Shown: positions 1-64,000 of the stretch, one piece after another | Position numbering within the stretch: the first letter of the stretch is position 1 | Layout: each line of letters starts with the position of its first letter | Assembly: GCA_012837425.1 (NCBI GenBank) | Contig: DURE01000045.1 | Span: 4,432 to 68,431 of the forward strand | Source: Clostridiales bacterium | GTDB lineage: Bacteria; Bacillota; Clostridia; Oscillospirales; CAG-272 | Length of the DNA: 64,000 nt | Direction of reading: 5' to 3' | Made by a program: the position numbers and the translations under genes | Notes under the pieces: generated by a model | Databases searched by the model: none | What the model saw: only the letters and a program-made list of their open reading frames with translations | What the model was told of the DNA's origin: nothing

Positions 1-443
1 CCGCGCTGCGTACTGTCTACGAAGTGGTTACCGGCAAGACGCTCCCGTCGCTTGACTTCAAGGACGTTCGCGGTCTTGAGGGAATCAAGGAGGCCACGGT
101 TGACCTTAACGGCACACCTGTCAAGGTGGCGGTGGCCCACACACTGGCGAACGCCCGCAAGCTGATGGAGCTGATTAAGTCCGGCAAGGCCGACTATGCA
201 TTTATTGAAATCATGTGCTGCCCCGGCGGCTGTATCGGCGGCGGCGGCCAGCCCTACGGCACTACAAACGAGGTGCGTAAGAAGCGGATTGCCGCAATAT
301 ATGAGGCCGACCGTGATCTGCCTATCCGCAAGTCGCATGAAAACCCGGCTATCAAGAAGCTATATGAAGAGTTTTTGGGAGAGCCGCTGGGCGAGAAGTC
401 GCACCACCTGCTCCATACCCATTACAACGACCGCAAGGCATAA
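1..443 (+). CDS. hydA: [FeFe]-hydrogenase catalytic subunit, C-terminal fragment (5' end lies outside the window)
   Basis: The translation contains the H-cluster motif IEIMCCPGGCIGGGGQP and the conserved C-terminal tail. The frame is open to the window edge. Confidence 0.85.
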   Translation, partial: ALRTVYEVVTGKTLPSLDFKDVRGLEGIKEATVDLNGTPVKVAVAHTLANARKLMELIKSGKADYAFIEIMCCPGGCIGGGGQPYGTTNEVRKKRIAAIYEADRDLPIRKSHENPAIKKLYEEFLGEPLGEKSHHLLHTHYNDRKA

Positions 444-453
444 ATTAAAAAGA

Positions 454-485
454 AAATCCCCCTGCCGGGTTAGGCGGGGGGATTT
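454..485 (+). terminator. Hairpin downstream of the hydA stop
   Basis: AAATCCCCCTGCC..GGCGGGGGGATTT inverted repeat about 10 nt after the stop. The T-run is weak. Confidence 0.5.
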
Positions 486-555
486 AGCTATGTTCATCAA
501 AAGCCCTGCCGCATCCCTATCACAAGTCGGCCGCTATACTTATGGCGGCAAAAGC

Positions 556-660
556 GCGGTATGCGGGGCCCGCGCTGCTCTATTAGCTTATAAAGTTCAG
601 GGGGTATGGGGGCAGAGCCCACATGAAAAAAAGCGGGTGCGGAGCAGAGTCCCGCATGAG
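556..660. repeat. Dispersed GC-rich palindromic intergenic repeat, copy A
   Basis: GGGGGCAGAGCCC ... GCGGAGCAGAGTCCCGC modules resemble the central part of copy D (20759-20877). Confidence 0.5.
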
Positions 661-689
661 AAGCCCCTGCCCGGGCCCGGGCAGGGGCT
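661..689. terminator. GC-rich hairpin between convergent transcription units
   Basis: AAGCCCCTGCCCGG-GCC-CGGGCAGGGGCTTT, followed by a T-run on the + strand. It abuts the stop of the minus-strand small ORF. Confidence 0.5.
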
Positions 690-842
690 TTAGTGTTTTT
701 TGGCTTTTACTTTTTTGGTTTTTGCCTTGCCCTGAATTTCGGGGACCGGTGGAACCTCGTTTTTAGGAATACTCATTCTGTGGTCGCCCTCTGTTCCGTG
801 AGGTTCTTTGGGGTCGGGTCTGCGCATTCCCTGCTTTGCCAT
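690..842 (-). CDS. Small basic hypothetical protein (50 aa, MAKQGMRRPDPKEPHGTEG...KAKKH)
   Basis: ATG preceded by GAGG about 10 nt upstream, with a hairpin directly after the stop. I do not recognise a family. Confidence 0.35.
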   Translation of the reverse strand: MAKQGMRRPDPKEPHGTEGDHRMSIPKNEVPPVPEIQGKAKTKKVKAKKH

Positions 843-1007
843 AAAATTCAACCTCGCCGTTTGTGACGGCAAAAAAAATATAGATTCGCGCTTGTGCTAT
901 ACATCAGCTACCTTTTGTTGTGGCGCAATAACAGTTTTCCTTGATTTGAAAATATTATACATCCTGCCGCTTTTTTTGGGTTTGGGTCGAAAATAATTAA
1001 AAAACCA

Positions 1008-1036
1008 TTGTCACAAATCCGCGAATTTACTATAAT
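1008..1036 (+). promoter_or_regulatory. Sigma-70-type promoter, TTGTCA-17-TATAAT
   Basis: Near-consensus -35 (1008-1013) and consensus -10 (1031-1036) with a 17-nt spacer, about 100 nt upstream of the 1136 ORF. Confidence 0.55.
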
Positions 1037-1135
1037 GATAATGAGTGTCCGGGAAACCTGCAGAAATAGTAATCATATCAGAGGACGGGACGAGGAGCAA
1101 TCGGTACATATCTTAAAGAAAAGGAGTAATGCGCA

Positions 1136-1333
1136 ATGTCAAGAAGATTTGATTTTGATGTAAGGGCAGAAGCCGACGGCTGCAAGCAGGTAAGCCCGCT
1201 CGGAGGTTGCGGCAGGCAGTCAGGCTGCGGCAGGCGTAGGCGTGAGAGCTGCGCCTGTGAGTTCGCGCTTGGCCTGGTGCTCGGCATAGGTCTGGGCAAC
1301 AGGGGAGGCCGCCGCCGCAAGGACTGCTGCTGA
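1136..1333 (+). CDS. Cys/Arg-rich small protein (65 aa), unrecognised
   Basis: AAGGAG lies 9 nt upstream of the ATG. Codons are mostly G/C-ending, as in neighbouring genes. It has 8 Cys, an LGGCG motif, a GLVLGIGLG hydrophobic stretch and a tail ending in CC. Confidence 0.45.
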   Translation: MSRRFDFDVRAEADGCKQVSPLGGCGRQSGCGRRRRESCACEFALGLVLGIGLGNRGGRRRKDCC

Positions 1334-1463
1334 CAGACTAGAATAGCAAAAATCCGGTCAGATACGATAAGTTAAAACATCGTTATAGAACCACGTGAAC
1401 CAAAAGACGGGTTGCAGGGAGCCTGAAATCCGGCACACCATCCTATGGCAATAAAACCCGCTT

Positions 1464-1510
1464 GGAGCCGACGCAAATCAGGTTGATTTGCGTCGGCTCC
1501 TTTGCCGTTT
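1464..1510 (+). terminator. Intrinsic terminator-like hairpin
   Basis: Perfect 17-bp stem, GGAGCCGACGCAAATCA-GGT-TGATTTGCGTCGGCTCC, followed by TTTGCCGTTT. Confidence 0.6.
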
Positions 1511-1553
1511 GGAGCGCTCGGGTGAAAAATCCCGATGGCGGCCGCAAAAAAGA

Positions 1554-1582
1554 TTGACATACCCGGCCGGTTGTGATATACT
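1554..1582 (+). promoter_or_regulatory. Sigma-70-type promoter, TTGACA-17-TATACT, for the SCIFF operon
   Basis: Consensus -35 and a near-consensus -10 with a 17-nt spacer, about 40 nt upstream of the SCIFF ATG. Confidence 0.6.
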
Positions 1583-1619
1583 TACATTAAGGAGAATACT
1601 ACCAGAGAGGTTTTTTGAG

Positions 1620-1778
1620 ATGAAAAGAATCAAGACAGTAGAGACCCGTAACCTGAAAGAGAGCGCCTTGCTCGGCGGCTGCGGCGAATGCCAGACCTCC
1701 TGCCAGTCAGCCTGCAAAACCTCGTGTGGCGTTGCCAACCAAACCTGCGAGCAGAAGTCGATAAAAAAAAGCAGGTAA
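1620..1778 (+). CDS. scfA: SCIFF (six-cysteines-in-forty-five) ranthipeptide precursor
   Basis: MKRIKTVETRNLKESALLGGCGECQTSCQSACKTSCGVANQTCEQK matches the hallmark SCIFF core GGCGECQTSCQSACKTSC. It is the internal ATG of track ORF 1488..1778. Confidence 0.9.
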   Translation: MKRIKTVETRNLKESALLGGCGECQTSCQSACKTSCGVANQTCEQKSIKKSR

Positions 1779-1936
1779 CATAAAGGCCATTGCCCGGCGC
1801 CTTTGTCGGGTACCGGGTCGGGCGGGTTTTGCGCATTTCCGGCTGGCCGGTGTTGGCTTTTGCCAAAACACGGCCTGCCGCGTGAGAACAAGGGCCTGCG
1901 GGTTGCGCTGGCCTTTTTTGTGACTTGGGGAGAAAA

Positions 1937-3322
1937 ATGGTACATCAGTATAAGCTTGGCGGATATAATATCGTGCTCGACATAAATTCGGGGTCGGTCC
2001 ACTCGGTTGACGATGTCGCCTACGACATGATAGCCCTCTATCCTGAATACCCGCGGGAAAAAATCATTGCCGACCTGCTGGGAAAATACCGCGGGCGCCC
2101 CGACGTTAATGAGGCCGAGCTGCGGGAGTGTTATTCGGACATACAATCGCTAATTGACGCCAAAAAGCTGTATTCCCCCGATGAATTTGAAGAGCTTGCC
2201 GCATTACCCGGACCGCGCCCGGGCACGGTAAAGGCGCTCTGCCTGCATGTGGCGCACACCTGCAACCTCGGCTGCGAATACTGCTTTGCGGGTCAGGGCA
2301 GATACCGGGGCGAGCGCGAGGTTATGAGCTTTGAAACCGGGCGTGCGGCAATTGATTTTCTTGTTGAGCATTCCGGCCGGAGAAGGAACCTTGAGGTCGA
2401 CTTTTTCGGCGGCGAGCCGCTTATGTGCTGGGAGACTGTAAAGAGAATTGTCGCCTATGCCCGGGGGCGCGAGCGGGAGTGCGGCAAAAATTTCCGCTTT
2501 ACCTTAACCACAAACGGCCTGCTTATTGATGATGAAGTTATTGAGTTTTGCAACCGCGAGATGCATAACGTGGTGCTCAGCCTTGACGGCCGGCGCGAGG
2601 TGAACGACAGGTTCCGCAGGACCCTCTCGGGGCAGGGCAGCTATGACATAATACTGCCGAAATTCAAAAGGTTTGTCAAGGCCCGCGGGGACAGGAGCTA
2701 CTACATCCGCGGCACATACACGCACCTCAATACTGACTTTACAGAGGACATCCTGCACATGGCTGACCTCGGATTTGACCAGCTGAGCATGGAGCCGGTG
2801 GTTTGCCCGCCTTCGGAGCCCTATGCCCTGACCGAGGATGACCTGCCGGTTTTGCTTGAGCAGTACGAAAGGCTGGCCTCAATAATGCTTGAGCGCAAAC
2901 GGCAGGGCCGGGGATTTACCTTTTATCACTATATTATCGACATTGAGCACGGCCCCTGCGTGCACAAGCGCATATCCGGCTGCGGCTCGGGGACCGAGTA
3001 TCTGGCGGTGACGCCTTCCGGCGAGCTTTATCCCTGCCACCAGTTTGTCGGTCACCCTCAGTTCCGCCTCGGCAGCCTTGGTGAGGGTCTGACGAATACA
3101 GAGCTTCAGGCTCGCTTTGGAAGTTGCAACATCTACACCCGCCCCGAGTGCCGGGAGTGCTGGGCGAGATTTTACTGCGCCGGCGGCTGCGCCGCAAACG
3201 CCTACCACGCCACCGGCCGCATTGACGGGATTTACGAATACGGCTGCCGGCTGCTCAAAAAGCGGATTGAGTGTGCCGTAATGCTAAAGGTTGCCGAGTA
3301 CGAGGACGAAAACATGGGTTAG
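1937..3322 (+). CDS. scfB: SCIFF radical-SAM/SPASM thioether-forming maturase
   Basis: N-terminus MVHQYKLGGYNIVLD, radical-SAM CNLGCEYC motif and a Cys-rich SPASM C-terminus. It sits immediately downstream of scfA, with GGGGAGA before the ATG. Confidence 0.9.
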   Translation: MVHQYKLGGYNIVLDINSGSVHSVDDVAYDMIALYPEYPREKIIADLLGKYRGRPDVNEAELRECYSDIQSLIDAKKLYSPDEFEELAALPGPRPGTVKALCLHVAHTCNLGCEYCFAGQGRYRGEREVMSFETGRAAIDFLVEHSGRRRNLEVDFFGGEPLMCWETVKRIVAYARGRERECGKNFRFTLTTNGLLIDDEVIEFCNREMHNVVLSLDGRREVNDRFRRTLSGQGSYDIILPKFKRFVKARGDRSYYIRGTYTHLNTDFTEDILHMADLGFDQLSMEPVVCPPSEPYALTEDDLPVLLEQYERLASIMLERKRQGRGFTFYHYIIDIEHGPCVHKRISGCGSGTEYLAVTPSGELYPCHQFVGHPQFRLGSLGEGLTNTELQARFGSCNIYTRPECRECWARFYCAGGCAANAYHATGRIDGIYEYGCRLLKKRIECAVMLKVAEYEDENMG

Positions 3323-3362
3323 GTCCGGCTCCGTACAAGCGTTAACGACGGGAGGGAGAGCA

Positions 3363-4724
3363 ATGGACACGCCTGTTGCCGATTTTGTGCGGCGCTACCA
3401 TAAGGCAGGGAGCGTCCGCTTTCACATGCCGGGGCATAAGGGAATTCCATGTCTTGGCTGCGAGGGCCTTGACATAACCGAGATAGCCGGCGCCGACGCG
3501 CTTTTTCAGGCCGAGGGGATTATCCGCGAAAGTGAGCGGAATGCCACAGTCCTGTTCGGCTTTGGTCGGACGCTCTATTCGGCCGGGGGCGCCTCGCAGT
3601 GTATCAAGGCTATGCTCTACCTGACAATGCTCTATCAGGCCGAGAGAAAAAAGACAAGCCGGTATGTGCTTGCCGCGCGGAACACTCATGTCTCCTTTAT
3701 CCAGGCCTGCGGGCTGCTCGACCTTCTTCCTGAATGGCTATATCCCGGGGATGAGGGCATAATTGAGCCCGGGACGGTCGGGGACATGCTTGCCCGAATG
3801 ACCGAAAAACCGCTGGCAGTGTATCTTGTCGCCCCGGATTACTTCGGGCGCAGCCCCGACACCCGGGGAATAGCGGCGGTATGCTCGAGGTACGATGTGC
3901 CGCTTTTGGTCGACAACGCGCACGGAGCATATCTGAAGTTTCTGCCAGAGTCGCGTCACCCGGTTGACCTCGGCGCCTTCATGTCGGCCGACTCGGCGCA
4001 CAAAACCCTGCCGGTGCTGACCGGCGGCGCCTATCTGCAGCTCTCAAAGAGAGTGCCCGAAGAAATTGCCGCCGCGGCCAAGGGGGCGCTTGCCCTCTTC
4101 GGCTCGACCAGCCCGTCTTATCTTATACTGCAGTCGCTCGACCTTTGCAACGCCTATCTTGCCGGCGGCTACAGGGAAAAACTGGCCGGCTTTGTCGGGG
4201 AGGTAGAGAACACCAAAGCAAGACTTGAGCGCATGGGTTGGCAGGTGTCACCCTCCGACCCGCTGAGAATTGTTGTCGGGACTGCTCAGGCAGGCTATAC
4301 TGGCGCCGAGGTCGCCGCCCGCCTCAGGGATGAGGGAATTGAACCCGAATTTGCCGGTCCGTCCGAGATCGTGCTGATGACTACCCCCGAGAATACACCA
4401 GAGCAGCTCGACCGGCTCTGCCGGGTCATGGCCGGACTACCCCGGCTTGCCCCGAGGGAGCGGCCGGCGCTTAGCTTTCCGCAGAATCAGCGGGTAATGT
4501 CGCCGCGCGAGGCGATGCTTGCGCCCCGAGAGATAATATCTGCCGGAGCTGCTGCCGGCCAGGTGTCTGCCATGCCGGTGATTTTGTGTCCGCCGGGGGT
4601 CCCGGTTGTTGTCAGCGGGGAGTTTATCGACGAGAGCTGTGTTGCGCTCTTTGGGGCTTACGGAATTGAGACAGTGGAGGTTGTAGCGTGCGGCGGCCCG
4701 GGCAAACCGACCTTTAGGGCTTAG
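3363..4724 (+). CDS. PLP-dependent Orn/Lys/Arg decarboxylase-family protein
   Basis: HMPGHKG motif near the N-terminus and SAHKTL (PLP lysine). GGGAGGGAG RBS before the ATG at 3363. Confidence 0.75.
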   Translation: MDTPVADFVRRYHKAGSVRFHMPGHKGIPCLGCEGLDITEIAGADALFQAEGIIRESERNATVLFGFGRTLYSAGGASQCIKAMLYLTMLYQAERKKTSRYVLAARNTHVSFIQACGLLDLLPEWLYPGDEGIIEPGTVGDMLARMTEKPLAVYLVAPDYFGRSPDTRGIAAVCSRYDVPLLVDNAHGAYLKFLPESRHPVDLGAFMSADSAHKTLPVLTGGAYLQLSKRVPEEIAAAAKGALALFGSTSPSYLILQSLDLCNAYLAGGYREKLAGFVGEVENTKARLERMGWQVSPSDPLRIVVGTAQAGYTGAEVAARLRDEGIEPEFAGPSEIVLMTTPENTPEQLDRLCRVMAGLPRLAPRERPALSFPQNQRVMSPREAMLAPREIISAGAAAGQVSAMPVILCPPGVPVVVSGEFIDESCVALFGAYGIETVEVVACGGPGKPTFRA

Positions 4725-4905
4725 AACCATATTTCTGTCTACGGCAACTGGCTGGCTCTGATAGCATTTATGCAAAAACTACTTGCCGGCACCATTCCGA
4801 AATGCACGGTCCAAAAACTGCAGGTAGTTTTCATAAATTGCTGTAGTGAACCCCTATAGCTTTGCGTTGTGCGGCATTTTTTTATTAGCTTGCCGGGGTG
4901 ATGCC

Positions 4906-5885
4906 ATGAGAAGACAACTTATTGTGACGCTGATATTTCCGCTTATCAGCCTCTGTGTGCTCGGCACGGCGTCATACGCATGGTATTCAAACAACACAGT
5001 CACCCAGGCGTCGGGCATCTCGCTTTCTGTGGTCTTTCCGATATATATTGTTGCCATCCATGCACAGCGTGTCGGTGCTGCTCTCTTCAATTACATTCCC
5101 CTCGTTGTCGTAGCGAGTCCTCAGGCGGAGTCGGTTATGCGTCGGAATTCTCGATAGATTTCTGCTATGGCAGCATAAACCTCGGCACTGCCAGAGAGTT
5201 CAGTCCCGACCAGCTCCTTGAGTCGCTCTGCTATGTCGGCAGGGAGGACTGGTATCACAGCAACATATACCCGATTTTTGCCGCCGGGACGGCGCGAAAC
5301 CTCACCGACAGGCTCAGAATGAACATTGTCAGGGTTCAAAACCCCGACAATGCCTCAAGCGTCAATGTCAAGGCCTATGCAAGGGCCAGAATTGCGCCGG
5401 GGGTGCAGTATATCAACGACAACACCATGGCCGAGCGTGCGGTAAGGAAGGTCAGCTTCAGGGTTTTCTGCGACGGCCTTGCCGCAGGGACATACGGTCC
5501 CGAAGCTACGATATACTGGACGGCCTCAAAATCCAAGACCGACGACACCTTCAGAATCTATTCGACCTATACACTCGGCGGGGTTACAAACAGCTATTAT
5601 ATCAGCGCCGACGATTCGGCACCAATGCTCAGCGCGTCAGGTAGCTGCTACTGGACCTGCGACGAGAACGGGTATCTGGTATCGCCCGACGGGAGGTACC
5701 TCGCGTTAAGCGGGGAGGAATTCAGCCTGGCGTCGGCGCCTGCCGATGCTGTACGGGTCTACAAGCTGGAGGGCGGGGAGCTGACGCAGGTTTCATCCAT
5801 ATCAAACGGCGGGGCTTACCTGCTTTTGGTGCCGGTAGGAGACGGCAACTACAGAATGCTTAAAGTCGCCCCCGAGCCTGACTGA
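4906..5885 (+). pseudogene. Secreted or membrane-anchored protein split by a frameshift, with a SipW/TasA-like signal region
   Basis: The N-terminal part (MRRQLIVTLIFPLISLCVLGTASYAWYSNNT...) reads in the frame that stops at 5155-5157. G/C-ending codon preference then continues in the frame of ORF 4980..5885. A single frameshift between about 5130 and 5157 joins the two. Confidence 0.5.
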
Positions 5886-5920
5886 GCATTGGGTGTATAC
5901 TCTCCGGCATAAGAAAAAAA

Positions 5921-5944
5921 ATCCGGGCCGCGACCCGGATTTTT
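5921..5944 (+). terminator. Intrinsic terminator
   Basis: ATCCGGG-CCGCGA-CCCGGAT followed by TTTT and preceded by an A-run. Confidence 0.7.
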
Positions 5945-5973
5945 ATGCGCAAAAGCAGTAAAGACATACAAGA

Positions 5974-6015
5974 GCCTCCGGTTCTATTGACAAAACCGGA
6001 GGCTGCAATTATAAT
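5974..6015 (+). promoter_or_regulatory. Consensus promoter TTGACA-17-TATAAT with the -35 inside a 10-bp inverted repeat
   Basis: GCCTCCGGTT (5974-5983) pairs with AACCGGAGGC (5994-6003), flanking TTGACA (5987-5992). TATAAT is at 6010-6015. Confidence 0.55.
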
Positions 6016-6102
6016 AAATTCATCCTTATAATAATATCAAAATATCATATATGGGTTTAGCGTTTGAGCGGACTTTTTATCAGCATCCGGAGGGGGCGGG
6101 AG

Positions 6103-7068
6103 ATGTTTTCGCTTGCAAAAGAGACGCTGAAAAAGAATAATCTTAAAGCGGTGTTCGGTGCGGTGGCCGACCAGGGCTGTGATACCAGAGCCAGGATTGC
6201 CGAATTTACCGGGCTTAGCATTGTAACGGCCGGCAAAGCTGCCGAAGCCTTTCTTGATGCCGGAATATTTATTCAGCATACGACTCAGGTCAAACAGGTC
6301 GGAAGGCGCGCCAGCAAAATCCGTGTGAATCCGAAAAGACACTTTGCGGTGGCAGACCTGTCCCAGCGCAATTTTTCGGCCGCCTACTATAACCTCTCGC
6401 TCGGGTGCGTCAATTCGAAAGAATATGAATACATAAGCGATTTCAGCTATCCCGAAAACCTTGGCGCCTTCTTGCACCGGATGAAGACTTACATGGAGGA
6501 TGCGAAGGATATTAAATATCTGTCGGTTTGCATTATAGTACCTGGCAGCTACGAGCGTGCCACAGACATAATATCTCAGAGCGGGGATGGTGATATCGAG
6601 AGAATAAGAGTACGCGAATTTGCCAAAAAAACCATAGGCCTGCCGGTGGATATCATGATAGACCACATGAGTGCAGCCGTCAGGTACTGCGCGGCAAGCC
6701 ACCGTCAGGAGGGCAATGTTCTGTATGTCAATACGCGAAGCGGAATAGATTCAAGGCTGATAATTAAGGGCAGGGTTCTTAAAAAGCAGGGCTCCTGCGG
6801 TGCGCTTCGGGTGAGCAGCCGGGGTATCGAGGCTGACATCTCGGATATGGTCCGGAGCATGTGCAATACCGTCGGCCTGAGCGAGGTGGTTGTCGAGTCC
6901 GAGGAGCTGGCGGGGAATGGCAACGCCGGGGAGAATATAAGGAATGCTATTATGAAGATGAATCAAATAAAGGACATACCCGCAATTACTATCAGCTCGC
7001 AGAGGTTTGCCTCCTGTGGCGCAGCCCTGATTTCAAGAGACAACTGGCTGGAGAAGCTTCTGCGCTGA
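6103..7068 (+). CDS. ROK-family-like transcriptional regulator (N-terminal wHTH plus a degenerate sugar-kinase-like domain)
   Basis: The N-terminus (NNLKAVFGAVADQGCDTRARIAEFTGLSIVTAGKAAEAF) resembles NagC/XylR-type wHTH domains. GGAGGGGG RBS. Confidence 0.55.
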   Translation: MFSLAKETLKKNNLKAVFGAVADQGCDTRARIAEFTGLSIVTAGKAAEAFLDAGIFIQHTTQVKQVGRRASKIRVNPKRHFAVADLSQRNFSAAYYNLSLGCVNSKEYEYISDFSYPENLGAFLHRMKTYMEDAKDIKYLSVCIIVPGSYERATDIISQSGDGDIERIRVREFAKKTIGLPVDIMIDHMSAAVRYCAASHRQEGNVLYVNTRSGIDSRLIIKGRVLKKQGSCGALRVSSRGIEADISDMVRSMCNTVGLSEVVVESEELAGNGNAGENIRNAIMKMNQIKDIPAITISSQRFASCGAALISRDNWLEKLLR

Positions 7069-7078
7069 GGCGCTGTTC

Positions 7079-7534
7079 TTAAAACTGTAGGTTGGCTGAC
7101 TTCGCCGGCTTTTTTGACTCGAAAACCAGCATCACAGCCAGAACCCCCAACACCGCGCCCGAGATGTCGATGACGACATCTGTAAGTTGACAGGAGCGCC
7201 CCACCGACAAAAGCTGCAGCAGTTCGTCGACACAGGCGGCAAGCAGCGACAAAACCGCGGCAAAAGTCCATTTAGGCCTTAGTGCAAGCGGCAGGACACT
7301 CAGCGCAAGCAAAAGGCCAAGCACCGCAAACTCGGTAAAGTGTGCCGACTTGCGTACAAAGTGCTCCGGGACGCTGCCGGCTGACAGGTATTCGAGCATT
7401 TTGTTGATAAGCGCCGTCACACCCGCGCTGACCTCGCCCGACACCACGCCCGACCTGAGTGAATTGCTCCAAATAAATAAAGTCCACAAAAAAGTGCAGG
7501 CGCAAATAATTATATGTATGAGTTTGTTCTTCAT
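7079..7534 (-). CDS. VanZ-family membrane protein
   Basis: RKSAHFTEFAVLG and DELLQ...GR...D..D motifs with four hydrophobic segments. AAGGAG lies 7 nt upstream of the MKNKL start. Confidence 0.75.
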   Translation of the reverse strand: MKNKLIHIIICACTFLWTLFIWSNSLRSGVVSGEVSAGVTALINKMLEYLSAGSVPEHFVRKSAHFTEFAVLGLLLALSVLPLALRPKWTFAAVLSLLAACVDELLQLLSVGRSCQLTDVVIDISGAVLGVLAVMLVFESKKPAKSANLQF

Positions 7535-7618
7535 GTCGGCGCTCCTTTTATTCAAGGTAATTCGGCGGCTTGACAGCGGCGCTAAGGCCGTCGGGTCTGA
7601 ATTTTTGCGTAAAAACTA

Positions 7619-7647
7619 TTGAAAAATTTGCACGCTTGTGTTATAAT
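7619..7647 (+). promoter_or_regulatory. Promoter TTGAAA-17-TATAAT for tRNA-Arg
   Basis: -35 at 7619-7624 and -10 at 7642-7647, about 10 nt before the tRNA 5' end. Confidence 0.6.
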
Positions 7648-7657
7648 AACTGCACGC

Positions 7658-7732
7658 GCCCCCATAGTTAAATGGATATAATAAGCCCCTCCTAAGGGCT
7701 AGTTATGAGTTCGATTCTCGTTGGGGGTGCCA
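7658..7732 (+). tRNA. tRNA-Arg (anticodon CCU)
   Basis: Cloverleaf with acceptor GCCCCCA/TGGGGGT, anticodon loop CUCCUAA, T-arm GAGTTCGATTCTC and an encoded CCA. Confidence 0.9.
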
Positions 7733-7733
7733 G

Positions 7734-7757
7734 GCACGCGCAAGCGTGCTTTTTTTT
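7734..7757 (+). terminator. Intrinsic terminator after the tRNA
   Basis: GCACGC-GCAA-GCGTGC followed by T8. Confidence 0.8.
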
Positions 7758-7838
7758 CGCGGGGCGGAGCCCCGCTCCCCGGCTTTTCTGCGTGGGCGCT
7801 GCTCCCGCACCCCAGCTCAAGGAAATTTTCTCAAAAAC
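7758..7838. repeat. Dispersed palindromic intergenic repeat, copy B
   Basis: GCGGGGCGGAGCCCCGC ... GCGTGGGCGCTGCTCCCGCACCCCAGCTCAAGGAAA aligns with copy C in the same orientation. Confidence 0.5.
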
Positions 7839-8072
7839 TGTAAGACCGTCGTGTTTTATTTGCAGTGCAAATCATGTTTTTTCGAGGTAGAGCCTCAAAA
7901 CCGGTGTATCTGGCTTTATTTTAGCTTTACCGTATTTTTATATGCCTGATGATAGCATATTTTGCGGGGCGGGTCAACTACCCTTTTTGCGAGAAACTTC
8001 CCGTTGGCTTCAGAACTGCCGGTTCTGTGTTGAATCATAGCAAAATAGTGCTATAAATAGCCGGATAATGCA

Positions 8073-8101
8073 TTGATATTGCTTTGAGGGCGTGATATAA
8101 T
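8073..8101 (+). promoter_or_regulatory. Promoter TTGATA-17-TATAAT for the corrinoid operon
   Basis: -35 at 8073-8078 and -10 at 8096-8101, about 30 nt upstream of the AAGGAGAG RBS. Confidence 0.5.
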
Positions 8102-8132
8102 AGGTGCAAACCAAAAACTAAGGAGAGCTGAA

Positions 8133-8768
8133 ATGAGCATTTTAAATGAAATTTCCGAAAAACTTCAGCGCGGCAGGGCAAAAGAGGTCTCGGCATTGGT
8201 TGAGCAGGCCCTGGCCGAAAACTATTCTCCGGCCGATATTTTAAATCAGGGGCTGATTGCCGGCATGAACGAGGTCGGCGAAAAGTTCCGCAGAAACGAG
8301 GTTTTTGTGCCCGAGGTGTTGGTTGCGGCCCGCGCGATGAACGCCGGGCTGAAAATCCTGCGCCCGGCGCTTATCTCAAGCGGGGTAAAGCCGCTCGGAA
8401 AAGCAATTATCTGCACGGTTAAGGGAGACATGCACGATATAGGCAAAAACCTTGTAAAAATGATGATTGAGGGGCAGGGGATAGAGTGCGTTGACCTCGG
8501 CGTTGACGTCGGACCCGAGCAGGTGGTGAGTGCCGTGCGCGAGACCGGCGCGAAGCTGGGCTGCCTCTCGGCGCTACTTACAACGACAATGATGGGACAG
8601 AAGGAGATTATTGACGCGCTAATCGAAGCGGGACTGCGCGACCAGGTCAAGTTGATGGTGGGAGGCGCGCCGATAACCCAGCAGTTTGCCGACGAAATAG
8701 GCGCCGACTGCTATGCGCTCGACGCCGCATCTGCCGCTATGGCGGCCCGCGCTTTCTTTGAGGAATGA
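8133..8768 (+). CDS. Corrinoid (cobalamin-binding) protein of a methyltransferase system
   Basis: B12-binding DxHDxG motif (GDMHDIGKNLV) plus an N-terminal helical cap. Size is typical of MtaC/MtbC-like proteins. Confidence 0.85.
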   Translation: MSILNEISEKLQRGRAKEVSALVEQALAENYSPADILNQGLIAGMNEVGEKFRRNEVFVPEVLVAARAMNAGLKILRPALISSGVKPLGKAIICTVKGDMHDIGKNLVKMMIEGQGIECVDLGVDVGPEQVVSAVRETGAKLGCLSALLTTTMMGQKEIIDALIEAGLRDQVKLMVGGAPITQQFADEIGADCYALDAASAAMAARAFFEE

Positions 8769-10054
8769 AGGATTTTGCCGGCCTGCTCGACCGCGATGAG
8801 CTCTCGGATATCTGCCGCAATTTTTCCAGCCTGACCGGACTTGGGGTGTCGCTGCACAACCCCGACGGCTCGGGCGTGCTTTCCTACCGAAAGGACGGCA
8901 TCTGCATATGCACAATACTGGGCGGCGACGCAAAATGCGTCAGGAACATCAGCTTCAGCGCGAACAAGGCGGCCGAGCTCGGCGAGCCGTATATTTACAT
9001 CTGCGGCTGCGGGCTGGTTATGAGCGCGTCGGCAATTATCGTGGGCGACAGGTTAATCGGCGCGGTGCTCTGCGGCCCGGCAATGCTCTGGGATGCAGAC
9101 GACTTTGCCGCCGAGGAGCTCGGGCGCAACATCGCAGACAGCGGGCTGTCTGAAGAGGATTGCCGCAGGATTGTTGCCGGCACGCCGCGCCTGACCTGTG
9201 AGCAGATGACCAGTGCCGCGAGGATTCTGTTCCGCCTGGTAAACTACATGTGCCGCAGCCGCTGCGAGACAATCTCGCAGCGGCAGGAGATAACCAAGCA
9301 GCAGGCTACAATCTCAACCCTGCTCGCCGACCGGAAGCGGGATATAGTCGAGCGGCGACCGGGCTTCTATTCTCCCGAGACCGAAAAAGAGCTGCTCACC
9401 TCGGTGCGGCTGGGAAACCGACAGAAGGCGCGCAGGCTGCTCAACGACATTCTGACCGACATATTTCTTTTTTCGGGCGGGAACACCCCGGTTATTTGCG
9501 CCCGGGTATATGAGCTTACCGGCTTTCTTTTCCGTGCCGCCTCGGAGGCCGGCGCCGCGGGCGAAAAGCTGCTTGTCACTGCCCGGGAATCTCAGCGGAT
9601 TCTAGACCCCGACATCGGTTTTGAGGAGCTTTGCTACGCCACGACGCGGGCGATGGAGGGGTTTATCGACGCGATATACGAAAACCGCCCGGACATTCCC
9701 GGGAGCCGCTATCTTGCCGAGGCAACCGCTTATCTTACCGAGAATTATACCAGAAGCGAGAGTATGTCGCTCTCCGCAGTCTGCGAGGTGCTGAGCATCA
9801 GTCCGTCCTACCTGTCGCACCTGTTTACCAAAGGACTCGGCGTGACCTTTACCGAGTATTTGGCCTGGCTACGTATCGACGCCGCAAAAAAGCTGCTCAG
9901 AAGCACAGACCTGCCGGTGTCTGAGGTTGCCGAGAGAGTCGGCTATCGTGACCCGAATTATTTTATCAGGTCTTTCCGAAAAATCGTAGGCATGACCCCC
10001 AGGAGCTTTCGTCGCGCAAGCGAGGGCGGGGTAGAGCTGTCGAAAAAAATCTAA
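8765..10054 (+). CDS. PocR-sensor / AraC-family transcriptional regulator
   Basis: N-terminal Cys-containing PocR-like domain and a C-terminal AraC HTH (GYRDPNYFIRSFRKIVGMTP). ATGA overlap with the upstream gene. Confidence 0.8.
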   Translation: MKDFAGLLDRDELSDICRNFSSLTGLGVSLHNPDGSGVLSYRKDGICICTILGGDAKCVRNISFSANKAAELGEPYIYICGCGLVMSASAIIVGDRLIGAVLCGPAMLWDADDFAAEELGRNIADSGLSEEDCRRIVAGTPRLTCEQMTSAARILFRLVNYMCRSRCETISQRQEITKQQATISTLLADRKRDIVERRPGFYSPETEKELLTSVRLGNRQKARRLLNDILTDIFLFSGGNTPVICARVYELTGFLFRAASEAGAAGEKLLVTARESQRILDPDIGFEELCYATTRAMEGFIDAIYENRPDIPGSRYLAEATAYLTENYTRSESMSLSAVCEVLSISPSYLSHLFTKGLGVTFTEYLAWLRIDAAKKLLRSTDLPVSEVAERVGYRDPNYFIRSFRKIVGMTPRSFRRASEGGVELSKKI

Positions 10055-10066
10055 AAAAGGATTTGT

Positions 10067-11068
10067 ATGATGGATATTAAAAAATGGATTGCCGGGCTGC
10101 CGAGCAGCGGCAGACCCATGCCGGTTTTGTCCTTCCCCTCGGCTCAGCTTTTGGGAGTCTCGGTTTATGAGCTTACACACAGCGCCGAGCTGCAGGCCAG
10201 AGGAATGAAGGCGGTCGCCGACAGGGTAAACTCGGCCGCGTCTCTCTGCATGATGGACCTGTCGGTTGAGGCCGAGGCCTTCGGCTGCCGGATAAAGGAC
10301 TCTCTGAATGAGATACCGACGGTTGTCGGCACGCTTATTACAGATGAGGAGGAGGCAAGGGCACTCAGGGTGCCCGAGGTGGGCGGGGCGAGAACCGGAC
10401 TCTACCTCAAGGCGGCAAGGCTGGCCTGCCGGCTTGTTGACGACCGGCCGGTGCTCGCAGGGATGATAGGCCCCTTCTCGCTTGCCGGGCGCCTCATGGA
10501 GGTCTCCGAAGCGCTGGCAAACTGCCTTGCAGACCCCGACTTTATAATTGCCGCACTTGAGAAGACCACCGAATTTCTGATTAAGTACGCCACGGCCTAC
10601 AAATCCACCGGAGTTGTCGGAATCCTTATGGCCGAGCCGCTGGCCGGGCTGCTTTCCCCCGAGCTTGAGCGCGAATTTTCGGCGCCCTACGTGAAAAGAA
10701 TAACCGACGCAGTGTCGGATGACAACTTCTGCATATTCTATCACAACTGCGGGGCGAACACCCCCGGTATGACAGAATCCTTAAGCGCCAACGGCGCTGT
10801 GGCCTACCACTTCGGAGATGCTATTAATCTTGAGGATGTCCTCATAAAAATGCCGTCCGACAAACCGGTGCTCGGAAACATATCCCCGACAAAGCAGTTT
10901 TTAAACGGCACGCCCGAGAGCATATACAGGGCGACCACCGAGCTGCTCGAGCGCTGCGCGAAGTACCCGAATTTTGTGCTCTCGTCGGGCTGCGACATAC
11001 CTCCGAGAGCCCCGTGGGAGAATATCGACGCGTTTTTTTGCGCCGCGAGCGACTTTTACAACAAATAA
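10067..11068 (+). CDS. URO-D-family corrinoid methyltransferase, MtaA/CmuA-like (MT2-type)
   Basis: Uroporphyrinogen-decarboxylase-like fold. It retains the Zn-ligand pattern H-x-C (YHNCG) plus a distal Cys (SSGCD). Confidence 0.75.
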   Translation: MMDIKKWIAGLPSSGRPMPVLSFPSAQLLGVSVYELTHSAELQARGMKAVADRVNSAASLCMMDLSVEAEAFGCRIKDSLNEIPTVVGTLITDEEEARALRVPEVGGARTGLYLKAARLACRLVDDRPVLAGMIGPFSLAGRLMEVSEALANCLADPDFIIAALEKTTEFLIKYATAYKSTGVVGILMAEPLAGLLSPELEREFSAPYVKRITDAVSDDNFCIFYHNCGANTPGMTESLSANGAVAYHFGDAINLEDVLIKMPSDKPVLGNISPTKQFLNGTPESIYRATTELLERCAKYPNFVLSSGCDIPPRAPWENIDAFFCAASDFYNK

Positions 11069-11085
11069 ACTGACAAGAGGACAAA

Positions 11086-12144
11086 ATGGAAGCGTCAGAA
11101 AGACTTAGAAATCTGCTCTCCGGTCGGCCGGTCGACCGGCTGCCGGTTATTGAATGGGCGCCGTGGTGGAAACTGACGGTCGAGCGCTGGCTGGGCGAAG
11201 GCCTGCCGAAGGAGGCCGCCGCCACGACAGGTTCTCTGCAGGAATATTTCGGGCTTGACAGGTGCCTGCAACTCTCGGTAAAAAACCGGACAAAAACCAC
11301 GCCGAAGGAGCGAGCACGCGGGGCCGGCATTATGGCCGACGAGCGGGATTATAAAAAAATCCGCCCGACGCTTTTTCCAGATGTCAGGACGGTTGTCACC
11401 GATGAGCGGATTGAGCTGCTGCACCGGCAGCATGAGGATGGGAACACCCTGCATTTTTTGACGGTGGAGGGTGCCTTCTGGTATCCAAGGGTGCTTTTCG
11501 GGATCGAGAACCACCTGTACAGCTTTTACGATTATCCGGAGTTGCATCTGCGCATCTGTGACGAGCTGGCCGACTGGCTTGTCGAGCTTTTCAGGTATCT
11601 CCTCCCTAAATTTCGTTTTGACTTTATGAGCTTTGCCGAGGACATGAGCTACAACAACGGCCCCATGCTCTCAAAGGAGCTTTTTGACGGGTTTTTGGCG
11701 CCCTTTTACAAAAAGGTGATACCGGTAATTCACGAATATGGCGTTCCTGTGTTTATTGACTCGGACGGGGATATAACATTGGCGCTTGACTGGTATGCCT
11801 CGGTAGGGGCCGACGGGATGTTCCCGCTTGAGCGGCAGGCCGGCGTCGATGTCTCGGTTTACCTTGACAAGCAGCCGGCCATGGCCTTTCTCGGCCACTT
11901 TGACAAAATGTGCATGAAGCACGGCGAGGCTGCCATGCGGGCCGAATTTGAGCGGCTGCTGCCCAGCATGCATCGGGGGAAGTTTATCCCCTCCTGCGAC
12001 CACCAGACGCCGCCCGATGTTTCTGTCGAGAACTACCGCACATATGTAAAACTGCTAAGAGAATATGCGGAGCAGGTAACCCACAGGGGCGCCCAAATCG
12101 CCCCTTGCCCCGTGTTTTCGGAAAACCGGAGGGAAAATTTATGA
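11086..12144 (+). CDS. URO-D-family methyltransferase paralogue (MT1-like, lacks the HxC motif)
   Basis: URO-D-like sequence. The equivalent positions read DSDGD and SCDHQ. Confidence 0.65.
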   Translation: MEASERLRNLLSGRPVDRLPVIEWAPWWKLTVERWLGEGLPKEAAATTGSLQEYFGLDRCLQLSVKNRTKTTPKERARGAGIMADERDYKKIRPTLFPDVRTVVTDERIELLHRQHEDGNTLHFLTVEGAFWYPRVLFGIENHLYSFYDYPELHLRICDELADWLVELFRYLLPKFRFDFMSFAEDMSYNNGPMLSKELFDGFLAPFYKKVIPVIHEYGVPVFIDSDGDITLALDWYASVGADGMFPLERQAGVDVSVYLDKQPAMAFLGHFDKMCMKHGEAAMRAEFERLLPSMHRGKFIPSCDHQTPPDVSVENYRTYVKLLREYAEQVTHRGAQIAPCPVFSENRRENL

Positions 12145-13265
12145 CAAACAGAGAAAGAGCCCTGAACATTCTGCGCTACAGGCCGATTGACCGCCTGCCC
12201 GCCGTCCATTTCGGCTACTGGCGCGAGCTGCTCTACGAATGGGCGGCACAAGGGAAAATAACTCAGGAGATGGCCGCCAAATGTCGTGACAGCAACGCAT
12301 ATGACAGGGAGCTTGACAGGATTATCGGCTGGGACTTCAACTGGTCGCATACCTACGGCCCGTCAAGGAGGCTGCTTCCCGAGTTTGAGCACAAGGTACT
12401 CGAGGTTCTGCCCGACGGAACCAAGCGCGTGCAGAATGGCTACGGCGTCATCGAGAAGGTGCGTCCCGGGGTGGTTTCGATTCCGGCCGAGGACGACTAC
12501 CAACTCAGGGACCGGGAGGCCTTTGAAAGGCTCTACAAGCCTAAAATGCGGTTCACTCCCGAGCGAGTAAGATATGATTTCTTCCGCTCATTCAACGAGA
12601 ATGTATACGAAAAGCTTGACGTGCCGGTCGGCATTTCGGTGGGCAGCGTCCTGGGCGACATCCGCAATATGACCTCTGTCATAGGGCTGAGCTACCTGAT
12701 GTACGATGAGGACGAGGACCTTCTGGCCGACATTATAGATACCTACGCCGAGATGCAGTATAAGTGCGTCGAGGAGGTGCTGAAAACCGGCGCGAAATTC
12801 GACTTTGCGCATTATTGGGAGGACATCTGCTACAACGGCGGGCCGCTTATCTCACCTGTGGTTTTCGACAGGCTCTGCAGGAAGCACTACGAGCGCCGCT
12901 GCGCCCTGCTCAGGCAATACGGCATAGACCTCGTGTCGCTTGACTGTGACGGAGTTGTGGATAAGCTGCTTCCCACCTGGTTTGAGAGCGGGGTAAATAT
13001 CATGTTCCCGATAGAGGTCGGAACCTGGGGCGACCAGTTTGAGGCGGCGCGCAAAAAATACGGTCCGGGTATGCTCGGGGTCGGCGGGATGAACAAGGTA
13101 GCGCTCTGCGCTGACAAGGCGGCGGTTGACGCCGAGATTGAGCGCATGAGACGGCTTGCAGCCCTCGGCGGCTTTATCCCCTGTCCCGACCACAGGCTCA
13201 TGCCGGGCACCAAGTTTGAGCTGGTGCAGTACTACGCCGAAGAAATCAAAAAAATACGAATATAA
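12141..13265 (+). CDS. URO-D-family methyltransferase paralogue (MT1-like, lacks the HxC motif)
   Basis: N-terminus similar to the previous gene (ALNILRYRPIDRLP versus LRNLLSGRPVDRLP). The equivalent positions read DCDG and PCPDH. ATGA overlap and GGAGGG RBS. Confidence 0.65.
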   Translation: MTNRERALNILRYRPIDRLPAVHFGYWRELLYEWAAQGKITQEMAAKCRDSNAYDRELDRIIGWDFNWSHTYGPSRRLLPEFEHKVLEVLPDGTKRVQNGYGVIEKVRPGVVSIPAEDDYQLRDREAFERLYKPKMRFTPERVRYDFFRSFNENVYEKLDVPVGISVGSVLGDIRNMTSVIGLSYLMYDEDEDLLADIIDTYAEMQYKCVEEVLKTGAKFDFAHYWEDICYNGGPLISPVVFDRLCRKHYERRCALLRQYGIDLVSLDCDGVVDKLLPTWFESGVNIMFPIEVGTWGDQFEAARKKYGPGMLGVGGMNKVALCADKAAVDAEIERMRRLAALGGFIPCPDHRLMPGTKFELVQYYAEEIKKIRI

Positions 13266-13308
13266 GCGCGCCGCGTACCGACTCAGCGGGCGCTTTGGGA
13301 AAGGCAAA

Positions 13309-14859
13309 ATGGCAAACATACATATTCCGCCCGGTGCCGCGGGGGTAAGGCTTGTCGAATGGCTGGCCTCGCAGGACTATGAGGTACCCGCCGATTGCGG
13401 CGGGCGGGGGACCTGCGGCAAGTGCCGGGTAAATGTTATCAGCGGGAGGTTCCTGCGGTATGGCGGAGGCGAATACCCGCCCGACGAGCGGGGTCAGATT
13501 CTCGCCTGCCGGGCGGTGTGCAGCCCTGAAGGCGCCGAAATCTCACTACCCGGCAGCGGCGGCAGCGGACTTACCTCCCACACCGTGCGGCAGGCGGCAA
13601 AGGCCGGCGGCGAAGCAGGCTATGGCGTCGCGCTTGACATCGGCACCACCACGCTGGCCGCCTCGCTGCTCAACCGTGCAACGGGGGAGGTTCTCGCAAC
13701 CCGGTCCTGCCTCAATCCCCAACGCAGCTATGGCGCCGATGTTATCAGCCGGATTGTTGCCTGCAAAGAGGGAAGGCTCGGCGAGCTCTGCCGACTTGTC
13801 CGCGAGAGGGTCGCCGAAATAATACATGCTTTCAGTTCCGAATATCCCGACAAGCCCGAATATCTCAGTGTCGCCGGCAATACCACCATGCTCCATATTT
13901 TCTGCGGCATCTCGCCCGAGGGCATCGGGACCTATCCCTTCACTCCGGCCTTTACCGAGCGGCGCGACTTTGACGGAGCCTCTTTTGGGTTGCCGGTGTC
14001 GCAGGTGACGGTTCTCCCGTCGGCCGCGGCCTACATCGGAAGCGATATTACCGGCGGGGTGTATGTCTCGCATATGACCCGGCAGAGCCGCCCTTCGGTG
14101 CTTATGGACATAGGCACGAACGGTGAAATAGTGCTATATACCGGAAGCGCCGGGGGCATGAGGCTTATTGCGGCCTCTGCCGCGGCCGGGCCGGCGCTTG
14201 AGGGCGCGAATATTTCCTGCGGCACCGGTGGGATACCCGGCGCCATATGCCGTGTGGGAAGCTCAAAAGACACCCCTCAGATTCTCACCTACAGCACTAT
14301 AGGCGACCTGCCCCCGGTGGGCATCAGCGGCAGCGGGCTGGTTGACCTTGTGGCGGCGCTGCTTGACATGGGTGTGATTGACGAAACCGGGTATATGGAG
14401 GACGGGTCGTTTTCACTCTGCGGTGCTCCGCAGGCGCGGGGACGGCAGGTGAGCGGGGCCGGCGGCCGGCTGCCCCGATTTGAAAAAATTCCGCACATAG
14501 AGCTTGCTCAGCGGGATGTGCGCGAGTTTCAGCTTGCAAAGAGCGCAATTTTCTCCGGCCTTACATCCCTTCTTGAGCAGGCAGGCATCAGCATTGAGGA
14601 TATTGAGAAAATCTACATTGCCGGCGGGCTGGGTTATTATCTGGATACCCGAAATGCCGTGCGTACCCGGCTTTTGCCGGGTGTTGATTCGGAGAAGTTC
14701 TGCGTTCTCGGCAATACCTCGCTGGCCGGGGCCGAGGCCTGCCTTAGCGACAGTGCGGCGTTAGAGCAAATCGCCGATATAGCCCGGCGCTGCGAAGTGC
14801 TTGACCTGAACACCCTGCCGCATTTCTCCGAGCTCTTCATGGAAAACATGAGTTTTTAG
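13309..14859 (+). CDS. Corrinoid activation/regeneration protein (RACE/RamA-like; 2Fe-2S ferredoxin plus ASKHA ATPase, DUF4445-type)
   Basis: N-terminal CGGRGTCGKCRV plant-type ferredoxin motif. DIGTTT and DIGTNGE ASKHA phosphate motifs. Confidence 0.8.
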   Translation: MANIHIPPGAAGVRLVEWLASQDYEVPADCGGRGTCGKCRVNVISGRFLRYGGGEYPPDERGQILACRAVCSPEGAEISLPGSGGSGLTSHTVRQAAKAGGEAGYGVALDIGTTTLAASLLNRATGEVLATRSCLNPQRSYGADVISRIVACKEGRLGELCRLVRERVAEIIHAFSSEYPDKPEYLSVAGNTTMLHIFCGISPEGIGTYPFTPAFTERRDFDGASFGLPVSQVTVLPSAAAYIGSDITGGVYVSHMTRQSRPSVLMDIGTNGEIVLYTGSAGGMRLIAASAAAGPALEGANISCGTGGIPGAICRVGSSKDTPQILTYSTIGDLPPVGISGSGLVDLVAALLDMGVIDETGYMEDGSFSLCGAPQARGRQVSGAGGRLPRFEKIPHIELAQRDVREFQLAKSAIFSGLTSLLEQAGISIEDIEKIYIAGGLGYYLDTRNAVRTRLLPGVDSEKFCVLGNTSLAGAEACLSDSAALEQIADIARRCEVLDLNTLPHFSELFMENMSF

Positions 14860-14934
14860 CCGGGCCCTGCTTTATTGCGGGGACTCTGCCCCCGTGCCCC
14901 GCTCAAGGAACTTTTTTGAAAAAAGTTCCTTGAG
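14860..14934. repeat. Dispersed palindromic intergenic repeat, copy C (most complete)
   Basis: GCGGGGACTCTGCCCCCGTGCCCCG followed by the perfect 33-bp palindrome CTCAAGGAACTTTTTT-G-AAAAAAGTTCCTTGAG (14902-14934). Confidence 0.6.
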
Positions 14935-15297
14935 AATGTTCAGTTGTCAAGTCAAGTGCAACACTTTATCAAAAAAACTTCAACAATCAAATCGATAATA
15001 CTGCAGCGCGGGAGTCTATTATCCCGCGCTATGCTTCCTTTAGTTTTCCGGCTGACCATAGGACGCGCTGGCGACCGCAGGCCGGCCGCCCCTACGGTAT
15101 GATAATGAGGTGCCGGCAGCCATAAGATTCACCATGAAGACGGCGTGTACGTGGCGTGGCCGGCAGACCTACAATCAAATCAAGCAAAAACACCAATAAT
15201 TACTTTGTTTTATTGTCACTAAAACATAATAAACTATTATTGAAAACAATCTTATAAAAACAAAGCCGCCACCATGCGGCATGGGGAATAAAATAAA

Positions 15298-16086
15298 ATG
15301 AACAACAAACTTTTACACGCTCTCGTTCTTGCCTGCTGCCTTATGATGATTCTCACCATCTGCACCGACGCGGCGGGCGGGACATTTAGCTGGTACTGCA
15401 AAAGGAATGAATACCACCTGCAGCCCCGCTGCGACCCCGACATGCAGTTTATTGAAAAATACGACGGCTACTATGTCGACAAAAATCATGGCGACATGTC
15501 TTCTTCCCGCGTGGTTTATCTCACCTTCGACGCGGGATATGACAACGGAAATGTCGGCCGGGTGCTTGACATTTTGAAAGAAAAAAAGGTCCGGGCGGCT
15601 TTTTTTATACTCGCTCACCTGATAAAAAAGAATACCGACCTTGTCCTGAGGATGGCCGACGAGGGGCATTTGGTCTGCAATCACACGGTCAGCCACAAGG
15701 ACATGACAAGGTACCAAAGCATCGAAGAATTCGGCGCGGAGCTCAAGGAGCTTGAGAAAATTTACAGCGAATATACCGGGCGCAAAATAGCAGCTTATTA
15801 TCGGCCGCCCGAAGGGAAGTTCAGCGAGGAAAACCTGAAATTTGCCCAGCAACTCGGTTACAAAACTATATTCTGGAGCCTGGCCTACGCCGACTGGGAC
15901 AACTCAAACCAGCCCGACCCTGAGTATGCATATAACTTGATAATAGACAGCATTCACAACGGTGCGATTATCCTGCTACACCCCACCTCACGGACCAACG
16001 CCGAGATTTTAGGGCGGGTAATTGATAAGCTCAGGGAGGAGGGTTACAGTTTCGGCACCCTTGACCAGCTTTGTATCGAAAAATGA
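15298..16086 (+). CDS. Polysaccharide deacetylase, PdaA-like (delta-lactam-biosynthetic type)
   Basis: NodB-domain motifs YLTFDAGYDNG and HTVSH. N-terminal signal/anchor. Confidence 0.7.
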   Translation: MNNKLLHALVLACCLMMILTICTDAAGGTFSWYCKRNEYHLQPRCDPDMQFIEKYDGYYVDKNHGDMSSSRVVYLTFDAGYDNGNVGRVLDILKEKKVRAAFFILAHLIKKNTDLVLRMADEGHLVCNHTVSHKDMTRYQSIEEFGAELKELEKIYSEYTGRKIAAYYRPPEGKFSEENLKFAQQLGYKTIFWSLAYADWDNSNQPDPEYAYNLIIDSIHNGAIILLHPTSRTNAEILGRVIDKLREEGYSFGTLDQLCIEK

Positions 16087-16769
16087 AGCGGCCTGTCTGT
16101 TTTGTCTGTACCGCTCTGCTGATGTTGGCGCTGTTTGTCCAGCCGGCCGCGGCCTGGGACTCTTCTGTTGTAGTTTTTAAGAAAAATACAAATGGCAGAA
16201 AGACAGTCGCGCTGACCTTTGACGACGGGCCGCACCCGCGCCATACCGGGGAGATTCTTGACATTCTGCGCGAATACGACGTTAAGGCGACCTTTTTTGT
16301 TGTCGGCGAAAACGCCGGGTACTATCCCGACCTGCTGCGGCGGATAGTGAACGAAGGGCACGAAATCGGCAACCATACGTTCAGCCACAGATGTTTTCGT
16401 AAACTGACGGTGTCTCAGATGAGTAGGGAAATCAGGCTCTGCGAGAACTCGCTATACAGAATCTGCGGGCAAAAAACCAGGCTTTTCCGCCCGCCTGAGG
16501 GGGTTTTGCCGGGCTCGATAATTGAGTACATCAGAAAAGCAAACTATACCGTGATACTCTGGAGCATCGACACGCGGGACTGGGCCCGTACCTCGGCCGA
16601 GGCGATGTTTGAAAATGTGAAAAAAAATGTCTCGCCGGGCGAAATCATACTTATGCATGATTTTACACGCGGCAGCCATACGGCCGAGGCGCTGAGGATG
16701 ATAATACCTTATCTTATCGATGAGGGGTACAGGTTTGTGACGGTTACTGAACTTATCGGGAGTGAATAG
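16083..16769 (+). CDS. Polysaccharide/peptidoglycan deacetylase (NodB family)
   Basis: ALTFDDGP, GNHTFSH and LMHD motifs with a signal peptide. ATGA overlap with the upstream gene. Confidence 0.8.
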   Translation: MKRPVCFVCTALLMLALFVQPAAAWDSSVVVFKKNTNGRKTVALTFDDGPHPRHTGEILDILREYDVKATFFVVGENAGYYPDLLRRIVNEGHEIGNHTFSHRCFRKLTVSQMSREIRLCENSLYRICGQKTRLFRPPEGVLPGSIIEYIRKANYTVILWSIDTRDWARTSAEAMFENVKKNVSPGEIILMHDFTRGSHTAEALRMIIPYLIDEGYRFVTVTELIGSE

Positions 16770-16807
16770 GCGGGGGTTAAGGCGCAACCGCGGTTTGTGC
16801 TTAGAAC

Positions 16808-16846
16808 CGTAGAGAACGATCGTAGAGAACGATCGTAGAGAACGAC
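16808..16846. repeat. 13-bp tandem repeat, about 3 copies
   Basis: CGTAGAGAACGAT CGTAGAGAACGAT CGTAGAGAACGAC, read directly from the sequence. Confidence 0.85.
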
Positions 16847-16926
16847 TGAAGTGTCGGTTTGGATGTCTTATCTAATAAACAGTTTGGGAGAAACTTCCGG
16901 AAAGAAGTTTCTCCCAAGCGTTGTTT

Positions 16927-17895
16927 TTAACTCTCGTCCGCCAACTCGTCTGCAGGCGGCCCTCCGTCTTCTGCCTGCGGCTCAATCATATATTTTTCGA
17001 TGACGGGGTAGGCGGCGTAGGTTGCAATATAGCCCGAGACCGCCATGAAGTAGAAGAGGGGTAGTATCAGCGGGAAGATAAAGTTGAGCGGCGCCAGGAG
17101 GTAGAACAAAAAGAAATTGGCCAGCAGCACCGCCCCAATCCCGAGAGCCGCCATAATATTGCGCTTGATTCCGAGCACCGCGAAAATCAGGGAGTTTTTT
17201 ATTATCTTCCAGGTCTTAAGGTTGAAGGTTATCAACTGCAGATACACATAATAACGCATTGTGAAATATACTAAAATCAGGGCAATTACCGCCATATAGA
17301 AGACGCTCATTAAGAAGGAATCGCCGAACTGGGAATAAAACATAAGATTTTGGGAAAGCAGAAAAATCACCGTAACATCAATAAGTCCGACAAAAAAACC
17401 CTGCCGGAAATTCTTTTTTATGGCATAAAAATAGTCTGAGACCACAAAAACCGGGTCACCCCGCACCAGCCCGCGCAACAGGTAGGTCCCGCCCACGTTC
17501 TGCCAGCCGAAGGTCAGAACGTACACTATAGCTATAGCGCCGATCACGTAATATACATAAGAGTTATAGACCGGAACGCCGAGCTGGAGACTTACCGTGG
17601 CAAGCAGCAGGTCATTTGTCGGCGAGGGCGACATGAAGGCGGCGCTACAGGCGGTGGGATAGAGCACGCTGAGCGCCGTGTTTTGAGTAGGTCCGGTTAC
17701 AAAAACAAAGACTGCGGCAACAATCGGCAGCAGCTGAAACACCATCAAAAGGTTCACCGAGAGCAGCGTGCTGAATTTTCTTCTGAAATACTTAAAAAAA
17801 TTGCGAAAATTCCTCGGGCCGTCTTCGCCTTTCTCGACGCCCCTGCCGTCCCGGTTCATGTCAAAGAGTTTGAACTTCCGTTTTTTTGCTTTCAA
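16927..17895 (-). CDS. Multi-pass membrane protein, YesL/DUF624-like
   Basis: Basic N-terminus (KFKLFDMNRDGRGVEKGEDGPRNFRNFFKYFRRKFSTLL) followed by about 6 TM segments. Starts with TTG. Confidence 0.5.
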   Translation of the reverse strand: MKAKKRKFKLFDMNRDGRGVEKGEDGPRNFRNFFKYFRRKFSTLLSVNLLMVFQLLPIVAAVFVFVTGPTQNTALSVLYPTACSAAFMSPSPTNDLLLATVSLQLGVPVYNSYVYYVIGAIAIVYVLTFGWQNVGGTYLLRGLVRGDPVFVVSDYFYAIKKNFRQGFFVGLIDVTVIFLLSQNLMFYSQFGDSFLMSVFYMAVIALILVYFTMRYYVYLQLITFNLKTWKIIKNSLIFAVLGIKRNIMAALGIGAVLLANFFLFYLLAPLNFIFPLILPLFYFMAVSGYIATYAAYPVIEKYMIEPQAEDGGPPADELADES

Positions 17896-17910
17896 ATTCT
17901 GTTTGGTCCT

Positions 17911-18558
17911 TTACAAAATAATATTGAGTAAAATCCTGTATCCGAACTCGGCCAGTATCACATAGCCGAACAAAATCAAAAACACAAGGTTGTATTTCCA
18001 GAAATACCATGATTTGAGCAGGGAATAGGTGTTCCTGTGAAATCTCCAGTAGGTTGAATAAAGCTCGGATACAATCCCGCCTGAAATAATCACCGAACAC
18101 AAAACAAGCATCCGGAAAATAAACAGGACTGTCACAAGGAACCCGCCCTCCCCCTCATAAACTTGGCCGCCTCGCAGAAGGTCTATGCACAAAGAAGTCG
18201 AGAGGCCGTAGAACATTCCCGAGAAAAAGAGAAGAATGCGGTCGATAAGTCCCGAGATATATGTAAATCCTGCTATTAATATTATAAACGATATTTTAAA
18301 GATGTCAACCGAATTGTAGATAATATCATAGAGCAGCCCGACCGTCAGCCGGCCGGCCGGGGGGGGGAGCAGGGTTGCGCTGATTCTTGCAGTCAACTCC
18401 TTCGGCAGGCTCCCGAAGAAAAACCAACAGAAAAATGCGCCGGCGCACGCAGCAAATGCAAACAGGATTATATATATGATTGTCAGCCTTGTCCGGGCAT
18501 ATCCGGGACGATTGAGTTGCCTGAGCCTTTCTATATCTACTCCGCCGGCCGTATCCAT
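17911..18558 (-). CDS. Multi-pass membrane protein, possibly SpoIIM-like
   Basis: About 215 aa with 5 hydrophobic segments. GAGGA lies 8 nt before the ATG. Family assignment is tentative. Confidence 0.35.
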   Translation of the reverse strand: MDTAGGVDIERLRQLNRPGYARTRLTIIYIILFAFAACAGAFFCWFFFGSLPKELTARISATLLPPPAGRLTVGLLYDIIYNSVDIFKISFIILIAGFTYISGLIDRILLFFSGMFYGLSTSLCIDLLRGGQVYEGEGGFLVTVLFIFRMLVLCSVIISGGIVSELYSTYWRFHRNTYSLLKSWYFWKYNLVFLILFGYVILAEFGYRILLNIIL

Positions 18559-18647
18559 TACCACTGTCCTCACTTCCTTATCCTTACTTAATGATATGAG
18601 GACAAGGCCGGAATTATCCGTAAGCCCCTGCCGGAAGTTCTGAAATG

Positions 18648-19427
18648 TCAGCGGTTTTGCCGCATTATCTCAAAAGCAAAAACCGCCGCGGCCGCCGAGG
18701 TGGTCAGCGAGCCCAGAAATTTTCGCCCGTAGTCAATCCGGACAATCAGGTCGGACAAATCGAGCAGCCTCCTTGTTATTCCGCGCTTCTCACCCCCGAT
18801 AATAAGGAGCAGCGGCAGCTTCAGCCCGGCCTCCCGGAGCGGTACCGAGTCCCTGATTCCGGCGCTGACAATTCTGTACCCGCGCGACCTAAAGATATTT
18901 ACGGCCATGACAGGGTCGGCCTCGTACATGTCGATAAGCTCGGTCGTTCCGGCTGAGGCGCGGATGACTGTCGTGGCAGCCGACATCCAATTGCGCTGCC
19001 CGAGCACAATACCGTCTGCCCCGGCCGCGTAGAGCGAGCGAACGGTGTAACCGAAATTATACGGGTCCTCAATCCCTTCGAGTATAACGAAAAATCCGGC
19101 CTCTGGGAGATTTTCTGCCAAGAGGGGAGGGAGGGGCCGCTCGCTGCATATGGCAACAATGCCGCCATGGGTTTTTCCTTCAGTGAGCGCATCTATTTCC
19201 CCGGTGCCGACCACCGAAAGGCTGTATCCGAGCTGTTCGGCTTTCGCACGCAGAAAGGCTGTTTCGCGCTGCTTGTTTTCATTGGCCTTGTGCGATACCA
19301 GAACGCGCAGAATTCTCCGGCTGTTTTTTCCGGACAAAACAGCATTTATCAGGGCCGAGACCGAGGTCATGCCCTCAACTACCACAGAAGGCGGGGCTTG
19401 ATTGTCATTATTGTTAAATATTTCCAT
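18648..19427 (-). CDS. TrmH/SpoU-family RNA 2'-O-methyltransferase (RlmB-like)
   Basis: SpoU motifs: ILEGIEDPYNFG, LLLIIGGEKRGI and SLTTSAAAAVFAFE. Confidence 0.8.
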   Translation of the reverse strand: MEIFNNNDNQAPPSVVVEGMTSVSALINAVLSGKNSRRILRVLVSHKANENKQRETAFLRAKAEQLGYSLSVVGTGEIDALTEGKTHGGIVAICSERPLPPLLAENLPEAGFFVILEGIEDPYNFGYTVRSLYAAGADGIVLGQRNWMSAATTVIRASAGTTELIDMYEADPVMAVNIFRSRGYRIVSAGIRDSVPLREAGLKLPLLLIIGGEKRGITRRLLDLSDLIVRIDYGRKFLGSLTTSAAAAVFAFEIMRQNR

Positions 19428-19467
19428 TATTTGCTGTTTTCCTTTGATGAATTATTGAGCAGGGTCT

Positions 19468-19497
19468 ATAATATTTGTTCGCCTTTAGTCATAAGAT
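19468..19497 (+). promoter_or_regulatory. Sigma-E-like promoter upstream of spoIIID
   Basis: ATAATATT-14 nt-CATAAGAT resembles the mother-cell sigma-E consensus (ATATT-14-CATACAnT). Confidence 0.4.
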
Positions 19498-19594
19498 TAA
19501 AGTGAAGACTTGTACCGGTCGGCAAAACCAGTTCAGGGTCATCTTAGCAAATATTATTTTAGCCGCTCTCGGTGGCGGCACGGGAGTTAATACT

Positions 19595-19900
19595 ATGATG
19601 TACATATCCGGGAACAAGGAGAGATGCGTGCAGATTGCCGCATTCATGATAGAAAACAACGCAACCGTAAGAGGTGCCGCGAAAAAATTCGGAATCAGCA
19701 AAAGCACGGTACATAAAGATGTAACTCAGACGCTGCGCCAGATCAACAAGCCTTTGTACTTCGAGGTTAAAAAAGTGCTCGAGATAAACAAACGCGAAAG
19801 ACACATACGAGGCGGCGAGGCGACCAGAAGAAAATATTCGGCAATGTCAGGTCAGAGCAACCGCTCTGAAGAGACGCTACCCAAAAAACAAACACAATAA
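19595..19900 (+). CDS. spoIIID: Sporulation transcriptional regulator SpoIIID
   Basis: KKFGISKSTVHKDV HTH and HIRGGEATRRKY closely match the SpoIIID signature. Confidence 0.85.
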   Translation: MMYISGNKERCVQIAAFMIENNATVRGAAKKFGISKSTVHKDVTQTLRQINKPLYFEVKKVLEINKRERHIRGGEATRRKYSAMSGQSNRSEETLPKKQTQ

Positions 19901-20220
19901 ACCCAACTTTGGCAGATAAAGGGAGCTTTACGTAGAGCCCAATATATTTATACAAAATGCATATTTTGTATAGTATAGGGAAGCTTTTTGGAAAGCTATA
20001 GGTACAAAAGACCTCTCAGTGGCAAACGGCATGCATTTTGCCGTGAAAAATCCGGCAATATTCATATATTGTTGTCTGTAATCTGACGCCGCCTGCATGT
20101 CGGATGCCACAAATTCCACAAAAAATAAAATATTTAAGTAAAAGTATTTGCACAAAAGAATTATTTATGATATAATGAACGCACTAATGTATAAAAACAC
20201 ATTTTACGGGAGGAAGTACT

Positions 20221-20643
20221 ATGGCTATAAAAATGAGGGTGCTCTACTGGTCAAACAAGGCCAAGATGAAGACAATCGCAAACGAAATCAAAAATGAATT
20301 CAATCTGACCATGAATGCGGTGGACAAAATCCCGCCGGCCTATTCCTGCGACAAGGAAAGAATAGTTATCCTCTGCATCTCAATTAAGGAAGAACCCGAA
20401 GACCAGCTCAGGCTCTTCTGCAACGGGCTTTCAAAGCAAAGAGCCCAGAACGTCGCCCTCATTATTGACGGCAACGAGAAAGGCGCAAAATATGTAAAGG
20501 ATATGATTATAAAGGCCGGAACCAACCTCATTGACGAAGTGTTGTTCATCAAGGGCGGGTTGCCCTTCTTCTCCAAGCTCAGCGACGAGGAAAGAAAGAC
20601 GGTTATGGAATGGGCGTACAGAGTGGTTGATAATCTTCAGTAA
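20221..20643 (+). CDS. Hypothetical protein (possibly a flavodoxin-like fold)
   Basis: GGGAGGAAG RBS. The alternating beta-alpha pattern begins VLYWSNKAKMKTIANEI. No firm family. Confidence 0.55.
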   Translation: MAIKMRVLYWSNKAKMKTIANEIKNEFNLTMNAVDKIPPAYSCDKERIVILCISIKEEPEDQLRLFCNGLSKQRAQNVALIIDGNEKGAKYVKDMIIKAGTNLIDEVLFIKGGLPFFSKLSDEERKTVMEWAYRVVDNLQ

Positions 20644-20676
20644 TTGGATTATGTAAGTTTATTATACAAAATATCA

Positions 20677-20711
20677 ATAACGGTGCGGGTACATCCGAGC
20701 CGTTATTTTTT
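20677..20711 (+). terminator. Terminator-like hairpin
   Basis: AATAACGG...CCGTTATT followed by TTTTT. Confidence 0.55.
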
Positions 20712-20722
20712 GGTGTTTTCCC

Positions 20723-20758
20723 TTTGTGACATGTTTTGTGACATGTTTTGTGACATGT
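20723..20758. repeat. 12-bp perfect tandem repeat, 3 copies
   Basis: TTTGTGACATGT three times, read directly. It abuts repeat copy D. Confidence 0.9.
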
Positions 20759-20877
20759 AAGGAACTTTTTTCAAAAAAGTCCCTTGTGCGGGGGTCCGGG
20801 GGCAGAGCCCCATGTAGAAAAGCTGGGTTCGGGGCTCTGCCCCGAACAAAAAACGGGGTTCGGAGCGGAGCCCCGCG
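20759..20877. repeat. Dispersed palindromic intergenic repeat, copy D (longest, inverted relative to copy C)
   Basis: AAGGAACTTTTTTCAAAAAAGTCCCTTG, then GGGGGCAGAGCCCC, CGGGGCTCTGCCCCG and GCGGAGCCCCGC hairpin modules. Confidence 0.6.
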
Positions 20878-20887
20878 TGTCCAAAAG

Positions 20888-21574
20888 TCATCTCACTTTA
20901 GCATACTCGATTTTCTCAATCAACAGCTCCCCGGTCTTCTCCGACAGAGTGATATATTGCTTCTTTGAGGCGTCGCTGCCTATATCGGTTCTGAAGGTCC
21001 CGTTATTGTTCCTTATCATGTATTCAAGCGTAAACAGATAGCCGTCAGTGGTTTTTGACATTTTGGTTATCACGATATTGTAAAGCTTCTGCATTGTGAA
21101 GGCCTCTTTTCTTTCCTGTTCCTTGACCTCGAAAAATGCCTCCTCAAAGCAGGAGTTGTAGGTCTCGGCATCCCCCGCAATAATACACTTTACAAAATCT
21201 ATCATAAATTTTACGCCTTCGCCATAGTTGTCGTAATCCTCGGGTCCGACGGCTATCGTCACGCCGGTGTCAATTTCGCGGTAGTATATGCTCCGGTCAA
21301 GCCCCATGTAATACTCGTCTTCGAATATATTCTCGTCATAGTCGGGCGTGTGGAATATTATCGTCTGCCGGGTGGGGTTGTAGCCGGCGCTTTTACGCTC
21401 CTCTGATTTTTCGCCGATCAGCCTTACAAGCGGCGGAACCGAATAATACAAAGCGACAAAAAGAAGCATTGCCGCAATGCAGCAAAGTATTATCCTCTTT
21501 AGTTTTTTAGCCTCTTCCCTTCCCCTGCCCTGTTCGGCTCGGGGCGGGAATGTTTTTCTGTTGCTGTCCGGCAT
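20888..21574 (-). CDS. Hypothetical membrane-anchored protein
   Basis: AAGGGGG lies 7 nt before ATG (MPDSNRK...). One TM segment (IILCCIAAMLLFVALYY). No family recognised. Confidence 0.55.
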   Translation of the reverse strand: MPDSNRKTFPPRAEQGRGREEAKKLKRIILCCIAAMLLFVALYYSVPPLVRLIGEKSEERKSAGYNPTRQTIIFHTPDYDENIFEDEYYMGLDRSIYYREIDTGVTIAVGPEDYDNYGEGVKFMIDFVKCIIAGDAETYNSCFEEAFFEVKEQERKEAFTMQKLYNIVITKMSKTTDGYLFTLEYMIRNNNGTFRTDIGSDASKKQYITLSEKTGELLIEKIEYAKVR

Positions 21575-21794
21575 GGCGCGCCCCCTTTTACAGAAATTCA
21601 CACCTTAATTTTATCATAAATAAACAAACAACGCAAGTGCCGGACAAGGGTAAAATGTTGGCATCCTCTATTGATGTTTTGTCGCATTTATGCTATAATA
21701 ATTTGAAATATGGCAGGCTTTTTCTGCCTGCCGCAATTCAGGCCGCGGGCTTTATTTCCCGGAGTCCCGACCGCGACTGTACCATGGAGCGTAT

Positions 21795-23015
21795 ATGAAA
21801 TACCTGACACTCGTCCCCGACGGCATGGCCGACCGGCCGCTGTCGGCCCTTGGCGGCAGGACCCCGATGGAAACAGCCCGAAAGCCCTGCATGGACAGGC
21901 TGGCACGGATGTCGACAGTCGGCACCGTCCTTCACGTGCCGGCCGGAATGGTCCCGGAGAGCGACACGGCGAACATGTCGATACTCTCCTTTGACCCCGC
22001 AATTTACTCGCGTGGCCGCTCGCCGCTTGAGGCCGCAAGCATGGGAATAGAAATGGCCCCCGAGGACACGGCCTACAGGTGCAACCTTGTCACACTGAGC
22101 GAGGAGGGCGGGTATGAATCCAAAATAATGCTCGACCACAGCGCCGACGAAATAACCACAGAGGAAGCCGACATACTAATAGGGGCGCTCGACTCGCAAT
22201 TCGGCGGCCCCAAAGTGAAGTTTTACACCGGCGTGAGCTACCGGCACTGCCTTATTATCAAAGACGGCAACGACAAATACGAATTCATGCGCCCGCACGA
22301 CATAATAGGGCGCCCCATAGGGGAATATCTCCCCCGGGAGAGCGACGGCGGGCGGGAGTTCCTTGAGCTGATGAGAAAGAGCTATGAGGTGCTTTATGAC
22401 CACGCGGTAAACCGCAGCCGCCGCGCGCGCGGCCTCAGGCCGGCCAACTCGGCCTGGGTCTGGAGCCCAGGCAAAAAGCCACAGTTGCCCTCATTCACAG
22501 AGAAATGGAATCTCAGGGCTGCTGTTATTTCGGCCGTTGACCTTATAAAGGGCATAGGCCTGTGCGCCGGGATGACTCCGATAAGCGTCCCGGGCGCGAC
22601 CGGAAATATCCATACCAATTTTGAGGGAAAGGCCAAGGCCGCGATAAAGGCCTTTCGTGACGGGTACGACTTTGTCTTTGTTCACATCGAGGCCCCCGAT
22701 GAATGCGGCCACCGCGCCGAGACCCAAAACAAGATAAGGTCAATCGAAATTATCGACGACATGGTGCTCCGCCCGATATACGAATACCTGCAGGGCTGCG
22801 GGGACGAATACAAAATCCTCGTCCTGCCCGACCACCCCACACCGATTGAAACCCGCACACATTCCTCTGAGCCGATTCCCTTCTTTCTTTATTCCTCAGC
22901 TAAAAAAGCAAACGGCGTTCCGGCTTTTACCGAAGAGGCGGCAAGGCAGACCGGCCTCTACATACCAAAAGGACACCACCTGCTTGATATGGTGATAAAA
23001 AATAAAACGAGGTAG
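21795..23015 (+). CDS. apgM: Cofactor-independent phosphoglycerate mutase, archaeal-type
   Basis: MKYLTLVPDGMADRP N-terminus and HIEAPDECGH metal-site motif. Confidence 0.85.
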   Translation: MKYLTLVPDGMADRPLSALGGRTPMETARKPCMDRLARMSTVGTVLHVPAGMVPESDTANMSILSFDPAIYSRGRSPLEAASMGIEMAPEDTAYRCNLVTLSEEGGYESKIMLDHSADEITTEEADILIGALDSQFGGPKVKFYTGVSYRHCLIIKDGNDKYEFMRPHDIIGRPIGEYLPRESDGGREFLELMRKSYEVLYDHAVNRSRRARGLRPANSAWVWSPGKKPQLPSFTEKWNLRAAVISAVDLIKGIGLCAGMTPISVPGATGNIHTNFEGKAKAAIKAFRDGYDFVFVHIEAPDECGHRAETQNKIRSIEIIDDMVLRPIYEYLQGCGDEYKILVLPDHPTPIETRTHSSEPIPFFLYSSAKKANGVPAFTEEAARQTGLYIPKGHHLLDMVIKNKTR

Positions 23016-23020
23016 AGCCA

Positions 23021-23692
23021 ATGGAAATAAATGATGACGACAACCGGAGCAGCACTCCCGAAGCCCGGAATGCACAAGCCCCGGAGGGCAGCCCCAATGC
23101 TCCCGGCCAGGAGAAAAAAACTTCGGCCGCCTCGGAGCTGTTTGATTATGTCGATATTTTCGTTTTCTCGGTATGTGCGGTCATTCTTATGTTCACGTTT
23201 GTGATAAGACTCTGCAGCGTCGACGGCCCTTCGATGGAGCAGACACTCCACGACAAAGAAATATTGCTTGTCTCGGATCTCAACTACACGCCAAAACAGG
23301 GCGACATTATCGTCTTTCATCAAACCGGCAGCCAAAATCCCGACCACAACAAGCCGATAGTAAAGCGCGTTATAGCCACCGCCGGCAAATATGTCAGGAT
23401 TGACTATGACATGGGGCTGGTTTATGTGTCGGACGACGAGGTGTTCGACACGACCGACCTGCTCGACGAGAGCGACTATATCTACCTGTCAAGCGGCAGA
23501 TGGAATATGACCGGGGTGTATGAGACATACGTCCCCGAGGGCTATCTTTTCGTTTTGGGCGACAACAGGAACAATTCTCTTGACAGCCGCTTCTCCGAAA
23601 TAGGTCTGCTTGACCAACGCCGGGTCTTCGGAAAGGTACTGATAAGACTCTTCCCGCTCTCAAAGGCGGGGAGCGTTTATAGCGATAAATAA
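23021..23692 (+). CDS. lepB: Signal peptidase I
   Basis: GPSMEQTL (catalytic Ser), VKRVIA (Lys) and GDNRNNSLDSR boxes. Confidence 0.85.
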   Translation: MEINDDDNRSSTPEARNAQAPEGSPNAPGQEKKTSAASELFDYVDIFVFSVCAVILMFTFVIRLCSVDGPSMEQTLHDKEILLVSDLNYTPKQGDIIVFHQTGSQNPDHNKPIVKRVIATAGKYVRIDYDMGLVYVSDDEVFDTTDLLDESDYIYLSSGRWNMTGVYETYVPEGYLFVLGDNRNNSLDSRFSEIGLLDQRRVFGKVLIRLFPLSKAGSVYSDK

Positions 23693-23709
23693 TCTGTAAG
23701 GAGCGCCGA

Positions 23710-24585
23710 ATGCCGTCGCAGGAGATACAGTGGTTCCCCGGTCACATGGCCAAAACCCGCCGGATGATAAAGGAAAATCTCCGGTTTGTCGACGCGGTGA
23801 TTGAAATTCTTGACGCCCGAATACCCTTGAGCTCGCGCAACCCCGAGCTAAAAGACCTCATCGCCCAAAAGCCCGCGCTGGTGCTGCTCAATAAATCCTC
23901 GCTTGCCGACCCCGGGCAGACCGTGCTATGGCAGAGCGATTACACCGCAGAAAACACCCTCTGCATCCCCACCGACTGCCTAACCGGTCGGGGACTGAAC
24001 CAAATCGCCCCCGCGCTGCGCAAACTCTGCGCCGAGGTGCTGGCTAAAAACGACCGGCGAGGGGTCAACCGGCCTCTGCGGGCGATGGTGCTCGGTATCC
24101 CCAACGTAGGAAAATCCACCCTTATTAACCGGCTCAGCCGCACAAAGAAGGCAAAGGTCGAGGACCGGCCGGGGGTGACAAGAGAGAGGCAGTGGGTCTC
24201 AACCTCGCTGGGGATTGACCTGCTTGACATGCCGGGCATGCTCTGGCCAAAGTTTGATGAGCGCCTGGTGGGAGAAAACCTGGCGATTACCGGCGCTATA
24301 CGCGATTCTCTGCTCGACCGTGAGGAAATCGCCATAGCCCTCATAGACCGCCTTCGCAGATATTATCCCGGGCTGCTCTGCGAGCGCTACAGTCTCGGGC
24401 GCATTGAGGATTATTCGGGCCACACCAACTTCTCACTGCTTGAGGTCATAGGTAAGAAGCGCGGATTTCTTGTTCCGGGCGGCGAGGTCGACACCCCGCG
24501 CGCCGCCGGGATGCTGCTCGATGAGCTGCGCGAAGGCAAAATCGGAAGAATAACACTTGATTATAAAGAGGCGAAAAATGCTTGA
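23710..24585 (+). CDS. rbgA: Ribosome biogenesis GTPase A (YlqF/RbgA)
   Basis: IQWFPGHMAKT, circularly permuted GTPase motifs (LLNKSSL, GIPNVGKST). Confidence 0.9.
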   Translation: MPSQEIQWFPGHMAKTRRMIKENLRFVDAVIEILDARIPLSSRNPELKDLIAQKPALVLLNKSSLADPGQTVLWQSDYTAENTLCIPTDCLTGRGLNQIAPALRKLCAEVLAKNDRRGVNRPLRAMVLGIPNVGKSTLINRLSRTKKAKVEDRPGVTRERQWVSTSLGIDLLDMPGMLWPKFDERLVGENLAITGAIRDSLLDREEIAIALIDRLRRYYPGLLCERYSLGRIEDYSGHTNFSLLEVIGKKRGFLVPGGEVDTPRAAGMLLDELREGKIGRITLDYKEAKNA

Positions 24586-25183
24586 CTACAGGCTTGAGGC
24601 GCAGGCAAGAGAGCGCGGATACCGGCTGGTCTGCGGGGTTGACGAGGCCGGCCGCGGCCCGCTCTGCGGCCCAGTGGTAGCGGCGGCCTGCATACTGCCG
24701 GGAGGGTTGGTCATACCCGGGCTTGACGATTCAAAGCGGCTTAGCGAGAAAAAGCGCGAGGAGTTATATGCGGTTATCACCAAAAAAGTGGTCTGCTATG
24801 CGGTGGCGCTGTCGACGGTGGACGAGATAAACGAATATAATATACTTGAGGCTACTTTGCTTGCCATGCGCCGCGCAATACATAATCTCCCGCAAAAACC
24901 CGACTACGCGCTCATTGACGGGAATGTGGCACGCGGCTTTGACATCCCGGCCGAGTGCGTGGTGCGGGGCGACTCGACCTCCCCTTCAATCGCCGCCGCC
25001 TCAATACTTGCCAAGGTCACCCGAGACCGGCTCTGCCTTGAGCTTGACAAAAGATACCCCGGGTACGGAATCGCCGAGCACAAGGGCTACTGCACGCGGG
25101 CGCATGTAGAGGCGCTTTTGCGCCTGGGACCGACGCCCGAGCACCGGGCGCGCTTTATCAGGTTTCTTGACGATGCGAAATAA
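24578..25183 (+). CDS. rnhB: Ribonuclease HII
   Basis: VCGVDEAGRGPLCGPVVAAA and DDSKRL motifs. Confidence 0.9.
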   Translation: MLDYRLEAQARERGYRLVCGVDEAGRGPLCGPVVAAACILPGGLVIPGLDDSKRLSEKKREELYAVITKKVVCYAVALSTVDEINEYNILEATLLAMRRAIHNLPQKPDYALIDGNVARGFDIPAECVVRGDSTSPSIAAASILAKVTRDRLCLELDKRYPGYGIAEHKGYCTRAHVEALLRLGPTPEHRARFIRFLDDAK

Positions 25184-25583
25184 AAGCGGAATCAGCACAA
25201 TTGTATCCGGGCATCACGGCGAGCGGGCCGCAGCCGATTATCTGATCAAAAAAGGCTATCGGATACTTGAGATGAACTACCGCAGCTCGCACCGGGAGAT
25301 TGACATTATTGCCGAGGACGACATTCGGGTAATTTTCGTCGAGGTCAAGTCACGCACCGCCACCCCCCATAGCCCCGGCAGATACGGCCGCCCCGGCATG
25401 GCGGTCACATATAAAAAGAGGGCGCACCTGATTGCGGCTGCGCAGAGCTACCTGCGGCAAAAAAGTCCCGGCAAGCGCGCCCGACTTGACGTTATTGAGG
25501 TTTACTTCAAACCCTCCGAGTCCGGGCTGCCCGAGATAGCCGGGATAAAGCATATAGAAAACGCTTTCGGAGCAAAATCTTGA
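25173..25583 (+). CDS. YraN-family endonuclease (UPF0102)
   Basis: GE..AA.YL...GY.IL..NYR....EIDIIA......FVEVKSR pattern. Confidence 0.8.
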   Translation: MRNKSGISTIVSGHHGERAAADYLIKKGYRILEMNYRSSHREIDIIAEDDIRVIFVEVKSRTATPHSPGRYGRPGMAVTYKKRAHLIAAAQSYLRQKSPGKRARLDVIEVYFKPSESGLPEIAGIKHIENAFGAKS

Positions 25584-25601
25584 CCCGAGGAGTTTTACAT
25601 A

Positions 25602-26537
25602 ATGAAGCTTGTTGATCTGCACTGCGACACCGCATACCGCATACACCGGAAAAATGCTACTTTGGCGAAAAATGATTATCATATTTCTATTGATAAAATC
25701 ACAAAATATGATAATTACGCCCAATTCACGGCATTTTATATTGATTCGCGACTATCAGACGAAGAAGGCTATCTGAGATTTTATGAAATGTACGGTTATT
25801 TTTCGGGTGAGCTGGCCGAAAATAAGGACAAAGTAGTAAAAATTACAGACGGCCGAAAGCTGCCGGAGGTCTGGGAGAGCGGCCGGGCGGCGGTAATTTT
25901 CAGCGTCGAGGACGCCCGAATCCTCGCCGGGGACATCTCCCGGCTCGACGCGCTCTACCAGAAGGGTGTTCGCTCTCTGGTGCCCCTGTGGGCCGGCGAG
26001 ACCATTATTGGCGGCTCGCACGATACCGACACGGGGCTCACCGATTTCGGGCGTCAGGTCATTCAACGCTGCTTTGAGCTCGGCATTATCCCCGACGTCT
26101 CGCATGCCTCGGAGCAGGCAGCAGAGGAGATGATTGAGATAGCCCGAAGCTATGGCAAGCCCATAATAGCCTCACACTCAAACTCGCATGCGGTCTATCC
26201 CCACAGCCGAAACCTGCGCGACCGGCATTTCAGGGCGATATGCGAGCTTCGGGGGCTGGTGGGCGTCAGCCTCTGCCGCTCGCACCTTGCGCCGGGGAGA
26301 GAGGCCGGAGTCAGGGATGTTGTCCGCCATATAGAGCATTATCTGTCGCTTGGCGGCGAGGACTCTGTCGCGCTGGGCTGCGACCTTGACGGCACAGACA
26401 TTCCCGAGGAGGTAGGGGACATCTCCGGGCTTAATATAATTGCCGACACGCTGGCAGGAGCCGGCCTGAGCGATGAGCTTATCGGGAAAATCTTCTGGAA
26501 AAACGCCAAAAAATTTATTGAGGATAATATTCACTAA
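25602..26537 (+). CDS. Membrane dipeptidase (peptidase M19 family)
   Basis: VDLHCDT N-terminal motif, DVSH and ASHSN metal-ligand motifs. Confidence 0.8.
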   Translation: MKLVDLHCDTAYRIHRKNATLAKNDYHISIDKITKYDNYAQFTAFYIDSRLSDEEGYLRFYEMYGYFSGELAENKDKVVKITDGRKLPEVWESGRAAVIFSVEDARILAGDISRLDALYQKGVRSLVPLWAGETIIGGSHDTDTGLTDFGRQVIQRCFELGIIPDVSHASEQAAEEMIEIARSYGKPIIASHSNSHAVYPHSRNLRDRHFRAICELRGLVGVSLCRSHLAPGREAGVRDVVRHIEHYLSLGGEDSVALGCDLDGTDIPEEVGDISGLNIIADTLAGAGLSDELIGKIFWKNAKKFIEDNIH

Positions 26538-26572
26538 CACGAAAAAAGTTAAAATAAAGGAACCTGCAAAAT

Positions 26573-28045
26573 ATGCTTTACAAGAGCACAAGAGACCCAA
26601 GTGGTGCCAGGTACACCTCAGCCGAGGTTGTTAAGCGGGGTATTGCCGACGACGGCGGGCTGTATCTCCCCGAGAGCATACCGACCCTTGCCAAGGATGA
26701 AATAGACAAACTCCGCCATGTGCCCTACCACGAGAGGGCGGCTCACATACTTACAAAATTTCTCACCGACTACTCGTTTGAGGAACTGCTTGACGACTGC
26801 CGTGCAGCCTACCGCCCCGAATCCTTCCCCGGCGGGCCCGCCCCCCTTGCCCGGCTTGACGACAGACTCTTTTCACTTGAGCTCTGGCACGGGCCTACCG
26901 CGGCCTTCAAGGACATGGCGCTGCAGCTCATGCCGCGGCTGCTTACCCGCGCGCTGAAAAAAACCGGCGAGAGAAGAGCCGCACATATACTGGTCGCCAC
27001 CTCAGGGGATACCGGCAAGGCGGCGCTTGAGGGCTTTCGGGACATCGACCAGACCCGGATAACCGTATTCTACCCCGAAAACGGCGTGAGTCTGGTACAA
27101 AAACTACAGATGGCAACCCAGACCGGCGGAAATGTCGATGTCTGCGCGGTGCGCGGCAACTTTGACGATTGCCAAAACGGCGTAAAACAGCTATTCTCGG
27201 ATTCAGAACTTGCCCTGGAGCTCGACCGCCGGGGAGCCTTTCTCTCAAGCGCCAACTCGATTAACTGGGGGCGCCTTGTGCCGCAGGTGGTCTATTATGT
27301 TTCGCTTTATTGTGAGCTGCAAAACTGCGGTGCGCTGAGGGCAGGCGACCGGTTCTGTGTCTGCGTGCCGACCGGCAATTTCGGAAATATTCTGGCAGCA
27401 TACATTGCCGGGCTGATGGGTGTGCCGATAAAAAAGCTTATCTGCGCTTCAAACTTAAATAACGTGCTGACAGATTTCCTGCGCACCGGAAGATACGAAC
27501 GCAACCGCACCTTCCACAAGACAATGTCACCCTCGATGGATATACTGATATCTAGCAACCTTGAGCGGCTGCTCTATTACATCGCCGGCGCCGATAAAAC
27601 TCGGGAATACACCGCAAAGCTCGCAAAAACCGGCAGCTATTTGATTGCCGGCGAAGAAAAGGATAAAATATCCGAGAGCTTTATCGGCTATTTTGCAGAC
27701 GAAACCGAAACCACGGCGGCTATACAAGACATTTTCAAAAAGTACGGCTACCTTTGCGACACACATACCGCCGTGGCCTTTAGCTGCGCCGAAAAATACC
27801 GGCGCGAGACCGGCGACAGGAGCATTATCGCCGTTGTGTCAACCGCAAGCCCCTATAAGTTTGCGGGAGATGTGTACCGGGCGATGACCGGCAGCGCCCC
27901 CGCCGGAGAACTTGAGGCCTTTGACCAACTGCACAGCCTCACCGGCAGACCGATTCCCTCCCCTCTTGCCGGTATAGGCAGTCGGCCGATAAGATTTACA
28001 ACCACGGTCGCCCGGGAAGAGATGAAAAATTATATTCTTAAGTAA
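26573..28045 (+). CDS. thrC: Threonine synthase (long form)
   Basis: MLYKSTRD start, PTAAFKD PLP-lysine motif and SGDTG. Confidence 0.9.
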   Translation: MLYKSTRDPSGARYTSAEVVKRGIADDGGLYLPESIPTLAKDEIDKLRHVPYHERAAHILTKFLTDYSFEELLDDCRAAYRPESFPGGPAPLARLDDRLFSLELWHGPTAAFKDMALQLMPRLLTRALKKTGERRAAHILVATSGDTGKAALEGFRDIDQTRITVFYPENGVSLVQKLQMATQTGGNVDVCAVRGNFDDCQNGVKQLFSDSELALELDRRGAFLSSANSINWGRLVPQVVYYVSLYCELQNCGALRAGDRFCVCVPTGNFGNILAAYIAGLMGVPIKKLICASNLNNVLTDFLRTGRYERNRTFHKTMSPSMDILISSNLERLLYYIAGADKTREYTAKLAKTGSYLIAGEEKDKISESFIGYFADETETTAAIQDIFKKYGYLCDTHTAVAFSCAEKYRRETGDRSIIAVVSTASPYKFAGDVYRAMTGSAPAGELEAFDQLHSLTGRPIPSPLAGIGSRPIRFTTTVAREEMKNYILK

Positions 28046-28123
28046 AAGCCGGCAATTTCATGCCGGCCGGCGACACCGGCGCTCTCGCCGGCTGCCGCAT
28101 AGGGCTTTCGGGCCGAGCCCGGA

Positions 28124-28339
28124 TTATTCGGACTTCGGTCTGAAGGTGGTGCAAAGGGTCTCGGCACTGCTCAGGGCACTCCCGGGACCTACGTTTATCT
28201 GCTCGGCGGTGCAATAATTGCTGCTGTCATGATAATAGCAGTTTTTGACGTCGCAACTAATGCACTCCTGTATCCCCTTGCCGCTTGCCTCCTTATGCTG
28301 CCTCTGACCCTTGTCTCTTTTTTCCATTTGTGTGACCAT
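28124..28339 (-). CDS. DUF1540-domain small protein
   Basis: C-x2-C..NC.YH....C.A..I.V pattern (ISCDVKNCYYHDSSNYCTAEQINV). Start is either of two nearby ATGs. Confidence 0.65.
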   Translation of the reverse strand: MVTQMEKRDKGQRQHKEASGKGIQECISCDVKNCYYHDSSNYCTAEQINVGPGSALSSAETLCTTFRPKSE

Positions 28340-28433
28340 CCCTTTATCCTTTTTGACCTTATCCTTGTCGGACCGGATATATTATGTGTAATAACATGTC
28401 ATTTATTCAAAAAGACCGAGAAAGGAGCCGCGT

Positions 28434-29153
28434 TTGTCTGTTTTTGTGATTTCAGATTTGCATCTCTCCTCGGACAGCACAAAATCAATGGAGGTCTTCG
28501 GGCCGCGCTGGAGCAATTACATGTCGCGCCTTTTTCAAAACTGGAACAGGGTTGTCGGGGATGGCGACACCGTGATAATCCCGGGCGATATTTCCTGGGC
28601 GCTCACACTTGAGGATGCCCTGCCCGACCTTCTTTTTCTTGAGCGGCTCCCCGGCAAGAAAATTATCGGCAAGGGGAATCACGACTATTGGTGGTCGACA
28701 CAAAAAAAGCTCAGAACACTCTTTGAGCGTAACCGTATTTCCTCAATAGACATACTTTATAACAATGCGCATGTCGTCGAAAACATAATAATCTGCGGGA
28801 CCCGCGGCTGGTACAACGAGCAAACCCGCACGCAGGCCGAAAACCAACCCGATTATAAGAAAATCATAAACCGCGAGGCCATACGGCTCAGCCTCAGCAC
28901 AGCGGCGGCCCGGCCGCTTGCAACAGAAACCGGCTATCCGGTAACAGCTTTCTTCCACTTCCCGCCGGTGTGGAACGGGTTTGTCTGCCGCGAGCTGGTT
29001 GACATTCTGCATGAACACAATATAACCATGTGTTATTATGGTCACATACATGGGTATTACGGGCCTGAGGCCAAGTTTGTTTTTGAAGATGTGACATTCC
29101 AGCTTGTTTCTTCTGATTATATCGATTTTGTACCGATGCCTGTCAGAATTTAG
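28434..29153 (+). CDS. Metallophosphoesterase (calcineurin-like)
   Basis: ISDLHL, GDISW, GNHDYW and GHIH motifs. TTG start 6 nt after AAAGGAG. Confidence 0.75.
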   Translation: MSVFVISDLHLSSDSTKSMEVFGPRWSNYMSRLFQNWNRVVGDGDTVIIPGDISWALTLEDALPDLLFLERLPGKKIIGKGNHDYWWSTQKKLRTLFERNRISSIDILYNNAHVVENIIICGTRGWYNEQTRTQAENQPDYKKIINREAIRLSLSTAAARPLATETGYPVTAFFHFPPVWNGFVCRELVDILHEHNITMCYYGHIHGYYGPEAKFVFEDVTFQLVSSDYIDFVPMPVRI

Positions 29154-29250
29154 AGCAGCATGGCCGATATAAAAGAAAACTATTGACAAAAGGCACATAA
29201 TGAAGTAAAATATAGAGGTTGCAAAATTATCTTCGGAGGGAATTGTTTTA

Positions 29251-30615
29251 ATGAGTTTAGTCAAAGCCGAAAAAACCGATAAAAATCTGTACACACTTGA
29301 GTTTTCGGTTGATAAGGCGGCATTTGAGGCTGCGATTGAGAACGCATATCGCAGGAGAGTTAAGAGAATCAGCATTCCGGGATTCAGACCCGGCAAGGCT
29401 TCGCGCAGCATAATCGAAAAAATGTACGGTAAAACCTACTTCTATGACGACGCTATAAACGAAGTTCTGCCCGACGCCTATGAGAATGCTTTAGACGAAT
29501 CGGGCCTTGAGGTGGTAAGCCGTCCCGAAATAGATGTGCTCTCTACCGACGACGGGGTGCGCTTTTCGGCCAAGGTATATGTAAAGCCCGATGTTTCGAT
29601 TGAGGGTTACAAGGGTATCGAGGTCGAAAGACACGTCCACAATGTGAGCGACGAGGAGGTTGACGCTGAAATATCGGTGATTCAGAGTCGCAACTCCCGC
29701 GAAATAAGCATCACAGACCGCCCCGCCGAGGTTGGCGATACCGTGTTTATTGACTTTGAGGGGTTCTGCGACGGCATAGCATTTGAAGGCGGCAAGGGCG
29801 AAGACCGCCCGCTCACACTCGGCTCCAATACCTTTATCCCCGGGTTTGAGGACCAGGTCGCAGGTCACAACCCAGGCGACGAATTTGAGGTCAATGTCAC
29901 ATTCCCCGAGGATTACCACGCCGAAGAGCTGGCCGGAAAACCCGCGGTTTTCAAATGCAAGCTCAGGTCAATAACCAAAACCGAGCTCCCCGCGCTTGAC
30001 GACGAATTTGCCAAGGACGTATCCGAGTTCGATACCTTCGCTGAATACAGAGATGACGTGAAGGCAAAAATCCAGAAGAGGCACGAGACCGAGGCCGACC
30101 GCGGGGTTGACAATGCGCTCTCTGATGCTCTTGTCGGAAAGCTGGTAGCGGATATTCCCGAGCCGATGTTTGAGGCTGAAGTCGACAGCTCGGTGCGGGA
30201 TTACGAAAACCACCTGCGCATGCAGGGGCTTGGCCTTGACCTGTACCTGCAGTACACCCAGCAGAAACTTGGGGATTTGCGAGAAAAGCTCCGCCCGGGC
30301 GCCGAAGAGCAGGTAAAGCTCAGGCTCGCCCTTGAGAAAATAGCCGAGCTTGAGGGCATTGCCGCTACCGAGGATGAGATAAATGCCGAATACGAGCGGC
30401 TTGAGAAACTATATAACACCGAGGCTGAAAAAATCCGGGAAATGGTGAGCGCCGAGGTGGTAAAAAAAGATTTGGCGCTGAAGAAGGCAATGAAATTCGT
30501 GCGGGACAATGCAGTAATAAAAGAAACCGAATGCCACTGCGACGACAAGGACGAGGATAACGACGACAAGGACGAGGACAACAAGGAAGCCCCCGATGGA
30601 GATAAGACCGAGTAA
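29251..30615 (+). CDS. tig: Trigger factor
   Basis: IPGFRPGKA motif and PPIase-like middle domain, located upstream of clpP-clpX. It has an acidic D/E/K-rich C-terminal extension. Confidence 0.9.
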   Translation: MSLVKAEKTDKNLYTLEFSVDKAAFEAAIENAYRRRVKRISIPGFRPGKASRSIIEKMYGKTYFYDDAINEVLPDAYENALDESGLEVVSRPEIDVLSTDDGVRFSAKVYVKPDVSIEGYKGIEVERHVHNVSDEEVDAEISVIQSRNSREISITDRPAEVGDTVFIDFEGFCDGIAFEGGKGEDRPLTLGSNTFIPGFEDQVAGHNPGDEFEVNVTFPEDYHAEELAGKPAVFKCKLRSITKTELPALDDEFAKDVSEFDTFAEYRDDVKAKIQKRHETEADRGVDNALSDALVGKLVADIPEPMFEAEVDSSVRDYENHLRMQGLGLDLYLQYTQQKLGDLREKLRPGAEEQVKLRLALEKIAELEGIAATEDEINAEYERLEKLYNTEAEKIREMVSAEVVKKDLALKKAMKFVRDNAVIKETECHCDDKDEDNDDKDEDNKEAPDGDKTE

Positions 30616-30651
30616 GTTTATAGAGAAAAATTTTATGAGCCGGAGGGAAAC

Positions 30652-31266
30652 ATGTTCAGTGATTATATAAGGGACATAAAAGCTGCCCTTGTGCCTGTGG
30701 TCGTGGAGCAAACCAGCAGGGGGGAAAGGTCCTACGATATTTTTTCAAGATTGCTCAATGACCGGATTATATTCCTTTCAGACGAAGTCAACGACACCAC
30801 GGCCTCGCTGGTCGTGGCCCAGATGCTCTTCCTTGAAGCCCAGGACCCGGATAAGGACATCAACTTCTATATCAACTCTCCGGGCGGTTCTCTTACGGCC
30901 GGAATGGCTATATATGATACCATGAATTTTGTTAAATGCGACGTTGCTACCATTTGTGTCGGGATGGCTGCCAGCATGGGCTCTTTCCTGCTCGCCGCCG
31001 GTACAAAGGGCAAGCGTGCCGCGCTCCCCAACAGCCTTATTATGATTCATCAGCCTATCGGCGGGGCCAAAGGCCAGGCGAGCGACATCAAGATACAGGC
31101 CGAGCTTATCCTGCGCATGAGGGATAACATCAACAACATTCTGGCAGAACGCACCGGCAAAACGGTTGAGCAGATAGCCCGCGACACAGACCGCGATTTT
31201 TATATGATCGCCGCCGAGGCCAAGGAATACGGTATTATAGACTCGGTCATGACCAAACGCCCGTAA
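30652..31266 (+). CDS. clpP: ATP-dependent Clp protease proteolytic subunit
   Basis: [22 protein letters not shown]; catalytic GMAASMG and MIHQP motifs. Confidence 0.95.
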
Positions 31267-31368
31267 TTTTTCTGAACTCCCCAGCACAAATTACCTATTA
31301 CATGCTTTCCTATTGCCGCGACAGGTGCTGCGGCGGGAGGCACTGAACCCAAAGAGAGGCACTACAAA

Positions 31369-32691
31369 ATGGCTGGCGCAAATACCACCAACCGCAACAA
31401 CAAAACAACGACGCGCTTCTGCTCGTTTTGCGGTCGGAACGAGAATCAGGTCAACTTTCTAATCCCTTCTCCGACAGGCCTTTATATCTGCGACTTCTGC
31501 GTCGATGCCTGCGAGGAGCTGATTTACAGCAACCTGCCGCAGGAAAAGGACATCGGCTCGCTGACGCTCGACGCGCTTCCCCGCCCCAAGGATATAAAGC
31601 AAACCCTCGACCAATATGTGATAGGTCAGGAAAGGGCTAAAGTTTCCTTGTCAGTGGCGGTTTATAACCATTACAAGCGGGTGCTCAGCTCAGACCTCAA
31701 CCGTAGAGGTCGGCGGCACTCCCAGCGGAATAAGGCACAGGAAAAAGCAGTTGACGAAAATGAAGTAGATCTTCAGAAGAGCAATGTCCTGCTTATCGGG
31801 CCTACCGGCGTGGGCAAGACCTATCTGGCACAGACGCTTGCCAAGACCCTGAAGGTTCCCTTTGCCATCGCCGACGCCACGACCCTGACCGAGGCGGGAT
31901 ATGTCGGCGAGGATGTCGAGAACATCCTCCTGCGTCTCATACAGGCTGCCGACTATGACATCGAGCTTGCAGAGCGCGGCATTATCTATATCGACGAAAT
32001 CGACAAAATCTCGCGGCGGAGCGAAAACCGCTCGATAACCCGCGACGTCTCGGGCGAGGGCGTTCAGCAGGCCCTGCTTAAAATACTCGAGGGAACTATA
32101 TCAAACGTGCCCCCGCAGGGCGGCCGGAAGCATCCGAATCAGGAGTTTATCCAGATAAATACCGAAAACATCCTTTTTATCTGCGGCGGTGCTTTTGATG
32201 GACTTGAGAAAATAATTGAGAAACGCAAAGGCAACAACACCGTAGGATTCCAGGGCGAAATCAGAAAGAGGGACGAAAAGCGCGCAAACGGCATTTTGAG
32301 GGATGTTATTCCCCATGACCTCATAAAGTTCGGGCTCATCCCCGAGCTTGTCGGGCGCCTGCCTATTATCGTCACGCTTGACGAGCTTGACAACGACGCG
32401 CTTGTGAAAATCATCAGCGAGCCAAAAAACTCGCTGCTCCGCCAGTATATAAAGCTCTTTCAAATGGACGGAGTGGAGCTCCACTTCGATGAGGCAGCGC
32501 TAAGAGCAGTGGCCGACCTGGCAATTGCCCGCAAAACCGGCGCGCGCGGTCTGAGGTCTATCCTGGAGGGCCTTATGACCGAGCTGATGTTTGAGATTCC
32601 GAGCCGGCGGGATGTGGAGGCGGTCAGGATTACCGAGGGCTGCGTCAAGGGCACCGAAAAACCGCAGCTTATCTTCAGAAGCGCGGTATAA
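31369..32691 (+). CDS. clpX: ATP-dependent Clp protease ATP-binding subunit ClpX
   Basis: CSFCGR...CDFC zinc ribbon, Walker A GPTGVGKT and IIYIDEIDK. Confidence 0.95.
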
Positions 32692-32777
32692 AATCAACAA
32701 ATTCCCGCTCCCAGAGAAAGGGCGCAACGGCGGCCCATAGGCTGCCGATAATCTCATATCCACTTATGTAGGAATAC

Positions 32778-32826
32778 TCGGCGGCCGAATATCCGAAGCC
32801 AGCGCTCGGGATATACGGCCGCCGGA
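32778..32826. terminator. Long hairpin between convergent genes
   Basis: CGGCGGCCGAATATCC ... GGATATACGGCCGCCG inverted repeat. Confidence 0.5.
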
Positions 32827-32907
32827 TTTATTGGCGGTTTAATTTATTTTTCATGTCGGGTGGTGTTTGCCTGTTTCCTTATTACCTGTTCGCTCTTACC
32901 TGCCCTG

Positions 32908-33738
32908 TCAGCCACCGCATTTCTTTTCTATGCTGCCGGGACAGAGGGTGGGCGGGCTGAACTCGCTTACCGGGAACGCCATCTTTCTGAATAGGCTGCA
33001 GGGGTCGTCGTCGGCCGCCTCAACGCATTCCTTGTCGGGCACCATGTATTCGGTCGCGTTGATAAGGTACTGGCCGGGTCTTACAATCCTTACAACCGAG
33101 AAGATACCGAGCGTCACAGCCAGATATTTCTCGCGCTTGCCGTCGTCGCTGAGATTTCCGCTCAGACGGTGGGTCACCGCCTCGGGAATATCGCAGGCAC
33201 AGCAGCAGTAATAGCATTTCCGCTCGTCGCAGGGATCTATCACCTTGGTCTGAAGCACCACCGGGTCAACTACCTCGACAACCGCGTTGGGCACGTTCCT
33301 GCTGCAGCAAATCGGGTCGGGGTTCTGACAATAATCATTCGGGTCGGCATTGCTCTTGAAAATACAGACGTTGCTCTCACTCCCGTACAGGATAACCTTT
33401 TTCTCTACGACGGCTACCCCGTCGAACTCCTGGGCTTTCCCTCCGATGCAGGCCTCACACACCAGCTTGACATAGAATCTGATTGTCACCGTGTAGAAGC
33501 CGCGGTTGAAGAGCACCGGCTCGATGTTTATGTAAGTCCATGCAATGCACGCGCTTTTTGTCCTCACAACCGACGTGCGCTCTATGATATCGTTTCCGAA
33601 GTCGGTGAGTATGACCCGGACATTCTCAAAACAATCGCGGTCCCGGCAGGAGTCAAGTATTCTGTTTGTTTCAATGCAAATCATTTCCCTACCCGACGAA
33701 CCACCCGAACATCCGCATGAAAATCGATTTTCTGCCAT
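32908..33738 (-). CDS. Cysteine-rich hypothetical protein (276 aa, about 20 Cys)
   Basis: GGAGG lies 10 nt before ATG (MAENRFSCGCSGG...). CC, CCCAC and C-terminal KKCGG clusters. No family recognised. Confidence 0.6.
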   Translation of the reverse strand: MAENRFSCGCSGGSSGREMICIETNRILDSCRDRDCFENVRVILTDFGNDIIERTSVVRTKSACIAWTYINIEPVLFNRGFYTVTIRFYVKLVCEACIGGKAQEFDGVAVVEKKVILYGSESNVCIFKSNADPNDYCQNPDPICCSRNVPNAVVEVVDPVVLQTKVIDPCDERKCYYCCCACDIPEAVTHRLSGNLSDDGKREKYLAVTLGIFSVVRIVRPGQYLINATEYMVPDKECVEAADDDPCSLFRKMAFPVSEFSPPTLCPGSIEKKCGG

Positions 33739-33845
33739 ATTTCTGTAACCTCCAGTTTTTGTGCGGAGATAAGTCAATCTCCTATAATATCTTATGCGTT
33801 TTTCTGAAATTTGACATTGCTCGGGGATTTTATTTGTTTTTTAAC

Positions 33846-33960
33846 ATACAAAAGTCGAGTGTGGGGGCGTTTGGGAAACCTTGCGGCTGTCAGCGCCTTC
33901 TTGTAGGGCGCGCAGGCTTGTCGTTGCGAGACAAACGCGCTCCCTGTATTTCCCGCCAAA
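33846..33960. repeat. Long imperfect palindrome (about 115 bp extended hairpin)
   Basis: The outer arms GCGTTTGGGAAAC / TTTCCCGCCAAACG and inner arms AGGGCGCG / CGCGCTCCCT pair imperfectly. Confidence 0.4.
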
Positions 33961-34015
33961 CGACATACCGTGAAAGATGCCAGGCAAATTATCGTCCAAA
34001 TAACATCACATCAAC

Positions 34016-34044
34016 AAAAAGCCCGCCGATCGGCGGGCTTTTTT
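34016..34044. terminator. Bidirectional intrinsic terminator
   Basis: AAAAA-GCCCGCCGATCGGCGGGC-TTTTTT. Confidence 0.75.
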
Positions 34045-34065
34045 GTATATTGGGATGCCGGGAGC

Positions 34066-35625
34066 TCAGGGGTTGCTGTCATTGTATTCGGTAATATCAG
34101 CCTCGGTTATGCCGAAGTATTCCATAAGCCCCTCAACCGTAATATTCTCCTCACTGCCAAAATACGACATAAGGCTGATTGCAAGCAGCTTTGCCTTGGC
34201 AGATGAAACCGAATAATTGTAGCTCTCGGCCGTGCTGACAATTTTATCGGCAAGCGAATTCACGCGGCTCTCATAATCAAGCTCGGCAGTGGTATTTAGC
34301 TCCTCTACAAGCGCGTTTTTTATTTCATCATACGCTCCCGACTCATCGGCCGGAATGGTTGTGATATTGTATTCTCTGATAAGGTCCGAGCCGAGCTGCC
34401 CCACCGCCTCTATAACCGGGGCCATGTTTTGGTTCTCGCCGATTACTATCAGCGAGTCGGCCAGAAGCTCTATCGCCTCGTCCGAGCTGACGTCAACCTC
34501 CTCCCCGGTAAGGCTCATGATATTCTCCATCACAGAACTCCTATCGCCGTCGCTGCCGACCAGAGTGTTGAGAATATCTTCGACATTTTCGGGCGTCGCA
34601 CCCCTGAAGGACTGCATCAGCGCCCCCACGAGCACCCCTGCCGGGCTGTTTGCATTGGCGGGAGGCTCGATTCCGATAAAGCTCTCGCCGTTTTCCCAGG
34701 ACACGGTCGCCGCATTGAGAAGCTGCGAGGAGATCTCGGGCAGCAATACCGATTGTTCCATATAGGGTACAAGGACGGCGACCGCGTTGATAGCGGCCAG
34801 TTCTGTGGACATGCCTGACCCGAGGCTTTCGTTGTATATCCTCATCGCCTCGCCGGTGGCGTTAAGGATTACCGTCATCTCGTCGGCCAGGTTTGTGTCA
34901 TACCCTTCGATGCTAGTAAGTGCTTCGGTAATAAGGCCGGCGAAAAACCCGGCGAATGTAAAGCCACCATTTGAGGAGGAAAGGTCCCTGTGTACCAAAC
35001 CCGGCAAGAGCGAGGGCTTGAGTATATTTTTGGGAATTGCCACGCCGGCAGTGTCTGTCTGCCGGGTTTCATATCCCGGCAGGCCGAGCGCTTCAAGCGC
35101 CTGTGAGTCGACCGAGCGCAGGATAACAACTGCACAGGAGAGCGGGGCAAGCAGTACCGCGGCAATAAGAATTCCCTGAATCACGCCAATTCCGGCGCCT
35201 ATCCAGCTGCTGGCCGCACCTTTCGGGTCGCCGTCTTTTTTCACCAGCAGAATAAGCTTCTCGGACAGGGTTTTCAGCCTAATCAGCGAGAGCAGCTGCA
35301 ACACTCCGAAAACAAGCGCGAAAATAACCGGAACAAGCAGGGCGGTAATAATCCTGCCCACAAGCTGCTCGGTCTGGGGCGACCTGAGCATCAGCTGCTT
35401 TATCGGCTCGCTGTAAAACCGGGCGACAGCAATCAGGGCGACCCCGGAAAAAAGTCCGGCAAGCCACCTGGCAAGGAAAAAGGACAATACCGCGAGAACC
35501 GAAAGGTAAATCAGTCTTACAACCGACCGGCCGGTGCCGCGGCGGTAGCCCAGCCAGATGCATATGGCGAGAATCACCACCTGAAGGGCCAGAAATAGCA
35601 AGGATAAAAGAGTAGCGAGGTTCAT
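34066..35625 (-). CDS. CvpA-family membrane protein with a long C-terminal extension
   Basis: The N-terminal 4-5 TM region resembles colicin V production protein. The acidic soluble C-terminal half is unassigned. Confidence 0.55.
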   Translation of the reverse strand: MNLATLLSLLFLALQVVILAICIWLGYRRGTGRSVVRLIYLSVLAVLSFFLARWLAGLFSGVALIAVARFYSEPIKQLMLRSPQTEQLVGRIITALLVPVIFALVFGVLQLLSLIRLKTLSEKLILLVKKDGDPKGAASSWIGAGIGVIQGILIAAVLLAPLSCAVVILRSVDSQALEALGLPGYETRQTDTAGVAIPKNILKPSLLPGLVHRDLSSSNGGFTFAGFFAGLITEALTSIEGYDTNLADEMTVILNATGEAMRIYNESLGSGMSTELAAINAVAVLVPYMEQSVLLPEISSQLLNAATVSWENGESFIGIEPPANANSPAGVLVGALMQSFRGATPENVEDILNTLVGSDGDRSSVMENIMSLTGEEVDVSSDEAIELLADSLIVIGENQNMAPVIEAVGQLGSDLIREYNITTIPADESGAYDEIKNALVEELNTTAELDYESRVNSLADKIVSTAESYNYSVSSAKAKLLAISLMSYFGSEENITVEGLMEYFGITEADITEYNDSNP

Positions 35626-35804
35626 AATTCCACCCCCTGTGAATTTGTCAGTTCTATTCTATTACATTCGGCATAAATTGTCAACGAAATTTTGCGTGGG
35701 AATTCTAAATTTCGGAAGTATCCTTGAAATAGCGACAGCAGCGCGGGTTGGTGAGCCCGCGCTGCAATACTCAGCGATGTAGTTTTTGACAGTTGTTTGA
35801 GATT

Positions 35805-35863
35805 CTCAAGGAACTAATTTTCAAAAAAGCTCCTTGAGCGGGGGTACCGGGGCAGCGCCCCGC
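35805..35863. repeat. Dispersed palindromic intergenic repeat, copy E (inverted relative to C)
   Basis: CTCAAGGAACTAATTTTCAAAAAAGCTCCTTGAG, then GCGGGGGTACCGGGGCAGCGCCCCGC. It ends 4 nt from the carB stop. Confidence 0.55.
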
Positions 35864-35867
35864 ATCC

Positions 35868-38800
35868 TTATATCTCAATCTCGCCGTCAAAGACCTTGAC
35901 GGTATCGCCGGTCAGTACAATACCGTTCTCGGTCCAGTTTACAATCAAATCTCCCCCGAGCACCTTAACGGTTATATCCTCGCCCATGTTGCAAAAGCCG
36001 TTCTTGATAGCGGCGGCCACCGCCGCGCAGGCGCCGGTGCCGCAGGCCTGGGTCTCGCCGTTGCCCCGCTCGTAGACCCGCATTTTCAGCGTATTGCGGT
36101 TGACCACTCTGACAAACTCGGTATTGACCCGCTCGGGGAATACCTTGTGATACTCAAAAAGCGGGCCGATATTCTCGATATCGATATTGTCAATCCGGTC
36201 GCAGAACACGACGCAGTGGGGATTTCCGACCGACAGGCAGGTGACTTTATATTCCCTGCCCCCGACTTCCAGCGGCACCATAACCGCTTCGGGCAGGTCG
36301 GTCAGCATCGGAATTGAGGCAGTCGAGAAGTCGGGGTGCCCGATATTGACGCTCACACAGGTCACCTTCCCGTCTGAGGTATAGAGTGTCAGGGTTTTCA
36401 CCCCGCTGTCGGTCTCAACCGTGACGGTGTCGCGGGCGACATATCCCTTGTCATAGATATATTTGCCGATATTGCGGATTGAGTTGCCCGCCATTTTGCC
36501 CCGGCTGCCGTCGCGGTTGTAAACCCGCATTTTAACGTCGGCTATATCCGACTTTTCAATAAGGACAATGCCGTCGCCGCCAACTCCCCGCCGCCGGTCG
36601 CATAGGGTGACGCAGAGCGATTCGGGGCTCTCTATCCGGTCGTCGAAATTCTCGATACAGATATAGTCGTCGCCGGTAGCATGCATCTTGGTAAATCTGA
36701 GCTTCTCGCGGGAGGTGCGCATTTTGTTTATGTTCACAAGCTCGGTGTTCTGCTCGTTGTAGCGGCTTGCTATAATGTCGGCTACGGCATTTGCAGTGTC
36801 AAGCGAGGTCACACAGGGGACAGAGAGCTGCAGCGCGCGTCGGTGGAGGGCGATATAGTCGTCAAGCGTGTTGTCGACGAGGGCGCCGGTGTAAATTACA
36901 TAGTTGATTTTGCCCTCCTCAAGCAGCTTGTAAACCCGCTTGTCCCGGATGCTCACGACAATCTGCACGTCAATTCCGAGTTTTGAGGCCGAGACCGCAG
37001 TCTCGGGCGTGGCGTAGATTTTAAAATGCAGGTCATCGAGCTTTTTGGCGATAGAGACAATTTCCTGTTGGTCCTGGGAGGCCGCGCTGAGCAGCACTCC
37101 GACCTCCCGGTGGGTAGCCGTGGATTTGAGCAGCATTCCCGCCGAGGTCATCCCCTTGAAGAGCGCCTCCTGCAGGTTTTTGCCGACCCCCAGCACCTCG
37201 CCGGTTGATTTCATCTCGGGGCCAAGATAGGAGTCGACATCGCTAAGCTTTTCAAACGAGAATACCGGCACCTTGACCGCAAAGTAAGGCGGGGTCTTAT
37301 ATAGCCCGGTGCCGTAGCCCAGATCGCGCAGCCTGCTCCCGGTCATAACCTTTGAGGCTATTTCGACCATCGGTATGTCGGCGGCCTTGCTGATATAGGG
37401 GACGGTCCGCGAGGCGCGCGGATTGACTTCGATTACGTAAAGCTCGTTGTGGTATATAAGGAACTGGATATTCACCAGTCCCTTGGTGCCGAGCGACTTT
37501 GCCAGCTTCTCGGAGCTCTCGAGCACCAGTTTCATCATCTTGTCGTTGATGTTGTAGGGCGGAAAGACAGCAATAGAGTCGCCGCTGTGAACCCCGGCGC
37601 GCTCGATGTGCTGCATGACGCCGGGGATAAGCACATCCTCGCCGTCCGAGATGACATCGACCTCAATTTCCGTGCCGCTCATGTACTTGTCGATGAGGAC
37701 CGGGTTGTCAATTCCCTCGGCCAGTATGCGGTTCATGTAGGTTTTAACTTCGTTTTCGCTGTAGACAATCTTCATGTGCTGGCCGCCGATAACGTACGAG
37801 GGTCTCAGCAGCACCGGGAAGCCGAGCGTCCGGGCGGCCTCAAGCGCTTCTCTGAGCGTGTTTACCGCCATTCCGCGCGGCCGCTTTATATTGAACTTCT
37901 CAAGCAGCCGGTCAAATTTCTCGCGGTCCTCGGCAATGTCAATCCCCTCGGCCGAAGTCCCGAGAATGGGTATATTGCATTTGTCGAGGTACTTTGTCAG
38001 CTTAATGGCCGTCTGCCCGCCGAAGGCCACCACAACGCCGACAGGCTTTTCAACCTTGATTATGTTCATCACGTCCTCGGGGGTCAGCGGCTCGAAGTAC
38101 AGCCGGTCGGCGGTGTCGTAGTCGGTGGACACCGTCTCGGGGTTGTTGTTTACAATCACAACGTCATACCCCAGGTCCTTGAGGGTCCAGACGCAGTGAA
38201 CCGACGAGTAATCAAACTCAATACCCTGCCCGATGCGGATTGGACCCGAGCCGAGCACCAATATTACCGGCTTGCTGCTGCGCTTCATATTGCGGGATTC
38301 GCATTCTGTATCGTAGGTTGAATAAAAGTAGGGGGTCACCGCGTCGAACTCGGCGGCGCAGGTGTCGACCATTTTGTAGACGCAATTAGCCTCAAACGGC
38401 AACTTGCGGCAGCCCGAAATGCGCGCGAGCGCGGCGTCGGTATATCCGAGCTTTTTGCCCTTCTTGTAGAGCTCTTCGGTCAGCCCCTTGGCAATCTGAG
38501 CCTCGTAATCCACAAGGTTTTTTATTTTTTTGATAAAGAAGCGATCAATTTTGGTCAGCTCGAAAATCCGGTCAATCGACATTCCGCCCTTTATGGCCTC
38601 AAAAATCGTGAAAATCCGCCTGTCATCCGGCCATATTAAGCGTTCTGTGATGTCCTTATTGCTTATCGGCTCGGCATTTAACGTATCTAGTGAGAGCTCG
38701 GCGCCGCGGACCGCCTTCATCAGCGCCATCTCAAAGGACGGGGCAATTGACATAACCTCGCCGGTAGCCTTCATCTGGGTACCGAGCTTCCTTGAGGCGC

Positions 38801-39899
38801 CGACGAATTTGTCAAACGGCCACTTCGGGAATTTCACGACGACGTAGTCAATCGCCGGCTCAAAGCAGGCGCAGGTCTTCCCGGTAATTTCGTTTGTAAT
38901 TTCGTCAAGGGTGTATCCCAGCGCAATTTTGGTGGTGATTTTGGCAATAGGGTAGCCGGTGGCCTTGGAGGCCAGCGCCGAGGAGCGCGAGACCCGCGGG
39001 TTGACTTCTATCACCGCGTACTCAAAGCTGTCGGGGTCAAGCGCGAACTGACAGTTGCAGCCCCCGACAATGTCGAGAGCCTCGATGATTTTAAGTGCCG
39101 AGGAGCGCAGCATCTGGTATTCCTTGTCGGCGAGTGTCAGCGCCGGCGCCACCACAATGCTGTCGCCGGTATGCACGCCGATGGGGTCGACGTTCTCCAT
39201 GCTGCAGATCGCTATTGTGTTGCCTACGCTGTCGCGCATGGTCTCAAACTCTATTTCCTTCCAGCCGTATATATATTTTTCGACCAGTATCTGGCCTATC
39301 GGCGAGGCTTCGATTCCGGCAGTAGCCACCGAGCGCATCTCCTCCTCGCTGTATGCAACCCCGCCGCCGGTGCCGCCGAGTGTGAAGGCCGGGCGTATGA
39401 TGACCGGGTATCCTATTCCGGCGGCAATCGCCATTGCGGTCTCTATGTCGGTAGCTATATCCGAGGGCACTGTTGGCTCGCCTATCGAGCGCATGGTCTC
39501 CTTGAAGAGCTGCCTGTCCTCGGCCTTGTCTATTACCTCGGTGTTGGTGCCTATAAGCCGTACGCCGAATTTTTCCAGTATTCCCTTCCTGCTCAGTTGC
39601 ATGGCGAGCGTCAGACCGGTCTGACCGCCAAGCCCTGCCAGAAGGCTGTCGGGCCTTTCTTTCTCTATTATCCTTGCGACCGTCTCGGCGGTGAGCGGCT
39701 CGAGGTATATTTCGTCGGCCAGTGCGCTGTCGGTCATGATAGTGGCCGGGTTTGAGTTGACCAGCACCACATTGATGCCGGCCGCCTTGAGCATGCGGCA
39801 GGCCTGCGCGCCGGCATAGTCAAATTCGGCGGCCTGGCCTATTACAATAGGGCCGGAGCCGATAACCAGCACTTTTTTTATACTCTTGTCAAGCGGCAT
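35868..39899 (-). CDS. carB: Carbamoyl-phosphate synthase large subunit fused in frame to a C-terminal DapF-like (diaminopimelate epimerase fold) domain
   Basis: A single 1343-aa ORF. Residues 1 to about 1065 form a complete CarB with two ATP-grasp units and an MGS-like domain. The last 270 aa or so carry DapF signatures: FTKMHATGDDY, SVGNPHCVVF and ERGNGETQACGTGACAA. Confidence 0.85.
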   Translation of the reverse strand: MPLDKSIKKVLVIGSGPIVIGQAAEFDYAGAQACRMLKAAGINVVLVNSNPATIMTDSALADEIYLEPLTAETVARIIEKERPDSLLAGLGGQTGLTLAMQLSRKGILEKFGVRLIGTNTEVIDKAEDRQLFKETMRSIGEPTVPSDIATDIETAMAIAAGIGYPVIIRPAFTLGGTGGGVAYSEEEMRSVATAGIEASPIGQILVEKYIYGWKEIEFETMRDSVGNTIAICSMENVDPIGVHTGDSIVVAPALTLADKEYQMLRSSALKIIEALDIVGGCNCQFALDPDSFEYAVIEVNPRVSRSSALASKATGYPIAKITTKIALGYTLDEITNEITGKTCACFEPAIDYVVVKFPKWPFDKFVGASRKLGTQMKATGEVMSIAPSFEMALMKAVRGAELSLDTLNAEPISNKDITERLIWPDDRRIFTIFEAIKGGMSIDRIFELTKIDRFFIKKIKNLVDYEAQIAKGLTEELYKKGKKLGYTDAALARISGCRKLPFEANCVYKMVDTCAAEFDAVTPYFYSTYDTECESRNMKRSSKPVILVLGSGPIRIGQGIEFDYSSVHCVWTLKDLGYDVVIVNNNPETVSTDYDTADRLYFEPLTPEDVMNIIKVEKPVGVVVAFGGQTAIKLTKYLDKCNIPILGTSAEGIDIAEDREKFDRLLEKFNIKRPRGMAVNTLREALEAARTLGFPVLLRPSYVIGGQHMKIVYSENEVKTYMNRILAEGIDNPVLIDKYMSGTEIEVDVISDGEDVLIPGVMQHIERAGVHSGDSIAVFPPYNINDKMMKLVLESSEKLAKSLGTKGLVNIQFLIYHNELYVIEVNPRASRTVPYISKAADIPMVEIASKVMTGSRLRDLGYGTGLYKTPPYFAVKVPVFSFEKLSDVDSYLGPEMKSTGEVLGVGKNLQEALFKGMTSAGMLLKSTATHREVGVLLSAASQDQQEIVSIAKKLDDLHFKIYATPETAVSASKLGIDVQIVVSIRDKRVYKLLEEGKINYVIYTGALVDNTLDDYIALHRRALQLSVPCVTSLDTANAVADIIASRYNEQNTELVNINKMRTSREKLRFTKMHATGDDYICIENFDDRIESPESLCVTLCDRRRGVGGDGIVLIEKSDIADVKMRVYNRDGSRGKMAGNSIRNIGKYIYDKGYVARDTVTVETDSGVKTLTLYTSDGKVTCVSVNIGHPDFSTASIPMLTDLPEAVMVPLEVGGREYKVTCLSVGNPHCVVFCDRIDNIDIENIGPLFEYHKVFPERVNTEFVRVVNRNTLKMRVYERGNGETQACGTGACAAVAAAIKNGFCNMGEDITVKVLGGDLIVNWTENGIVLTGDTVKVFDGEIEI

Positions 39900-40966
39900 T
39901 ATCTGCTCCTCCCTTCTCTGGCCATCATCTGAATAAACCGGTCGAACAAAAAGGACGTGTCAAGCAGCCCTGCACTTGCCTCGGGGTGGAATTGAACCGA
40001 AAAGGCCATGAGGTCGGGGTAGTCTATCCCCTCGCAGGTACCGTCGTTGGCGTTCTGAAACAAGAGCTTTCCGCATTTGATGCTTGCATTGTCGACCGCA
40101 TAGCCGTGGTTCTGGCTGGTTATATATGTCCGGGTCCCCGAAAGGTCGCGCACCGGCTGGTTTGCACCGCGGTGGCCGTATTGCAGCTTTATTGTACGGC
40201 TCCCGGCGGCCAGCGCCAGCAGCTGGTGCCCGAGACAGATACCGAATATCGGGAGTTTCCCGAGCAGTTTTTCAAGCTGCCCTATCTGGTACTTGTTTTC
40301 TGCCGGGTCGCCGGGACCGTTGGGCAGCACAAGGCCGTCGGGACTGTCCGAGAGGATTTCCTCCGCCGATACGGTTGCTGGAACCACTGTAACGCTGCAA
40401 CCGCGCATCTGCAGGGATTTTTTAATATAATTCTTGGCGCCGTAGTCAATCAGGGTCGCCCGGTATTTTTCGTTTTCTGCCGGGTAATCGGTTTTTTCCT
40501 TGCGGCTCACACTCAGCACGGCATCCTTAATTTTGTAGTTTTTAATAAACGAGAGGTCCTCGGGGACACTGTCGCAGATTGCCGCGTTCATAACCCCGTG
40601 CTCGCGTATGATTCTTGTCACCTGCCGGGTGTCGATACCGCACAACCCGACAACATTTTTGTCCTTCAGGAACTTGTCAAGATCATACTGGCAGCGGAAA
40701 TTTGAGGGGAAATCGCACCACTCGCGCACGACATAGCCCCGCACACAGCAGGGGCCCTCAAAGTCGGCCTCGATGATTCCGTAATTGCCGATAAGCGGGA
40801 AGGTCTGCAGCACAATCTGACTATAGTAGCTCGGGTCGGTGAGCGTCTCGATATAGCCGCACATGTTGGTGGTAAAGACCAGCTCGCCGACGTTCTCGGT
40901 ATCCGCGCCGAACTTCTCGCCCGGGAAAACCCTCCCGTCCTCCAGCACCAGAAAAGCTTTTTTCAT
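39899..40966 (-). CDS. carA: Carbamoyl-phosphate synthase small (glutaminase) subunit
   Basis: GICLGHQLL catalytic Cys motif and FQFHPEA-like VQFHPEA. Its stop overlaps the carB start. Confidence 0.9.
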   Translation of the reverse strand: MKKAFLVLEDGRVFPGEKFGADTENVGELVFTTNMCGYIETLTDPSYYSQIVLQTFPLIGNYGIIEADFEGPCCVRGYVVREWCDFPSNFRCQYDLDKFLKDKNVVGLCGIDTRQVTRIIREHGVMNAAICDSVPEDLSFIKNYKIKDAVLSVSRKEKTDYPAENEKYRATLIDYGAKNYIKKSLQMRGCSVTVVPATVSAEEILSDSPDGLVLPNGPGDPAENKYQIGQLEKLLGKLPIFGICLGHQLLALAAGSRTIKLQYGHRGANQPVRDLSGTRTYITSQNHGYAVDNASIKCGKLLFQNANDGTCEGIDYPDLMAFSVQFHPEASAGLLDTSFLFDRFIQMMAREGRSR

Positions 40967-41103
40967 TCTTTTTATCCTTTCCCCGGCGACACGAATCTAC
41001 CATTGCCGCCGGATAAAAACAAACCCGAAGTTTTCTGCATCTTTGCATATTGAAAGATGAGCCGGTTGCCTTTATGGCAGTAACTCATCTTTCGTGGAAT
41101 ATT

Positions 41104-42093
41104 CTAAGTAAGCGTCGCCGCCATCACTGCTTTTATTGTGTGCATCCTGTTCTCGGCCTCGTCGAATACCACCGAGCGCTCGCTCTCAAAGACCTCGTCT
41201 GTGACCTCAAGCCCGCAAAGCCCGTATTTCTCGCCGATTTCCCGGCCGATGCCGGTTTTCATGTCGTGAAAGGACGGCAGGCAGTGCATGAAAACTGCCG
41301 CAGGGTCGGCCAGGCTCATTATTCTACCGTTTACCTGATAGGGGAGCAGCGCCTTAATTCTTTCTCCCCATGCCGCCTCGGGCTCGCCCATTGACAGCCA
41401 GACGTCGGTATAAACAATCTGCGCCCCGCGCGCGGCTTCCTCGGGGTCTGAAATAAACCTGAGTTCAGAACCGGTGGTGCGCGCTATCTCCTGGCATTTC
41501 TCTATAAGCTCTTTTGATGGGAAAAACTCAGCGGGTGCGGCAGCCGTGAAATTCAGCCCAAGATTGGCGCAGCCCACCATAAGCGAGTTGCCCATGTTGT
41601 AGCGCGCGTCGCCGAAATAGACAAGATTCAGTCCCTTGAGATATCCGAAGCGCTCTTTTATGGTGAGCATATCGGCGAGCACCTGCGTCGGGTGAAATTC
41701 GTTGGTAAGCCCGTTCCAGACCGGCACACCGGCGTATTTTGCTATTTCCTCGACAATAGACTGCTCAAACCCGCGGTACTCAATCCCGTCATACAGCCGA
41801 CCGAGTACCCGCGCCGTGTCGGAAATGCTCTCCTTTTTGCCTATCTGCGAGCCCTGTGGGTCAAGATAGGTGACGTTCATACCGAGGTCGTAGGCGGCGA
41901 CCTCAAAGCTGCAGCGAGTGCGGGTGCTGGTCTTCTCGAAAATCAGGGCGATATTCTTGCCCTCGCAAAGCCTGTGGGGTATGCCGGCCTTTTTCTTTGC
42001 TTTAAATTCGGCGGCAAGCTCAATGAGGCCAAGTATTTCCTCCGGGGTAAAATCAAGCAGCTTTAAAAAGCTTCTTCCGGTAAGATTCAACAT
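41104..42093 (-). CDS. argF: Ornithine carbamoyltransferase
   Basis: STRTR, HPTQ and HCLP motifs. GAGGGAGGGGAG RBS before MLNLTGRSF. Confidence 0.9.
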
Positions 42094-42106
42094 TGTCTCC
42101 CCTCCC

Positions 42107-43270
42107 TCACTCGGCGCAGGCCGCCTTGAGCACTGCAACCGCCCTTTTGAGCAAATCCTCAGAGATATTAAGCGGCGGCAGCAGCCTGACTTTGTTTTTG
42201 GCTCTGATAACTATGACACCCATCTCGCGGCATCGTCTGATGACCTCGTCGGCCGGCTTTGAGGTTTCAATGCCTACCATCAGCCCCATGCCGGTGACAC
42301 CCATAACCCCCGGCGCGCCGCGAAGCTCCTTCATTATATAATCCGACTTTTCTTTTACTTTGTCAAGTAGTTTTTTATCAATTCTCGATAAAATATTCAG
42401 CGCCCCGGCAGATGCCACCGGGTTACCGCCGAAGGTCGAGCCGTGCGAGCCGGGAGTGAACACGTCCTTCACCTTCTCGCCAAGCAGGGTCGCGCCTATC
42501 GGCAGCCCGCCGCCAAGCCCTTTTGCAAGGGTCACTATATCCGGGATTATGTCGTATTTCATGTAGGCAAAATACTCCCCGGTCCGCCCGCAGCCGGTCT
42601 GAACCTCGTCGACGACAAGCAAAAGGTCGTGTTTGACGGCAATATCTGCAAGTCTACCGACAAACTCCTGCGGCAGCGGCACAACACCACCCTCGCCCTG
42701 TATCAGCTCAAACATCACCGCCGCTGCCCTGCCGGCCTTTGCCTGCTCCTCAACCGAATCAAGGTCGCCCGGCTCGACATAAACGAACCCCGGGGTGAGC
42801 GGCTGATAATCGGTATGGAAGGTTTCCTGCCCGGTGGCGGCCAGCGTGGTTATCGTGCGGCCGTGAAAGCTGTTCTTCAGAGTTATTATATTATACCTCT
42901 CGTCCCCGTATTTAGTCGCCGCATATTTTCGTGCGGCCTTTATTGCGCACTCGTTAGCCTCGGCACCCGAGTTTGAGAAAAAAACCTTCTTCATGCCAGA
43001 TATACAGCAAAGCCGTTCGGCAAGCAACACGCAGGGGTCACTGTAAAATAAATTTGAGGTGTGCTGGCAGATTTTTAGCTGTTTTGTGACAGCCTCAACC
43101 CACTCGTCGTCGCACATACCGAAGGAGTTGACCGCAATGCCGCTCCCCAGGTCTATATATTCATTGCCCTGCTCGTCGTAGGCAAGCGCCCCCTTCCCGC
43201 GCACAATACGAAGCGGGTAGCGCGCGTATGTGGCGGCGATATATTCGTGATCCTTCCCGATAATGTTCAT
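42107..43270 (-). CDS. argD: Acetylornithine aminotransferase
   Basis: Class III aminotransferase, with [11 protein letters not shown] and the PLP lysine in TLAKGLGGG. Confidence 0.9.
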
Positions 43271-43301
43271 AAGGCTCCCTCCCCCGGTAATCTGTAGTCT
43301 C

Positions 43302-44168
43302 TTACTCGTCGGCCGCCGCAATCATGGTTCCGGCGCCCTCGTCGGTCAGCATCTCAATAAGCAGCGAATGGGGCACCCGCCCGTCTATGATGGTAACCCT
43401 TCTTACCCCAAGCTCTATGGCGTCAATGCAGCACTGGATTTTCGGAATCATACCGCCCGATACCGCGCCGCTCTTTATCATTGCTCTGGCCTCGTCAACA
43501 TTCATGAAGTGTATGAGCGAGGACGGGTCATTTACGTCTCGCAGCACTCCGGCAATGTCGGTCAGGGTCATGAGGCGCTCGGCACACATAGCCCCGGCTA
43601 TATATGCCGCCGCGGTGTCGGCGTTTATGTTGTATATATTCCCTTCCTTGTCGCAGCCCACCGTCGAGACTACCGGGATGTAACCGTTCTGAAGCAAATC
43701 CATTATCGGCTTAACGTTGACCCGGGTAATCTCACCGACAAAGCCGTGTACCTCGTCGCGCCGTCTGGCTTCAATCAGCCGGCCGTCAATGCCGCAGATA
43801 CCGATAGCGTTGCCGCCCTTGGTCTGAATCAGGTTGACGATGTTCTTGTTGACCTTGCCGGCCAGCACCATTTTGACAATTTCAGCCGTCTCCCTGTCGG
43901 TCACGCGCAGGCCGTCGACAAACACCGATTTCTTGCCGAACTTCTCGAGCACCTCGGTAATTTCGGGGCCGCCGCCGTGCACCAGCACTACTTTGACGCC
44001 TATCAGTCCGAGCAGTATTATATCGTCCATGACCTGGCGCTTGAGTTCCTCGTTGACCATGGCGTTCCCGCCGTACTTTATGACCACTATTTTGTTATAA
44101 TACTTTTGTATGTAAGGTAGCGCCTGGGTCAGCACCTCAGCGCGTTTGAAGTTGTCAATCCCGGTCAT
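43302..44168 (-). CDS. argB: Acetylglutamate kinase
   Basis: VIKYGGNAM, VLVHGGGPEI and NINADTAA motifs. Confidence 0.9.
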   Translation of the reverse strand: MTGIDNFKRAEVLTQALPYIQKYYNKIVVIKYGGNAMVNEELKRQVMDDIILLGLIGVKVVLVHGGGPEITEVLEKFGKKSVFVDGLRVTDRETAEIVKMVLAGKVNKNIVNLIQTKGGNAIGICGIDGRLIEARRRDEVHGFVGEITRVNVKPIMDLLQNGYIPVVSTVGCDKEGNIYNINADTAAAYIAGAMCAERLMTLTDIAGVLRDVNDPSSLIHFMNVDEARAMIKSGAVSGGMIPKIQCCIDAIELGVRRVTIIDGRVPHSLLIEMLTDEGAGTMIAAADE

Positions 44169-44183
44169 TTTGCCCTTCCCTCC

Positions 44184-45395
44184 TCAAGTTCTGTAGGCTC
44201 CGTTGATTTTTACATAATCGTATGTCAGGTCGCAGCCCCAGGCAACCGCTCCGGCGCCGCCGCTCTCCAGGTCTATGAGTATGATTATTTCCTTTTCAAG
44301 CAGTATTTTCTTTGCTGCCTCCTCAGAGAAGCCGACTGCGGTGCCGTCCTCGCAGACCTTGACTGTCCCCGCCACAGAGGCAAACGAAATGTCAATTTTG
44401 TTTACGTCAACCGGAGCGCCGCTGTAACCGATGGCGCAGAGCACACGCCCGAAGTTGGCGTCGGCCCCGAACATCGCGGCCTTGACCAGCGTGGAGGATA
44501 CTACACCTCTGGCCACAACCCGTGCGGTCCCCTCGTCGGCGGCTCCCGTAACTCGGCACTCAAGCAGCTTTGTGGCCCCCTCGCCGTCAGATGCAATCAT
44601 TCTGCACAGCGGCAGCGTCACGGCACTCAGCGCCTTTTTGAAGGTTTCAAAATCTTTACCTTTGCAGACAATCTCGGGGTTGCCGGCCATGCCGTTGGCA
44701 AGTATGGCTACCATGTCGTTTGTCGAGGTGTCGCCGTCTATGCTTATCATGTTGAAGGTGTTTTTAACATCCTCAGAAAGCGCTTTTTGAAGCATGGCCG
44801 GGGAAATCGCCGCGTCGGTGGTTATAAAGACCAGCATGGTTGCCATGTCGGGGTGTATCATGCCCGAGCCCTTGGCTATCCCGCCCATGCGGCAGACCCG
44901 CCCGCCTATTTCAAACTCGACCGCTATCTCCTTTTTTATGGTGTCGGTCGTCATTATCCCCTCGGCTGCGTCCGAGCTGTTTTTCCCTAGTGAGCTTACA
45001 AGCGTCGGTATGCCCTCTTTAATCGGGGTGATGTCAAGCTTCTGTCCTATCACGCCTGTTGAGGCCACAATCACGTCTTCAGCGGATATGCCGAGCTCGC
45101 GCGCGAGCAGGCAGCAGGTTTGTTCTGCTACTTCAACTCCGTCTTTGTTGCAGGTGTTGGCGTTTCCGCTGTTGCAGATTACCGCCTGCGCATATCCATT
45201 GGAAATATTCTGCCTGGTTACGGTTAGCGGCGCGCCCTGCACTAAATTCGTGGTGTAAACCGCGGCAGCCGAGGCGACTTTTTCACTGTAAATTAAGGCA
45301 AGGTCGAGTTTTGTGCGGTTTTTGCGGATACCGCAATGAATACCGCTTGCCGCAAACCCCAGAGCGGCACAGACGCCGCCGTCTATTATCTTCAT
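44184..45395 (-). CDS. argJ: Bifunctional ornithine acetyltransferase / N-acetylglutamate synthase
   Basis: ATMLVFITTDA autoprocessing site, with length and context typical of ArgJ. Confidence 0.9.
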   Translation of the reverse strand: MKIIDGGVCAALGFAASGIHCGIRKNRTKLDLALIYSEKVASAAAVYTTNLVQGAPLTVTRQNISNGYAQAVICNSGNANTCNKDGVEVAEQTCCLLARELGISAEDVIVASTGVIGQKLDITPIKEGIPTLVSSLGKNSSDAAEGIMTTDTIKKEIAVEFEIGGRVCRMGGIAKGSGMIHPDMATMLVFITTDAAISPAMLQKALSEDVKNTFNMISIDGDTSTNDMVAILANGMAGNPEIVCKGKDFETFKKALSAVTLPLCRMIASDGEGATKLLECRVTGAADEGTARVVARGVVSSTLVKAAMFGADANFGRVLCAIGYSGAPVDVNKIDISFASVAGTVKVCEDGTAVGFSEEAAKKILLEKEIIILIDLESGGAGAVAWGCDLTYDYVKINGAYRT

Positions 45396-45438
45396 TTCAG
45401 CAATAACTCCGTTTATGTTGATGTGTTCATTCTACTTA

Positions 45439-46368
45439 TCAGAGTACAAGTCCGGTCCTCGGGTCAAGCCCGAGCGCGATGTTCATGCACTCGACAGCAG
45501 AGCCCGAGGCCCCTTTCCCGAGGTTGTCAAACTGGGCGGCGAGGGTTATTCTGTCCCCGTTGCCCATGACACATATGTTCATGTAATCGGCACCCGAGAG
45601 CGCTCCGCTTGATACAAACCCGGCTTTGTCAATTGTGTCACAATACCGTACAATCTTGCTGCTATACTTCTTATTGTATAGCGTTGTGATGTCGGCTGCA
45701 TCTGCGCCGCTCAGCATTTCGGCAAACAGCGGTACTGTCACAAGCATCCCGCTGTAATAGTCGGCAACAACAGGTTCAAAGTGCGGCGCCTTTGTAAGGC
45801 CGGATACCGCCATCATTTCCTTTATATGCTTGTGTTGCTGTTCAATCGCATAAACCCGCGGGAAGTCAAGCTCAGGCGCGCGGCCCTCGGACTCATACTC
45901 GGCTATCATCCTGTTGCCGCCGCCCGAGTAGCCGGTCAGCGAAAAACAGGTGAGCCTTATGTCCCTCGTGAGAACGCCGGCCTCAATCAAGGGGTAGACC
46001 AGCGCAATAAAGCCGGCAGCGTGGCAACCCGGGACCGCAATCCGTTTTGAGGTTCTTATCGCCTCATAGTGCCGCTCGGACAGCTCAGGAAAGCCGTATG
46101 CCCAGCCGGGGGTCGTTCGGTGGGCGGTTGAGGCGTCGATTATCACGGTATCGGGGTTTTCGACCAGCGCCACCGCCTCCATTGCTGCCGCGTCGGGCAG
46201 GCATAGAAAGGCAACATCAGCCTCATTGAGCAGCCTTGCCCGTTCGACCGGGTCTTTTCTCAGCGCTGTTTTAATGGCGAACAGCTGTATATCACTTCTC
46301 TGCGAAAGGCGTTTGTGTATTCTCAGGCCGGTAGTGCCGGCTTCCCCGTCTATAAATACTTTTTTCAT
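45439..46368 (-). CDS. argC: N-acetyl-gamma-glutamyl-phosphate reductase (short type)
   Basis: MKKVFIDGEAGTTGLRI N-terminus and PGCHAAG catalytic Cys. ATGA overlap with the argH stop. Confidence 0.85.
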   Translation of the reverse strand: MKKVFIDGEAGTTGLRIHKRLSQRSDIQLFAIKTALRKDPVERARLLNEADVAFLCLPDAAAMEAVALVENPDTVIIDASTAHRTTPGWAYGFPELSERHYEAIRTSKRIAVPGCHAAGFIALVYPLIEAGVLTRDIRLTCFSLTGYSGGGNRMIAEYESEGRAPELDFPRVYAIEQQHKHIKEMMAVSGLTKAPHFEPVVADYYSGMLVTVPLFAEMLSGADAADITTLYNKKYSSKIVRYCDTIDKAGFVSSGALSGADYMNICVMGNGDRITLAAQFDNLGKGASGSAVECMNIALGLDPRTGLVL

Positions 46369-47747
46369 TTGCCAAGATACTCCCTGAGCCATTTTAGCTG
46401 TGCTGCAACCGAATCCGGCCCGGTTCCCCCGGCCGACACCCGCTTTGCAACACAATTTGACAAGTCAATTTCAGAATAAAGATCTGCTTCAAATAAATCG
46501 CAAAAGGATTTATACTCCTCAAGCGTCAGGGTCTCAAGCACCTTTTGGTTTTTCATCGCATAGGCCACTATCTCCCCTACCGTCCGGTAGGCCGACCTGA
46601 AGGGCAGGCCGCGCTTTGTTAGGTAGTCGGCAAGGTCGGTGGCATTTATAAAGCCCTCCTGCGCCGCGGCATGCATCCGCTCGCGATTGACCTTCATGGT
46701 GGCTATCATCGGCTCCATGATGCTAAGGCAGGCCCGGACGGTGTCGACACTTTCAAACACCTCTTTCTTGTCCTCCTGCATATCCTTGTTGTATGCCAGC
46801 GGCAGCCCCTTCATGGTGGTCAGCAGTGAAACCAGATTCCCGTAAACCCGCCCGGTCTTGCCGCGCACCAGCTCGGCCATGTCGGGATTTTTCTTCTGGG
46901 GCATAATACTTGAGCCGGTAGTGTAGCCGTCGTCAAGCTCGACAAAGCCAAACTCCCAGGAGGACCAGAGAATAAGCTCCTCGGCAAGCCTTGAGAGGTG
47001 CATCATCAGTATCGAGAGCGCGCTCATGAGTTCAAGGCAGAAGTCGCGGTCGGACACGCCGTCAATGCTGTTCTTGGTTATCCCAGAAAAACCGAGCAGC
47101 TCTGCCGTCAGCTCACGGTCGGCGTCATGTGTCGTGCCGGCCAGCGCACAAGAACCCAAGGGCGACAGGTTCATGCGCTTTACCGCATCACAAATCCGGT
47201 CAATATCCCGCTCGAGCATAGCTGCATATGCCAGCATGTGATGTGCAAATACAATCGGCTGAGCGCGCTGCAGGTGGGTGTAACCCGGCATTATAACATC
47301 AAGGTTTGCCTCGGCCTGTCTGAGTATCGCCCCCATCAGCTGCTTTATCAGGGAAATAATCCCGTCTGCCTCGTCCCTGAGATACATCCGCAAATCGAGC
47401 GCTACCTGGTCGTTGCGGCTGCGGGCGGTATGCAGCTTTTTTCCGGTCTCGCCAATCCGCCGGGTCAGCTCGGCCTCGACAAACATGTGTATGTCCTCGG
47501 CCTCCTGGTCAATCTCAAGCCTCCCCGCCTCAAGGTCGGTAAGAATCCCCTCAAGACCGCTTTTGATTTTCTCATACTCGTCCTGTGAGATTATCCCCTG
47601 CCGCGCGAGCATTGCCGCGTGCGCCGCCGAGCCGGCGATGTCCTGCCGGAACATCCGGCAATCAATGCTTATTGACGAGTTGAAGTCGTCGGCCGCGCGC
47701 TCCGGCCTGCCGCGGGTGCGTCCGGCCCAGAGTTTTTCACTTGCCAT
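46365..47747 (-). CDS. argH: Argininosuccinate lyase
   Basis: Fumarate-lyase signature GSSIMPQKKNPD and N-terminus KLWAGR. Confidence 0.9.
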   Translation of the reverse strand: MASEKLWAGRTRGRPERAADDFNSSISIDCRMFRQDIAGSAAHAAMLARQGIISQDEYEKIKSGLEGILTDLEAGRLEIDQEAEDIHMFVEAELTRRIGETGKKLHTARSRNDQVALDLRMYLRDEADGIISLIKQLMGAILRQAEANLDVIMPGYTHLQRAQPIVFAHHMLAYAAMLERDIDRICDAVKRMNLSPLGSCALAGTTHDADRELTAELLGFSGITKNSIDGVSDRDFCLELMSALSILMMHLSRLAEELILWSSWEFGFVELDDGYTTGSSIMPQKKNPDMAELVRGKTGRVYGNLVSLLTTMKGLPLAYNKDMQEDKKEVFESVDTVRACLSIMEPMIATMKVNRERMHAAAQEGFINATDLADYLTKRGLPFRSAYRTVGEIVAYAMKNQKVLETLTLEEYKSFCDLFEADLYSEIDLSNCVAKRVSAGGTGPDSVAAQLKWLREYLGK

Positions 47748-47768
47748 AATGTTTCGGTCCTTTCTTCA

Positions 47769-47815
47769 ACCCGGGGGCTATGCCCCGGCCCCCCGCTTAA
47801 GGAACTTTAATTTTG
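47769..47815. repeat. Dispersed palindromic intergenic repeat, truncated copy F
   Basis: CCCGGGGGCTATGCCCCGGCCCCCCGCTTAAGGAACTTTAA aligns with copy C. Confidence 0.45.
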
Positions 47816-47818
47816 TGA

Positions 47819-49048
47819 TTATTTGATGTTGTTTTTTTCCTTCATCTTTGCGATTATCTTTGACTGCAGCCCGTAGAGGTTTATAAAGCCGGTGGCGTCG
47901 CTCTGGTTGTAGACATTGTCCTCGCTGAAGGTGGCTATTTCGGCATCGTAGAGCGAGTATGGAGAGGTTACCCCGGCATTTATCATGTTGCCCTTGTAGA
48001 GCTTGAGTGTGACGTCTCCGGTGACATACTTCTGGGTTGACTTCACAAAAGCAAGTATCGCCTCGGTCAGCGGGGTAAACCACAGACCGTAATACACCTG
48101 CTCTCCGAGCTTCTGGGCAACCAGCGCTTTGTAATGTGCGGTATCGCGGTCAAGGCAGATAGTCTCGAGCACCTTGTGAGCGCGGTAGAGGATAGCGCCC
48201 CCCGGCGTCTCGTAAACCCCCCGGCATTTCATGCCGACAAGCCGATTCTCAACAATGTCAAGAAGCCCTATGCCGTTCTCGCCGCCGAGCTTGTTGAGCT
48301 TTCGGACAAGTGCCACAGGGTCAAGTTCTTCCCCGTCAACCGCCGTGGGAATACCGGCCTCAAAATGAATCGTGACATATGTCGGCCTGTCGGGCGCGGC
48401 CTCGGGGGACACCCCCATCTCAAGGAAGCCGGGGTTGTTGTACTGCGGCTCGTTTGCCGGGTCCTCAAGGTCAAGCCCCTCATGCGAGAGATGCCAGATA
48501 TTCTTATCCTTTGAATAGTTGGTCTCGCGACTGATTCTCAGCGGAATACCGTGCGCCTCGGCGTAGTCTATTTCCTCGTCTCGGGACTTAATATTCCACT
48601 CGCGCCAAGGCGCAATTATATGCATATCGGGTGCGAAGGCCTTTATCGCCAGCTCAAAGCGCACTTGGTCGTTTCCCTTTCCGGTGCAGCCGTGGCAAAC
48701 CGCGTCGGCGCCCTCGGCAAGTGCTATTTCGGCAACCCGCTTGGCTATAGGCGGGCGCGCAAGTGCGGTGCCGAGCATATAGTCCTCATATAGCGCCCCG
48801 GCCTGAACGCAGGGGAAGGCATATTCCAGAAGGAACTCGCGGGCAAGGTCCTCGATATACAGCTTTGACGCGCCGGTCTTGAGCGCTTTTTCCTCAAGGC
48901 CGACCAGCTCGTCGGTCTGCCCGAAGTTTCCGCATACGGCTATGACCTCGCAGTTGTTGTAGTTTTCCTTAAGCCACGGGATGATTATTGAAGTATCAAG
49001 TCCTCCCGAATAGGCCAGCACGACCTTTTTTATTTTGCTTTTATCCAT
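47819..49048 (-). CDS. argG: Argininosuccinate synthase
   Basis: AYSGGLDTS and [13 protein letters not shown] motifs. Confidence 0.95.
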
Positions 49049-49093
49049 GTCAAGTCTCTCCGTTGTGTTGTTAATGTATATATATTACACTAT

Positions 49094-49111
49094 ATTGCAT
49101 AATTTTGCAAT
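49094..49111. promoter_or_regulatory. Putative ArgR (ARG-box-like) operator overlapping the argG promoter
   Basis: 18-bp palindrome ATTGCA-TAATTT-TGCAAT with an AT-rich centre. In gene orientation it overlaps TTGCAA-17-TAATAT. Confidence 0.4.
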
Positions 49112-49198
49112 AGTTTTTTTAGAATTTCTCAATGTTTGTGGGTTTTATTGCATTTGCCATGCTTCTCGCCTCTATCTGTTGTGCATGTTTTATTCTTA

Positions 49199-49216
49199 AT
49201 GCAATATATATTGCTC
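49199..49216. promoter_or_regulatory. Second ARG-box-like palindrome
   Basis: Perfect 14-bp palindrome GCAATATATATTGC (49201-49214). Confidence 0.35.
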
Positions 49217-49317
49217 CACAGACCTGTTCTTAGCGGCTGAAAGCTTGATTTGCGCACTCCGGGTCACAACTCGCTTGTGCATAATTATGCATTGTTATAC
49301 ATTCGGGCCGTCGCAGC

Positions 49318-49345
49318 GGCCGGACGGGTTTTTGCCCGTCCGGCC
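49318..49345 (-). terminator. Hairpin just downstream of the aspS stop
   Basis: GGCCGGACGGG-5 nt-CCCGTCCGGCC (the right arm is preceded by an unpaired G). There is no clear U-run. Confidence 0.4.
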
Positions 49346-49349
49346 CACT

Positions 49350-50723
49350 TTACGGATTGAGTCTGTCGCGGTCTCTCGGGAAGGCCGCGGCGCGCTTGAT
49401 AGTGTCAAGCCCGAGTATACTTGCCACAATCCGCTCAAGGCTGCAGCCCAGCCCGCCGTGCGGCGGCATGCCGTATTTGTGCATGGTCAGATAGTCCGAG
49501 AAGTCCTCGATATTCATTCGGCGGCGCTTCATTTTGGCGACCTGCTCTTCATAGTCGTGTATGCGCTGGCCGCCGGTAGTGACCTCAAGCCCGCCCAGGA
49601 GCATGTCAAAGCTCAGAGTAAAGGCCGGGTCCTGGGGGTCCTCCATGGCATAGAAGGGGCGCTTGACCGCCGGGTAATGGGTCACGAACACTATCGGGGA
49701 ATTGTACTCCTTGATAAAGTACTCGCCGAGCCACTTTTCCTCTTCGGGTGAAAAATCGGGTTCAAGCAGGGCGGCCTGTCCTTTTGCTCCGGGATGAGCG
49801 TCGGCAAAGAGTCTTTTGGCTTCCATGAACTTTATCTTGGGGAACACCCCGAGCTCGGGCAGCCTTTTGCCCGGCCCGAGATACATTTCAAGCTCGGGGG
49901 CATACTGCTCGTTCAGCGTCTGGTACATGAATTCGAACATCCGCGCCTCAAGTGCCATTATGTCCTCGAAGGAGTCAATAAACCCCATCTCAAGGTCGAG
50001 CCCCTGAAACTCGTTTATATGCCGGTTGGTGCTGAACTTTTCAGCCCTGAAAACCGGCCCCACCGTAAACACCCGCCCGAATACGCCGACCATCATCTGC
50101 TTGTATGTCTGCGGGCTCTGGTCAAGATAAGCCTTACGGCCAAAGTATTCCACTTCAAACATGTCGGCGCCGCCCTCGGCACCGGCCTTGACCAGCTTCG
50201 GGGGGACAAATTCGGTAAAGCCCTCGCCTCGCAAAAAGGTCCTGAAGGCATACATAACCCCGTCACAAACCTTCATTATAGCCCTGACCCGCGGGTTACG
50301 CAGGGTAATTACCCTGTGGTCGAGCAGCGTGTTCAGGTTTAGTTTTTCGATTTTCCTGTCGTTGCCGACCTCAACCGGCAGCACGTCCGCCCGGCCTGAG
50401 AGCCGCTTCATAGACTTTATGTGAACATCAAATCCCAGCTTGCTGCGCTCCTCGGCGACAATAGTGCCCTCTATTTCCACACATTCCTCAACCGAAAAAT
50501 CCTTTATGTCGCACTCGGACCTCTCGGCATCCCAGACACACTGGAAAACCAGGCGGGGCGAGCGGACATTGACAAAGGCAAACCCGCTCATCTCCTTTAT
50601 CCGGTGCAGAGTGCCCCTGACGGTAATCGGGGATCCGTCCTTTAACTCACCGTTCCTGAACTTTTCGATAATGGCCGAAATATCGGTCAGATCCGGCTTT
50701 TTGCTGATATCTAGAAATTCCAT
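49350..50723 (-). CDS. aspS: Aspartate--tRNA ligase, archaeal/type-2 form (probably non-discriminating given the gatCAB context)
   Basis: Class IIb motifs FRAE, GGQRIHDYE and GMPPHGGLGCSLERIV, with an FPRDRDRLNP tail. It is the last gene of the gatCAB operon. Confidence 0.7.
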   Translation of the reverse strand: MEFLDISKKPDLTDISAIIEKFRNGELKDGSPITVRGTLHRIKEMSGFAFVNVRSPRLVFQCVWDAERSECDIKDFSVEECVEIEGTIVAEERSKLGFDVHIKSMKRLSGRADVLPVEVGNDRKIEKLNLNTLLDHRVITLRNPRVRAIMKVCDGVMYAFRTFLRGEGFTEFVPPKLVKAGAEGGADMFEVEYFGRKAYLDQSPQTYKQMMVGVFGRVFTVGPVFRAEKFSTNRHINEFQGLDLEMGFIDSFEDIMALEARMFEFMYQTLNEQYAPELEMYLGPGKRLPELGVFPKIKFMEAKRLFADAHPGAKGQAALLEPDFSPEEEKWLGEYFIKEYNSPIVFVTHYPAVKRPFYAMEDPQDPAFTLSFDMLLGGLEVTTGGQRIHDYEEQVAKMKRRRMNIEDFSDYLTMHKYGMPPHGGLGCSLERIVASILGLDTIKRAAAFPRDRDRLNP

Positions 50724-50743
50724 TGTCCTACCTTCTTTCTGTA

Positions 50744-52186
50744 TTAATCGGCATGATTCAGCAGCTCGGTGACAATTTCATTGACCAGTGACGGGTTGGC
50801 TTTGCCCTGCAGTCTTCTCATGGTCTGCCCGATAAAGAAGGCAAACACCTTGGTTTTGCCGCTTTTGTACTGCGCGACGGTTTTGGGGTTCTCGGCAATA
50901 ACCTCGGATGCAATCCGGCGGATGCGTCCGGCGTCGTCGATTTGCCTGAGGTTGTTTTCTTCAATATACTTTGCGACATTGAAATCATGCGAGGCGAATA
51001 TCTTCTCAAACACCGACTTTGCCACCGTCCGGTTGATTATTCCGTTTCTGACCGCGATTACGAAGTCGGCAAACTGCGCCGGGTCAATGTTCAGCTCCTC
51101 TGCGGTGACCGAATCTCTGTTCATCAGGTACATCATATCTCCCAGCATCCAGTTGGCGGTCTCCTTGGGGTCGGAACAGAGGTCAGCTGTGCGCTCAAAC
51201 AGCTCGGCAAGCGCTTTTTTCTCGGTCAGAAGCCCCGCGTCGTAATCTGAAAGCCCGTACTCCCTGATATAGCGCTCTCGCTTCTCGTGCGCAAGCTCGG
51301 GCTGGCGCTCTGCAAGCGTCCTGAGCAGTTCCTCGCTTATCAGTATCGGCGGAATGTTGGGCTCGGGAAAATACCTGTAGTCCTGCGCGTTTTCCTTAGT
51401 CCGCATGGAAAAGCTGCGTCCCTTGTTGTCGTCCCATTTACGTGTTTCCTGAATAACTCTGCCCCCGGCTTCAAGCAGCTCAATCTGGCGCTTTGACTCA
51501 TCAATTATCGCCCGCTCTATAGCCTTGAAGGAGTTGATGTTTTTCATCTCGGTGCGAACCCCGAACCTGTCCGAGCCGCCCGGGCGGACCGAGAGGTTTA
51601 TATCGGCCCGCATCGAGCCCTCCTCCATCCTGACATCCGAAATACCGAGATATTCAAAAGTTGATTTGAGCCACATGAGATATCCAAGCACTTCCTCGGA
51701 GTCCCGGAAGTCAGGCTCCGAGACAATTTCAATAAGTGGCACCCCGCAGCGGTTAAAATCGGGGTAGGAGACGTCGCCGTAGGGCGAGTGAATCAGCTTT
51801 CCGGCGTCCTCCTCCATGTGTATCTCGCGTATCCGGGCAACCTTTTTTTGACCCGACCGGGTGACATACTCAACCCGCCCGTCCCGAGCAAAGGGCAGAT
51901 AAAGCTGGGATATCTGATAGGCCTTCGGCAGGTCGGGATAAAAGTAATTCTTCCGGTCGAATTTATTGTAGCGGTTTATCTTGCAGCCCAGAGCAATGCC
52001 GGCCACAAGGGCATATTCAAGCACCTTTTTGTTGAGCACCGGCAGGGTGCCGGGCATGCCTGCGCAGACCGGGCAGCAGTGGGTATTAGGCGCGCCCCCG
52101 AACTCGGTGGAGCAGCCGCAGAATATCTTTGACTTTGTGGCAAGCTCGACGTGAACCTCAAGCCCGATTACTGTTTCCCAGGTCAT
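50744..52186 (-). CDS. gatB: Asp/Glu-tRNA amidotransferase subunit B
   Basis: WETVIGLEVHVEL N-terminus, CCPVC motif and a YqeY-like tail. Confidence 0.95.
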   Translation of the reverse strand: MTWETVIGLEVHVELATKSKIFCGCSTEFGGAPNTHCCPVCAGMPGTLPVLNKKVLEYALVAGIALGCKINRYNKFDRKNYFYPDLPKAYQISQLYLPFARDGRVEYVTRSGQKKVARIREIHMEEDAGKLIHSPYGDVSYPDFNRCGVPLIEIVSEPDFRDSEEVLGYLMWLKSTFEYLGISDVRMEEGSMRADINLSVRPGGSDRFGVRTEMKNINSFKAIERAIIDESKRQIELLEAGGRVIQETRKWDDNKGRSFSMRTKENAQDYRYFPEPNIPPILISEELLRTLAERQPELAHEKRERYIREYGLSDYDAGLLTEKKALAELFERTADLCSDPKETANWMLGDMMYLMNRDSVTAEELNIDPAQFADFVIAVRNGIINRTVAKSVFEKIFASHDFNVAKYIEENNLRQIDDAGRIRRIASEVIAENPKTVAQYKSGKTKVFAFFIGQTMRRLQGKANPSLVNEIVTELLNHAD

Positions 52187-53670
52187 CTCAGGTCACCTCC
52201 GGGAGCAGTTTTGTGATAGCTTGTTAGCTGCTGGTAGGCATAGCCGGCGCTAAGCACCTTGACCTCCCCCAGCCTCTGGCCGATAATCTGCATGCCGACC
52301 GGCAGCCCCACCCGGTCAAATCCGCAGGGTACCGAGAGGCCGGGGAGCCCTGCGATATTGGCCGAGGCCGTGAAAATGTCGGACAGGTACATTTTTAGCG
52401 GGTCGGAAAGGCTCTCGCCCAGCCGCGGGGCGGTCGTCGGGGAGGTCGGGCAGACGATTAAATCGTATTTTTCAAATATGGCGTCAAAGTGGTTCTTGAT
52501 GAGCGCCTTTACCTGAAGGGCCCGGCGGTAATAGGCGTCGTAATAGCCTGAGGAGAGCACAAAGGTGCCGAGCAGAATGCGCTTTTTGACTTCATCGCCG
52601 AATCCCTCGCTGCGCGTGGCGTTATAGAGGTCGGTAAGTCCGTCGTAGTTCCTGCTGCGCATTCCGTACTTTATCCCGTCAAAGCATGAGAGATTTGAGC
52701 TGGCCTCAGCCGAGGCGATGATACAATAGGTCGGTACCACATAATCCAGTAAGGGCAGGCTGACCTCCTCAACCACAGCCCCCGCCCCTCTCAAAGTGTC
52801 GGCCGCCGCTCTCACCCGGTCGGCGACGTCGGAGTCAAGCCCCGCCTCAAAGCATTCGCGCGGCAGGCCGATTTTCATTCCCCTCACGCCCCCGTCAAGC
52901 ACGGCAGTATAGTCGGGATGACTGATGTCAAGCGAGGTTGAGTCGGCCGGGTCATGCCCGCAGATGATGCCGAGAATCGCGGCGCAGTCGGCCACATCCC
53001 TTGCGACCGGCCCTATCTGGTCGAGCGAGGAGGCGTAGGCAATAAGGCCGTAGCGCGACACCGCGCCGTAGGTCGGCTTCAGTCCGGTTACCCCACAATA
53101 GGAGGCCGGCTGGCGTATGCTCCCGCCGGTATCCGAGCCAAGAGCGCAGACCGCCTCACGCGCGGCGACCGCGGCCGCGGCCCCGCCAGAGGAGCCCCCC
53201 GAAACCCGACTTGTGTCAAAGGGGTTTTTGACCGGCCCGTAATATGAGGTTTCGTTTGTCGAGCCCATGGCAAACTCGTCCATATTAAGCTTGCCGCAAA
53301 TCACCATCCCCGCCGTCTCAAGTTTTTGGGTCACGGTTGCGCTGTATGGCGGCGTGAAATCCCCCAGAATTTTTGAGGCACAGGTGGTTTTTATACCCTT
53401 GGTGCAGATGTTGTCCTTAATGGCGACAGGCACACCGGCAAGCGGGGAGGTCAGCTCGTCGCGCTCAATTTTCTGCTGGACCACGGCGGCGCGCTCAAGC
53501 GCCTGGTCGCGGTTGAGCGTGATATATGCGTTTATCGCTTTGTCTTTAGTCTCAATCGCGTCAAAGACCCGTGCGACAGCCTCGGGACTGCTGATTTCTC
53601 CCCGCTTGATGGCGCTTCCGAGTTCAAGCGCGGTCATGTTCAGTATATCCTCCATGTCGGAACACCTCAT
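52183..53670 (-). CDS. gatA: Asp/Glu-tRNA amidotransferase subunit A
   Basis: Amidase signature GGSSGGAAAAVA. The start may be 53670 (ATGA overlap with gatC) or 53655. Confidence 0.9.
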   Translation of the reverse strand: MRCSDMEDILNMTALELGSAIKRGEISSPEAVARVFDAIETKDKAINAYITLNRDQALERAAVVQQKIERDELTSPLAGVPVAIKDNICTKGIKTTCASKILGDFTPPYSATVTQKLETAGMVICGKLNMDEFAMGSTNETSYYGPVKNPFDTSRVSGGSSGGAAAAVAAREAVCALGSDTGGSIRQPASYCGVTGLKPTYGAVSRYGLIAYASSLDQIGPVARDVADCAAILGIICGHDPADSTSLDISHPDYTAVLDGGVRGMKIGLPRECFEAGLDSDVADRVRAAADTLRGAGAVVEEVSLPLLDYVVPTYCIIASAEASSNLSCFDGIKYGMRSRNYDGLTDLYNATRSEGFGDEVKKRILLGTFVLSSGYYDAYYRRALQVKALIKNHFDAIFEKYDLIVCPTSPTTAPRLGESLSDPLKMYLSDIFTASANIAGLPGLSVPCGFDRVGLPVGMQIIGQRLGEVKVLSAGYAYQQLTSYHKTAPGGDLR

Positions 53671-53954
53671 TCTATCGTTTTGGGGACTACAAGGGTTTCG
53701 TCTGTGCGCTCGGGGGCGTTTCTGAGTATATCTTCCCGCTCAAACGAGGGCGTGACTTCGTCCTCACGCATGACATTGGTAATCGGGAATACATGCGACA
53801 TCGGCTCAACTCCTTCAGTATCCAGCCCCTGCAGGATGTCCATATATTCAATGACCTCCCCGAGCTCCTTTATCATTTTTTCGGTTTCGTCCTCGTCAAG
53901 CTTGATTCTTGACAGCTCAGCTACATATTCCACTATCTCTTTGGCTGTTCGCAT
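53667..53954 (-). CDS. gatC: Asp/Glu-tRNA amidotransferase subunit C
   Basis: 95 aa, with a typical LSRIKLDEDE...MREDEV pattern. Confidence 0.9.
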   Translation of the reverse strand: MRTAKEIVEYVAELSRIKLDEDETEKMIKELGEVIEYMDILQGLDTEGVEPMSHVFPITNVMREDEVTPSFEREDILRNAPERTDETLVVPKTIE

Positions 53955-54163
53955 TGTGTACCTCCGTCATTAAGTTGTGTTCCACAGCCGGGTGAGAACC
54001 GGCTTTTCTGCCCTTTTCGCTTCGGCAGGACAGATACTTCAGTTCGGGACCAAGAGGCCGCCCGGGCCTTCCCGTTTGGCAGGAGGGACCCGCCAAGCTT
54101 TTAATGGGCTGGGAGGCTCCCTCAGCCTTTTGAGTCGTCGCCGATTGTTGCGTACGGGACAAT

Positions 54164-54416
54164 AAAAAAAGCCGTCTTTTTCCCTGTCAGAAAAGGGACG
54201 AAAGACGACGACTTCCGCGGTGCCACCCATATTAGCCGGCAGGCTGCCGACTCACTCTTGCAGACTAACGCTCTGCTCACGGGCGGTTCTACTTGCCACA
54301 GGGCTTTCTTCCGCCGGCTCCGAGTGTTATTCGCCCCCCGCCGTGCCGCGTCGCACCGTCCCGCGGCTCTCTGAAATCTAAGCTTGAGGGGTTACTTCTC
54401 TCATCAGCGCCATTAT
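54164..54416 (-). promoter_or_regulatory. T-box riboswitch leader (probable Asn AAC specifier) with terminator
   Basis: On the minus strand there is a GAUGAGAGAAGUA GA-motif and a specifier-loop-like GAAUAACACUCGGAGC. The T-box sequence GGGUGGCACCGCG is at 54228-54216. A terminator hairpin plus U7 ends at 54164. Confidence 0.75.
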
Positions 54417-54422
54417 TCTATT

Positions 54423-54451
54423 ATTGTATCACAAAGGGCGAGGAATGTCAA
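54423..54451 (-). promoter_or_regulatory. Promoter TTGACA-17-TACAAT for the T-box leader
   Basis: Reverse complement reads TTGACA (54451-54446), a 17-nt spacer, then TACAAT (54428-54423). Confidence 0.55.
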
Positions 54452-54567
54452 TAGCAAAATTTCATTATAGTGTGCAGTCGTTGTGCAGTCGTCAATGATA
54501 GGTAACACACAACTTTAATTAAATGTGTTAATTATTCTGTAAAACAGACTTATTAATAATATTTCTA

Positions 54568-55101
54568 TTACGGTTTTTTTTTCCTGAACACCAGAAGCTT
54601 GCTGAAAACATAATTTCCGACAATTACGATAACCGCCGCGGCAATTTTGGATATGACCTCGGCGAGGTTGACTGCTCTCTCAAGAGCGCCGACATACACC
54701 CCCGACAGGCCCGGCCAGAGCGAGGCCAGCGCATTGGTGCCCGTGAGGGTCACCAGATAATCGAGCCCGAAGGTGAGCAGCCGGCCTCCCGCAAATACTG
54801 CCAGCTGAGATATGGCGCTCACGCTCCTGTCGGCGTCGGTGAACACCCACTTCCGGTTGGTATAGAAGGCGAAAAGTACTGCCGCGACCCACTGTATAAT
54901 CTGCGCTGCGGTGTATATCCCGATATAGGCCGCGCTTGTCGTGTCGTCGGCCGGAATATCAAAAACCGCCCTGCCGCCCCAGAGCAGCGCGAAATAGACC
55001 GCCCAGCCGACAAGCGTGGTGAGAATGCCGAAGAATAAATAGCGCGAAATCTCCCCGCGCAGCCGGCCGGCCGGTCCTTTTTTGTCTGTCCTACCGCTCA
55101 T
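54568..55101 (-). CDS. GtrA-family membrane protein
   Basis: YLFFGILTTLVGWAVYF and four TM segments with a basic C-terminal tail. ATGA overlap with the cysS stop. Confidence 0.7.
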   Translation of the reverse strand: MSGRTDKKGPAGRLRGEISRYLFFGILTTLVGWAVYFALLWGGRAVFDIPADDTTSAAYIGIYTAAQIIQWVAAVLFAFYTNRKWVFTDADRSVSAISQLAVFAGGRLLTFGLDYLVTLTGTNALASLWPGLSGVYVGALERAVNLAEVISKIAAAVIVIVGNYVFSKLLVFRKKKP

Positions 55102-56543
55102 GGCTTTGTAATTCTATATGTCGTGCCGGCCGGCGTATCGGTGAGAATAACACCCCGGTCGGCAAGCTCTGCGCGGATGCGGTCGGCCAAAGCATAGTCC
55201 CTGGCCTTTTTGGCCTCGGCCCGCTCGGCAATCAGCTTCAAAATCTCGGCCACAAACGGGTCGTCGACCTCGGCCCCCTTTACGGCAGCAGTGCGCTCCT
55301 CGGCACACAGCCTCTCGGCAGCTTCGACAAGGTCGAGCGAGAGCACGCGGTCAAAATCGTTTATCAGCGCCAGCTTAGTTGCCGGATTTGTGTCGGATTT
55401 GAGCACGTCGTAGACCGCGGTTATAGCAAGCGAGGTGTTCAGGTCGTTTTCAAGCGCCGCGACAAACCCGGATTTAAGCGCCTCATAGGCCCCCTTGTCG
55501 ACTTTTCCGCCCTTTTCGGGGACAAGAGCCGAGATACGGGAGACCAGCTTGTTGTAGGCCGTCCGGGCGTTGTCAAGATTCTCCCATGAGAATACAAGAG
55601 ATTTTCGGTAATGCGACCCGAGGCAGAAAAACCGATAGGCCAGGGGATTGTATCCCTTTTCCTCAAGCAATGACAGGGTGAGAAACTCGCCCGACGACTT
55701 GCTCATCTTGCCGGCGGCGTAGACCAGGTGCGCTCCGTGAACCCAAAAGTTGCACCACTTGTGCCCGAGATAGGCCTCGCTCTGGGCTATTTCGTTTGTG
55801 TGGTGCGGGAAGGCGTTGTCAATCCCGCCGCAGTGGATATCCAGCCGCTCGCCGAGATATTTCATTGCGATACATGAGCACTCGATATGCCAGCCGGGAT
55901 ACCCAACCCCCCAGGGGCTATCCCATTTGAGTTCCTGGTCCTCAAATTTCGATTTGGTAAACCAGAGCGCAAAGTCGGCGGGGTTTCTCTTGTTCTTGTC
56001 CTCCCCGACCCCCTCGCGCACGCCGACCGCCAGGTCCTCCTCCCTGAAGTCGTGGAAAACATGATACTCATCAAGCCTTGAAATGTCAAAATACACGTTT
56101 CCGCCCGAAAGATACGCATACCCCTTGTCAAGCAGGACCGAAATGACCCTGATAAACTCATCAATACAGGAGGTTGCCGGCACGACAACCTCGGGCTTTT
56201 TGATGCCCAGCTTCTCGCAGTCGGCAAAAAATGCGTCGGTATAAAACCTGGCTATCTCCATTACCGACTTTTTCTCGCGGCGCGCGCCCCGGAGCATTTT
56301 GTCCTCGCCGGTGTCGGCGTCGCTGGTCAGGTGGCCGACGTCGGTGATATTCATCACGCGCCGGACTTCATATCCTGAGTAAGCCAGATACTTTTCAAGC
56401 ACATCCTCCGTAATGTATGTACGGAGGTTCCCGATATGGGCATAATGATACACGGTCGGCCCGCAGGTGTACATGCATATAACCCCGGGCTCAACCGGTA
56501 CCAGCTCTTCTTTTTTGCGTGTGTACGAGTTGTAAATCTGCAT
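55098..56543 (-). CDS. cysS: Cysteine--tRNA ligase
   Basis: HIGN and KMSKS class I motifs, with N-terminus MQIYNSYTRKKEELVP. Confidence 0.95.
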   Translation of the reverse strand: MQIYNSYTRKKEELVPVEPGVICMYTCGPTVYHYAHIGNLRTYITEDVLEKYLAYSGYEVRRVMNITDVGHLTSDADTGEDKMLRGARREKKSVMEIARFYTDAFFADCEKLGIKKPEVVVPATSCIDEFIRVISVLLDKGYAYLSGGNVYFDISRLDEYHVFHDFREEDLAVGVREGVGEDKNKRNPADFALWFTKSKFEDQELKWDSPWGVGYPGWHIECSCIAMKYLGERLDIHCGGIDNAFPHHTNEIAQSEAYLGHKWCNFWVHGAHLVYAAGKMSKSSGEFLTLSLLEEKGYNPLAYRFFCLGSHYRKSLVFSWENLDNARTAYNKLVSRISALVPEKGGKVDKGAYEALKSGFVAALENDLNTSLAITAVYDVLKSDTNPATKLALINDFDRVLSLDLVEAAERLCAEERTAAVKGAEVDDPFVAEILKLIAERAEAKKARDYALADRIRAELADRGVILTDTPAGTTYRITKP

Positions 56544-56574
56544 ACTGAGAACTGACTTTCAAAACTAACGATAA

Positions 56575-56973
56575 TTATTCTTCGGCTATAATGACCTCGG
56601 GGTCGGTGTTGTCCGAGGTCTCTCCCATCAGCTCGGCGAGGTCAAAGTCCTCGTCCTCCCCGGCTTCACCGGTTTCTTGCGCCTTCGGCGCTTTCTTCTG
56701 ACAGCATCCGCAGACCGACTGAAGGATGGATTTCACATGCGGATACCCCGGAATTGAGATAGTAATCTCACGCTCGACCTCCTTTTTCACGGACGGCCTG
56801 CAGCCGATAAAGAGCAGGAGCGAGGCAATACCCCATTCGCCCTTCTCCTTGTCGCGCTTTACCGCGAGCGGACATAAGGCCAGGAAGGCCAGCGCGCCTA
56901 AAACCCACGCAACAGCGCTGTTCTTCTTTTTCTTTGGCGCGTAGTGTTTTCGGTACCATCTGTCAAGTATCAT
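56575..56973 (-). CDS. Hypothetical small membrane protein with an acidic tail
   Basis: AAGGAGGGAAG RBS before MILDRWYRKHY, one or two TM segments and a CGCC motif. No family recognised. Confidence 0.5.
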   Translation of the reverse strand: MILDRWYRKHYAPKKKKNSAVAWVLGALAFLALCPLAVKRDKEKGEWGIASLLLFIGCRPSVKKEVEREITISIPGYPHVKSILQSVCGCCQKKAPKAQETGEAGEDEDFDLAELMGETSDNTDPEVIIAEE

Positions 56974-56998
56974 CTTTCTTCCCTCCTTAGGGTTTCTT

Positions 56999-57622
56999 TT
57001 ATTTGCAGATAGCGTCGGCCGCCTCGGCAACTTCCCTGGCGGCAACCTCTATATCGTCGGCAGTGTTGACAATTACCACCCGGTCGCCGAGCAGGTCAAA
57101 GACCCTGAAATAGGCCGCCCGGTATTTTTCAAGCTTTTCTTTTGTTTCGTAAATGTCGGTTATAGCCCGCCCCCGCAGGCGCTCGATGCATATTTCGGGG
57201 TCAAGATCAAGGAATATGCATAGGTCGGGGCGCCGGATTTCGGGGCAGTTTATATTCATCGAAAACACCCAATCAAAGTCGGTCTCACTCCCTTGATATG
57301 CCAGCGACGAATAATAGTATCTGTCGCAAATCACGTCATATCCGTCTGAGAGCATTTTATTTATCCCCGAGACCGGGTTGACGTTGTGGAAAATCCGGTC
57401 AAGGACAAAAAGCGCCGCCATCTCGCCGGGAGACCTCTGTGTTATCCCCGAGAGCGCGTCGCGAAGCATTCCGCCCAACTGCGAGTTTGTCGGCTCTGCG
57501 GTGACATAAACCCGCCGGCCGCGCGCGACAAGGTGCTTTTTCAGCAGGTTTATATGCTTGGTTTTGCCTGAGCCGTCAAGCCCCTCGAAAACTATAAATT
57601 TTCCTGTTTTTTTATCCGACAT
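56999..57622 (-). CDS. tmk: Thymidylate kinase
   Basis: FIVFEGLDGSGKT P-loop and DRY motif (CDRYYYSS). Confidence 0.9.
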   Translation of the reverse strand: MSDKKTGKFIVFEGLDGSGKTKHINLLKKHLVARGRRVYVTAEPTNSQLGGMLRDALSGITQRSPGEMAALFVLDRIFHNVNPVSGINKMLSDGYDVICDRYYYSSLAYQGSETDFDWVFSMNINCPEIRRPDLCIFLDLDPEICIERLRGRAITDIYETKEKLEKYRAAYFRVFDLLGDRVVIVNTADDIEVAAREVAEAADAICK

Positions 57623-57769
57623 TTCAGCCTCGCGCCGCCCGGGGAGGGCTTTTGTGTGTTTCCATAATATGATTATACCCCAAGTTCGGTTCACTGTCAA
57701 GCAAAAGCTGCGCAACAAGGGATTTATTGCAGGTCAGATTGCCTGCCTTTTGTTGCCTGCCGGAATTAT

Positions 57770-58918
57770 TCAGCCAACCACAAATTCCAGCGGAACCGAG
57801 TCGGCCATGCGGGCGGCACCGGCCAGGCTCGGGTGGAGCTGGTCGCCGCTGTCATACTCGGGGGCAATGCGCTTGGGGTCATTAGGATCCATTACCGCAC
57901 GCTCAAAATCTATAACCCCGTCTATCAGGTCAGTGGTTCTTATCCACTCGTTGACACGGCATCGGGTTTCTTCGCGCACCCCGTCGCCGGCAAGGCAGCG
58001 CGGACAGGGCAGAAGGGTTGCAAGATAAATCTTCATCCCGTGCCGCCGGGCGATTTCAATATACTTTTTGTATCCCTGCCCGATAAGCTCGTCGGCGCCG
58101 GGCAGTTCGCTCATGGGGCTATACCGCGAGCTTCCGGGGTGAATGAGGTCGTTTATCCCGTGCAGCACAAAAACGCGGTCGGCGCCGGCCTGCAGGATGT
58201 CGCGCTCAAATCTTTTAATTCCAGCCTCGCCCCAATGCCGCTTGATGCGGTAACCGTACTCAAGCAAAACCCGGCTGCCGCCGATTCCCTTCCGGATTAT
58301 CGCCCGGTTTGTCAGTCCCAGCGAGTGAATTTTGCGGGCGAGGCAGTCAGGCCAGGGCTGCGCGGTTATCGAGTCGCCGAAGGCAACAATAGCCGCGCAG
58401 TCGTCCGAGGTCTGAAAATCAATAGTATGCAGGAAAACATACGGGCCGCCCTCGCCGTATTCCTCAAGCGGCACACAGGCTTTGTCGGCCCAGTCACCCT
58501 TGCCGAAGTATTTTTTTATATAAGGTCCGTTGTTTGAATGCCCGGTTGTCAGCTGAGTGGGGCCGGTAAAATACATGCTGACACAAAATTCCCGCCCGGC
58601 CTCAACAGCAAAGGGGGTTTCGTCACTTACCACGCTCCCGCCCGCCGGCAGGGTGACACTGCACCTCCCGCCGAAGGTCACCGCTGCATTTGTCGCCGGG
58701 TCTACAAACTCGCCGGTTGTCCTCTGGGCGAGGTAAACCTTGTCAACAGTTACGCTCTCGGTCCCGTATAGGTTAGAGAAATGCAGCCGCAGGGCCCGGG
58801 CGTTCATGGTCGGGAAAATAACATAACGGAAGGTTTGGTCTTTGATATAGTCGGCGTGGTTCTGGGCCGTGTATGAGATTGAAGCGCCCCATCCGGCCAC
58901 CCATTTAATGTTCTCCAT
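57770..58918 (-). CDS. SGNH/GDSL-family hydrolase with an N-terminal beta-rich domain
   Basis: FGDSIT (Ser block I), GINDL and D..HP (block V). Start at MENIKWVAGW. Confidence 0.7.
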   Translation of the reverse strand: MENIKWVAGWGASISYTAQNHADYIKDQTFRYVIFPTMNARALRLHFSNLYGTESVTVDKVYLAQRTTGEFVDPATNAAVTFGGRCSVTLPAGGSVVSDETPFAVEAGREFCVSMYFTGPTQLTTGHSNNGPYIKKYFGKGDWADKACVPLEEYGEGGPYVFLHTIDFQTSDDCAAIVAFGDSITAQPWPDCLARKIHSLGLTNRAIIRKGIGGSRVLLEYGYRIKRHWGEAGIKRFERDILQAGADRVFVLHGINDLIHPGSSRYSPMSELPGADELIGQGYKKYIEIARRHGMKIYLATLLPCPRCLAGDGVREETRCRVNEWIRTTDLIDGVIDFERAVMDPNDPKRIAPEYDSGDQLHPSLAGAARMADSVPLEFVVG

Positions 58919-58971
58919 AAATCCGTCCCTCGCCAAGATAAATCGCTGTCTGAATAATCTGGTTTGCCTGT

Positions 58972-60477
58972 TTATGTCATGCTCCCGCTTGTCTGTTTGA
59001 GTATTACGTTGTGATACCCGCCCTCGACAATGCTGGTTGCAGACACCAGGGTGAGCTTGGCGTTCTTCCGGAAATCGGCCAGGTTTGTGCAGCCGCAGTT
59101 GCACATGGTCGACTTTACTTTGTGCAGGCTCTTTGCCACGTTGTCGCGCAGCGGGCCGGCATAGACAACGTAGGAGTCGACGCCCTCCTCGAATGTAAGC
59201 GAATTCTTGCCTCCGAGGTCGTATCTCTGCCAGTTGCGGGCGCGGTTTGAGCCCTCGCCCCAGTATTCCTTGACATATGTGCCGTTAATCATCAGCTTGC
59301 TGGTCGGGCTTTCGTCAAAGCGGGCAAAATATCTTCCGAGCATCAAGAAGTCGGATCCCATGGCAAGCGCCAAGGTCATGTGGTAATCGTGCACGATACC
59401 GCCATCCGAGCAAATCGGGATGTATATTCCGGTTTCTTTAAAATACTCGTCGCGGGCGGCAGAGACCTCGATAAGGGCGGTGGCCTGTCCGCGTCCTATT
59501 CCCTTCTGCTCGCGGGTAATACAGATAGAACCGCCCCCGATTCCCACCTTGACAAAGTCGGCGCCGGCGCGGGCGAGGAAAAGGAACCCTTCACGGTCGA
59601 CCACATTCCCTGCCCCTACTTTGACACTGTCGCCGAACTCGGAGCGGATAAAGTCAATGGTCTGCTTCTGCCAGCAGGTATACCCGTCCGATGAGTCTAT
59701 ACATAGCACGTCGGCACCCGCTTCAAGCAGCGCAGGGACACGCTTTTCATAGTCCAGAGTATTGATGCCGGCCCCCACCAAATAACGCTTTTTCGAGTCG
59801 AGCAGTTCCTGTGGGTTTTCCTTGTGCTGCGAGTAGTCCTTGCGGAAGACAAGATAGAGCAGCCTGTCATCCTTGTCAACTATCGGAAGCTGGTTTATCT
59901 TGTTGTCCCAGATAATATCGTTCGCTTCCTTCAGGGTGGTATTCTCGGGAGCGGTGATGAGCTTTTCACGTGGGGTCATGAATTCCCTGACTTTCATGGT
60001 CGGGGACATCCGGCTGACGCGGTAGTCCCGGCTGGTGACAAGTCCGAGCAGTCTGCCGTGTGAGCTGCCGTCGTCGGTTACAGCAATAGTGTTGTGCTCG
60101 GTCCGCTCTACCAGGCCTATAACGTCGGCAAGCGTATCGTCGGGGCGTAGGTTTGAGTCGCTGACCACAAATCCTGCCTTATACGACTTGACACGCCCTA
60201 TCATTGCGGCCTGGTCCTCTATGGGCTGCGAGCAGTAAATAAAGGAAAGCCCGCCTTCACGCGCGAGAGCAACAGCCATTTTATCATCCGAGACAGACTG
60301 CATAATCGCGGATACAAGCGGGATATTGAGGTATATCGGGGACTCCTCGTCCTTCTTGAATCTGACCAGCGGGGTGCGGAGCGAAACATTTGCCGGGATG
60401 CACTCCGGCGAGGTATACCCGGGTATAAGAAGGTATTCGCTGAAGGTGCGGGACGGTTCGTTGTAATAATAAGCCAT
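58972..60477 (-). CDS. guaB: IMP dehydrogenase-family protein with a CBS pair
   Basis: [12 protein letters not shown] catalytic loop and N-terminus [29 protein letters not shown]. Confidence 0.8.
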
Positions 60478-60851
60478 TATGCCCTCCAAATCTGCAGAAT
60501 TTTTGATAACCTGATAATTTTATTTGAGATATTATATATCATTATACCATGTTTTGCAATAGTTTTTTTGCTATCAACTCAAAATCAACTCAAATTCGGA
60601 TATTCGCACTGTTTTCGGCGCGGCCCGGGCGACAAACTTTATAACTTGTACAAACCCGCTGAACGCCTTCGGGTGCCTGACATCCTGTTTTTTACACTTG
60701 AAATACCTGGCTATATTTGTTATAATTACACAAGCGCAGCCTCAAAGTTGTTTATCGCACAAAACCGCATTGACGCAAAAAGACAGTGTGTCACAAACAT
60801 AACATAGTCTCGTTCTATTTGAGGTTTTTTATAAATTTGTGAGGGATAAAA

Positions 60852-62675
60852 ATGAACCCGAAAATTCTAAATTACAAGGTATTTTTCAAATTATCCTGTG
60901 CCACACTGGCACTCCTTTTACTTGTCCCGCTGTTCTCGGCCTGCGCCACGGACGGGCTCTCGGCTTACGAGATAGCGCTCAAGAACGGCTCCGCCTCCGG
61001 TATGTCCGAGGAGGAGTGGCTGGCCTCGCTGGCCGGCCGTGACGGGCGGGACGGCGCCGACGGGAAATCGGCCTTTGAGCTTGCCTGTGAGGCCGGGTTC
61101 AAGGGCTCGGTCACAGAGTGGCTTGCCTCACTTGCCGGGCAGGACGGAAAAGACGGCAAGAACGGAGCGGAGGGCAAATCGGCGTACGAAGTTGCGGTTG
61201 CCCAAGGCTATACCAAAAGCGAGGCCGAATGGGTGGCCGAGCTGCTCGGCAACAAAGAAGGTTCAGGGGTCGGCAGTGGCGTCGGCATATCTTCGGTCTA
61301 TGTGAATGCCGACCGGCACCTGATAATCCGGCTCACCAACAACACTATAATCGACGCGGGCTATGTCGGGGTAGCCGACGAAAAGCAGCCCGACCCGAAC
61401 ATCGGTAAAACCGACGCCGACGGTTACATTATCGTCGATGAGAGGGTGGTGGTTATTGCCTCTCTGCTCAACATCCGGTCCTCGCCCGACTCATCCTCCG
61501 ACACCAATATTGTGGCTACTCTGCCTTCGGACACCGAACTTCAGCGTGTGGGGGTCGGCTCAGGCAATATTACCTGGAGCAAGGTGATATATAACGGCAG
61601 GGTATGCTATGCCGCGTCAAGATATCTTGAGGTGTCGGCCAGCCAGTCTGAGGTTGATTTGACCGGAATTGAAATACCCAGGGTAAATCTCCTTGACTCC
61701 TATACCCTGCTTGTCGGCACCCAGACCTGTTTTGAGGTCGACCAGTTTGTCCTGGGACTGGCCTCGGACATGTACACATCATTTAAATACAGCGGCACCG
61801 GCGAGGTGCGGCTGACACCCGGCTCGATAGCAATAAAGCCCACCGCCGCCGAGACCGCGCACCTGACTTTTTATATAAGAAAATTCATCTCGGGTCGCCT
61901 TGAGGTCATTTATTCCAAAACCGTAAAACTGGTTTCAATTTATCCCGCCCCGCTGCCGCTTGTCGGCCTAGTTATCGGCGACAGCCGTATATCCGACGGC
62001 ACGCTGGTCAACACGCTAAAGAGCAATTTCGGTGCTTCCCTAACGCTTATAGGCACGCTCAAAACCTCAGACGGGGTGGCGCATGAGGGACGCGGGGCCT
62101 GGAGCACGGCAAATTACGCCTTAACAAGCGAAGCCCTGGGCCGCGAAAACCCGTTTTTGAACCCGGGGAAAAGCAAATTTGACTTTGAATATTACCTCGC
62201 CCGGACCGGATTGTCCTGCCCCGATTTTGTGGTATTTAATTTAGGCGCCAACGACGACTACAGCGCGCTGTCCATTCAGTATTATACCGAAATGATAAAC
62301 TCAATACTTGCATATAACGCCGCGCACAGAAAATCGGTGAAAATCCTCATTATGACCGAATATCTCTCCCCGCCCGACGGCTACAGCATTTCCTATATTA
62401 CCGATTTAGCAGTCAAGCGCGAGCTGCAGTTTGAGTATTTCAGCAGGCAGTATGCCGCCTTCGGCAACCGGGAGACCGAGGGCATTTACCTTATACCGAA
62501 CTATATTGTCATAGACAACGACGCCGACCGGATTTGGGGCGAGGTTTCGGTGTCCGAGCGGGGAGGCAGGAATGAAATGGCGATAACCGATGTAATTCAT
62601 CTGAGCGCCTCGGGGTATAAAAAAGAAGCAGACATTATCACGGCATACATATATTCGATTTTTTCAGCCGGCTGA
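60852..62675 (+). CDS. Lipoprotein: tail-fibre-like triple repeat plus SH3b-like plus SGNH-hydrolase-like domains
   Basis: Lipobox LFSAC. Three repeats of the type SAYE.A...G..GS..EW..SLAG.DG.DG. An SH3b-like LNIRSSPD...WSKV region and a C-terminal GDSRISDG/GANDDY region. Confidence 0.7.
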   Translation: MNPKILNYKVFFKLSCATLALLLLVPLFSACATDGLSAYEIALKNGSASGMSEEEWLASLAGRDGRDGADGKSAFELACEAGFKGSVTEWLASLAGQDGKDGKNGAEGKSAYEVAVAQGYTKSEAEWVAELLGNKEGSGVGSGVGISSVYVNADRHLIIRLTNNTIIDAGYVGVADEKQPDPNIGKTDADGYIIVDERVVVIASLLNIRSSPDSSSDTNIVATLPSDTELQRVGVGSGNITWSKVIYNGRVCYAASRYLEVSASQSEVDLTGIEIPRVNLLDSYTLLVGTQTCFEVDQFVLGLASDMYTSFKYSGTGEVRLTPGSIAIKPTAAETAHLTFYIRKFISGRLEVIYSKTVKLVSIYPAPLPLVGLVIGDSRISDGTLVNTLKSNFGASLTLIGTLKTSDGVAHEGRGAWSTANYALTSEALGRENPFLNPGKSKFDFEYYLARTGLSCPDFVVFNLGANDDYSALSIQYYTEMINSILAYNAAHRKSVKILIMTEYLSPPDGYSISYITDLAVKRELQFEYFSRQYAAFGNRETEGIYLIPNYIVIDNDADRIWGEVSVSERGGRNEMAITDVIHLSASGYKKEADIITAYIYSIFSAG

Positions 62676-62774
62676 CAGCAAAAATTCACCTGCTCCCCAT
62701 ACTCCGGCATTGACAAAAGCCAACTTGTGCTGTAAAATAGGAAAAGGCACTGAAAAACAAAGGATTTATAACCG

Positions 62775-63875
62775 ATGAAACGAATTATTGCAGTTCTGAT
62801 TTCCATATTTATTCTGCTGACAATATCGGCCTGCGGCAACAGCAGCAAAAAAGACGACGAGACCTCGCAAAGCCTTGAGGACTATATCGAGAGCATTTCA
62901 AAGGCGCTTGAGGACGGCTCTTACTGGACGACGGTAAGCAGCGAGCCCGAGCTTTTGATCGAGGTTTATGAGAGCTATGCCGAGATTACCGGCTGCAAAA
63001 ACGCGGTCGGGAGCATTGTGATACCGAAAGAATACAATGGCAAGCCGGTGAACAGGATAGCGCCCGGCGCTTTTGAGGGAATGCTCGGTATCACCTCGGT
63101 GCTCCTGCCCGACAGCCTGCACGAAATTGGCAACCGCGCCTTTATGAGCTGCAGCGGCCTGAGTTCAATTAACATCCCCGACACGGTAAAAACTATTGGC
63201 TCGGCGGCTTTTTACGGCTCGGGAGTAAAGTGTGTCAATATCGGCGCGGGGGTGACTGAAATCGGCTCAAATGCCTTCGGCAACTGCACAGACCTTGAGT
63301 CAATAAAGGTATCTGCCGCAAATACCACCTATGCCGACGAGTCGGGGGTCCTCTATACCATTGACCGGACCGAGCTTGTCAGATACCCGGCCGGCAGGAC
63401 CGATGAGAGCTACACAATATATGATACCGTACAAAAGGTCAGCAACTTTGCATTCTCATACTCGCAGCACTTAAAGTCGGTGACCGTCGGGAACTCTGTC
63501 ACCTCGCTCGGCGATTATACCTTCCTGTCCTGTACAAAGCTTGAAAGCATAAACCTCGGCTCCTCCCTGACCTTTATAGGCGCCAACACCTTTGACTCCT
63601 GCACCGCGCTTAACTCGGTGACAATCCCCGAAGGGGTTAGAACCATCGGCTACATTAGCGACTCGCTTGAATGCGGCGGCAGCTTCATAGGCTGCACGGC
63701 GCTGACCGAGATAAACCTGCCCGCCACTCTTGTCGCCATATACCAGCGAAGCTTTGAGGAATGCACAAATCTTGCCAGAGTCAACTTCGCTGGCAGCGCC
63801 GGGGAGTGGGCCGCGATTACTGTAGGGGAGCACAACGAGCCGCTGACCAAGGCTGAAATCAGATTCAACAAATAA
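62775..63875 (+). CDS. Leucine-rich-repeat (BspA-like) lipoprotein
   Basis: Lipobox LTISAC. Repeated I(P)..V..IG..AF..C..L..I units. Confidence 0.75.
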   Translation: MKRIIAVLISIFILLTISACGNSSKKDDETSQSLEDYIESISKALEDGSYWTTVSSEPELLIEVYESYAEITGCKNAVGSIVIPKEYNGKPVNRIAPGAFEGMLGITSVLLPDSLHEIGNRAFMSCSGLSSINIPDTVKTIGSAAFYGSGVKCVNIGAGVTEIGSNAFGNCTDLESIKVSAANTTYADESGVLYTIDRTELVRYPAGRTDESYTIYDTVQKVSNFAFSYSQHLKSVTVGNSVTSLGDYTFLSCTKLESINLGSSLTFIGANTFDSCTALNSVTIPEGVRTIGYISDSLECGGSFIGCTALTEINLPATLVAIYQRSFEECTNLARVNFAGSAGEWAAITVGEHNEPLTKAEIRFNK

Positions 63876-63890
63876 ACAAAAACGCACATA

Positions 63891-63918
63891 ACCGCCCGGA
63901 GGTGCCGGGCGGTTTTTG
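63891..63918 (+). terminator. Intrinsic terminator
   Basis: ACCGCCCGG-AGGTG-CCGGGCGGT followed by TTTTT. Confidence 0.75.
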
Positions 63919-64000
63919 TGTTGTGCCGCCTGCTGCGGATGTTCGCCTGCCTGTCATTTCATGCTCAGGGCGCGAATATATATTCTGTAAAAAGGCTACA

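What the first reader, a model, noticed from the sequence alone, without database searches (positions are those of the whole stretch)
1008..1510. Orphan Cys/Arg-rich 65-aa ORF in its own promoter-to-terminator unit directly upstream of SCIFF
A near-consensus promoter (TTGTCA-17-TATAAT) is followed by a leader of roughly 100 nt and then AAGGAG 9 nt before an ATG.

The ORF is MSRRFDFDVRAEADGCKQVSPLGGCGRQSGCGRRRRESCACEFALGLVLGIGLGNRGGRRRKDCC. Its codons are mostly G/C-ending, like real genes in this window. A roughly 130-nt untranslated tail then ends in a perfect 17-bp-stem hairpin.

The peptide has 8 Cys. It carries L-G-G-C-G at residues 22-26, almost the same distance from the N-terminus as LLGGCGEC in the adjacent SCIFF precursor (residues 17-24). 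After that it diverges into an Arg-rich, glycine-zipper-like hydrophobic segment and a C-terminal CC.

I do not recognise this family. It could be a second substrate or partner of the neighbouring radical-SAM maturase, a small membrane peptide, or a spurious ORF inside a structured RNA.
Basis: partly seen in the sequence, partly recalled or inferred. Interest (0 to 1): 0.65.

Follow-up and report, generated by a model that had tools for sequence, protein, structure and literature searches.

The report
Orphan cationic Cys-rich microprotein gene beside SCIFF
The 65-codon frame is a real, separately transcribed gene for a small arginine- and cysteine-rich protein found only in one narrow clade of uncultured anaerobic-digester Clostridia; it is not a relative of the neighbouring SCIFF peptide, and its function is still only guessed.

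Summary
There is a near-consensus promoter (1008-1036), a 93-nt leader, AAGGAG 9 nt before the ATG at 1136, a 65-aa ORF (1136-1333), a 128-nt tail and a 17-bp hairpin (1462-1501). The peptide has 7 Cys, not 8.

It is a protein-coding gene, not an RNA element:
- Four close lineages and one distant one (L007, 78 aa) keep only this frame open.
- Indels are in frame.
- dN/dS is 0.18-0.29, the lowest of the six frames.
- Promoter, SD and CDS are conserved, while the leader and 3' tail are not.
- No Rfam match and no conserved RNA structure was found.

Eight metatranscriptomes hold identical contigs confined to 1028-1457. DNA metagenomes cover the whole region.

The family is tiny. Profile searches of 1.8 and 5.8 billion proteins found only its own clade. 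All five carriers form one clade in a ScfB tree, and 78 other scfAB loci lack it, so linkage to SCIFF cannot be told apart from inherited synteny. The LGGCG resemblance to SCIFF is not conserved (hhalign probability 0.3%).

What is conserved is a short GxxxGxxxG hydrophobic segment between two Arg clusters, with CxC before it and Cys at the C-terminus. It is too weak for a canonical TM helix. Best guess, at low confidence: a membrane-surface or self-associating cationic microprotein.

The parts
1008..1036 (+). Sigma-A-type promoter TTGTCA-17-TATAAT. It is followed by a conserved second -10-like hexamer plus GAG (GATAATGAG, 1037-1045).
   Evidence: One search gives 11 of 12 matches. The promoter is 88-93% identical in three close lineages. 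The distant L007 keeps the same architecture (TTGGCA-17-TATAAT-AGTAATGAG).
1043..1135 (+). 5' leader of about 93 nt. It is poorly conserved apart from GTACATAT...GAAAAGGAG just before the start codon.
   Evidence: Identity to L084/L088 is about 0.5, with 25-nt indels. RNAalifold predicts 0 conserved pairs. There is no Rfam match.
1121..1126 (+). Shine-Dalgarno sequence AAGGAG, 9 nt before the ATG.
   Evidence: GAAAAGGAG is invariant in all five lineages.
1136..1333 (+). CDS of a 65-aa cationic Cys-rich microprotein with net charge +7, 12 Arg, 12 Gly and 7 Cys. Residues 1-23 form a conserved N-terminal module. Residues 24-31 are a variable linker. Residues 32-65 form a basic-hydrophobic-basic module: GRRRR-x2-CxCEF-ALGLVLGIGLG-N-RGGRRRKD-CC.
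   Evidence: Homologues share 75-85% identity, and L007 is a distant homologue. It is the only frame open in all five lineages. dN/dS is 0.18-0.29, with Fisher p from 5e-5 to 1.4e-3. RNA contigs cover it in 8 metatranscriptomes.
1334..1461 (+). 3' untranslated tail. Neither its sequence nor its length is conserved.
   Evidence: The tail is 128 nt here, 137, 98 and 96 nt in the close lineages, and 19 nt in L007. Identity is 0.5-0.57.
1462..1510 (+). Intrinsic terminator: a 17-bp stem, a GGT loop, then TTTGCCGTTT.
   Evidence: Seen. Every lineage has a hairpin plus T-run at this position, each with a different sequence. Seven of eight RNA runs have no contig over 1458-1598. One run (X26) reads through.

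Best explanation
Shown: 1136-1333 is a genuine protein-coding gene under purifying selection. It is transcribed as its own unit from the sigma-A-type promoter at 1008-1036 to the terminator at 1462-1501. It belongs to a previously undescribed family of 63-78 aa, restricted to one clade of uncultured Clostridia from anaerobic digesters, landfills and similar habitats. My estimate that it is a real coding gene is about 0.9.

Inferred, with low confidence: the product is a strongly cationic microprotein without a stable globular fold. Its working part is the C-terminal module. This is a short GxxxGxxxG (glycine-zipper) hydrophobic segment of 12-13 residues between two clusters of 3-5 Arg/Lys, with a CxC pair just before it and one or two Cys at the C-terminus.

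Both flanks are strongly positive and the hydrophobic stretch is too short and too Gly-rich for a standard membrane-spanning helix. I therefore propose that the Arg clusters hold the peptide on the anionic cytoplasmic face of the membrane. The glycine-zipper segment would dip into the leaflet and/or zip copies together. That arrangement would bring the CxC and C-terminal Cys groups to the same side, where they could bind a metal or form redox-sensitive links.

Its position next to scfA/scfB is inherited synteny. A functional tie to SCIFF is neither shown nor excluded.
For: Coding signature:
- The frame is open in all five lineages, and each of the other five frames is broken in at least one lineage.
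- Indels of 3 and 6 nt keep the frame.
- Third-position changes dominate, for example 4/7/16 by codon position.
- dN/dS is 0.18-0.29 and is the lowest of the six frames in every pair.
- The excess of synonymous changes gives p from 5e-5 to 1.4e-3.
- The ATG, the SD and the promoter are conserved, while the leader and 3' tail are about 50% identical with large indels.
- The L081 ORF sequence is identical in three independent assemblies.

Transcription:
- Contigs 100% identical to the window, from 8 metatranscriptomes, lie only within 1028-1457.
- None of the 8 runs covers 535-1027.
- scfA/scfB contigs begin at 1599-1623.
- DNA metagenomes cover 850-1650 without a gap.

Conserved module:
- Invariant across all five lineages are G32 R33 R35 R36 C39 C41 F43 L47 L49 G50 G52 L53 G58 R59 R60 C65.
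- The G/A46-G50-G54 spacing is kept.
- Each flank carries 3-5 positive charges.

Lack of a globular fold: AlphaFold gives mean pLDDT 43.5, with only a 5-residue helix inside the hydrophobic segment.
Against: - Translation is inferred from evolution alone. There is no Ribo-seq or proteomic evidence for this uncultured organism.
- Only five lineages exist, effectively three independent contrasts, so the dN/dS support is real but thin.
- The antisense frame -2 shares the wobble position and also scores low (0.22-0.49). It carries stops in L084 and L007.
- Membrane association is weak on paper. Kyte-Doolittle 19-residue means are 1.18-1.6. Position-independent insertion sums for 19-mers are +4.7 to +7.5 kcal/mol.
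- Arg/Gly-rich tails (RGGRRRK; GRRRPGRGPGRG in L007) would suit nucleic-acid binding equally well.
- Contig-based RNA evidence carries no strand information and may contain DNA. One RNA contig starts at 1028, 15 nt before the expected start site.
- DNA assemblies also break at the hairpin, so part of the RNA gap after 1457 could be an assembly artefact.
Confidence: 0.4

Rival explanations
1. It is a ribosomally made precursor peptide, a second lineage-specific client of ScfB or a substrate of another maturase. Its conserved Cys next to Asp/Glu (ESCACEF / GDCCDF, KDCC) would be cross-linked as in ranthipeptides.
For: - The gene lies directly upstream of scfA/scfB in all five carriers, even though the genes further upstream differ between the window clade and L007.
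- SCIFF-type enzymes form Cys-to-Thr/Asp/Asn thioethers at beta/gamma carbons, and the related QhpD links Cys to Asp/Glu (PMC8326336).
- The peptide has a conserved N-terminal module, a variable linker and a Cys-bearing C-terminal module.
- One RNA contig reads through from the ORF into scfA.
Against: - There is no detectable homology to SCIFF (Pfam; hhalign probability 0.3%).
- The LGGCG look-alike is not conserved.
- The N-terminus differs in L007.
- All five lineages keep the ORF's own promoter and terminator, and scfA keeps its own promoter.
- 78 other scfAB loci do without it.
- The five carriers are one clade, so the adjacency is a single inherited event.
- 12 Arg and a hydrophobic zipper are unlike known ranthipeptide cores.
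Confidence: 0.12
2. It is a soluble cationic Cys-rich protein that binds nucleic acid and/or metal (protamine- or RGG-like, or metallothionein-like). The hydrophobic segment would serve only for self-association.
For: - The net charge is +6 to +8, with RRRR, RGGRRRK and GRRRPGRGPGRG tracts.
- The hydrophobic segment is below the usual TM thresholds.
- The model is predicted disordered.
- CxC and CC are thiophilic metal motifs (my own knowledge).
Against: - The best-conserved part is the F-x-L-x-L-x-L-G-x-G-L-G segment, not the Arg tracts. The Arg tracts vary in number and position.
- There is no match to any nucleic-acid-binding or metal-binding family.
Confidence: 0.18
3. It is a toxic or antimicrobial cationic peptide: a type I toxin-like membrane-damaging peptide, or a leader-cleaved bacteriocin whose leader ends at the conserved L22-G23.
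For: - It is small and strongly cationic, with a GxxxG-rich hydrophobic segment as in two-peptide bacteriocins and pore formers (my own knowledge).
- It has a long leader and its own promoter-to-terminator unit.
- L22-G23 is conserved in the four close lineages.
Against: - No promoter-like site was found on the opposite strand for an antitoxin RNA.
- The hydrophobic part is C-terminal and short.
- The GG pair is not conserved, and L007 has no LG at that place.
- No C39-peptidase ABC exporter or immunity gene appears among the called neighbours.
- It is expressed at levels like scfAB in eight communities.
Confidence: 0.1
4. The peptide itself has no function. Either the transcript is a non-coding or cis-regulatory RNA, or the ORF is an Arg/Cys-sensing leader peptide that tunes read-through into scfA.
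For: - The ORF is rich in Arg and Cys codons and ends before a terminator that precedes a Cys-rich peptide gene.
- One RNA contig crosses the terminator.
- The 470-nt transcript folds somewhat better than shuffles (z = -2.47).
Against: - There is amino-acid-level constraint, including on the Gly/Leu/Phe positions.
- The stop-to-terminator distance varies from 19 to 137 nt.
- There are no conserved pairs in the leader, and the covariation term in the CDS is unfavourable, at +1.8.
- The opposite strand folds just as well (z = -2.45).
- There is no Rfam match.
- scfA keeps its own strongly conserved promoter.
Confidence: 0.06

Closest known systems
SCIFF precursor ScfA (Pfam PF13165; ranthipeptide precursors)
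   Same: Both are small Cys-rich peptides of Clostridia, each with its own sigma-A-type promoter, and the two genes are adjacent. In this one genome the ORF carries GGCG at a similar distance from the N-terminus.
   Different: - There is no sequence homology.
- The GGCGEC...C-x3-C pattern is absent.
- The ORF is Arg-rich, has a hydrophobic segment and is present in one clade only. SCIFF is near-universal in Clostridia (PMC8326336; 79 of 80 loci).
YjcZ-family tiny sporulation proteins (NCBIfam TIGR01732)
   Same: Both are tiny proteins of Firmicutes with a Gly/Cys-rich N-terminal part followed by an F-A-L-initiated hydrophobic segment. This resemblance comes from my own recollection and from an earlier scan note.
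   Different: - No NCBIfam hit was found at E up to 10.
- The hydrophobic segment here is much shorter and Gly-rich.
- Arg clusters flank it on both sides.
- The promoter looks sigma-A-type, and the gene is expressed in bulk community RNA.
Glycine-zipper membrane peptides and proteins (GxxxGxxxG motif; Pfam Gly-zipper families such as PF13488, PF13441 and PF05433)
   Same: The (G/A)xxxGxxxG spacing is conserved within a hydrophobic stretch.
   Different: - No Pfam glycine-zipper family is matched.
- The segment is 12-13 residues, not a full TM helix.
- It is cytoplasmic-type, with no signal peptide or lipobox.
Small Cys-pair metal-handling membrane proteins such as MerF/MerE (analogy only)
   Same: Both have vicinal or near-vicinal Cys pairs placed next to hydrophobic segments and next to a basic C-terminal tail. 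This is from my own knowledge.
   Different: There is no homology. The ORF has one weak hydrophobic segment instead of two TM helices. No mer or other metal-resistance genes lie nearby.

Membership tests
SCIFF (PF13165 / ScfA) | Match to the SCIFF profile, with the invariant GGCGECQTSCQSACKTSCG core | tested here: not met
   No Pfam hit was found at E up to 10 for the four clade members. hhalign of the 5-sequence family against 15 SCIFFs gives probability 0.3%, with only 4 aligned columns.
SCIFF (PF13165 / ScfA) | The GGCG motif is conserved among the ORF's own homologues | tested here: not met
   The homologues read LGGCG, LG-CG, LG--SS and LG--GS.
RiPP precursor served by the adjacent radical-SAM enzyme | Co-occurrence with the maturase beyond what shared ancestry explains | tested here: inconclusive
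   5 of 5 carriers are adjacent to scfAB. However, they form a single clade with 95/94 support, and 78 other scfAB loci lack the ORF.
RiPP precursor served by the adjacent radical-SAM enzyme | Post-translational cross-links on the peptide | not testable with these tools
   This needs co-expression and mass spectrometry.
YjcZ family sporulation protein (TIGR01732) | Match to the NCBIfam model | tested here: not met
   There are no NCBIfam hits at E up to 10.
Pfam glycine-zipper families | Match to a Gly-zipper profile | tested here: not met
   There are no Pfam hits at E up to 10.
Glycine-zipper motif (motif level, not a family) | (small)xxxGxxxG spacing conserved inside a hydrophobic stretch | tested here: met
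   G/A46, G50 and G54 are kept in all five lineages.
Single-pass membrane microprotein | A hydrophobic segment long and hydrophobic enough for a TM helix, with a charge asymmetry | tested here: not met
   The best 19-residue Kyte-Doolittle mean is 1.18-1.6. Insertion sums are +4.7 to +7.5 kcal/mol, and both flanks carry 3-5 positive charges.
Known non-coding RNA family (Rfam 15) | Match at or above the gathering score | tested here: not met
   Nothing reaches the gathering score in the window apart from a T-box and a tRNA elsewhere. The sub-threshold matches in 800-2000 are the bare hairpin (19 bits against a threshold of 100) and IS009 (16 bits against a threshold of 117).
Type I toxin-antitoxin | An antisense RNA gene overlapping the toxin mRNA | tested here: inconclusive
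   No promoter-like site was found on the minus strand in 400-2000. The contig-based RNA data carry no strand information.
Double-glycine-leader bacteriocin | A conserved GG/GA/GS cleavage motif and a nearby C39-peptidase ABC exporter | tested here: not met
   GG is present only in the window sequence. The neighbours are a hydrogenase, SCIFF, ScfB and a decarboxylase-family protein.

The most novel reading that the evidence does not exclude
The microprotein is a lineage-specific working partner of the SCIFF system. One version is a second ScfB client whose conserved Cys-Asp/Glu neighbours (CxC-E/D-F, D-CC) are thioether-linked. The other is a membrane-surface factor needed to export or sense the SCIFF-derived peptide. 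Either version would give the first genetic handle on what accessory functions SCIFF needs.
Probability: 0.1. Interest if true: 0.7.

Novelty: new member of a known kind. Interest (0 to 1): 0.35.

Why it matters
Small proteins are routinely missed or left as 'hypothetical'. This one has unusually clean comparative and expression evidence, and no relative among billions of predicted proteins.

If the guessed mechanism is right, it adds a new sequence type to the bacterial microproteins that work at the membrane surface: two Arg clusters clamping a glycine zipper, with paired cysteines.

Its fixed place beside scfA/scfB gives a cheap experiment, co-expression plus mass spectrometry. That experiment could either extend the substrate range of SCIFF maturases or close the question.

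Otherwise it is an ordinary lineage-specific orphan gene of an uncultured digester bacterium.

Tried and rejected
The window's own genome and its GTDB relatives could therefore not be scanned for paralogues or uncalled homologues.
- Homologue hunts beyond the clade found nothing real:
  - The profile against 1.84 billion representatives returned only P0002, P0004 and a 1520-aa repetitive product (P0005). I treat P0005 as a low-complexity artefact.
  - The alignment search of 5.8 billion clusters found only the four clade members.
  - The L007 protein alone found nothing.
  - The metagenome pattern scan found only a known contig.
  - Exact look-ups of L007's ORF and SCIFF found no record.
- The single PDB hit, 8erw, is a designed repeat protein with no stretch passing threshold. 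I rejected it as compositional.
- AlphaFold gave no usable model (pLDDT 43.5), so no fold search was run.
- The antisense 80-aa ORF (1078-1320, frame -2) was considered because it shares the wobble position. I rejected it because it has stops in L084 and L007, a higher dN/dS, and no conserved start or SD.
- Laying reads of L007-lineage runs to gain diversity gave only one variant, Cys23Ser at low depth, and no RNA coverage of the L007 ORF.
- There is no paralogue in the 64-kb window.

Full report
**Observation.**
- TTGTCA-17-TATAAT lies at 1008-1036 (11 of 12 matches).
- AAGGAG lies at 1121-1126, nine bases before the ATG at 1136.
- A 65-codon ORF runs to the TGA at 1331-1333.
- A 128-nt tail follows, then a perfect 17-bp hairpin at 1462-1501 followed by TTTGCCGTTT.
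- The next unit is the SCIFF precursor (1620-1778) with its own TTGACA-17-TATACT promoter at 1554-1582, then ScfB (1937-3322).
- The only slip is the cysteine count, which is 7 and not 8.
- A promoter-like match alone is not significant here: 2 were found against 1.3 expected. The case rests on conservation.

**Is it a gene?** A search of 5.8 billion protein clusters found three homologues of 63-64 aa at 75-85% identity, two of them annotated only as 'hypothetical protein' in MAGs.

All three lie in the same place: end of a HydABC-type [FeFe]-hydrogenase operon, a gap, the ORF, SCIFF, ScfB, then an OKR_DC_1-family gene.

In a four-way DNA alignment of the whole intergenic region, conservation is uneven:

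| Segment | Identity to the window |
|---|---|
| Promoter | 88-93% |
| SD plus CDS | 81-85% |
| Leader | about 50% in L084/L088, 74% in L081 |
| 3' tail | 51-57% |

The leader and the 3' tail also carry large indels.

The two indels inside the ORF are 3 and 6 nt.

Substitutions fall mainly on third positions, for example 4/7/16 by codon position. Nei-Gojobori dN/dS is 0.18-0.32 between the divergent lineages.

Repeating the calculation in all six frames gives the lowest value for the proposed frame in every pair (0.18-0.29). The antisense frame that shares its wobble position comes next (0.22-0.49), and the other four frames are near or above 1.

The synonymous excess is significant in single pairs (Fisher p from 5e-5 to 1.4e-3).

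The L081 contig has low coverage, but its ORF sequence is identical in two further independent assemblies.

**A more distant homologue.** I searched six-frame translations of 91 fetched loci with an HMM of the four proteins. This found one further hit, in L007, directly upstream of that genome's scfA (E = 0.001).

It is a 78-aa ORF that was not in the protein database. It has:
- the same promoter architecture (TTGGCA-17-TATAAT followed by AGTAATGAG, against GATAATGAG here);
- the same GAAAAGGAG Shine-Dalgarno sequence;
- its own terminator.

The proposed frame is the only one of six that is open in all five lineages.

The genes further upstream in L007 are different: a 443-aa ORF and a 141-aa ORF instead of the hydrogenase.

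**Is it expressed?** Eight metatranscriptome runs from several studies of anaerobic digesters, a biogas fermenter and wastewater contain contigs 100% identical to the window. All of these contigs lie within 1028-1457.
- None of the eight runs covers 535-1027.
- Seven of eight have nothing over 1458-1598.
- scfA/scfB contigs begin at 1599-1623, as expected from the SCIFF promoter.
- One run (X26) has a contig from 1213 to 1703, meaning read-through or DNA carry-over.

As a control, DNA metagenomes cover 850-1650 continuously.

Three caveats apply:
- The RNA data are assembler contigs, with no strand information and poor depth estimates.
- One contig starts at 1028, slightly before the expected start site near 1043.
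- DNA assemblies also tend to break at the hairpin.

**Is it an RNA element instead?**
- Rfam gives nothing at the gathering threshold. Below threshold it gives only the bare hairpin and a 16-bit IS009 match.
- The 470-nt transcript folds with z = -2.47, but the opposite strand gives z = -2.45.
- RNAalifold finds no conserved pair in the leader.
- In the CDS it finds a structure with an unfavourable covariation term of +1.8.
- The stop-to-terminator distance varies from 19 to 137 nt. That argues against a ribosome-coupled attenuator.

**Relation to SCIFF.**
The homologues read LG-CG, LG--SS and LG--GS.
- Pfam's SCIFF model does not match.
- Profile-profile comparison with 15 SCIFF sequences aligns four columns at probability 0.3%.
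- Among the 80 best ScfB loci, only L001 (the same record as L088) and L007 carry the ORF.
- In a maximum-likelihood ScfB tree, the five carriers form one clade (95/94 support) with no non-carrier inside it.

So the gene arose once and has stayed beside scfAB since. This is compatible with a functional link but is not evidence for one.

What is known of SCIFF comes from the review PMC8326336. SCIFFs are ranthipeptides carrying beta/gamma-carbon thioethers made by SPASM radical-SAM enzymes, they are widespread in Clostridia, and a quorum-sensing role has been reported.

**What the protein looks like.** No Pfam, NCBIfam, PHROG or PDB relative exists. Exhaustive HMMER over 1.84 billion representatives finds only its own clade.

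AlphaFold gives pLDDT 43.5, with one 5-residue helix in the hydrophobic segment.

The five-way alignment shows three parts:
- a conserved N-terminal module (M-S-x-x-x...D-F-D/N...G-C...G);
- a variable linker (residues 24-31);
- an invariant-rich C-terminal module: G-R-x-R-R-x2-C-x-C-E/D-F-x-L/I-x-L-x-L-G-x-G-L-G, then G-R-R and a terminal Cys.

Within the hydrophobic stretch the (G/A)46-G50-G54 spacing is a glycine zipper. Net charge is +6 to +8.

The stretch is only 12-13 residues and is Gly-rich:
- The best 19-residue Kyte-Doolittle mean is 1.18-1.6.
- A position-independent insertion-energy sum is +4.7 to +7.5 kcal/mol (the scale values were recalled from Hessa et al. 2005).
- Both flanks carry 3-5 positive charges.

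A standard bitopic helix is therefore not predicted.

**Most likely mechanism (inference).** I read the product as a cationic microprotein held on an anionic surface by its Arg clusters. The most plausible surface is the cytoplasmic face of the membrane.

The glycine-zipper segment would dip into the leaflet and/or zip copies together. The CxC and C-terminal Cys groups would then sit on the same side, where they could do thiol or metal chemistry.

I put this at about 0.4. The rivals are:
- a soluble nucleic-acid- or metal-binding protein (0.18);
- a RiPP precursor or ScfB client (0.12);
- a toxin or bacteriocin-like peptide (0.1);
- an RNA or leader-peptide device (0.06).

That the gene is real and coding I put at about 0.9.

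**Limits.**
- There are five lineages only.
- There is no strand-specific or ribosome-level data.
- Because the L007 copy had not been called as a gene, other uncalled copies may exist.

Noticed in passing
window 690-842 (- strand): A divergently oriented 50-aa basic ORF (MAKQGMRRPDPKEPHGTEGDHRMSIPKNEVPPVPEIQGKAKTKKVKAKKH) follows GAGG and has a terminator-like hairpin after it. It is conserved in L081/L082 and, as a 59-aa form, in the distant L007, but it is absent from L084/L088. It matches no Pfam, NCBIfam or PHROG family. No RNA contig covers it in 8 metatranscriptomes.
   Followed up: partly
window 876-891 and 921-962: Two non-coding blocks (AAATATAGATTCGCGC and GCGCAATAACAGTTTTCCTTGATTTGAAAATATTATACAT) are almost invariant in the four close lineages, more so than the CDS. 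The second holds a TATAAT on the minus strand. In L084/L088, which lack the basic ORF, the minus strand continues through a hairpin to a GC-stem plus T-run terminator. That suggests a minus-strand small RNA or 5' UTR of about 125 nt, or else an upstream regulatory site for the microprotein promoter. There is no Rfam match.
   Followed up: partly
window 1037-1045; L007 3115-3123: A second -10-like hexamer plus GAG directly follows the -10 box (TATAAT-GATAAT-GAG here, TATAAT-AGTAAT-GAG in L007). It is conserved even though the rest of the leader is not. GTACATAT just upstream of the SD is also conserved. These may be a promoter-proximal pause or operator element.
   Followed up: no
window 1213-1703: One metatranscriptome (X26) has a single contig crossing the terminator and the scfA promoter. 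This means either partial read-through from the microprotein gene into scfA or DNA carry-over.
   Followed up: no
L081 3400-4100: In the low-coverage ENA contig (coverage 1.57), no SCIFF gene was called and ScfB was called at only 305 aa. These look like frameshifts from sequencing errors rather than real decay.
   Followed up: no
L007 3297: One landfill metagenome carries T>A, which changes Cys23 to Ser in the L007 homologue. Cys23 is the position aligned with the otherwise invariant C16. The supporting contig has depth 3.9.
   Followed up: no
window 54191-54416 (-) and 7658-7729 (+): A T-box leader (105 bits) and a tRNA are the only Rfam matches at gathering score in the window.
   Followed up: no
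window 556-691: GC-rich hairpin modules lie between the hydrogenase terminator and the basic ORF, including a 14-bp stem at 660-691 that also serves as a terminator-like site.
   Followed up: no

Follow-up and report, generated by a model that had tools for sequence, protein, structure and literature searches.

Carbamoyl phosphate synthetase (CPSase) is a textbook allosteric enzyme, and in E. coli it is the MGS-like domain of the large subunit, CarB, that responds to ornithine, IMP and UMP. Diaminopimelate (DAP) epimerase, DapF, is likewise the textbook case of an epimerase with two thiols, and a target for antibiotics; its two lobes clamp from an open to a closed state, and Cys73 is the base for the L-centre. 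To our knowledge, no CPSase carrying an additional racemase-fold domain is known. The Cys/Cys acid–base pair of DapF has been reviewed (PMC8142540), and E. coli DapF C73A/C217A has no detectable activity (PMC6061791). The E. coli protein also activates RppH by binding to it, which sets a precedent for a non-catalytic role of DapF (PMC6061791, PMC6061855).

The 64-kb stretch of DNA that we analysed (the window) holds a gene in which CarB and a DapF-like domain are joined (Table 1). Between ASRYNEQNTELVNINK and MRTSREKLRFTKMH, the reading frame in the ORF listing is uninterrupted by any stop codon, and the NCBIfam and Pfam domains of its two parts bear out the preliminary description of a carB that continues in frame into a DapF-like domain. 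Residues 1–1047 give a full-length equivalog match in NCBIfam (NF003671, 1440 bits against a cut-off of 599 for a profile of 1058 positions; TIGR01369, 1420 bits) and contain all the CPSase domains in Pfam (PF25596 twice, PF02786 twice, PF02787, and PF02142); with the partner glutaminase subunit encoded by carA, this part qualifies as CarB. Residues 1068–1341 score 271 bits with TIGR00652 (NCBIfam cut-off 114.65) and comprise two DAP_epimerase repeats (PF01678 twice, Pfam). Among solved structures, the domain matches PDB 2otn, the B. anthracis enzyme, with E = 3.8e-71; Foldseek gives a TM score of 0.91 and an rmsd of 2.2 Å to 9mro, a cyanobacterial DapF, and TM scores of 0.83–0.91 to the solved DapFs. 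The structure prediction called for in the preliminary description was run with AF2 and returned the DapF fold with a pLDDT of about 90. Because the linker is at low confidence and the pTM of the whole fusion is 0.69, the model gives no defined contact between the DapF-derived domain (hereafter DapF*) and the MGS-like domain. An exact-match look-up of the 1343-residue protein returned no record.

Table 1. Features of the fusion gene and its operon; positions are those of the window.
Feature	Position	Strand	Remarks
carB::dapF* fusion ORF	35868..39899	minus	single 1343-aa ORF; stop TAA 35868-35870; last cistron of arginine operon
CarB part, residues 1-1047	36759..39899	minus	two pre-ATP-grasp + ATP-grasp units, oligomerisation domain, MGS-like allosteric domain
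MGS-like allosteric domain, residues 946-1031	36807..37064	minus	PF02142, E 8.6e-09; well folded in AF2 model
Junction/linker, residues ~1046-1067 (RYNEQNTELVNINKMRTSREKL)	36699..36764	minus	~20 residues; lowest pLDDT blocks (74, 65) in AF2 model
DapF-like domain, residues 1068-1343	35871..36698	minus	complete two-lobed diaminopimelate-epimerase fold
Asp1077 codon GAC	36669..36671	minus	Asn11-equivalent position; GNDF to GDDY
Ala1137 codon GCG	36489..36491	minus	first catalytic Cys position (Cys73, H. influenzae/E. coli numbering)
Cys1286 codon TGC	36042..36044	minus	second catalytic Cys (Cys217 equivalent) kept, ACGTG, in ERGNGETQACGTG
carA (CPSase small subunit)	39899..40966	minus	stop overlaps carB ATG (TAATG); same pairing in all related loci
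argG, argH, argC, argJ, argB, argD, argF (upstream operon genes)	41104..49048	minus	NCBIfam equivalogs for argB, argJ, argH, argG, argC
Promoter-like site TTGACA-17-TAGAAT	35656..35684	minus	11/12, consensus match only; between fusion stop and next gene

The junction has kept a trace of its origin. The codon of Met1060 (ATG, 36720–36722) lies inside the linker and follows gtgaacataaacaaaATG, which holds no Shine–Dalgarno sequence, as had been noted, unlike most of the real ATG starts of the same operon, which are preceded by GGAG-, GAGG- or AAGGA-type motifs. Of 120 homologues, 104 have Met here and 15 have Leu, and the codon is the relic of a dapF start. An exact 8-mer peptide scan of the genome collection recovered 10 loci. 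Six MAGs from different projects (L006–L011) have an intact frame of about 1340–1363 amino acids in which Ala or Gly takes the place of the first Cys, two further MAGs (L012 and L013) have contig-truncated copies, both with Gly, and public protein clusters include full-length members of 1343, 1341, and 1344 amino acids. Among the MAGs with the Ala/Gly-type fusion are those of the WGS projects JBMNUI01, JAAYHB01, CAZMZJ01, JBNRMS01, CAVBSU01, and JAZLCS01. The frame is thus conserved in many independent assemblies, which upholds a genuine translational fusion; orthologues that were always two separate genes, the pattern named in advance as contradicting it, are not what we see, since the orthologues are fused. 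Search hits that were all of 620 amino acids or fewer had suggested a split carB in relatives; this was discarded, as the cluster representatives proved to be fragments from contig ends or calls broken by a TAG, and there are full-length members. Similarly, an apparently stand-alone Ala-type DapF (P0122) is really fused in the same way, an in-frame TAG standing at the codon of Tyr1047.

Far from being confined to this genome, the CarB–DapF fusion is a large, old family that is widespread in Oscillospirales-type Clostridia. A second homologue search gave 87 Cys-type fusions among 120 matches, including that of Ruminococcus bicirculans (P0384, WP_443723541.1), and others that retain the Cys are P0124 (MGI6497870.1, 1349 amino acids, ‘Oscillospiraceae bacterium’), P0121, P0126, and P0141; Cys-type genomes include GCA_050950425.1 and R. 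bicirculans GCA_037437605.1. In the DapF tree, Cys-type and window-type fusions make up one fusion clade, within which the subclade of the window is nested. As many fusions keep both cysteines, the fusion is older than the loss of Cys, and the ancestral, still common form keeps both cysteines and is probably a bifunctional CarB–DapF. Counted on an NJ tree, Cys73 changed about 11 times and Cys217 5 times among the 159 tips of the fusion clade, with A, G, S, F, N, and R as replacements; outside it, 131 tips (130 stand-alone proteins and one stray fusion) include three non-Cys residues at each position. Some related fusion lineages lack the second Cys too, with Ser/Ser, Ser/Ala, and Gly/Ser pairs, and the branches of non-Cys tips are longer (0.436 vs 0.284). 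The counts of changes indicate that DapF can do without its catalytic residues only when joined to CarB.

In the window protein, the Ala of GKMAGNSIR sits opposite the Cys of xCGNGxR in phmmer alignments to 2otn, 9mro, and 5ha4, so the motif had not been mis-registered. Ala1137 thus stands where the first catalytic thiol would be; in the 120 closest homologues this residue is Ala in 108, Gly in 10, Ser in 1, Arg in 1, and never Cys. The reported absence of the first thiol and retention of the second are both confirmed, and the search for the same fusion in relatives that had been recommended shows the change to Ala or Gly to be constant, with no Cys in any of the 84 non-redundant sequences of the subclade; Cys1286 is 99% conserved in the subclade. 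The GDDY box is present as described but is not the fixed feature it seemed: the Asn11-equivalent position is an Asn/Asp mix (58% majority) in the subclade and Asn in 100% of every other DapF group, so GDDY is a subclade-specific relaxation. Only five subclade-specific substitutions are found in the whole domain, none of them in the pocket motifs. Cysteines at 1091 and 1096 are specific to the subclade, as are N1084, E1115, and R1264. A catalytic thiol relocated to 1091 or 1096 was considered but not adopted; residue 1091 is Ser in the window protein, and helix α1 of the DapF fold is on the outer side of the barrel. Cys1100 is enriched in the subclade yet present in 30% of stand-alone DapFs.

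The substrate pocket has fared quite differently from the first Cys. The equivalents of N64, G74, N75, N157, H159, N190, E208, R209, C217, G218, and T219 are 95–100% conserved in the subclade, whereas only 27% of the columns of the domain reach 95% (pocket vs rest, Mann–Whitney p = 3e-5). The seven polar residues among them (N64, N75, N157, H159, N190, E208, and R209) stand at 96–100% against a domain average of 71%; this conservation equals that of active stand-alone DapFs, and the window protein has all the pocket residues tested (these seven and T/S219). These residues are assumed to bind DAP as they do in the H. influenzae DapF–aziDAP structures; 1gqz and 2gke are H. influenzae DapF. The NG86 dN/dS of the DapF* part is 0.040–0.054 (unsaturated pairs) against 0.053–0.074 for the CarB body, and the identity of DapF* to its orthologues is similar to that of the neighbouring Arg enzymes, so DapF* is not a decaying relic.

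The genomic setting separates the window-type fusions from their Cys-type relatives. In the window, argD and argF were named by ORF position and by similarity to arg genes of the related loci (Aminotran_3 and OTCace in Pfam there); the gene order is the same in L001, L006–L009, and L011. The window-type gene ends an argCJBDF-carA-carB operon in 7/7 loci, and dapL is absent from all seven; in the window, the promoter-like consensus match beyond the fusion stop may mark the operon end. The Cys-type fusions also lie directly downstream of carA, but outside arginine operons in 4/4 contexts. In R. bicirculans, dapL follows the fusion immediately (TIGR03542, 507 bits). Cys-type fusions are nevertheless not marked in general by adjacency to dapL, which holds in R. 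bicirculans only and not in L003/L004, L018, or L019; and the fused DapF of R. bicirculans, at only 50% identity, was not accepted as an orthologue of the stand-alone dapF–dapL locus of L014.

We suggest, with a probability of roughly 50%, that DapF* is a catalytically disabled, ligand-binding pseudoenzyme that regulates or organises the arginine-specific CPSase. A pocket under strong selection combined with the loss of one catalytic Cys indicates that the domain is probably a metabolite-binding module and no longer an epimerase. An essential catalytic residue has been lost, with Ala or Gly fixed in its place, in a domain under purifying selection. The conserved pocket, the dN/dS of 0.04–0.05, and the repeated loss of Cys only in the fusion clade point in the direction the preliminary description had proposed, a ligand-sensing pseudoenzyme or a changed activity. 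In the history that we envisage, carB would have been fused to a functional dapF in the ancestor of a large Oscillospirales group, and the DapF moiety would have gained a second, non-catalytic role; epimerase chemistry would then have become dispensable in several lineages, which lost catalytic cysteines, and in the lineage of the window the fusion gene would have become the terminal cistron of the arginine operon. In the protein itself, the flexible linker of about 20 residues would tie the CarB allosteric domain to a DapF-derived domain that has kept its fold and its diaminopimelate-type pocket. With Ala in place of one of its two acid/base thiols, DapF* should have lost the ability to epimerise, to judge by the mechanism and by mutants of other DapFs. 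It may bind LL- or meso-DAP or a close analogue (a guess from residue conservation), and its occupancy could be passed to the CPSase allosteric domain by the open-to-closed clamping of the two lobes, by DapF-type dimerisation, or by both. DapF* would then be an extra regulatory or assembly module of CPSase. Against the pseudoenzyme, there is no obvious physiological reason for an arginine-specific CPSase to sense DAP, the 99% retention of Cys1286 would fit residual chemistry too, and the AF2 model places DapF* and the MGS-like domain in no defined contact. It also requires another route to meso-DAP, if these organisms make DAP or lysine.

DapF* could instead be purely structural, needed for CPSase folding or oligomerisation (for example, by a dimerisation that bridges two CarB C-termini) and binding no ligand. 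Strong purifying selection and the repeated loss of catalytic residues would fit such a role, as would the subclade-specific cysteines at 1091 and 1096 and the substitutions N1084, E1115, and R1264, and position 1337 retains an aromatic residue (Tyr or Phe) whose E. coli equivalent, Tyr268, is needed for DapF dimerisation (PMC6061791). However, a scaffold has no need for seven polar pocket residues at 96–100%, and we regard this explanation as unlikely.

The retention of Cys1286 at 99% in an intact pocket raises the question of whether this residue alone could run a one-base reaction on a DAP-like substrate, be it elimination or dehydration, unidirectional stereo-inversion, or proton exchange. 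A parallel would be the Cys-to-Thr change by which trans-3-hydroxy-L-proline dehydratase derives from an epimerase of the proline-racemase family. The longer branches of the non-Cys tips are as expected after a functional shift, and precedents are found in a unidirectional Cys/Thr Asp/Glu racemase, a hydroxyproline dehydratase with Thr for Cys, and glutamate racemase mutants which, left with a single Cys, catalyse elimination (PMC8142540). Ala and Gly, however, lack the hydroxyl of the Thr/Ser precedents, and beyond the relaxation at Asn11 the pocket has not been re-tooled for another substrate. Since the second Cys has gone as well in related fusion lineages, the chemistry is not generally required, which counts further against a changed activity. 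We know of no natural β-substituted DAP substrate, and consider the proposal rather improbable. A bolder version, in which DapF* is not inert and Cys1286, alone or with a small molecule such as hydrosulfide in the cavity left by Ala or Gly, drives a one-base or chemically rescued reaction of a new kind on a diamino acid, physically coupled to carbamoyl-phosphate synthesis, strikes us as a long shot.

The domain might still be the diaminopimelate epimerase of the cell, with the missing thiol replaced by water, a hydrosulfide-type small molecule, or another residue. Conservation of the whole DAP pocket and of Cys1286 would be explained, the small Ala or Gly would leave a cavity, and the organisms are strict anaerobes that live where sulfide is plentiful, their MAGs coming from anaerobic digesters, gut, and rumen. 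A tblastn search with the DapF domain matched the fusion alone, so there is no second dapF in the 64-kb window, nor is any dapL, ddh, lysA or other DAP/lysine gene found among its approximately 43 ORFs annotated by NCBIfam; none of the genomes is represented twice among the 10 loci of the 8-mer scan. Set against this, the two-thiol mechanism is well established (PMC8142540), E. coli DapF mutated at both cysteines is inactive (PMC6061791), and the surroundings of the motif show no newly conserved acid/base residue. The lack of an adjacent dapL in 7/7 window-type loci and the recurrent, chemically diverse loss of Cys (F, N, R, and S) across the fusion clade also argue against continued epimerisation, which we hold to be very improbable. 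Finally, an artefact (a stop or frameshift overlooked where the two parts join, or a base-calling error in the Cys codon) can be dismissed: a 2.4-kb metagenome contig (L005) does have a TAG at the junction and another contig (L001) two in-frame TAGs inside carB, but the six MAGs and many full-length database members share the open frame, GCG is two base changes from TGY, which excludes a single miscall at Ala1137, and there is no Cys among the 120 closest homologues.

We found no paper that describes a CarB–DapF fusion, the Cys-retaining forms being annotated without a describing literature, so the architecture seems to be uncharacterised, as first thought. Tethering DapF to CarB has made the cysteines expendable and the pocket not, in a natural experiment repeated many times. 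Were the pseudoenzyme reading true, a racemase fold would have been recruited as a metabolite sensor of CPSase, and the arginine pathway would be linked to the lysine/cell-wall pathway by a new kind of cross-talk in Clostridia that are abundant in gut, rumen, and digesters; were one-thiol chemistry true, the arginine metabolism of anaerobic Clostridia would include an enzymatic step or checkpoint not known before. Annotation pipelines name such proteins ‘diaminopimelate epimerase’ or ‘CarB’, and metabolic reconstructions may therefore credit a DapF activity that is probably lacking and so mis-predict lysine/DAP prototrophy.

Compared with canonical DapF (EC 5.1.1.7; 2otn, 9mro, and 1gqz/2gke), DapF* shares the two-lobed fold, 45–50% identity to the Firmicutes-type enzymes, the motifs FNxDGS, GN, GNPH, ERxNxEF, ERGxGET, and ACGTG, and the second catalytic Cys. 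It differs in having Ala for the first Cys and Asn or Asp at the Asn11 equivalent, and in being fused to the C-terminus of CarB, with no start codon or ribosome-binding site of its own, in an arginine operon with no lysine-pathway neighbour. The Cys-retaining fusions (P0124 and P0384) have the same architecture, the same junction (…SRY.E.NTEL.DIN.MR…), and carA directly upstream, but unlike the window they keep both cysteines and Asn11, which makes them probably bifunctional, and lie outside arginine operons. The trans-3-hydroxy-L-proline dehydratase (Cys to Thr) and EcL-DER (Cys/Thr) likewise replace one of the two cysteines and keep the pocket and the other Cys (PMC8142540); those enzymes, however, have Thr or Ser, re-tooled pockets, and known substrates, whereas DapF* has Ala or Gly in an unchanged pocket. 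The Thr/Ser replacement and adapted pocket of a one-thiol dehydratase or lyase are thus not found here, and Foldseek ranks the one-thiol racemase-fold enzymes far below DapF (E of about 1e-16 vs 1e-35). The E. coli DapF–RppH pair resembles the window in using the DapF fold as a protein-binding or regulatory partner apart from the lysine pathway; there, DapF is a separate, fully active, moonlighting enzyme, whereas DapF* is covalently joined to its partner, CPSase, and lacks one catalytic residue. In E. coli CPSase, regulatory input reaches the large subunit at its C-terminal end, and it is to this end that the extra domain of the window protein is attached.

The carB gene and the dapF-like region form one reading frame (carB::dapF*, where DapF* is the domain that lacks its first catalytic cysteine), with neither a stop nor a change of frame in the junction DNA between ...ASRYNEQNTELVNINK and MRTSREKLRFTKMH, as the preliminary description had claimed. 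Residues 1-1047 are a full-length carbamoyl-phosphate synthase (CPSase) large subunit (NCBIfam NF003671, 1440 bits; TIGR01369, 1420 bits), and residues 1068-1341 are assigned by NCBIfam to diaminopimelate epimerase (TIGR00652, 271 bits; curated cut-off 114.65). Pfam finds all the CPSase domains, the MGS-like allosteric domain and two DAP_epimerase repeats; among PDB sequences, phmmer matches the DapF domain to B. anthracis DapF 2otn (E 3.8e-71). The internal ATG has no ribosome-binding site, again as described, whereas most true ATG starts in the operon have GGAG/GAGG/AAGGA-type motifs. In phmmer alignments to 2otn, 9mro and 5ha4, the Ala of GKMAGNSIR falls on the catalytic Cys of xCGNGxR and the ACGTG of the fusion on the second catalytic Cys, which agrees with the loss of the first thiol and the retention of the second read earlier from the sequence. 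The Ala codon GCG is where the preliminary description placed it, and that observation is borne out in all its details. By every test the protein is a CarB; as a DapF it has the fold, score, pocket and second thiol but not the defining first thiol, and the number EC 5.1.1.7 should not be given to it.

Features of the window discussed in the text
Feature	Position	Strand	Remarks
carB::dapF* fusion	35868-39899	minus	one 1343-aa ORF
Ala1137 codon GCG	36489-36491	minus	two substitutions from either Cys codon
Internal ATG	36720-36722		
Cysteine positions 1091, 1096, 1100 of the Ala-type subclade	36600-36629		1091 just before helix alpha-1, 1096 and 1100 on it
519-aa protein, downstream	34066-35625	minus	conserved, no NCBIfam family
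289-aa protein, downstream	32908-33777	minus	Cys-rich, conserved, no NCBIfam family
Corrinoid-dependent methyltransferase cluster	8133-14859	plus	'pyl_corrinoid'-type corrinoid protein, AraC-type regulator, MtaA/CmuA-family methyltransferase, RamA/AcsV-like reductive activase
ApgM-type protein near thrC	21795-23015 and 26573-28045	plus	

The fusion is widespread in relatives. With the CarB tail plus DapF as query, the top 120 matches (57-100% identity) essentially all cross the junction; the change of the first Cys is conserved, this position being Ala in 108, Gly in 10, Ser in 1, Arg in 1 and Cys in none, and the second Cys is kept in 120/120. Short database matches arise because cluster representatives are contig-end fragments, and the same protein clusters hold full-length fusions of 1343, 1341 and 1344 aa. 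An exhaustive phmmer search of 1.84 billion representatives gave 21,224 DapF relatives, and 135 of the best 150 have Cys at the first position; fused proteins of this Cys-type include P0124 (1349 aa, full length), P0121, P0126 and P0141. Among the 120 fused proteins listed by a second search seeded on P0124, 87 keep both cysteines, that of the cultured Ruminococcus bicirculans (WP_443723541.1) included; in the others the first Cys is replaced by Gly, Ser, Ala, Phe or Asn, and in some the second by Ser or Ala. In a neighbour-joining analysis of 290 non-redundant DapF domains, essentially one clade (156/159 tips), with Cys as its inferred root state, holds the fused proteins, and the window lies in a nested 84-tip subclade (78 Ala, 4 Gly, 1 Ser, 1 Arg, no Cys). 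Parsimony places about 11 changes at the first Cys and about 5 at the second within the fusion clade, counts that are approximate because the tree is a neighbour-joining one on a trimmed alignment; outside it, just 3 of 131 sequences (130 stand-alone and one stray fusion) lack Cys at each position, a large contrast. The fusion therefore predates the Cys loss. The interpretation offered in the preliminary description holds, with the correction that the fusion is a large, old family whose ancestral form was probably bifunctional.

Several odd members were seen. P0163 (579 aa; 44% identity to the window domain) is an Ala-type fusion outside the main clade, which means that fusion or loss happened a second time independently or that the tree misplaces it. 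The Gly-type fusions P0316 and P0343 (L020, JGI 3300002450, 81-kb contig) are labelled 'Treponema sp.' MAGs, and P0355 (Ser/Ala in place of the two cysteines) carries a Syntrophomonadaceae label; these labels point either to horizontal transfer beyond Oscillospirales or to errors of binning or labelling. P0078 (512 aa, 26-kb contig; precomputed Pfam DAP_epimerase and OTCace_N) has about 128 N-terminal ornithine-carbamoyltransferase-type residues, then the CarB tail and a Gly-type DapF domain, and may be a deletion or rearrangement fusing argF to the end of carB.

Gene context follows the catalytic state of the fusion. A complete minus-strand arginine operon in the window ends with the fusion (argG, argH, argC, argJ, argB, argD, argF, carA, carB::dapF*), the carA stop codon overlaps the carB ATG, and a strong promoter-like site lies between the fusion stop and the next gene. 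All window-type loci with enough upstream sequence (the window, L001, L006-L009 and L011) end argCJBDF-carA-carB with the fusion, and none of them contains dapL; searches of the 64-kb window found neither a second dapF nor any DAP or lysine gene. Cys-type fusions are downstream of carA yet outside arginine operons, next to spore-germination and riboflavin genes (L003, L004), purine genes (L018) or an NAD synthase gene (L019). In R. bicirculans dapL is directly downstream of the fusion (TIGR03542, 507 bits; cut-off 365), as it is of the stand-alone Cys-type dapF of a Ruminococcus MAG. The Cys-type proteins are therefore plausibly true bifunctional CarB-DapF enzymes, and the window-type fusion has left the lysine context.

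Elsewhere the window carries housekeeping and sporulation genes (gatAB, aspS, cysS, guaB, tig-clpP-clpX, thrC, PdaA/PdaB), a SCIFF maturase and the corrinoid methyltransferase cluster, which hints at methylated-amine or methoxy-compound metabolism. The host, which has not been cultured, is a spore-forming anaerobe. MAGs named no more closely than Eubacteriales or Clostridiales come nearest to it (92% identity), and the genomes at about 60% identity belong to Acutalibacteraceae. The 289-aa protein is 72% identical in L007 and L008, there also beside clpX. The 519-aa protein looks membrane-associated from its hydrophobic N-terminus; in the window its gene runs the same way as the fusion, but in the 92%-identical L006 and L009 the two converge, which suggests a local inversion. 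The ApgM-type protein scores above the 'proposed homoserine kinase' cut-off (TIGR02535, 478 bits vs 446), consistent with the non-orthologous homoserine kinase that has reportedly been proposed.

The thiol-less domain is under strong selection and its pocket is kept. Nei-Gojobori dN/dS for the unsaturated pairs window-L006, window-L009 and L006-L009 is 0.054, 0.040 and 0.051 in DapF*, 0.074, 0.061 and 0.053 in CarB residues 1-930, and 0.073, 0.087 and 0.081 in the MGS domain. Identity of DapF* between orthologues matches that of the neighbouring arginine enzymes (L007: 79%, against 65-84% for ArgC/J/B/D/F and CarA). Across the 84 tips of the subclade, the residues equivalent to N64, G74, N75, N157, H159, N190, E208, R209, C217, G218 and T219 are 95-100% conserved, against a background of just 27% of columns at 95% (Mann-Whitney p = 3e-5). 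A single pocket position is relaxed, the Asn11 equivalent, where Asn and Asp are mixed here but every other group has 100% Asn; the GDDY noted earlier is thus present but is a relaxation, not a fixed trait. Only five positions in the entire domain are subclade-specific (N1084, E1115, A1137, R1264, V1266). In the H. influenzae DapF-aziDAP structures, Cys73 and Asn11 presumably lie beside the reacting stereocentre while the other pocket residues grip the carboxylates and the distal L-centre; if so, proximal-centre chemistry would have been given up and binding maintained. The subclade also has cysteines at 1091, 1096 and 1100, forming C-P-E-S-L-C-x-x-L-C-D-R (81%, 85% and 95% of the subclade; 6%, 0% and 0% of Cys-type fusions; 2%, 1% and 30% of stand-alone DapFs; Ser at 1091 in the window protein); a redox site, a metal site or an interface are possible roles for them.

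An AlphaFold2 model of residues 931-1343 (130-sequence alignment; mean pLDDT 90.1, pTM 0.69) has a well-folded MGS-like domain and both DapF lobes, and its confidence drops at about 1045-1065, which indicates a flexible tether, not a fixed interface, between CarB and DapF*. Foldseek places DapF structures first (E down to 7e-35; best TM-score 0.91, rmsd 2.2 A, to ligand-bound 9mro), with PhzF, proline-racemase-family enzymes and hydroxyproline dehydratases far behind.

The chemistry of cofactor-independent amino-acid racemases and epimerases depends on a pair of cysteines acting as acid and base, and replacing one Cys alters or abolishes the reaction (PMC8142540); in E. coli DapF, mutation of both cysteines leaves no detectable activity (PMC6061791). 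DapF* has Ala or Gly in place of the first Cys and has gained no other acid/base residue, and it would be expected to have lost epimerisation. Selection nonetheless keeps its fold, its pocket and its tether to the allosteric domain of CPSase. The most economical reading, to which we give a probability of about 0.5, is that DapF* would be a pseudoenzyme domain that binds a ligand and thereby modulates, or else organises, the arginine-specific CPSase, its ligand likely a DAP isomer or close analogue. A purely structural or dimerisation module, for which the retained aromatic equivalent of the dimerisation-critical Tyr268 speaks, would leave the pocket conservation unexplained, and we consider it unlikely. 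New one-thiol chemistry has precedents (PMC8142540), but the replacement residue has no hydroxyl and sister lineages have lost the second Cys as well, which makes it more doubtful still; a still-active epimerase is less probable again. That an assembly or base-call artefact explains the fusion or the Cys loss can practically be dismissed: the frame is intact from stop to stop (about 1340-1363 aa, Ala or Gly) in six species-level genomes from different studies, which supports the genuine translational fusion proposed earlier, and two more MAGs have copies cut by the contig end, likewise Gly.

The sole exceptions to the intact frame are metagenome contigs of one project with in-frame TAG codons, aligned to Ser306 and Glu767 in L001 (7697-11725; ENA ERZ27247188, k141_60464) and to the junction Tyr1047 in L005 (1350-1375; ERZ27316002), all otherwise invariant in carB-dapF orthologues. 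TAGs aside, the gene is one frame with 71% identity over 1341 aa, and the six stops of the upstream L001 genes argC to carA are all TAA or TGA, none TAG. A sequencing artefact, pseudogenisation or a TAG-read-through lineage could account for these codons.

The finding is real and would combine a domain fusion with a pseudoenzyme; because the Cys loss has been repeated many times in nature, the fusion is unusually suited to experiment. Pipelines name the Cys-retaining relatives 'carbamoyl-phosphate synthase large subunit' or 'diaminopimelate epimerase, partial', and P0124 (MGI6497870.1), P0384 (WP_443723541.1) and P0019 (MBO7250651.1) carry inconsistent names that in no case flag the fusion or the absent catalytic Cys; a metabolic reconstruction could thus assume DapF activity in error. 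A full-text literature search turned up no paper on a CarB-DapF fusion or a natural thiol-less DapF, in line with the earlier view of the architecture as uncharacterised. The closest relatives of the window fusion are the Cys-retaining CarB-DapF fusions, and in function what comes nearest is the non-catalytic activation of RppH by E. coli DapF (PMC6061791, PMC6061855).
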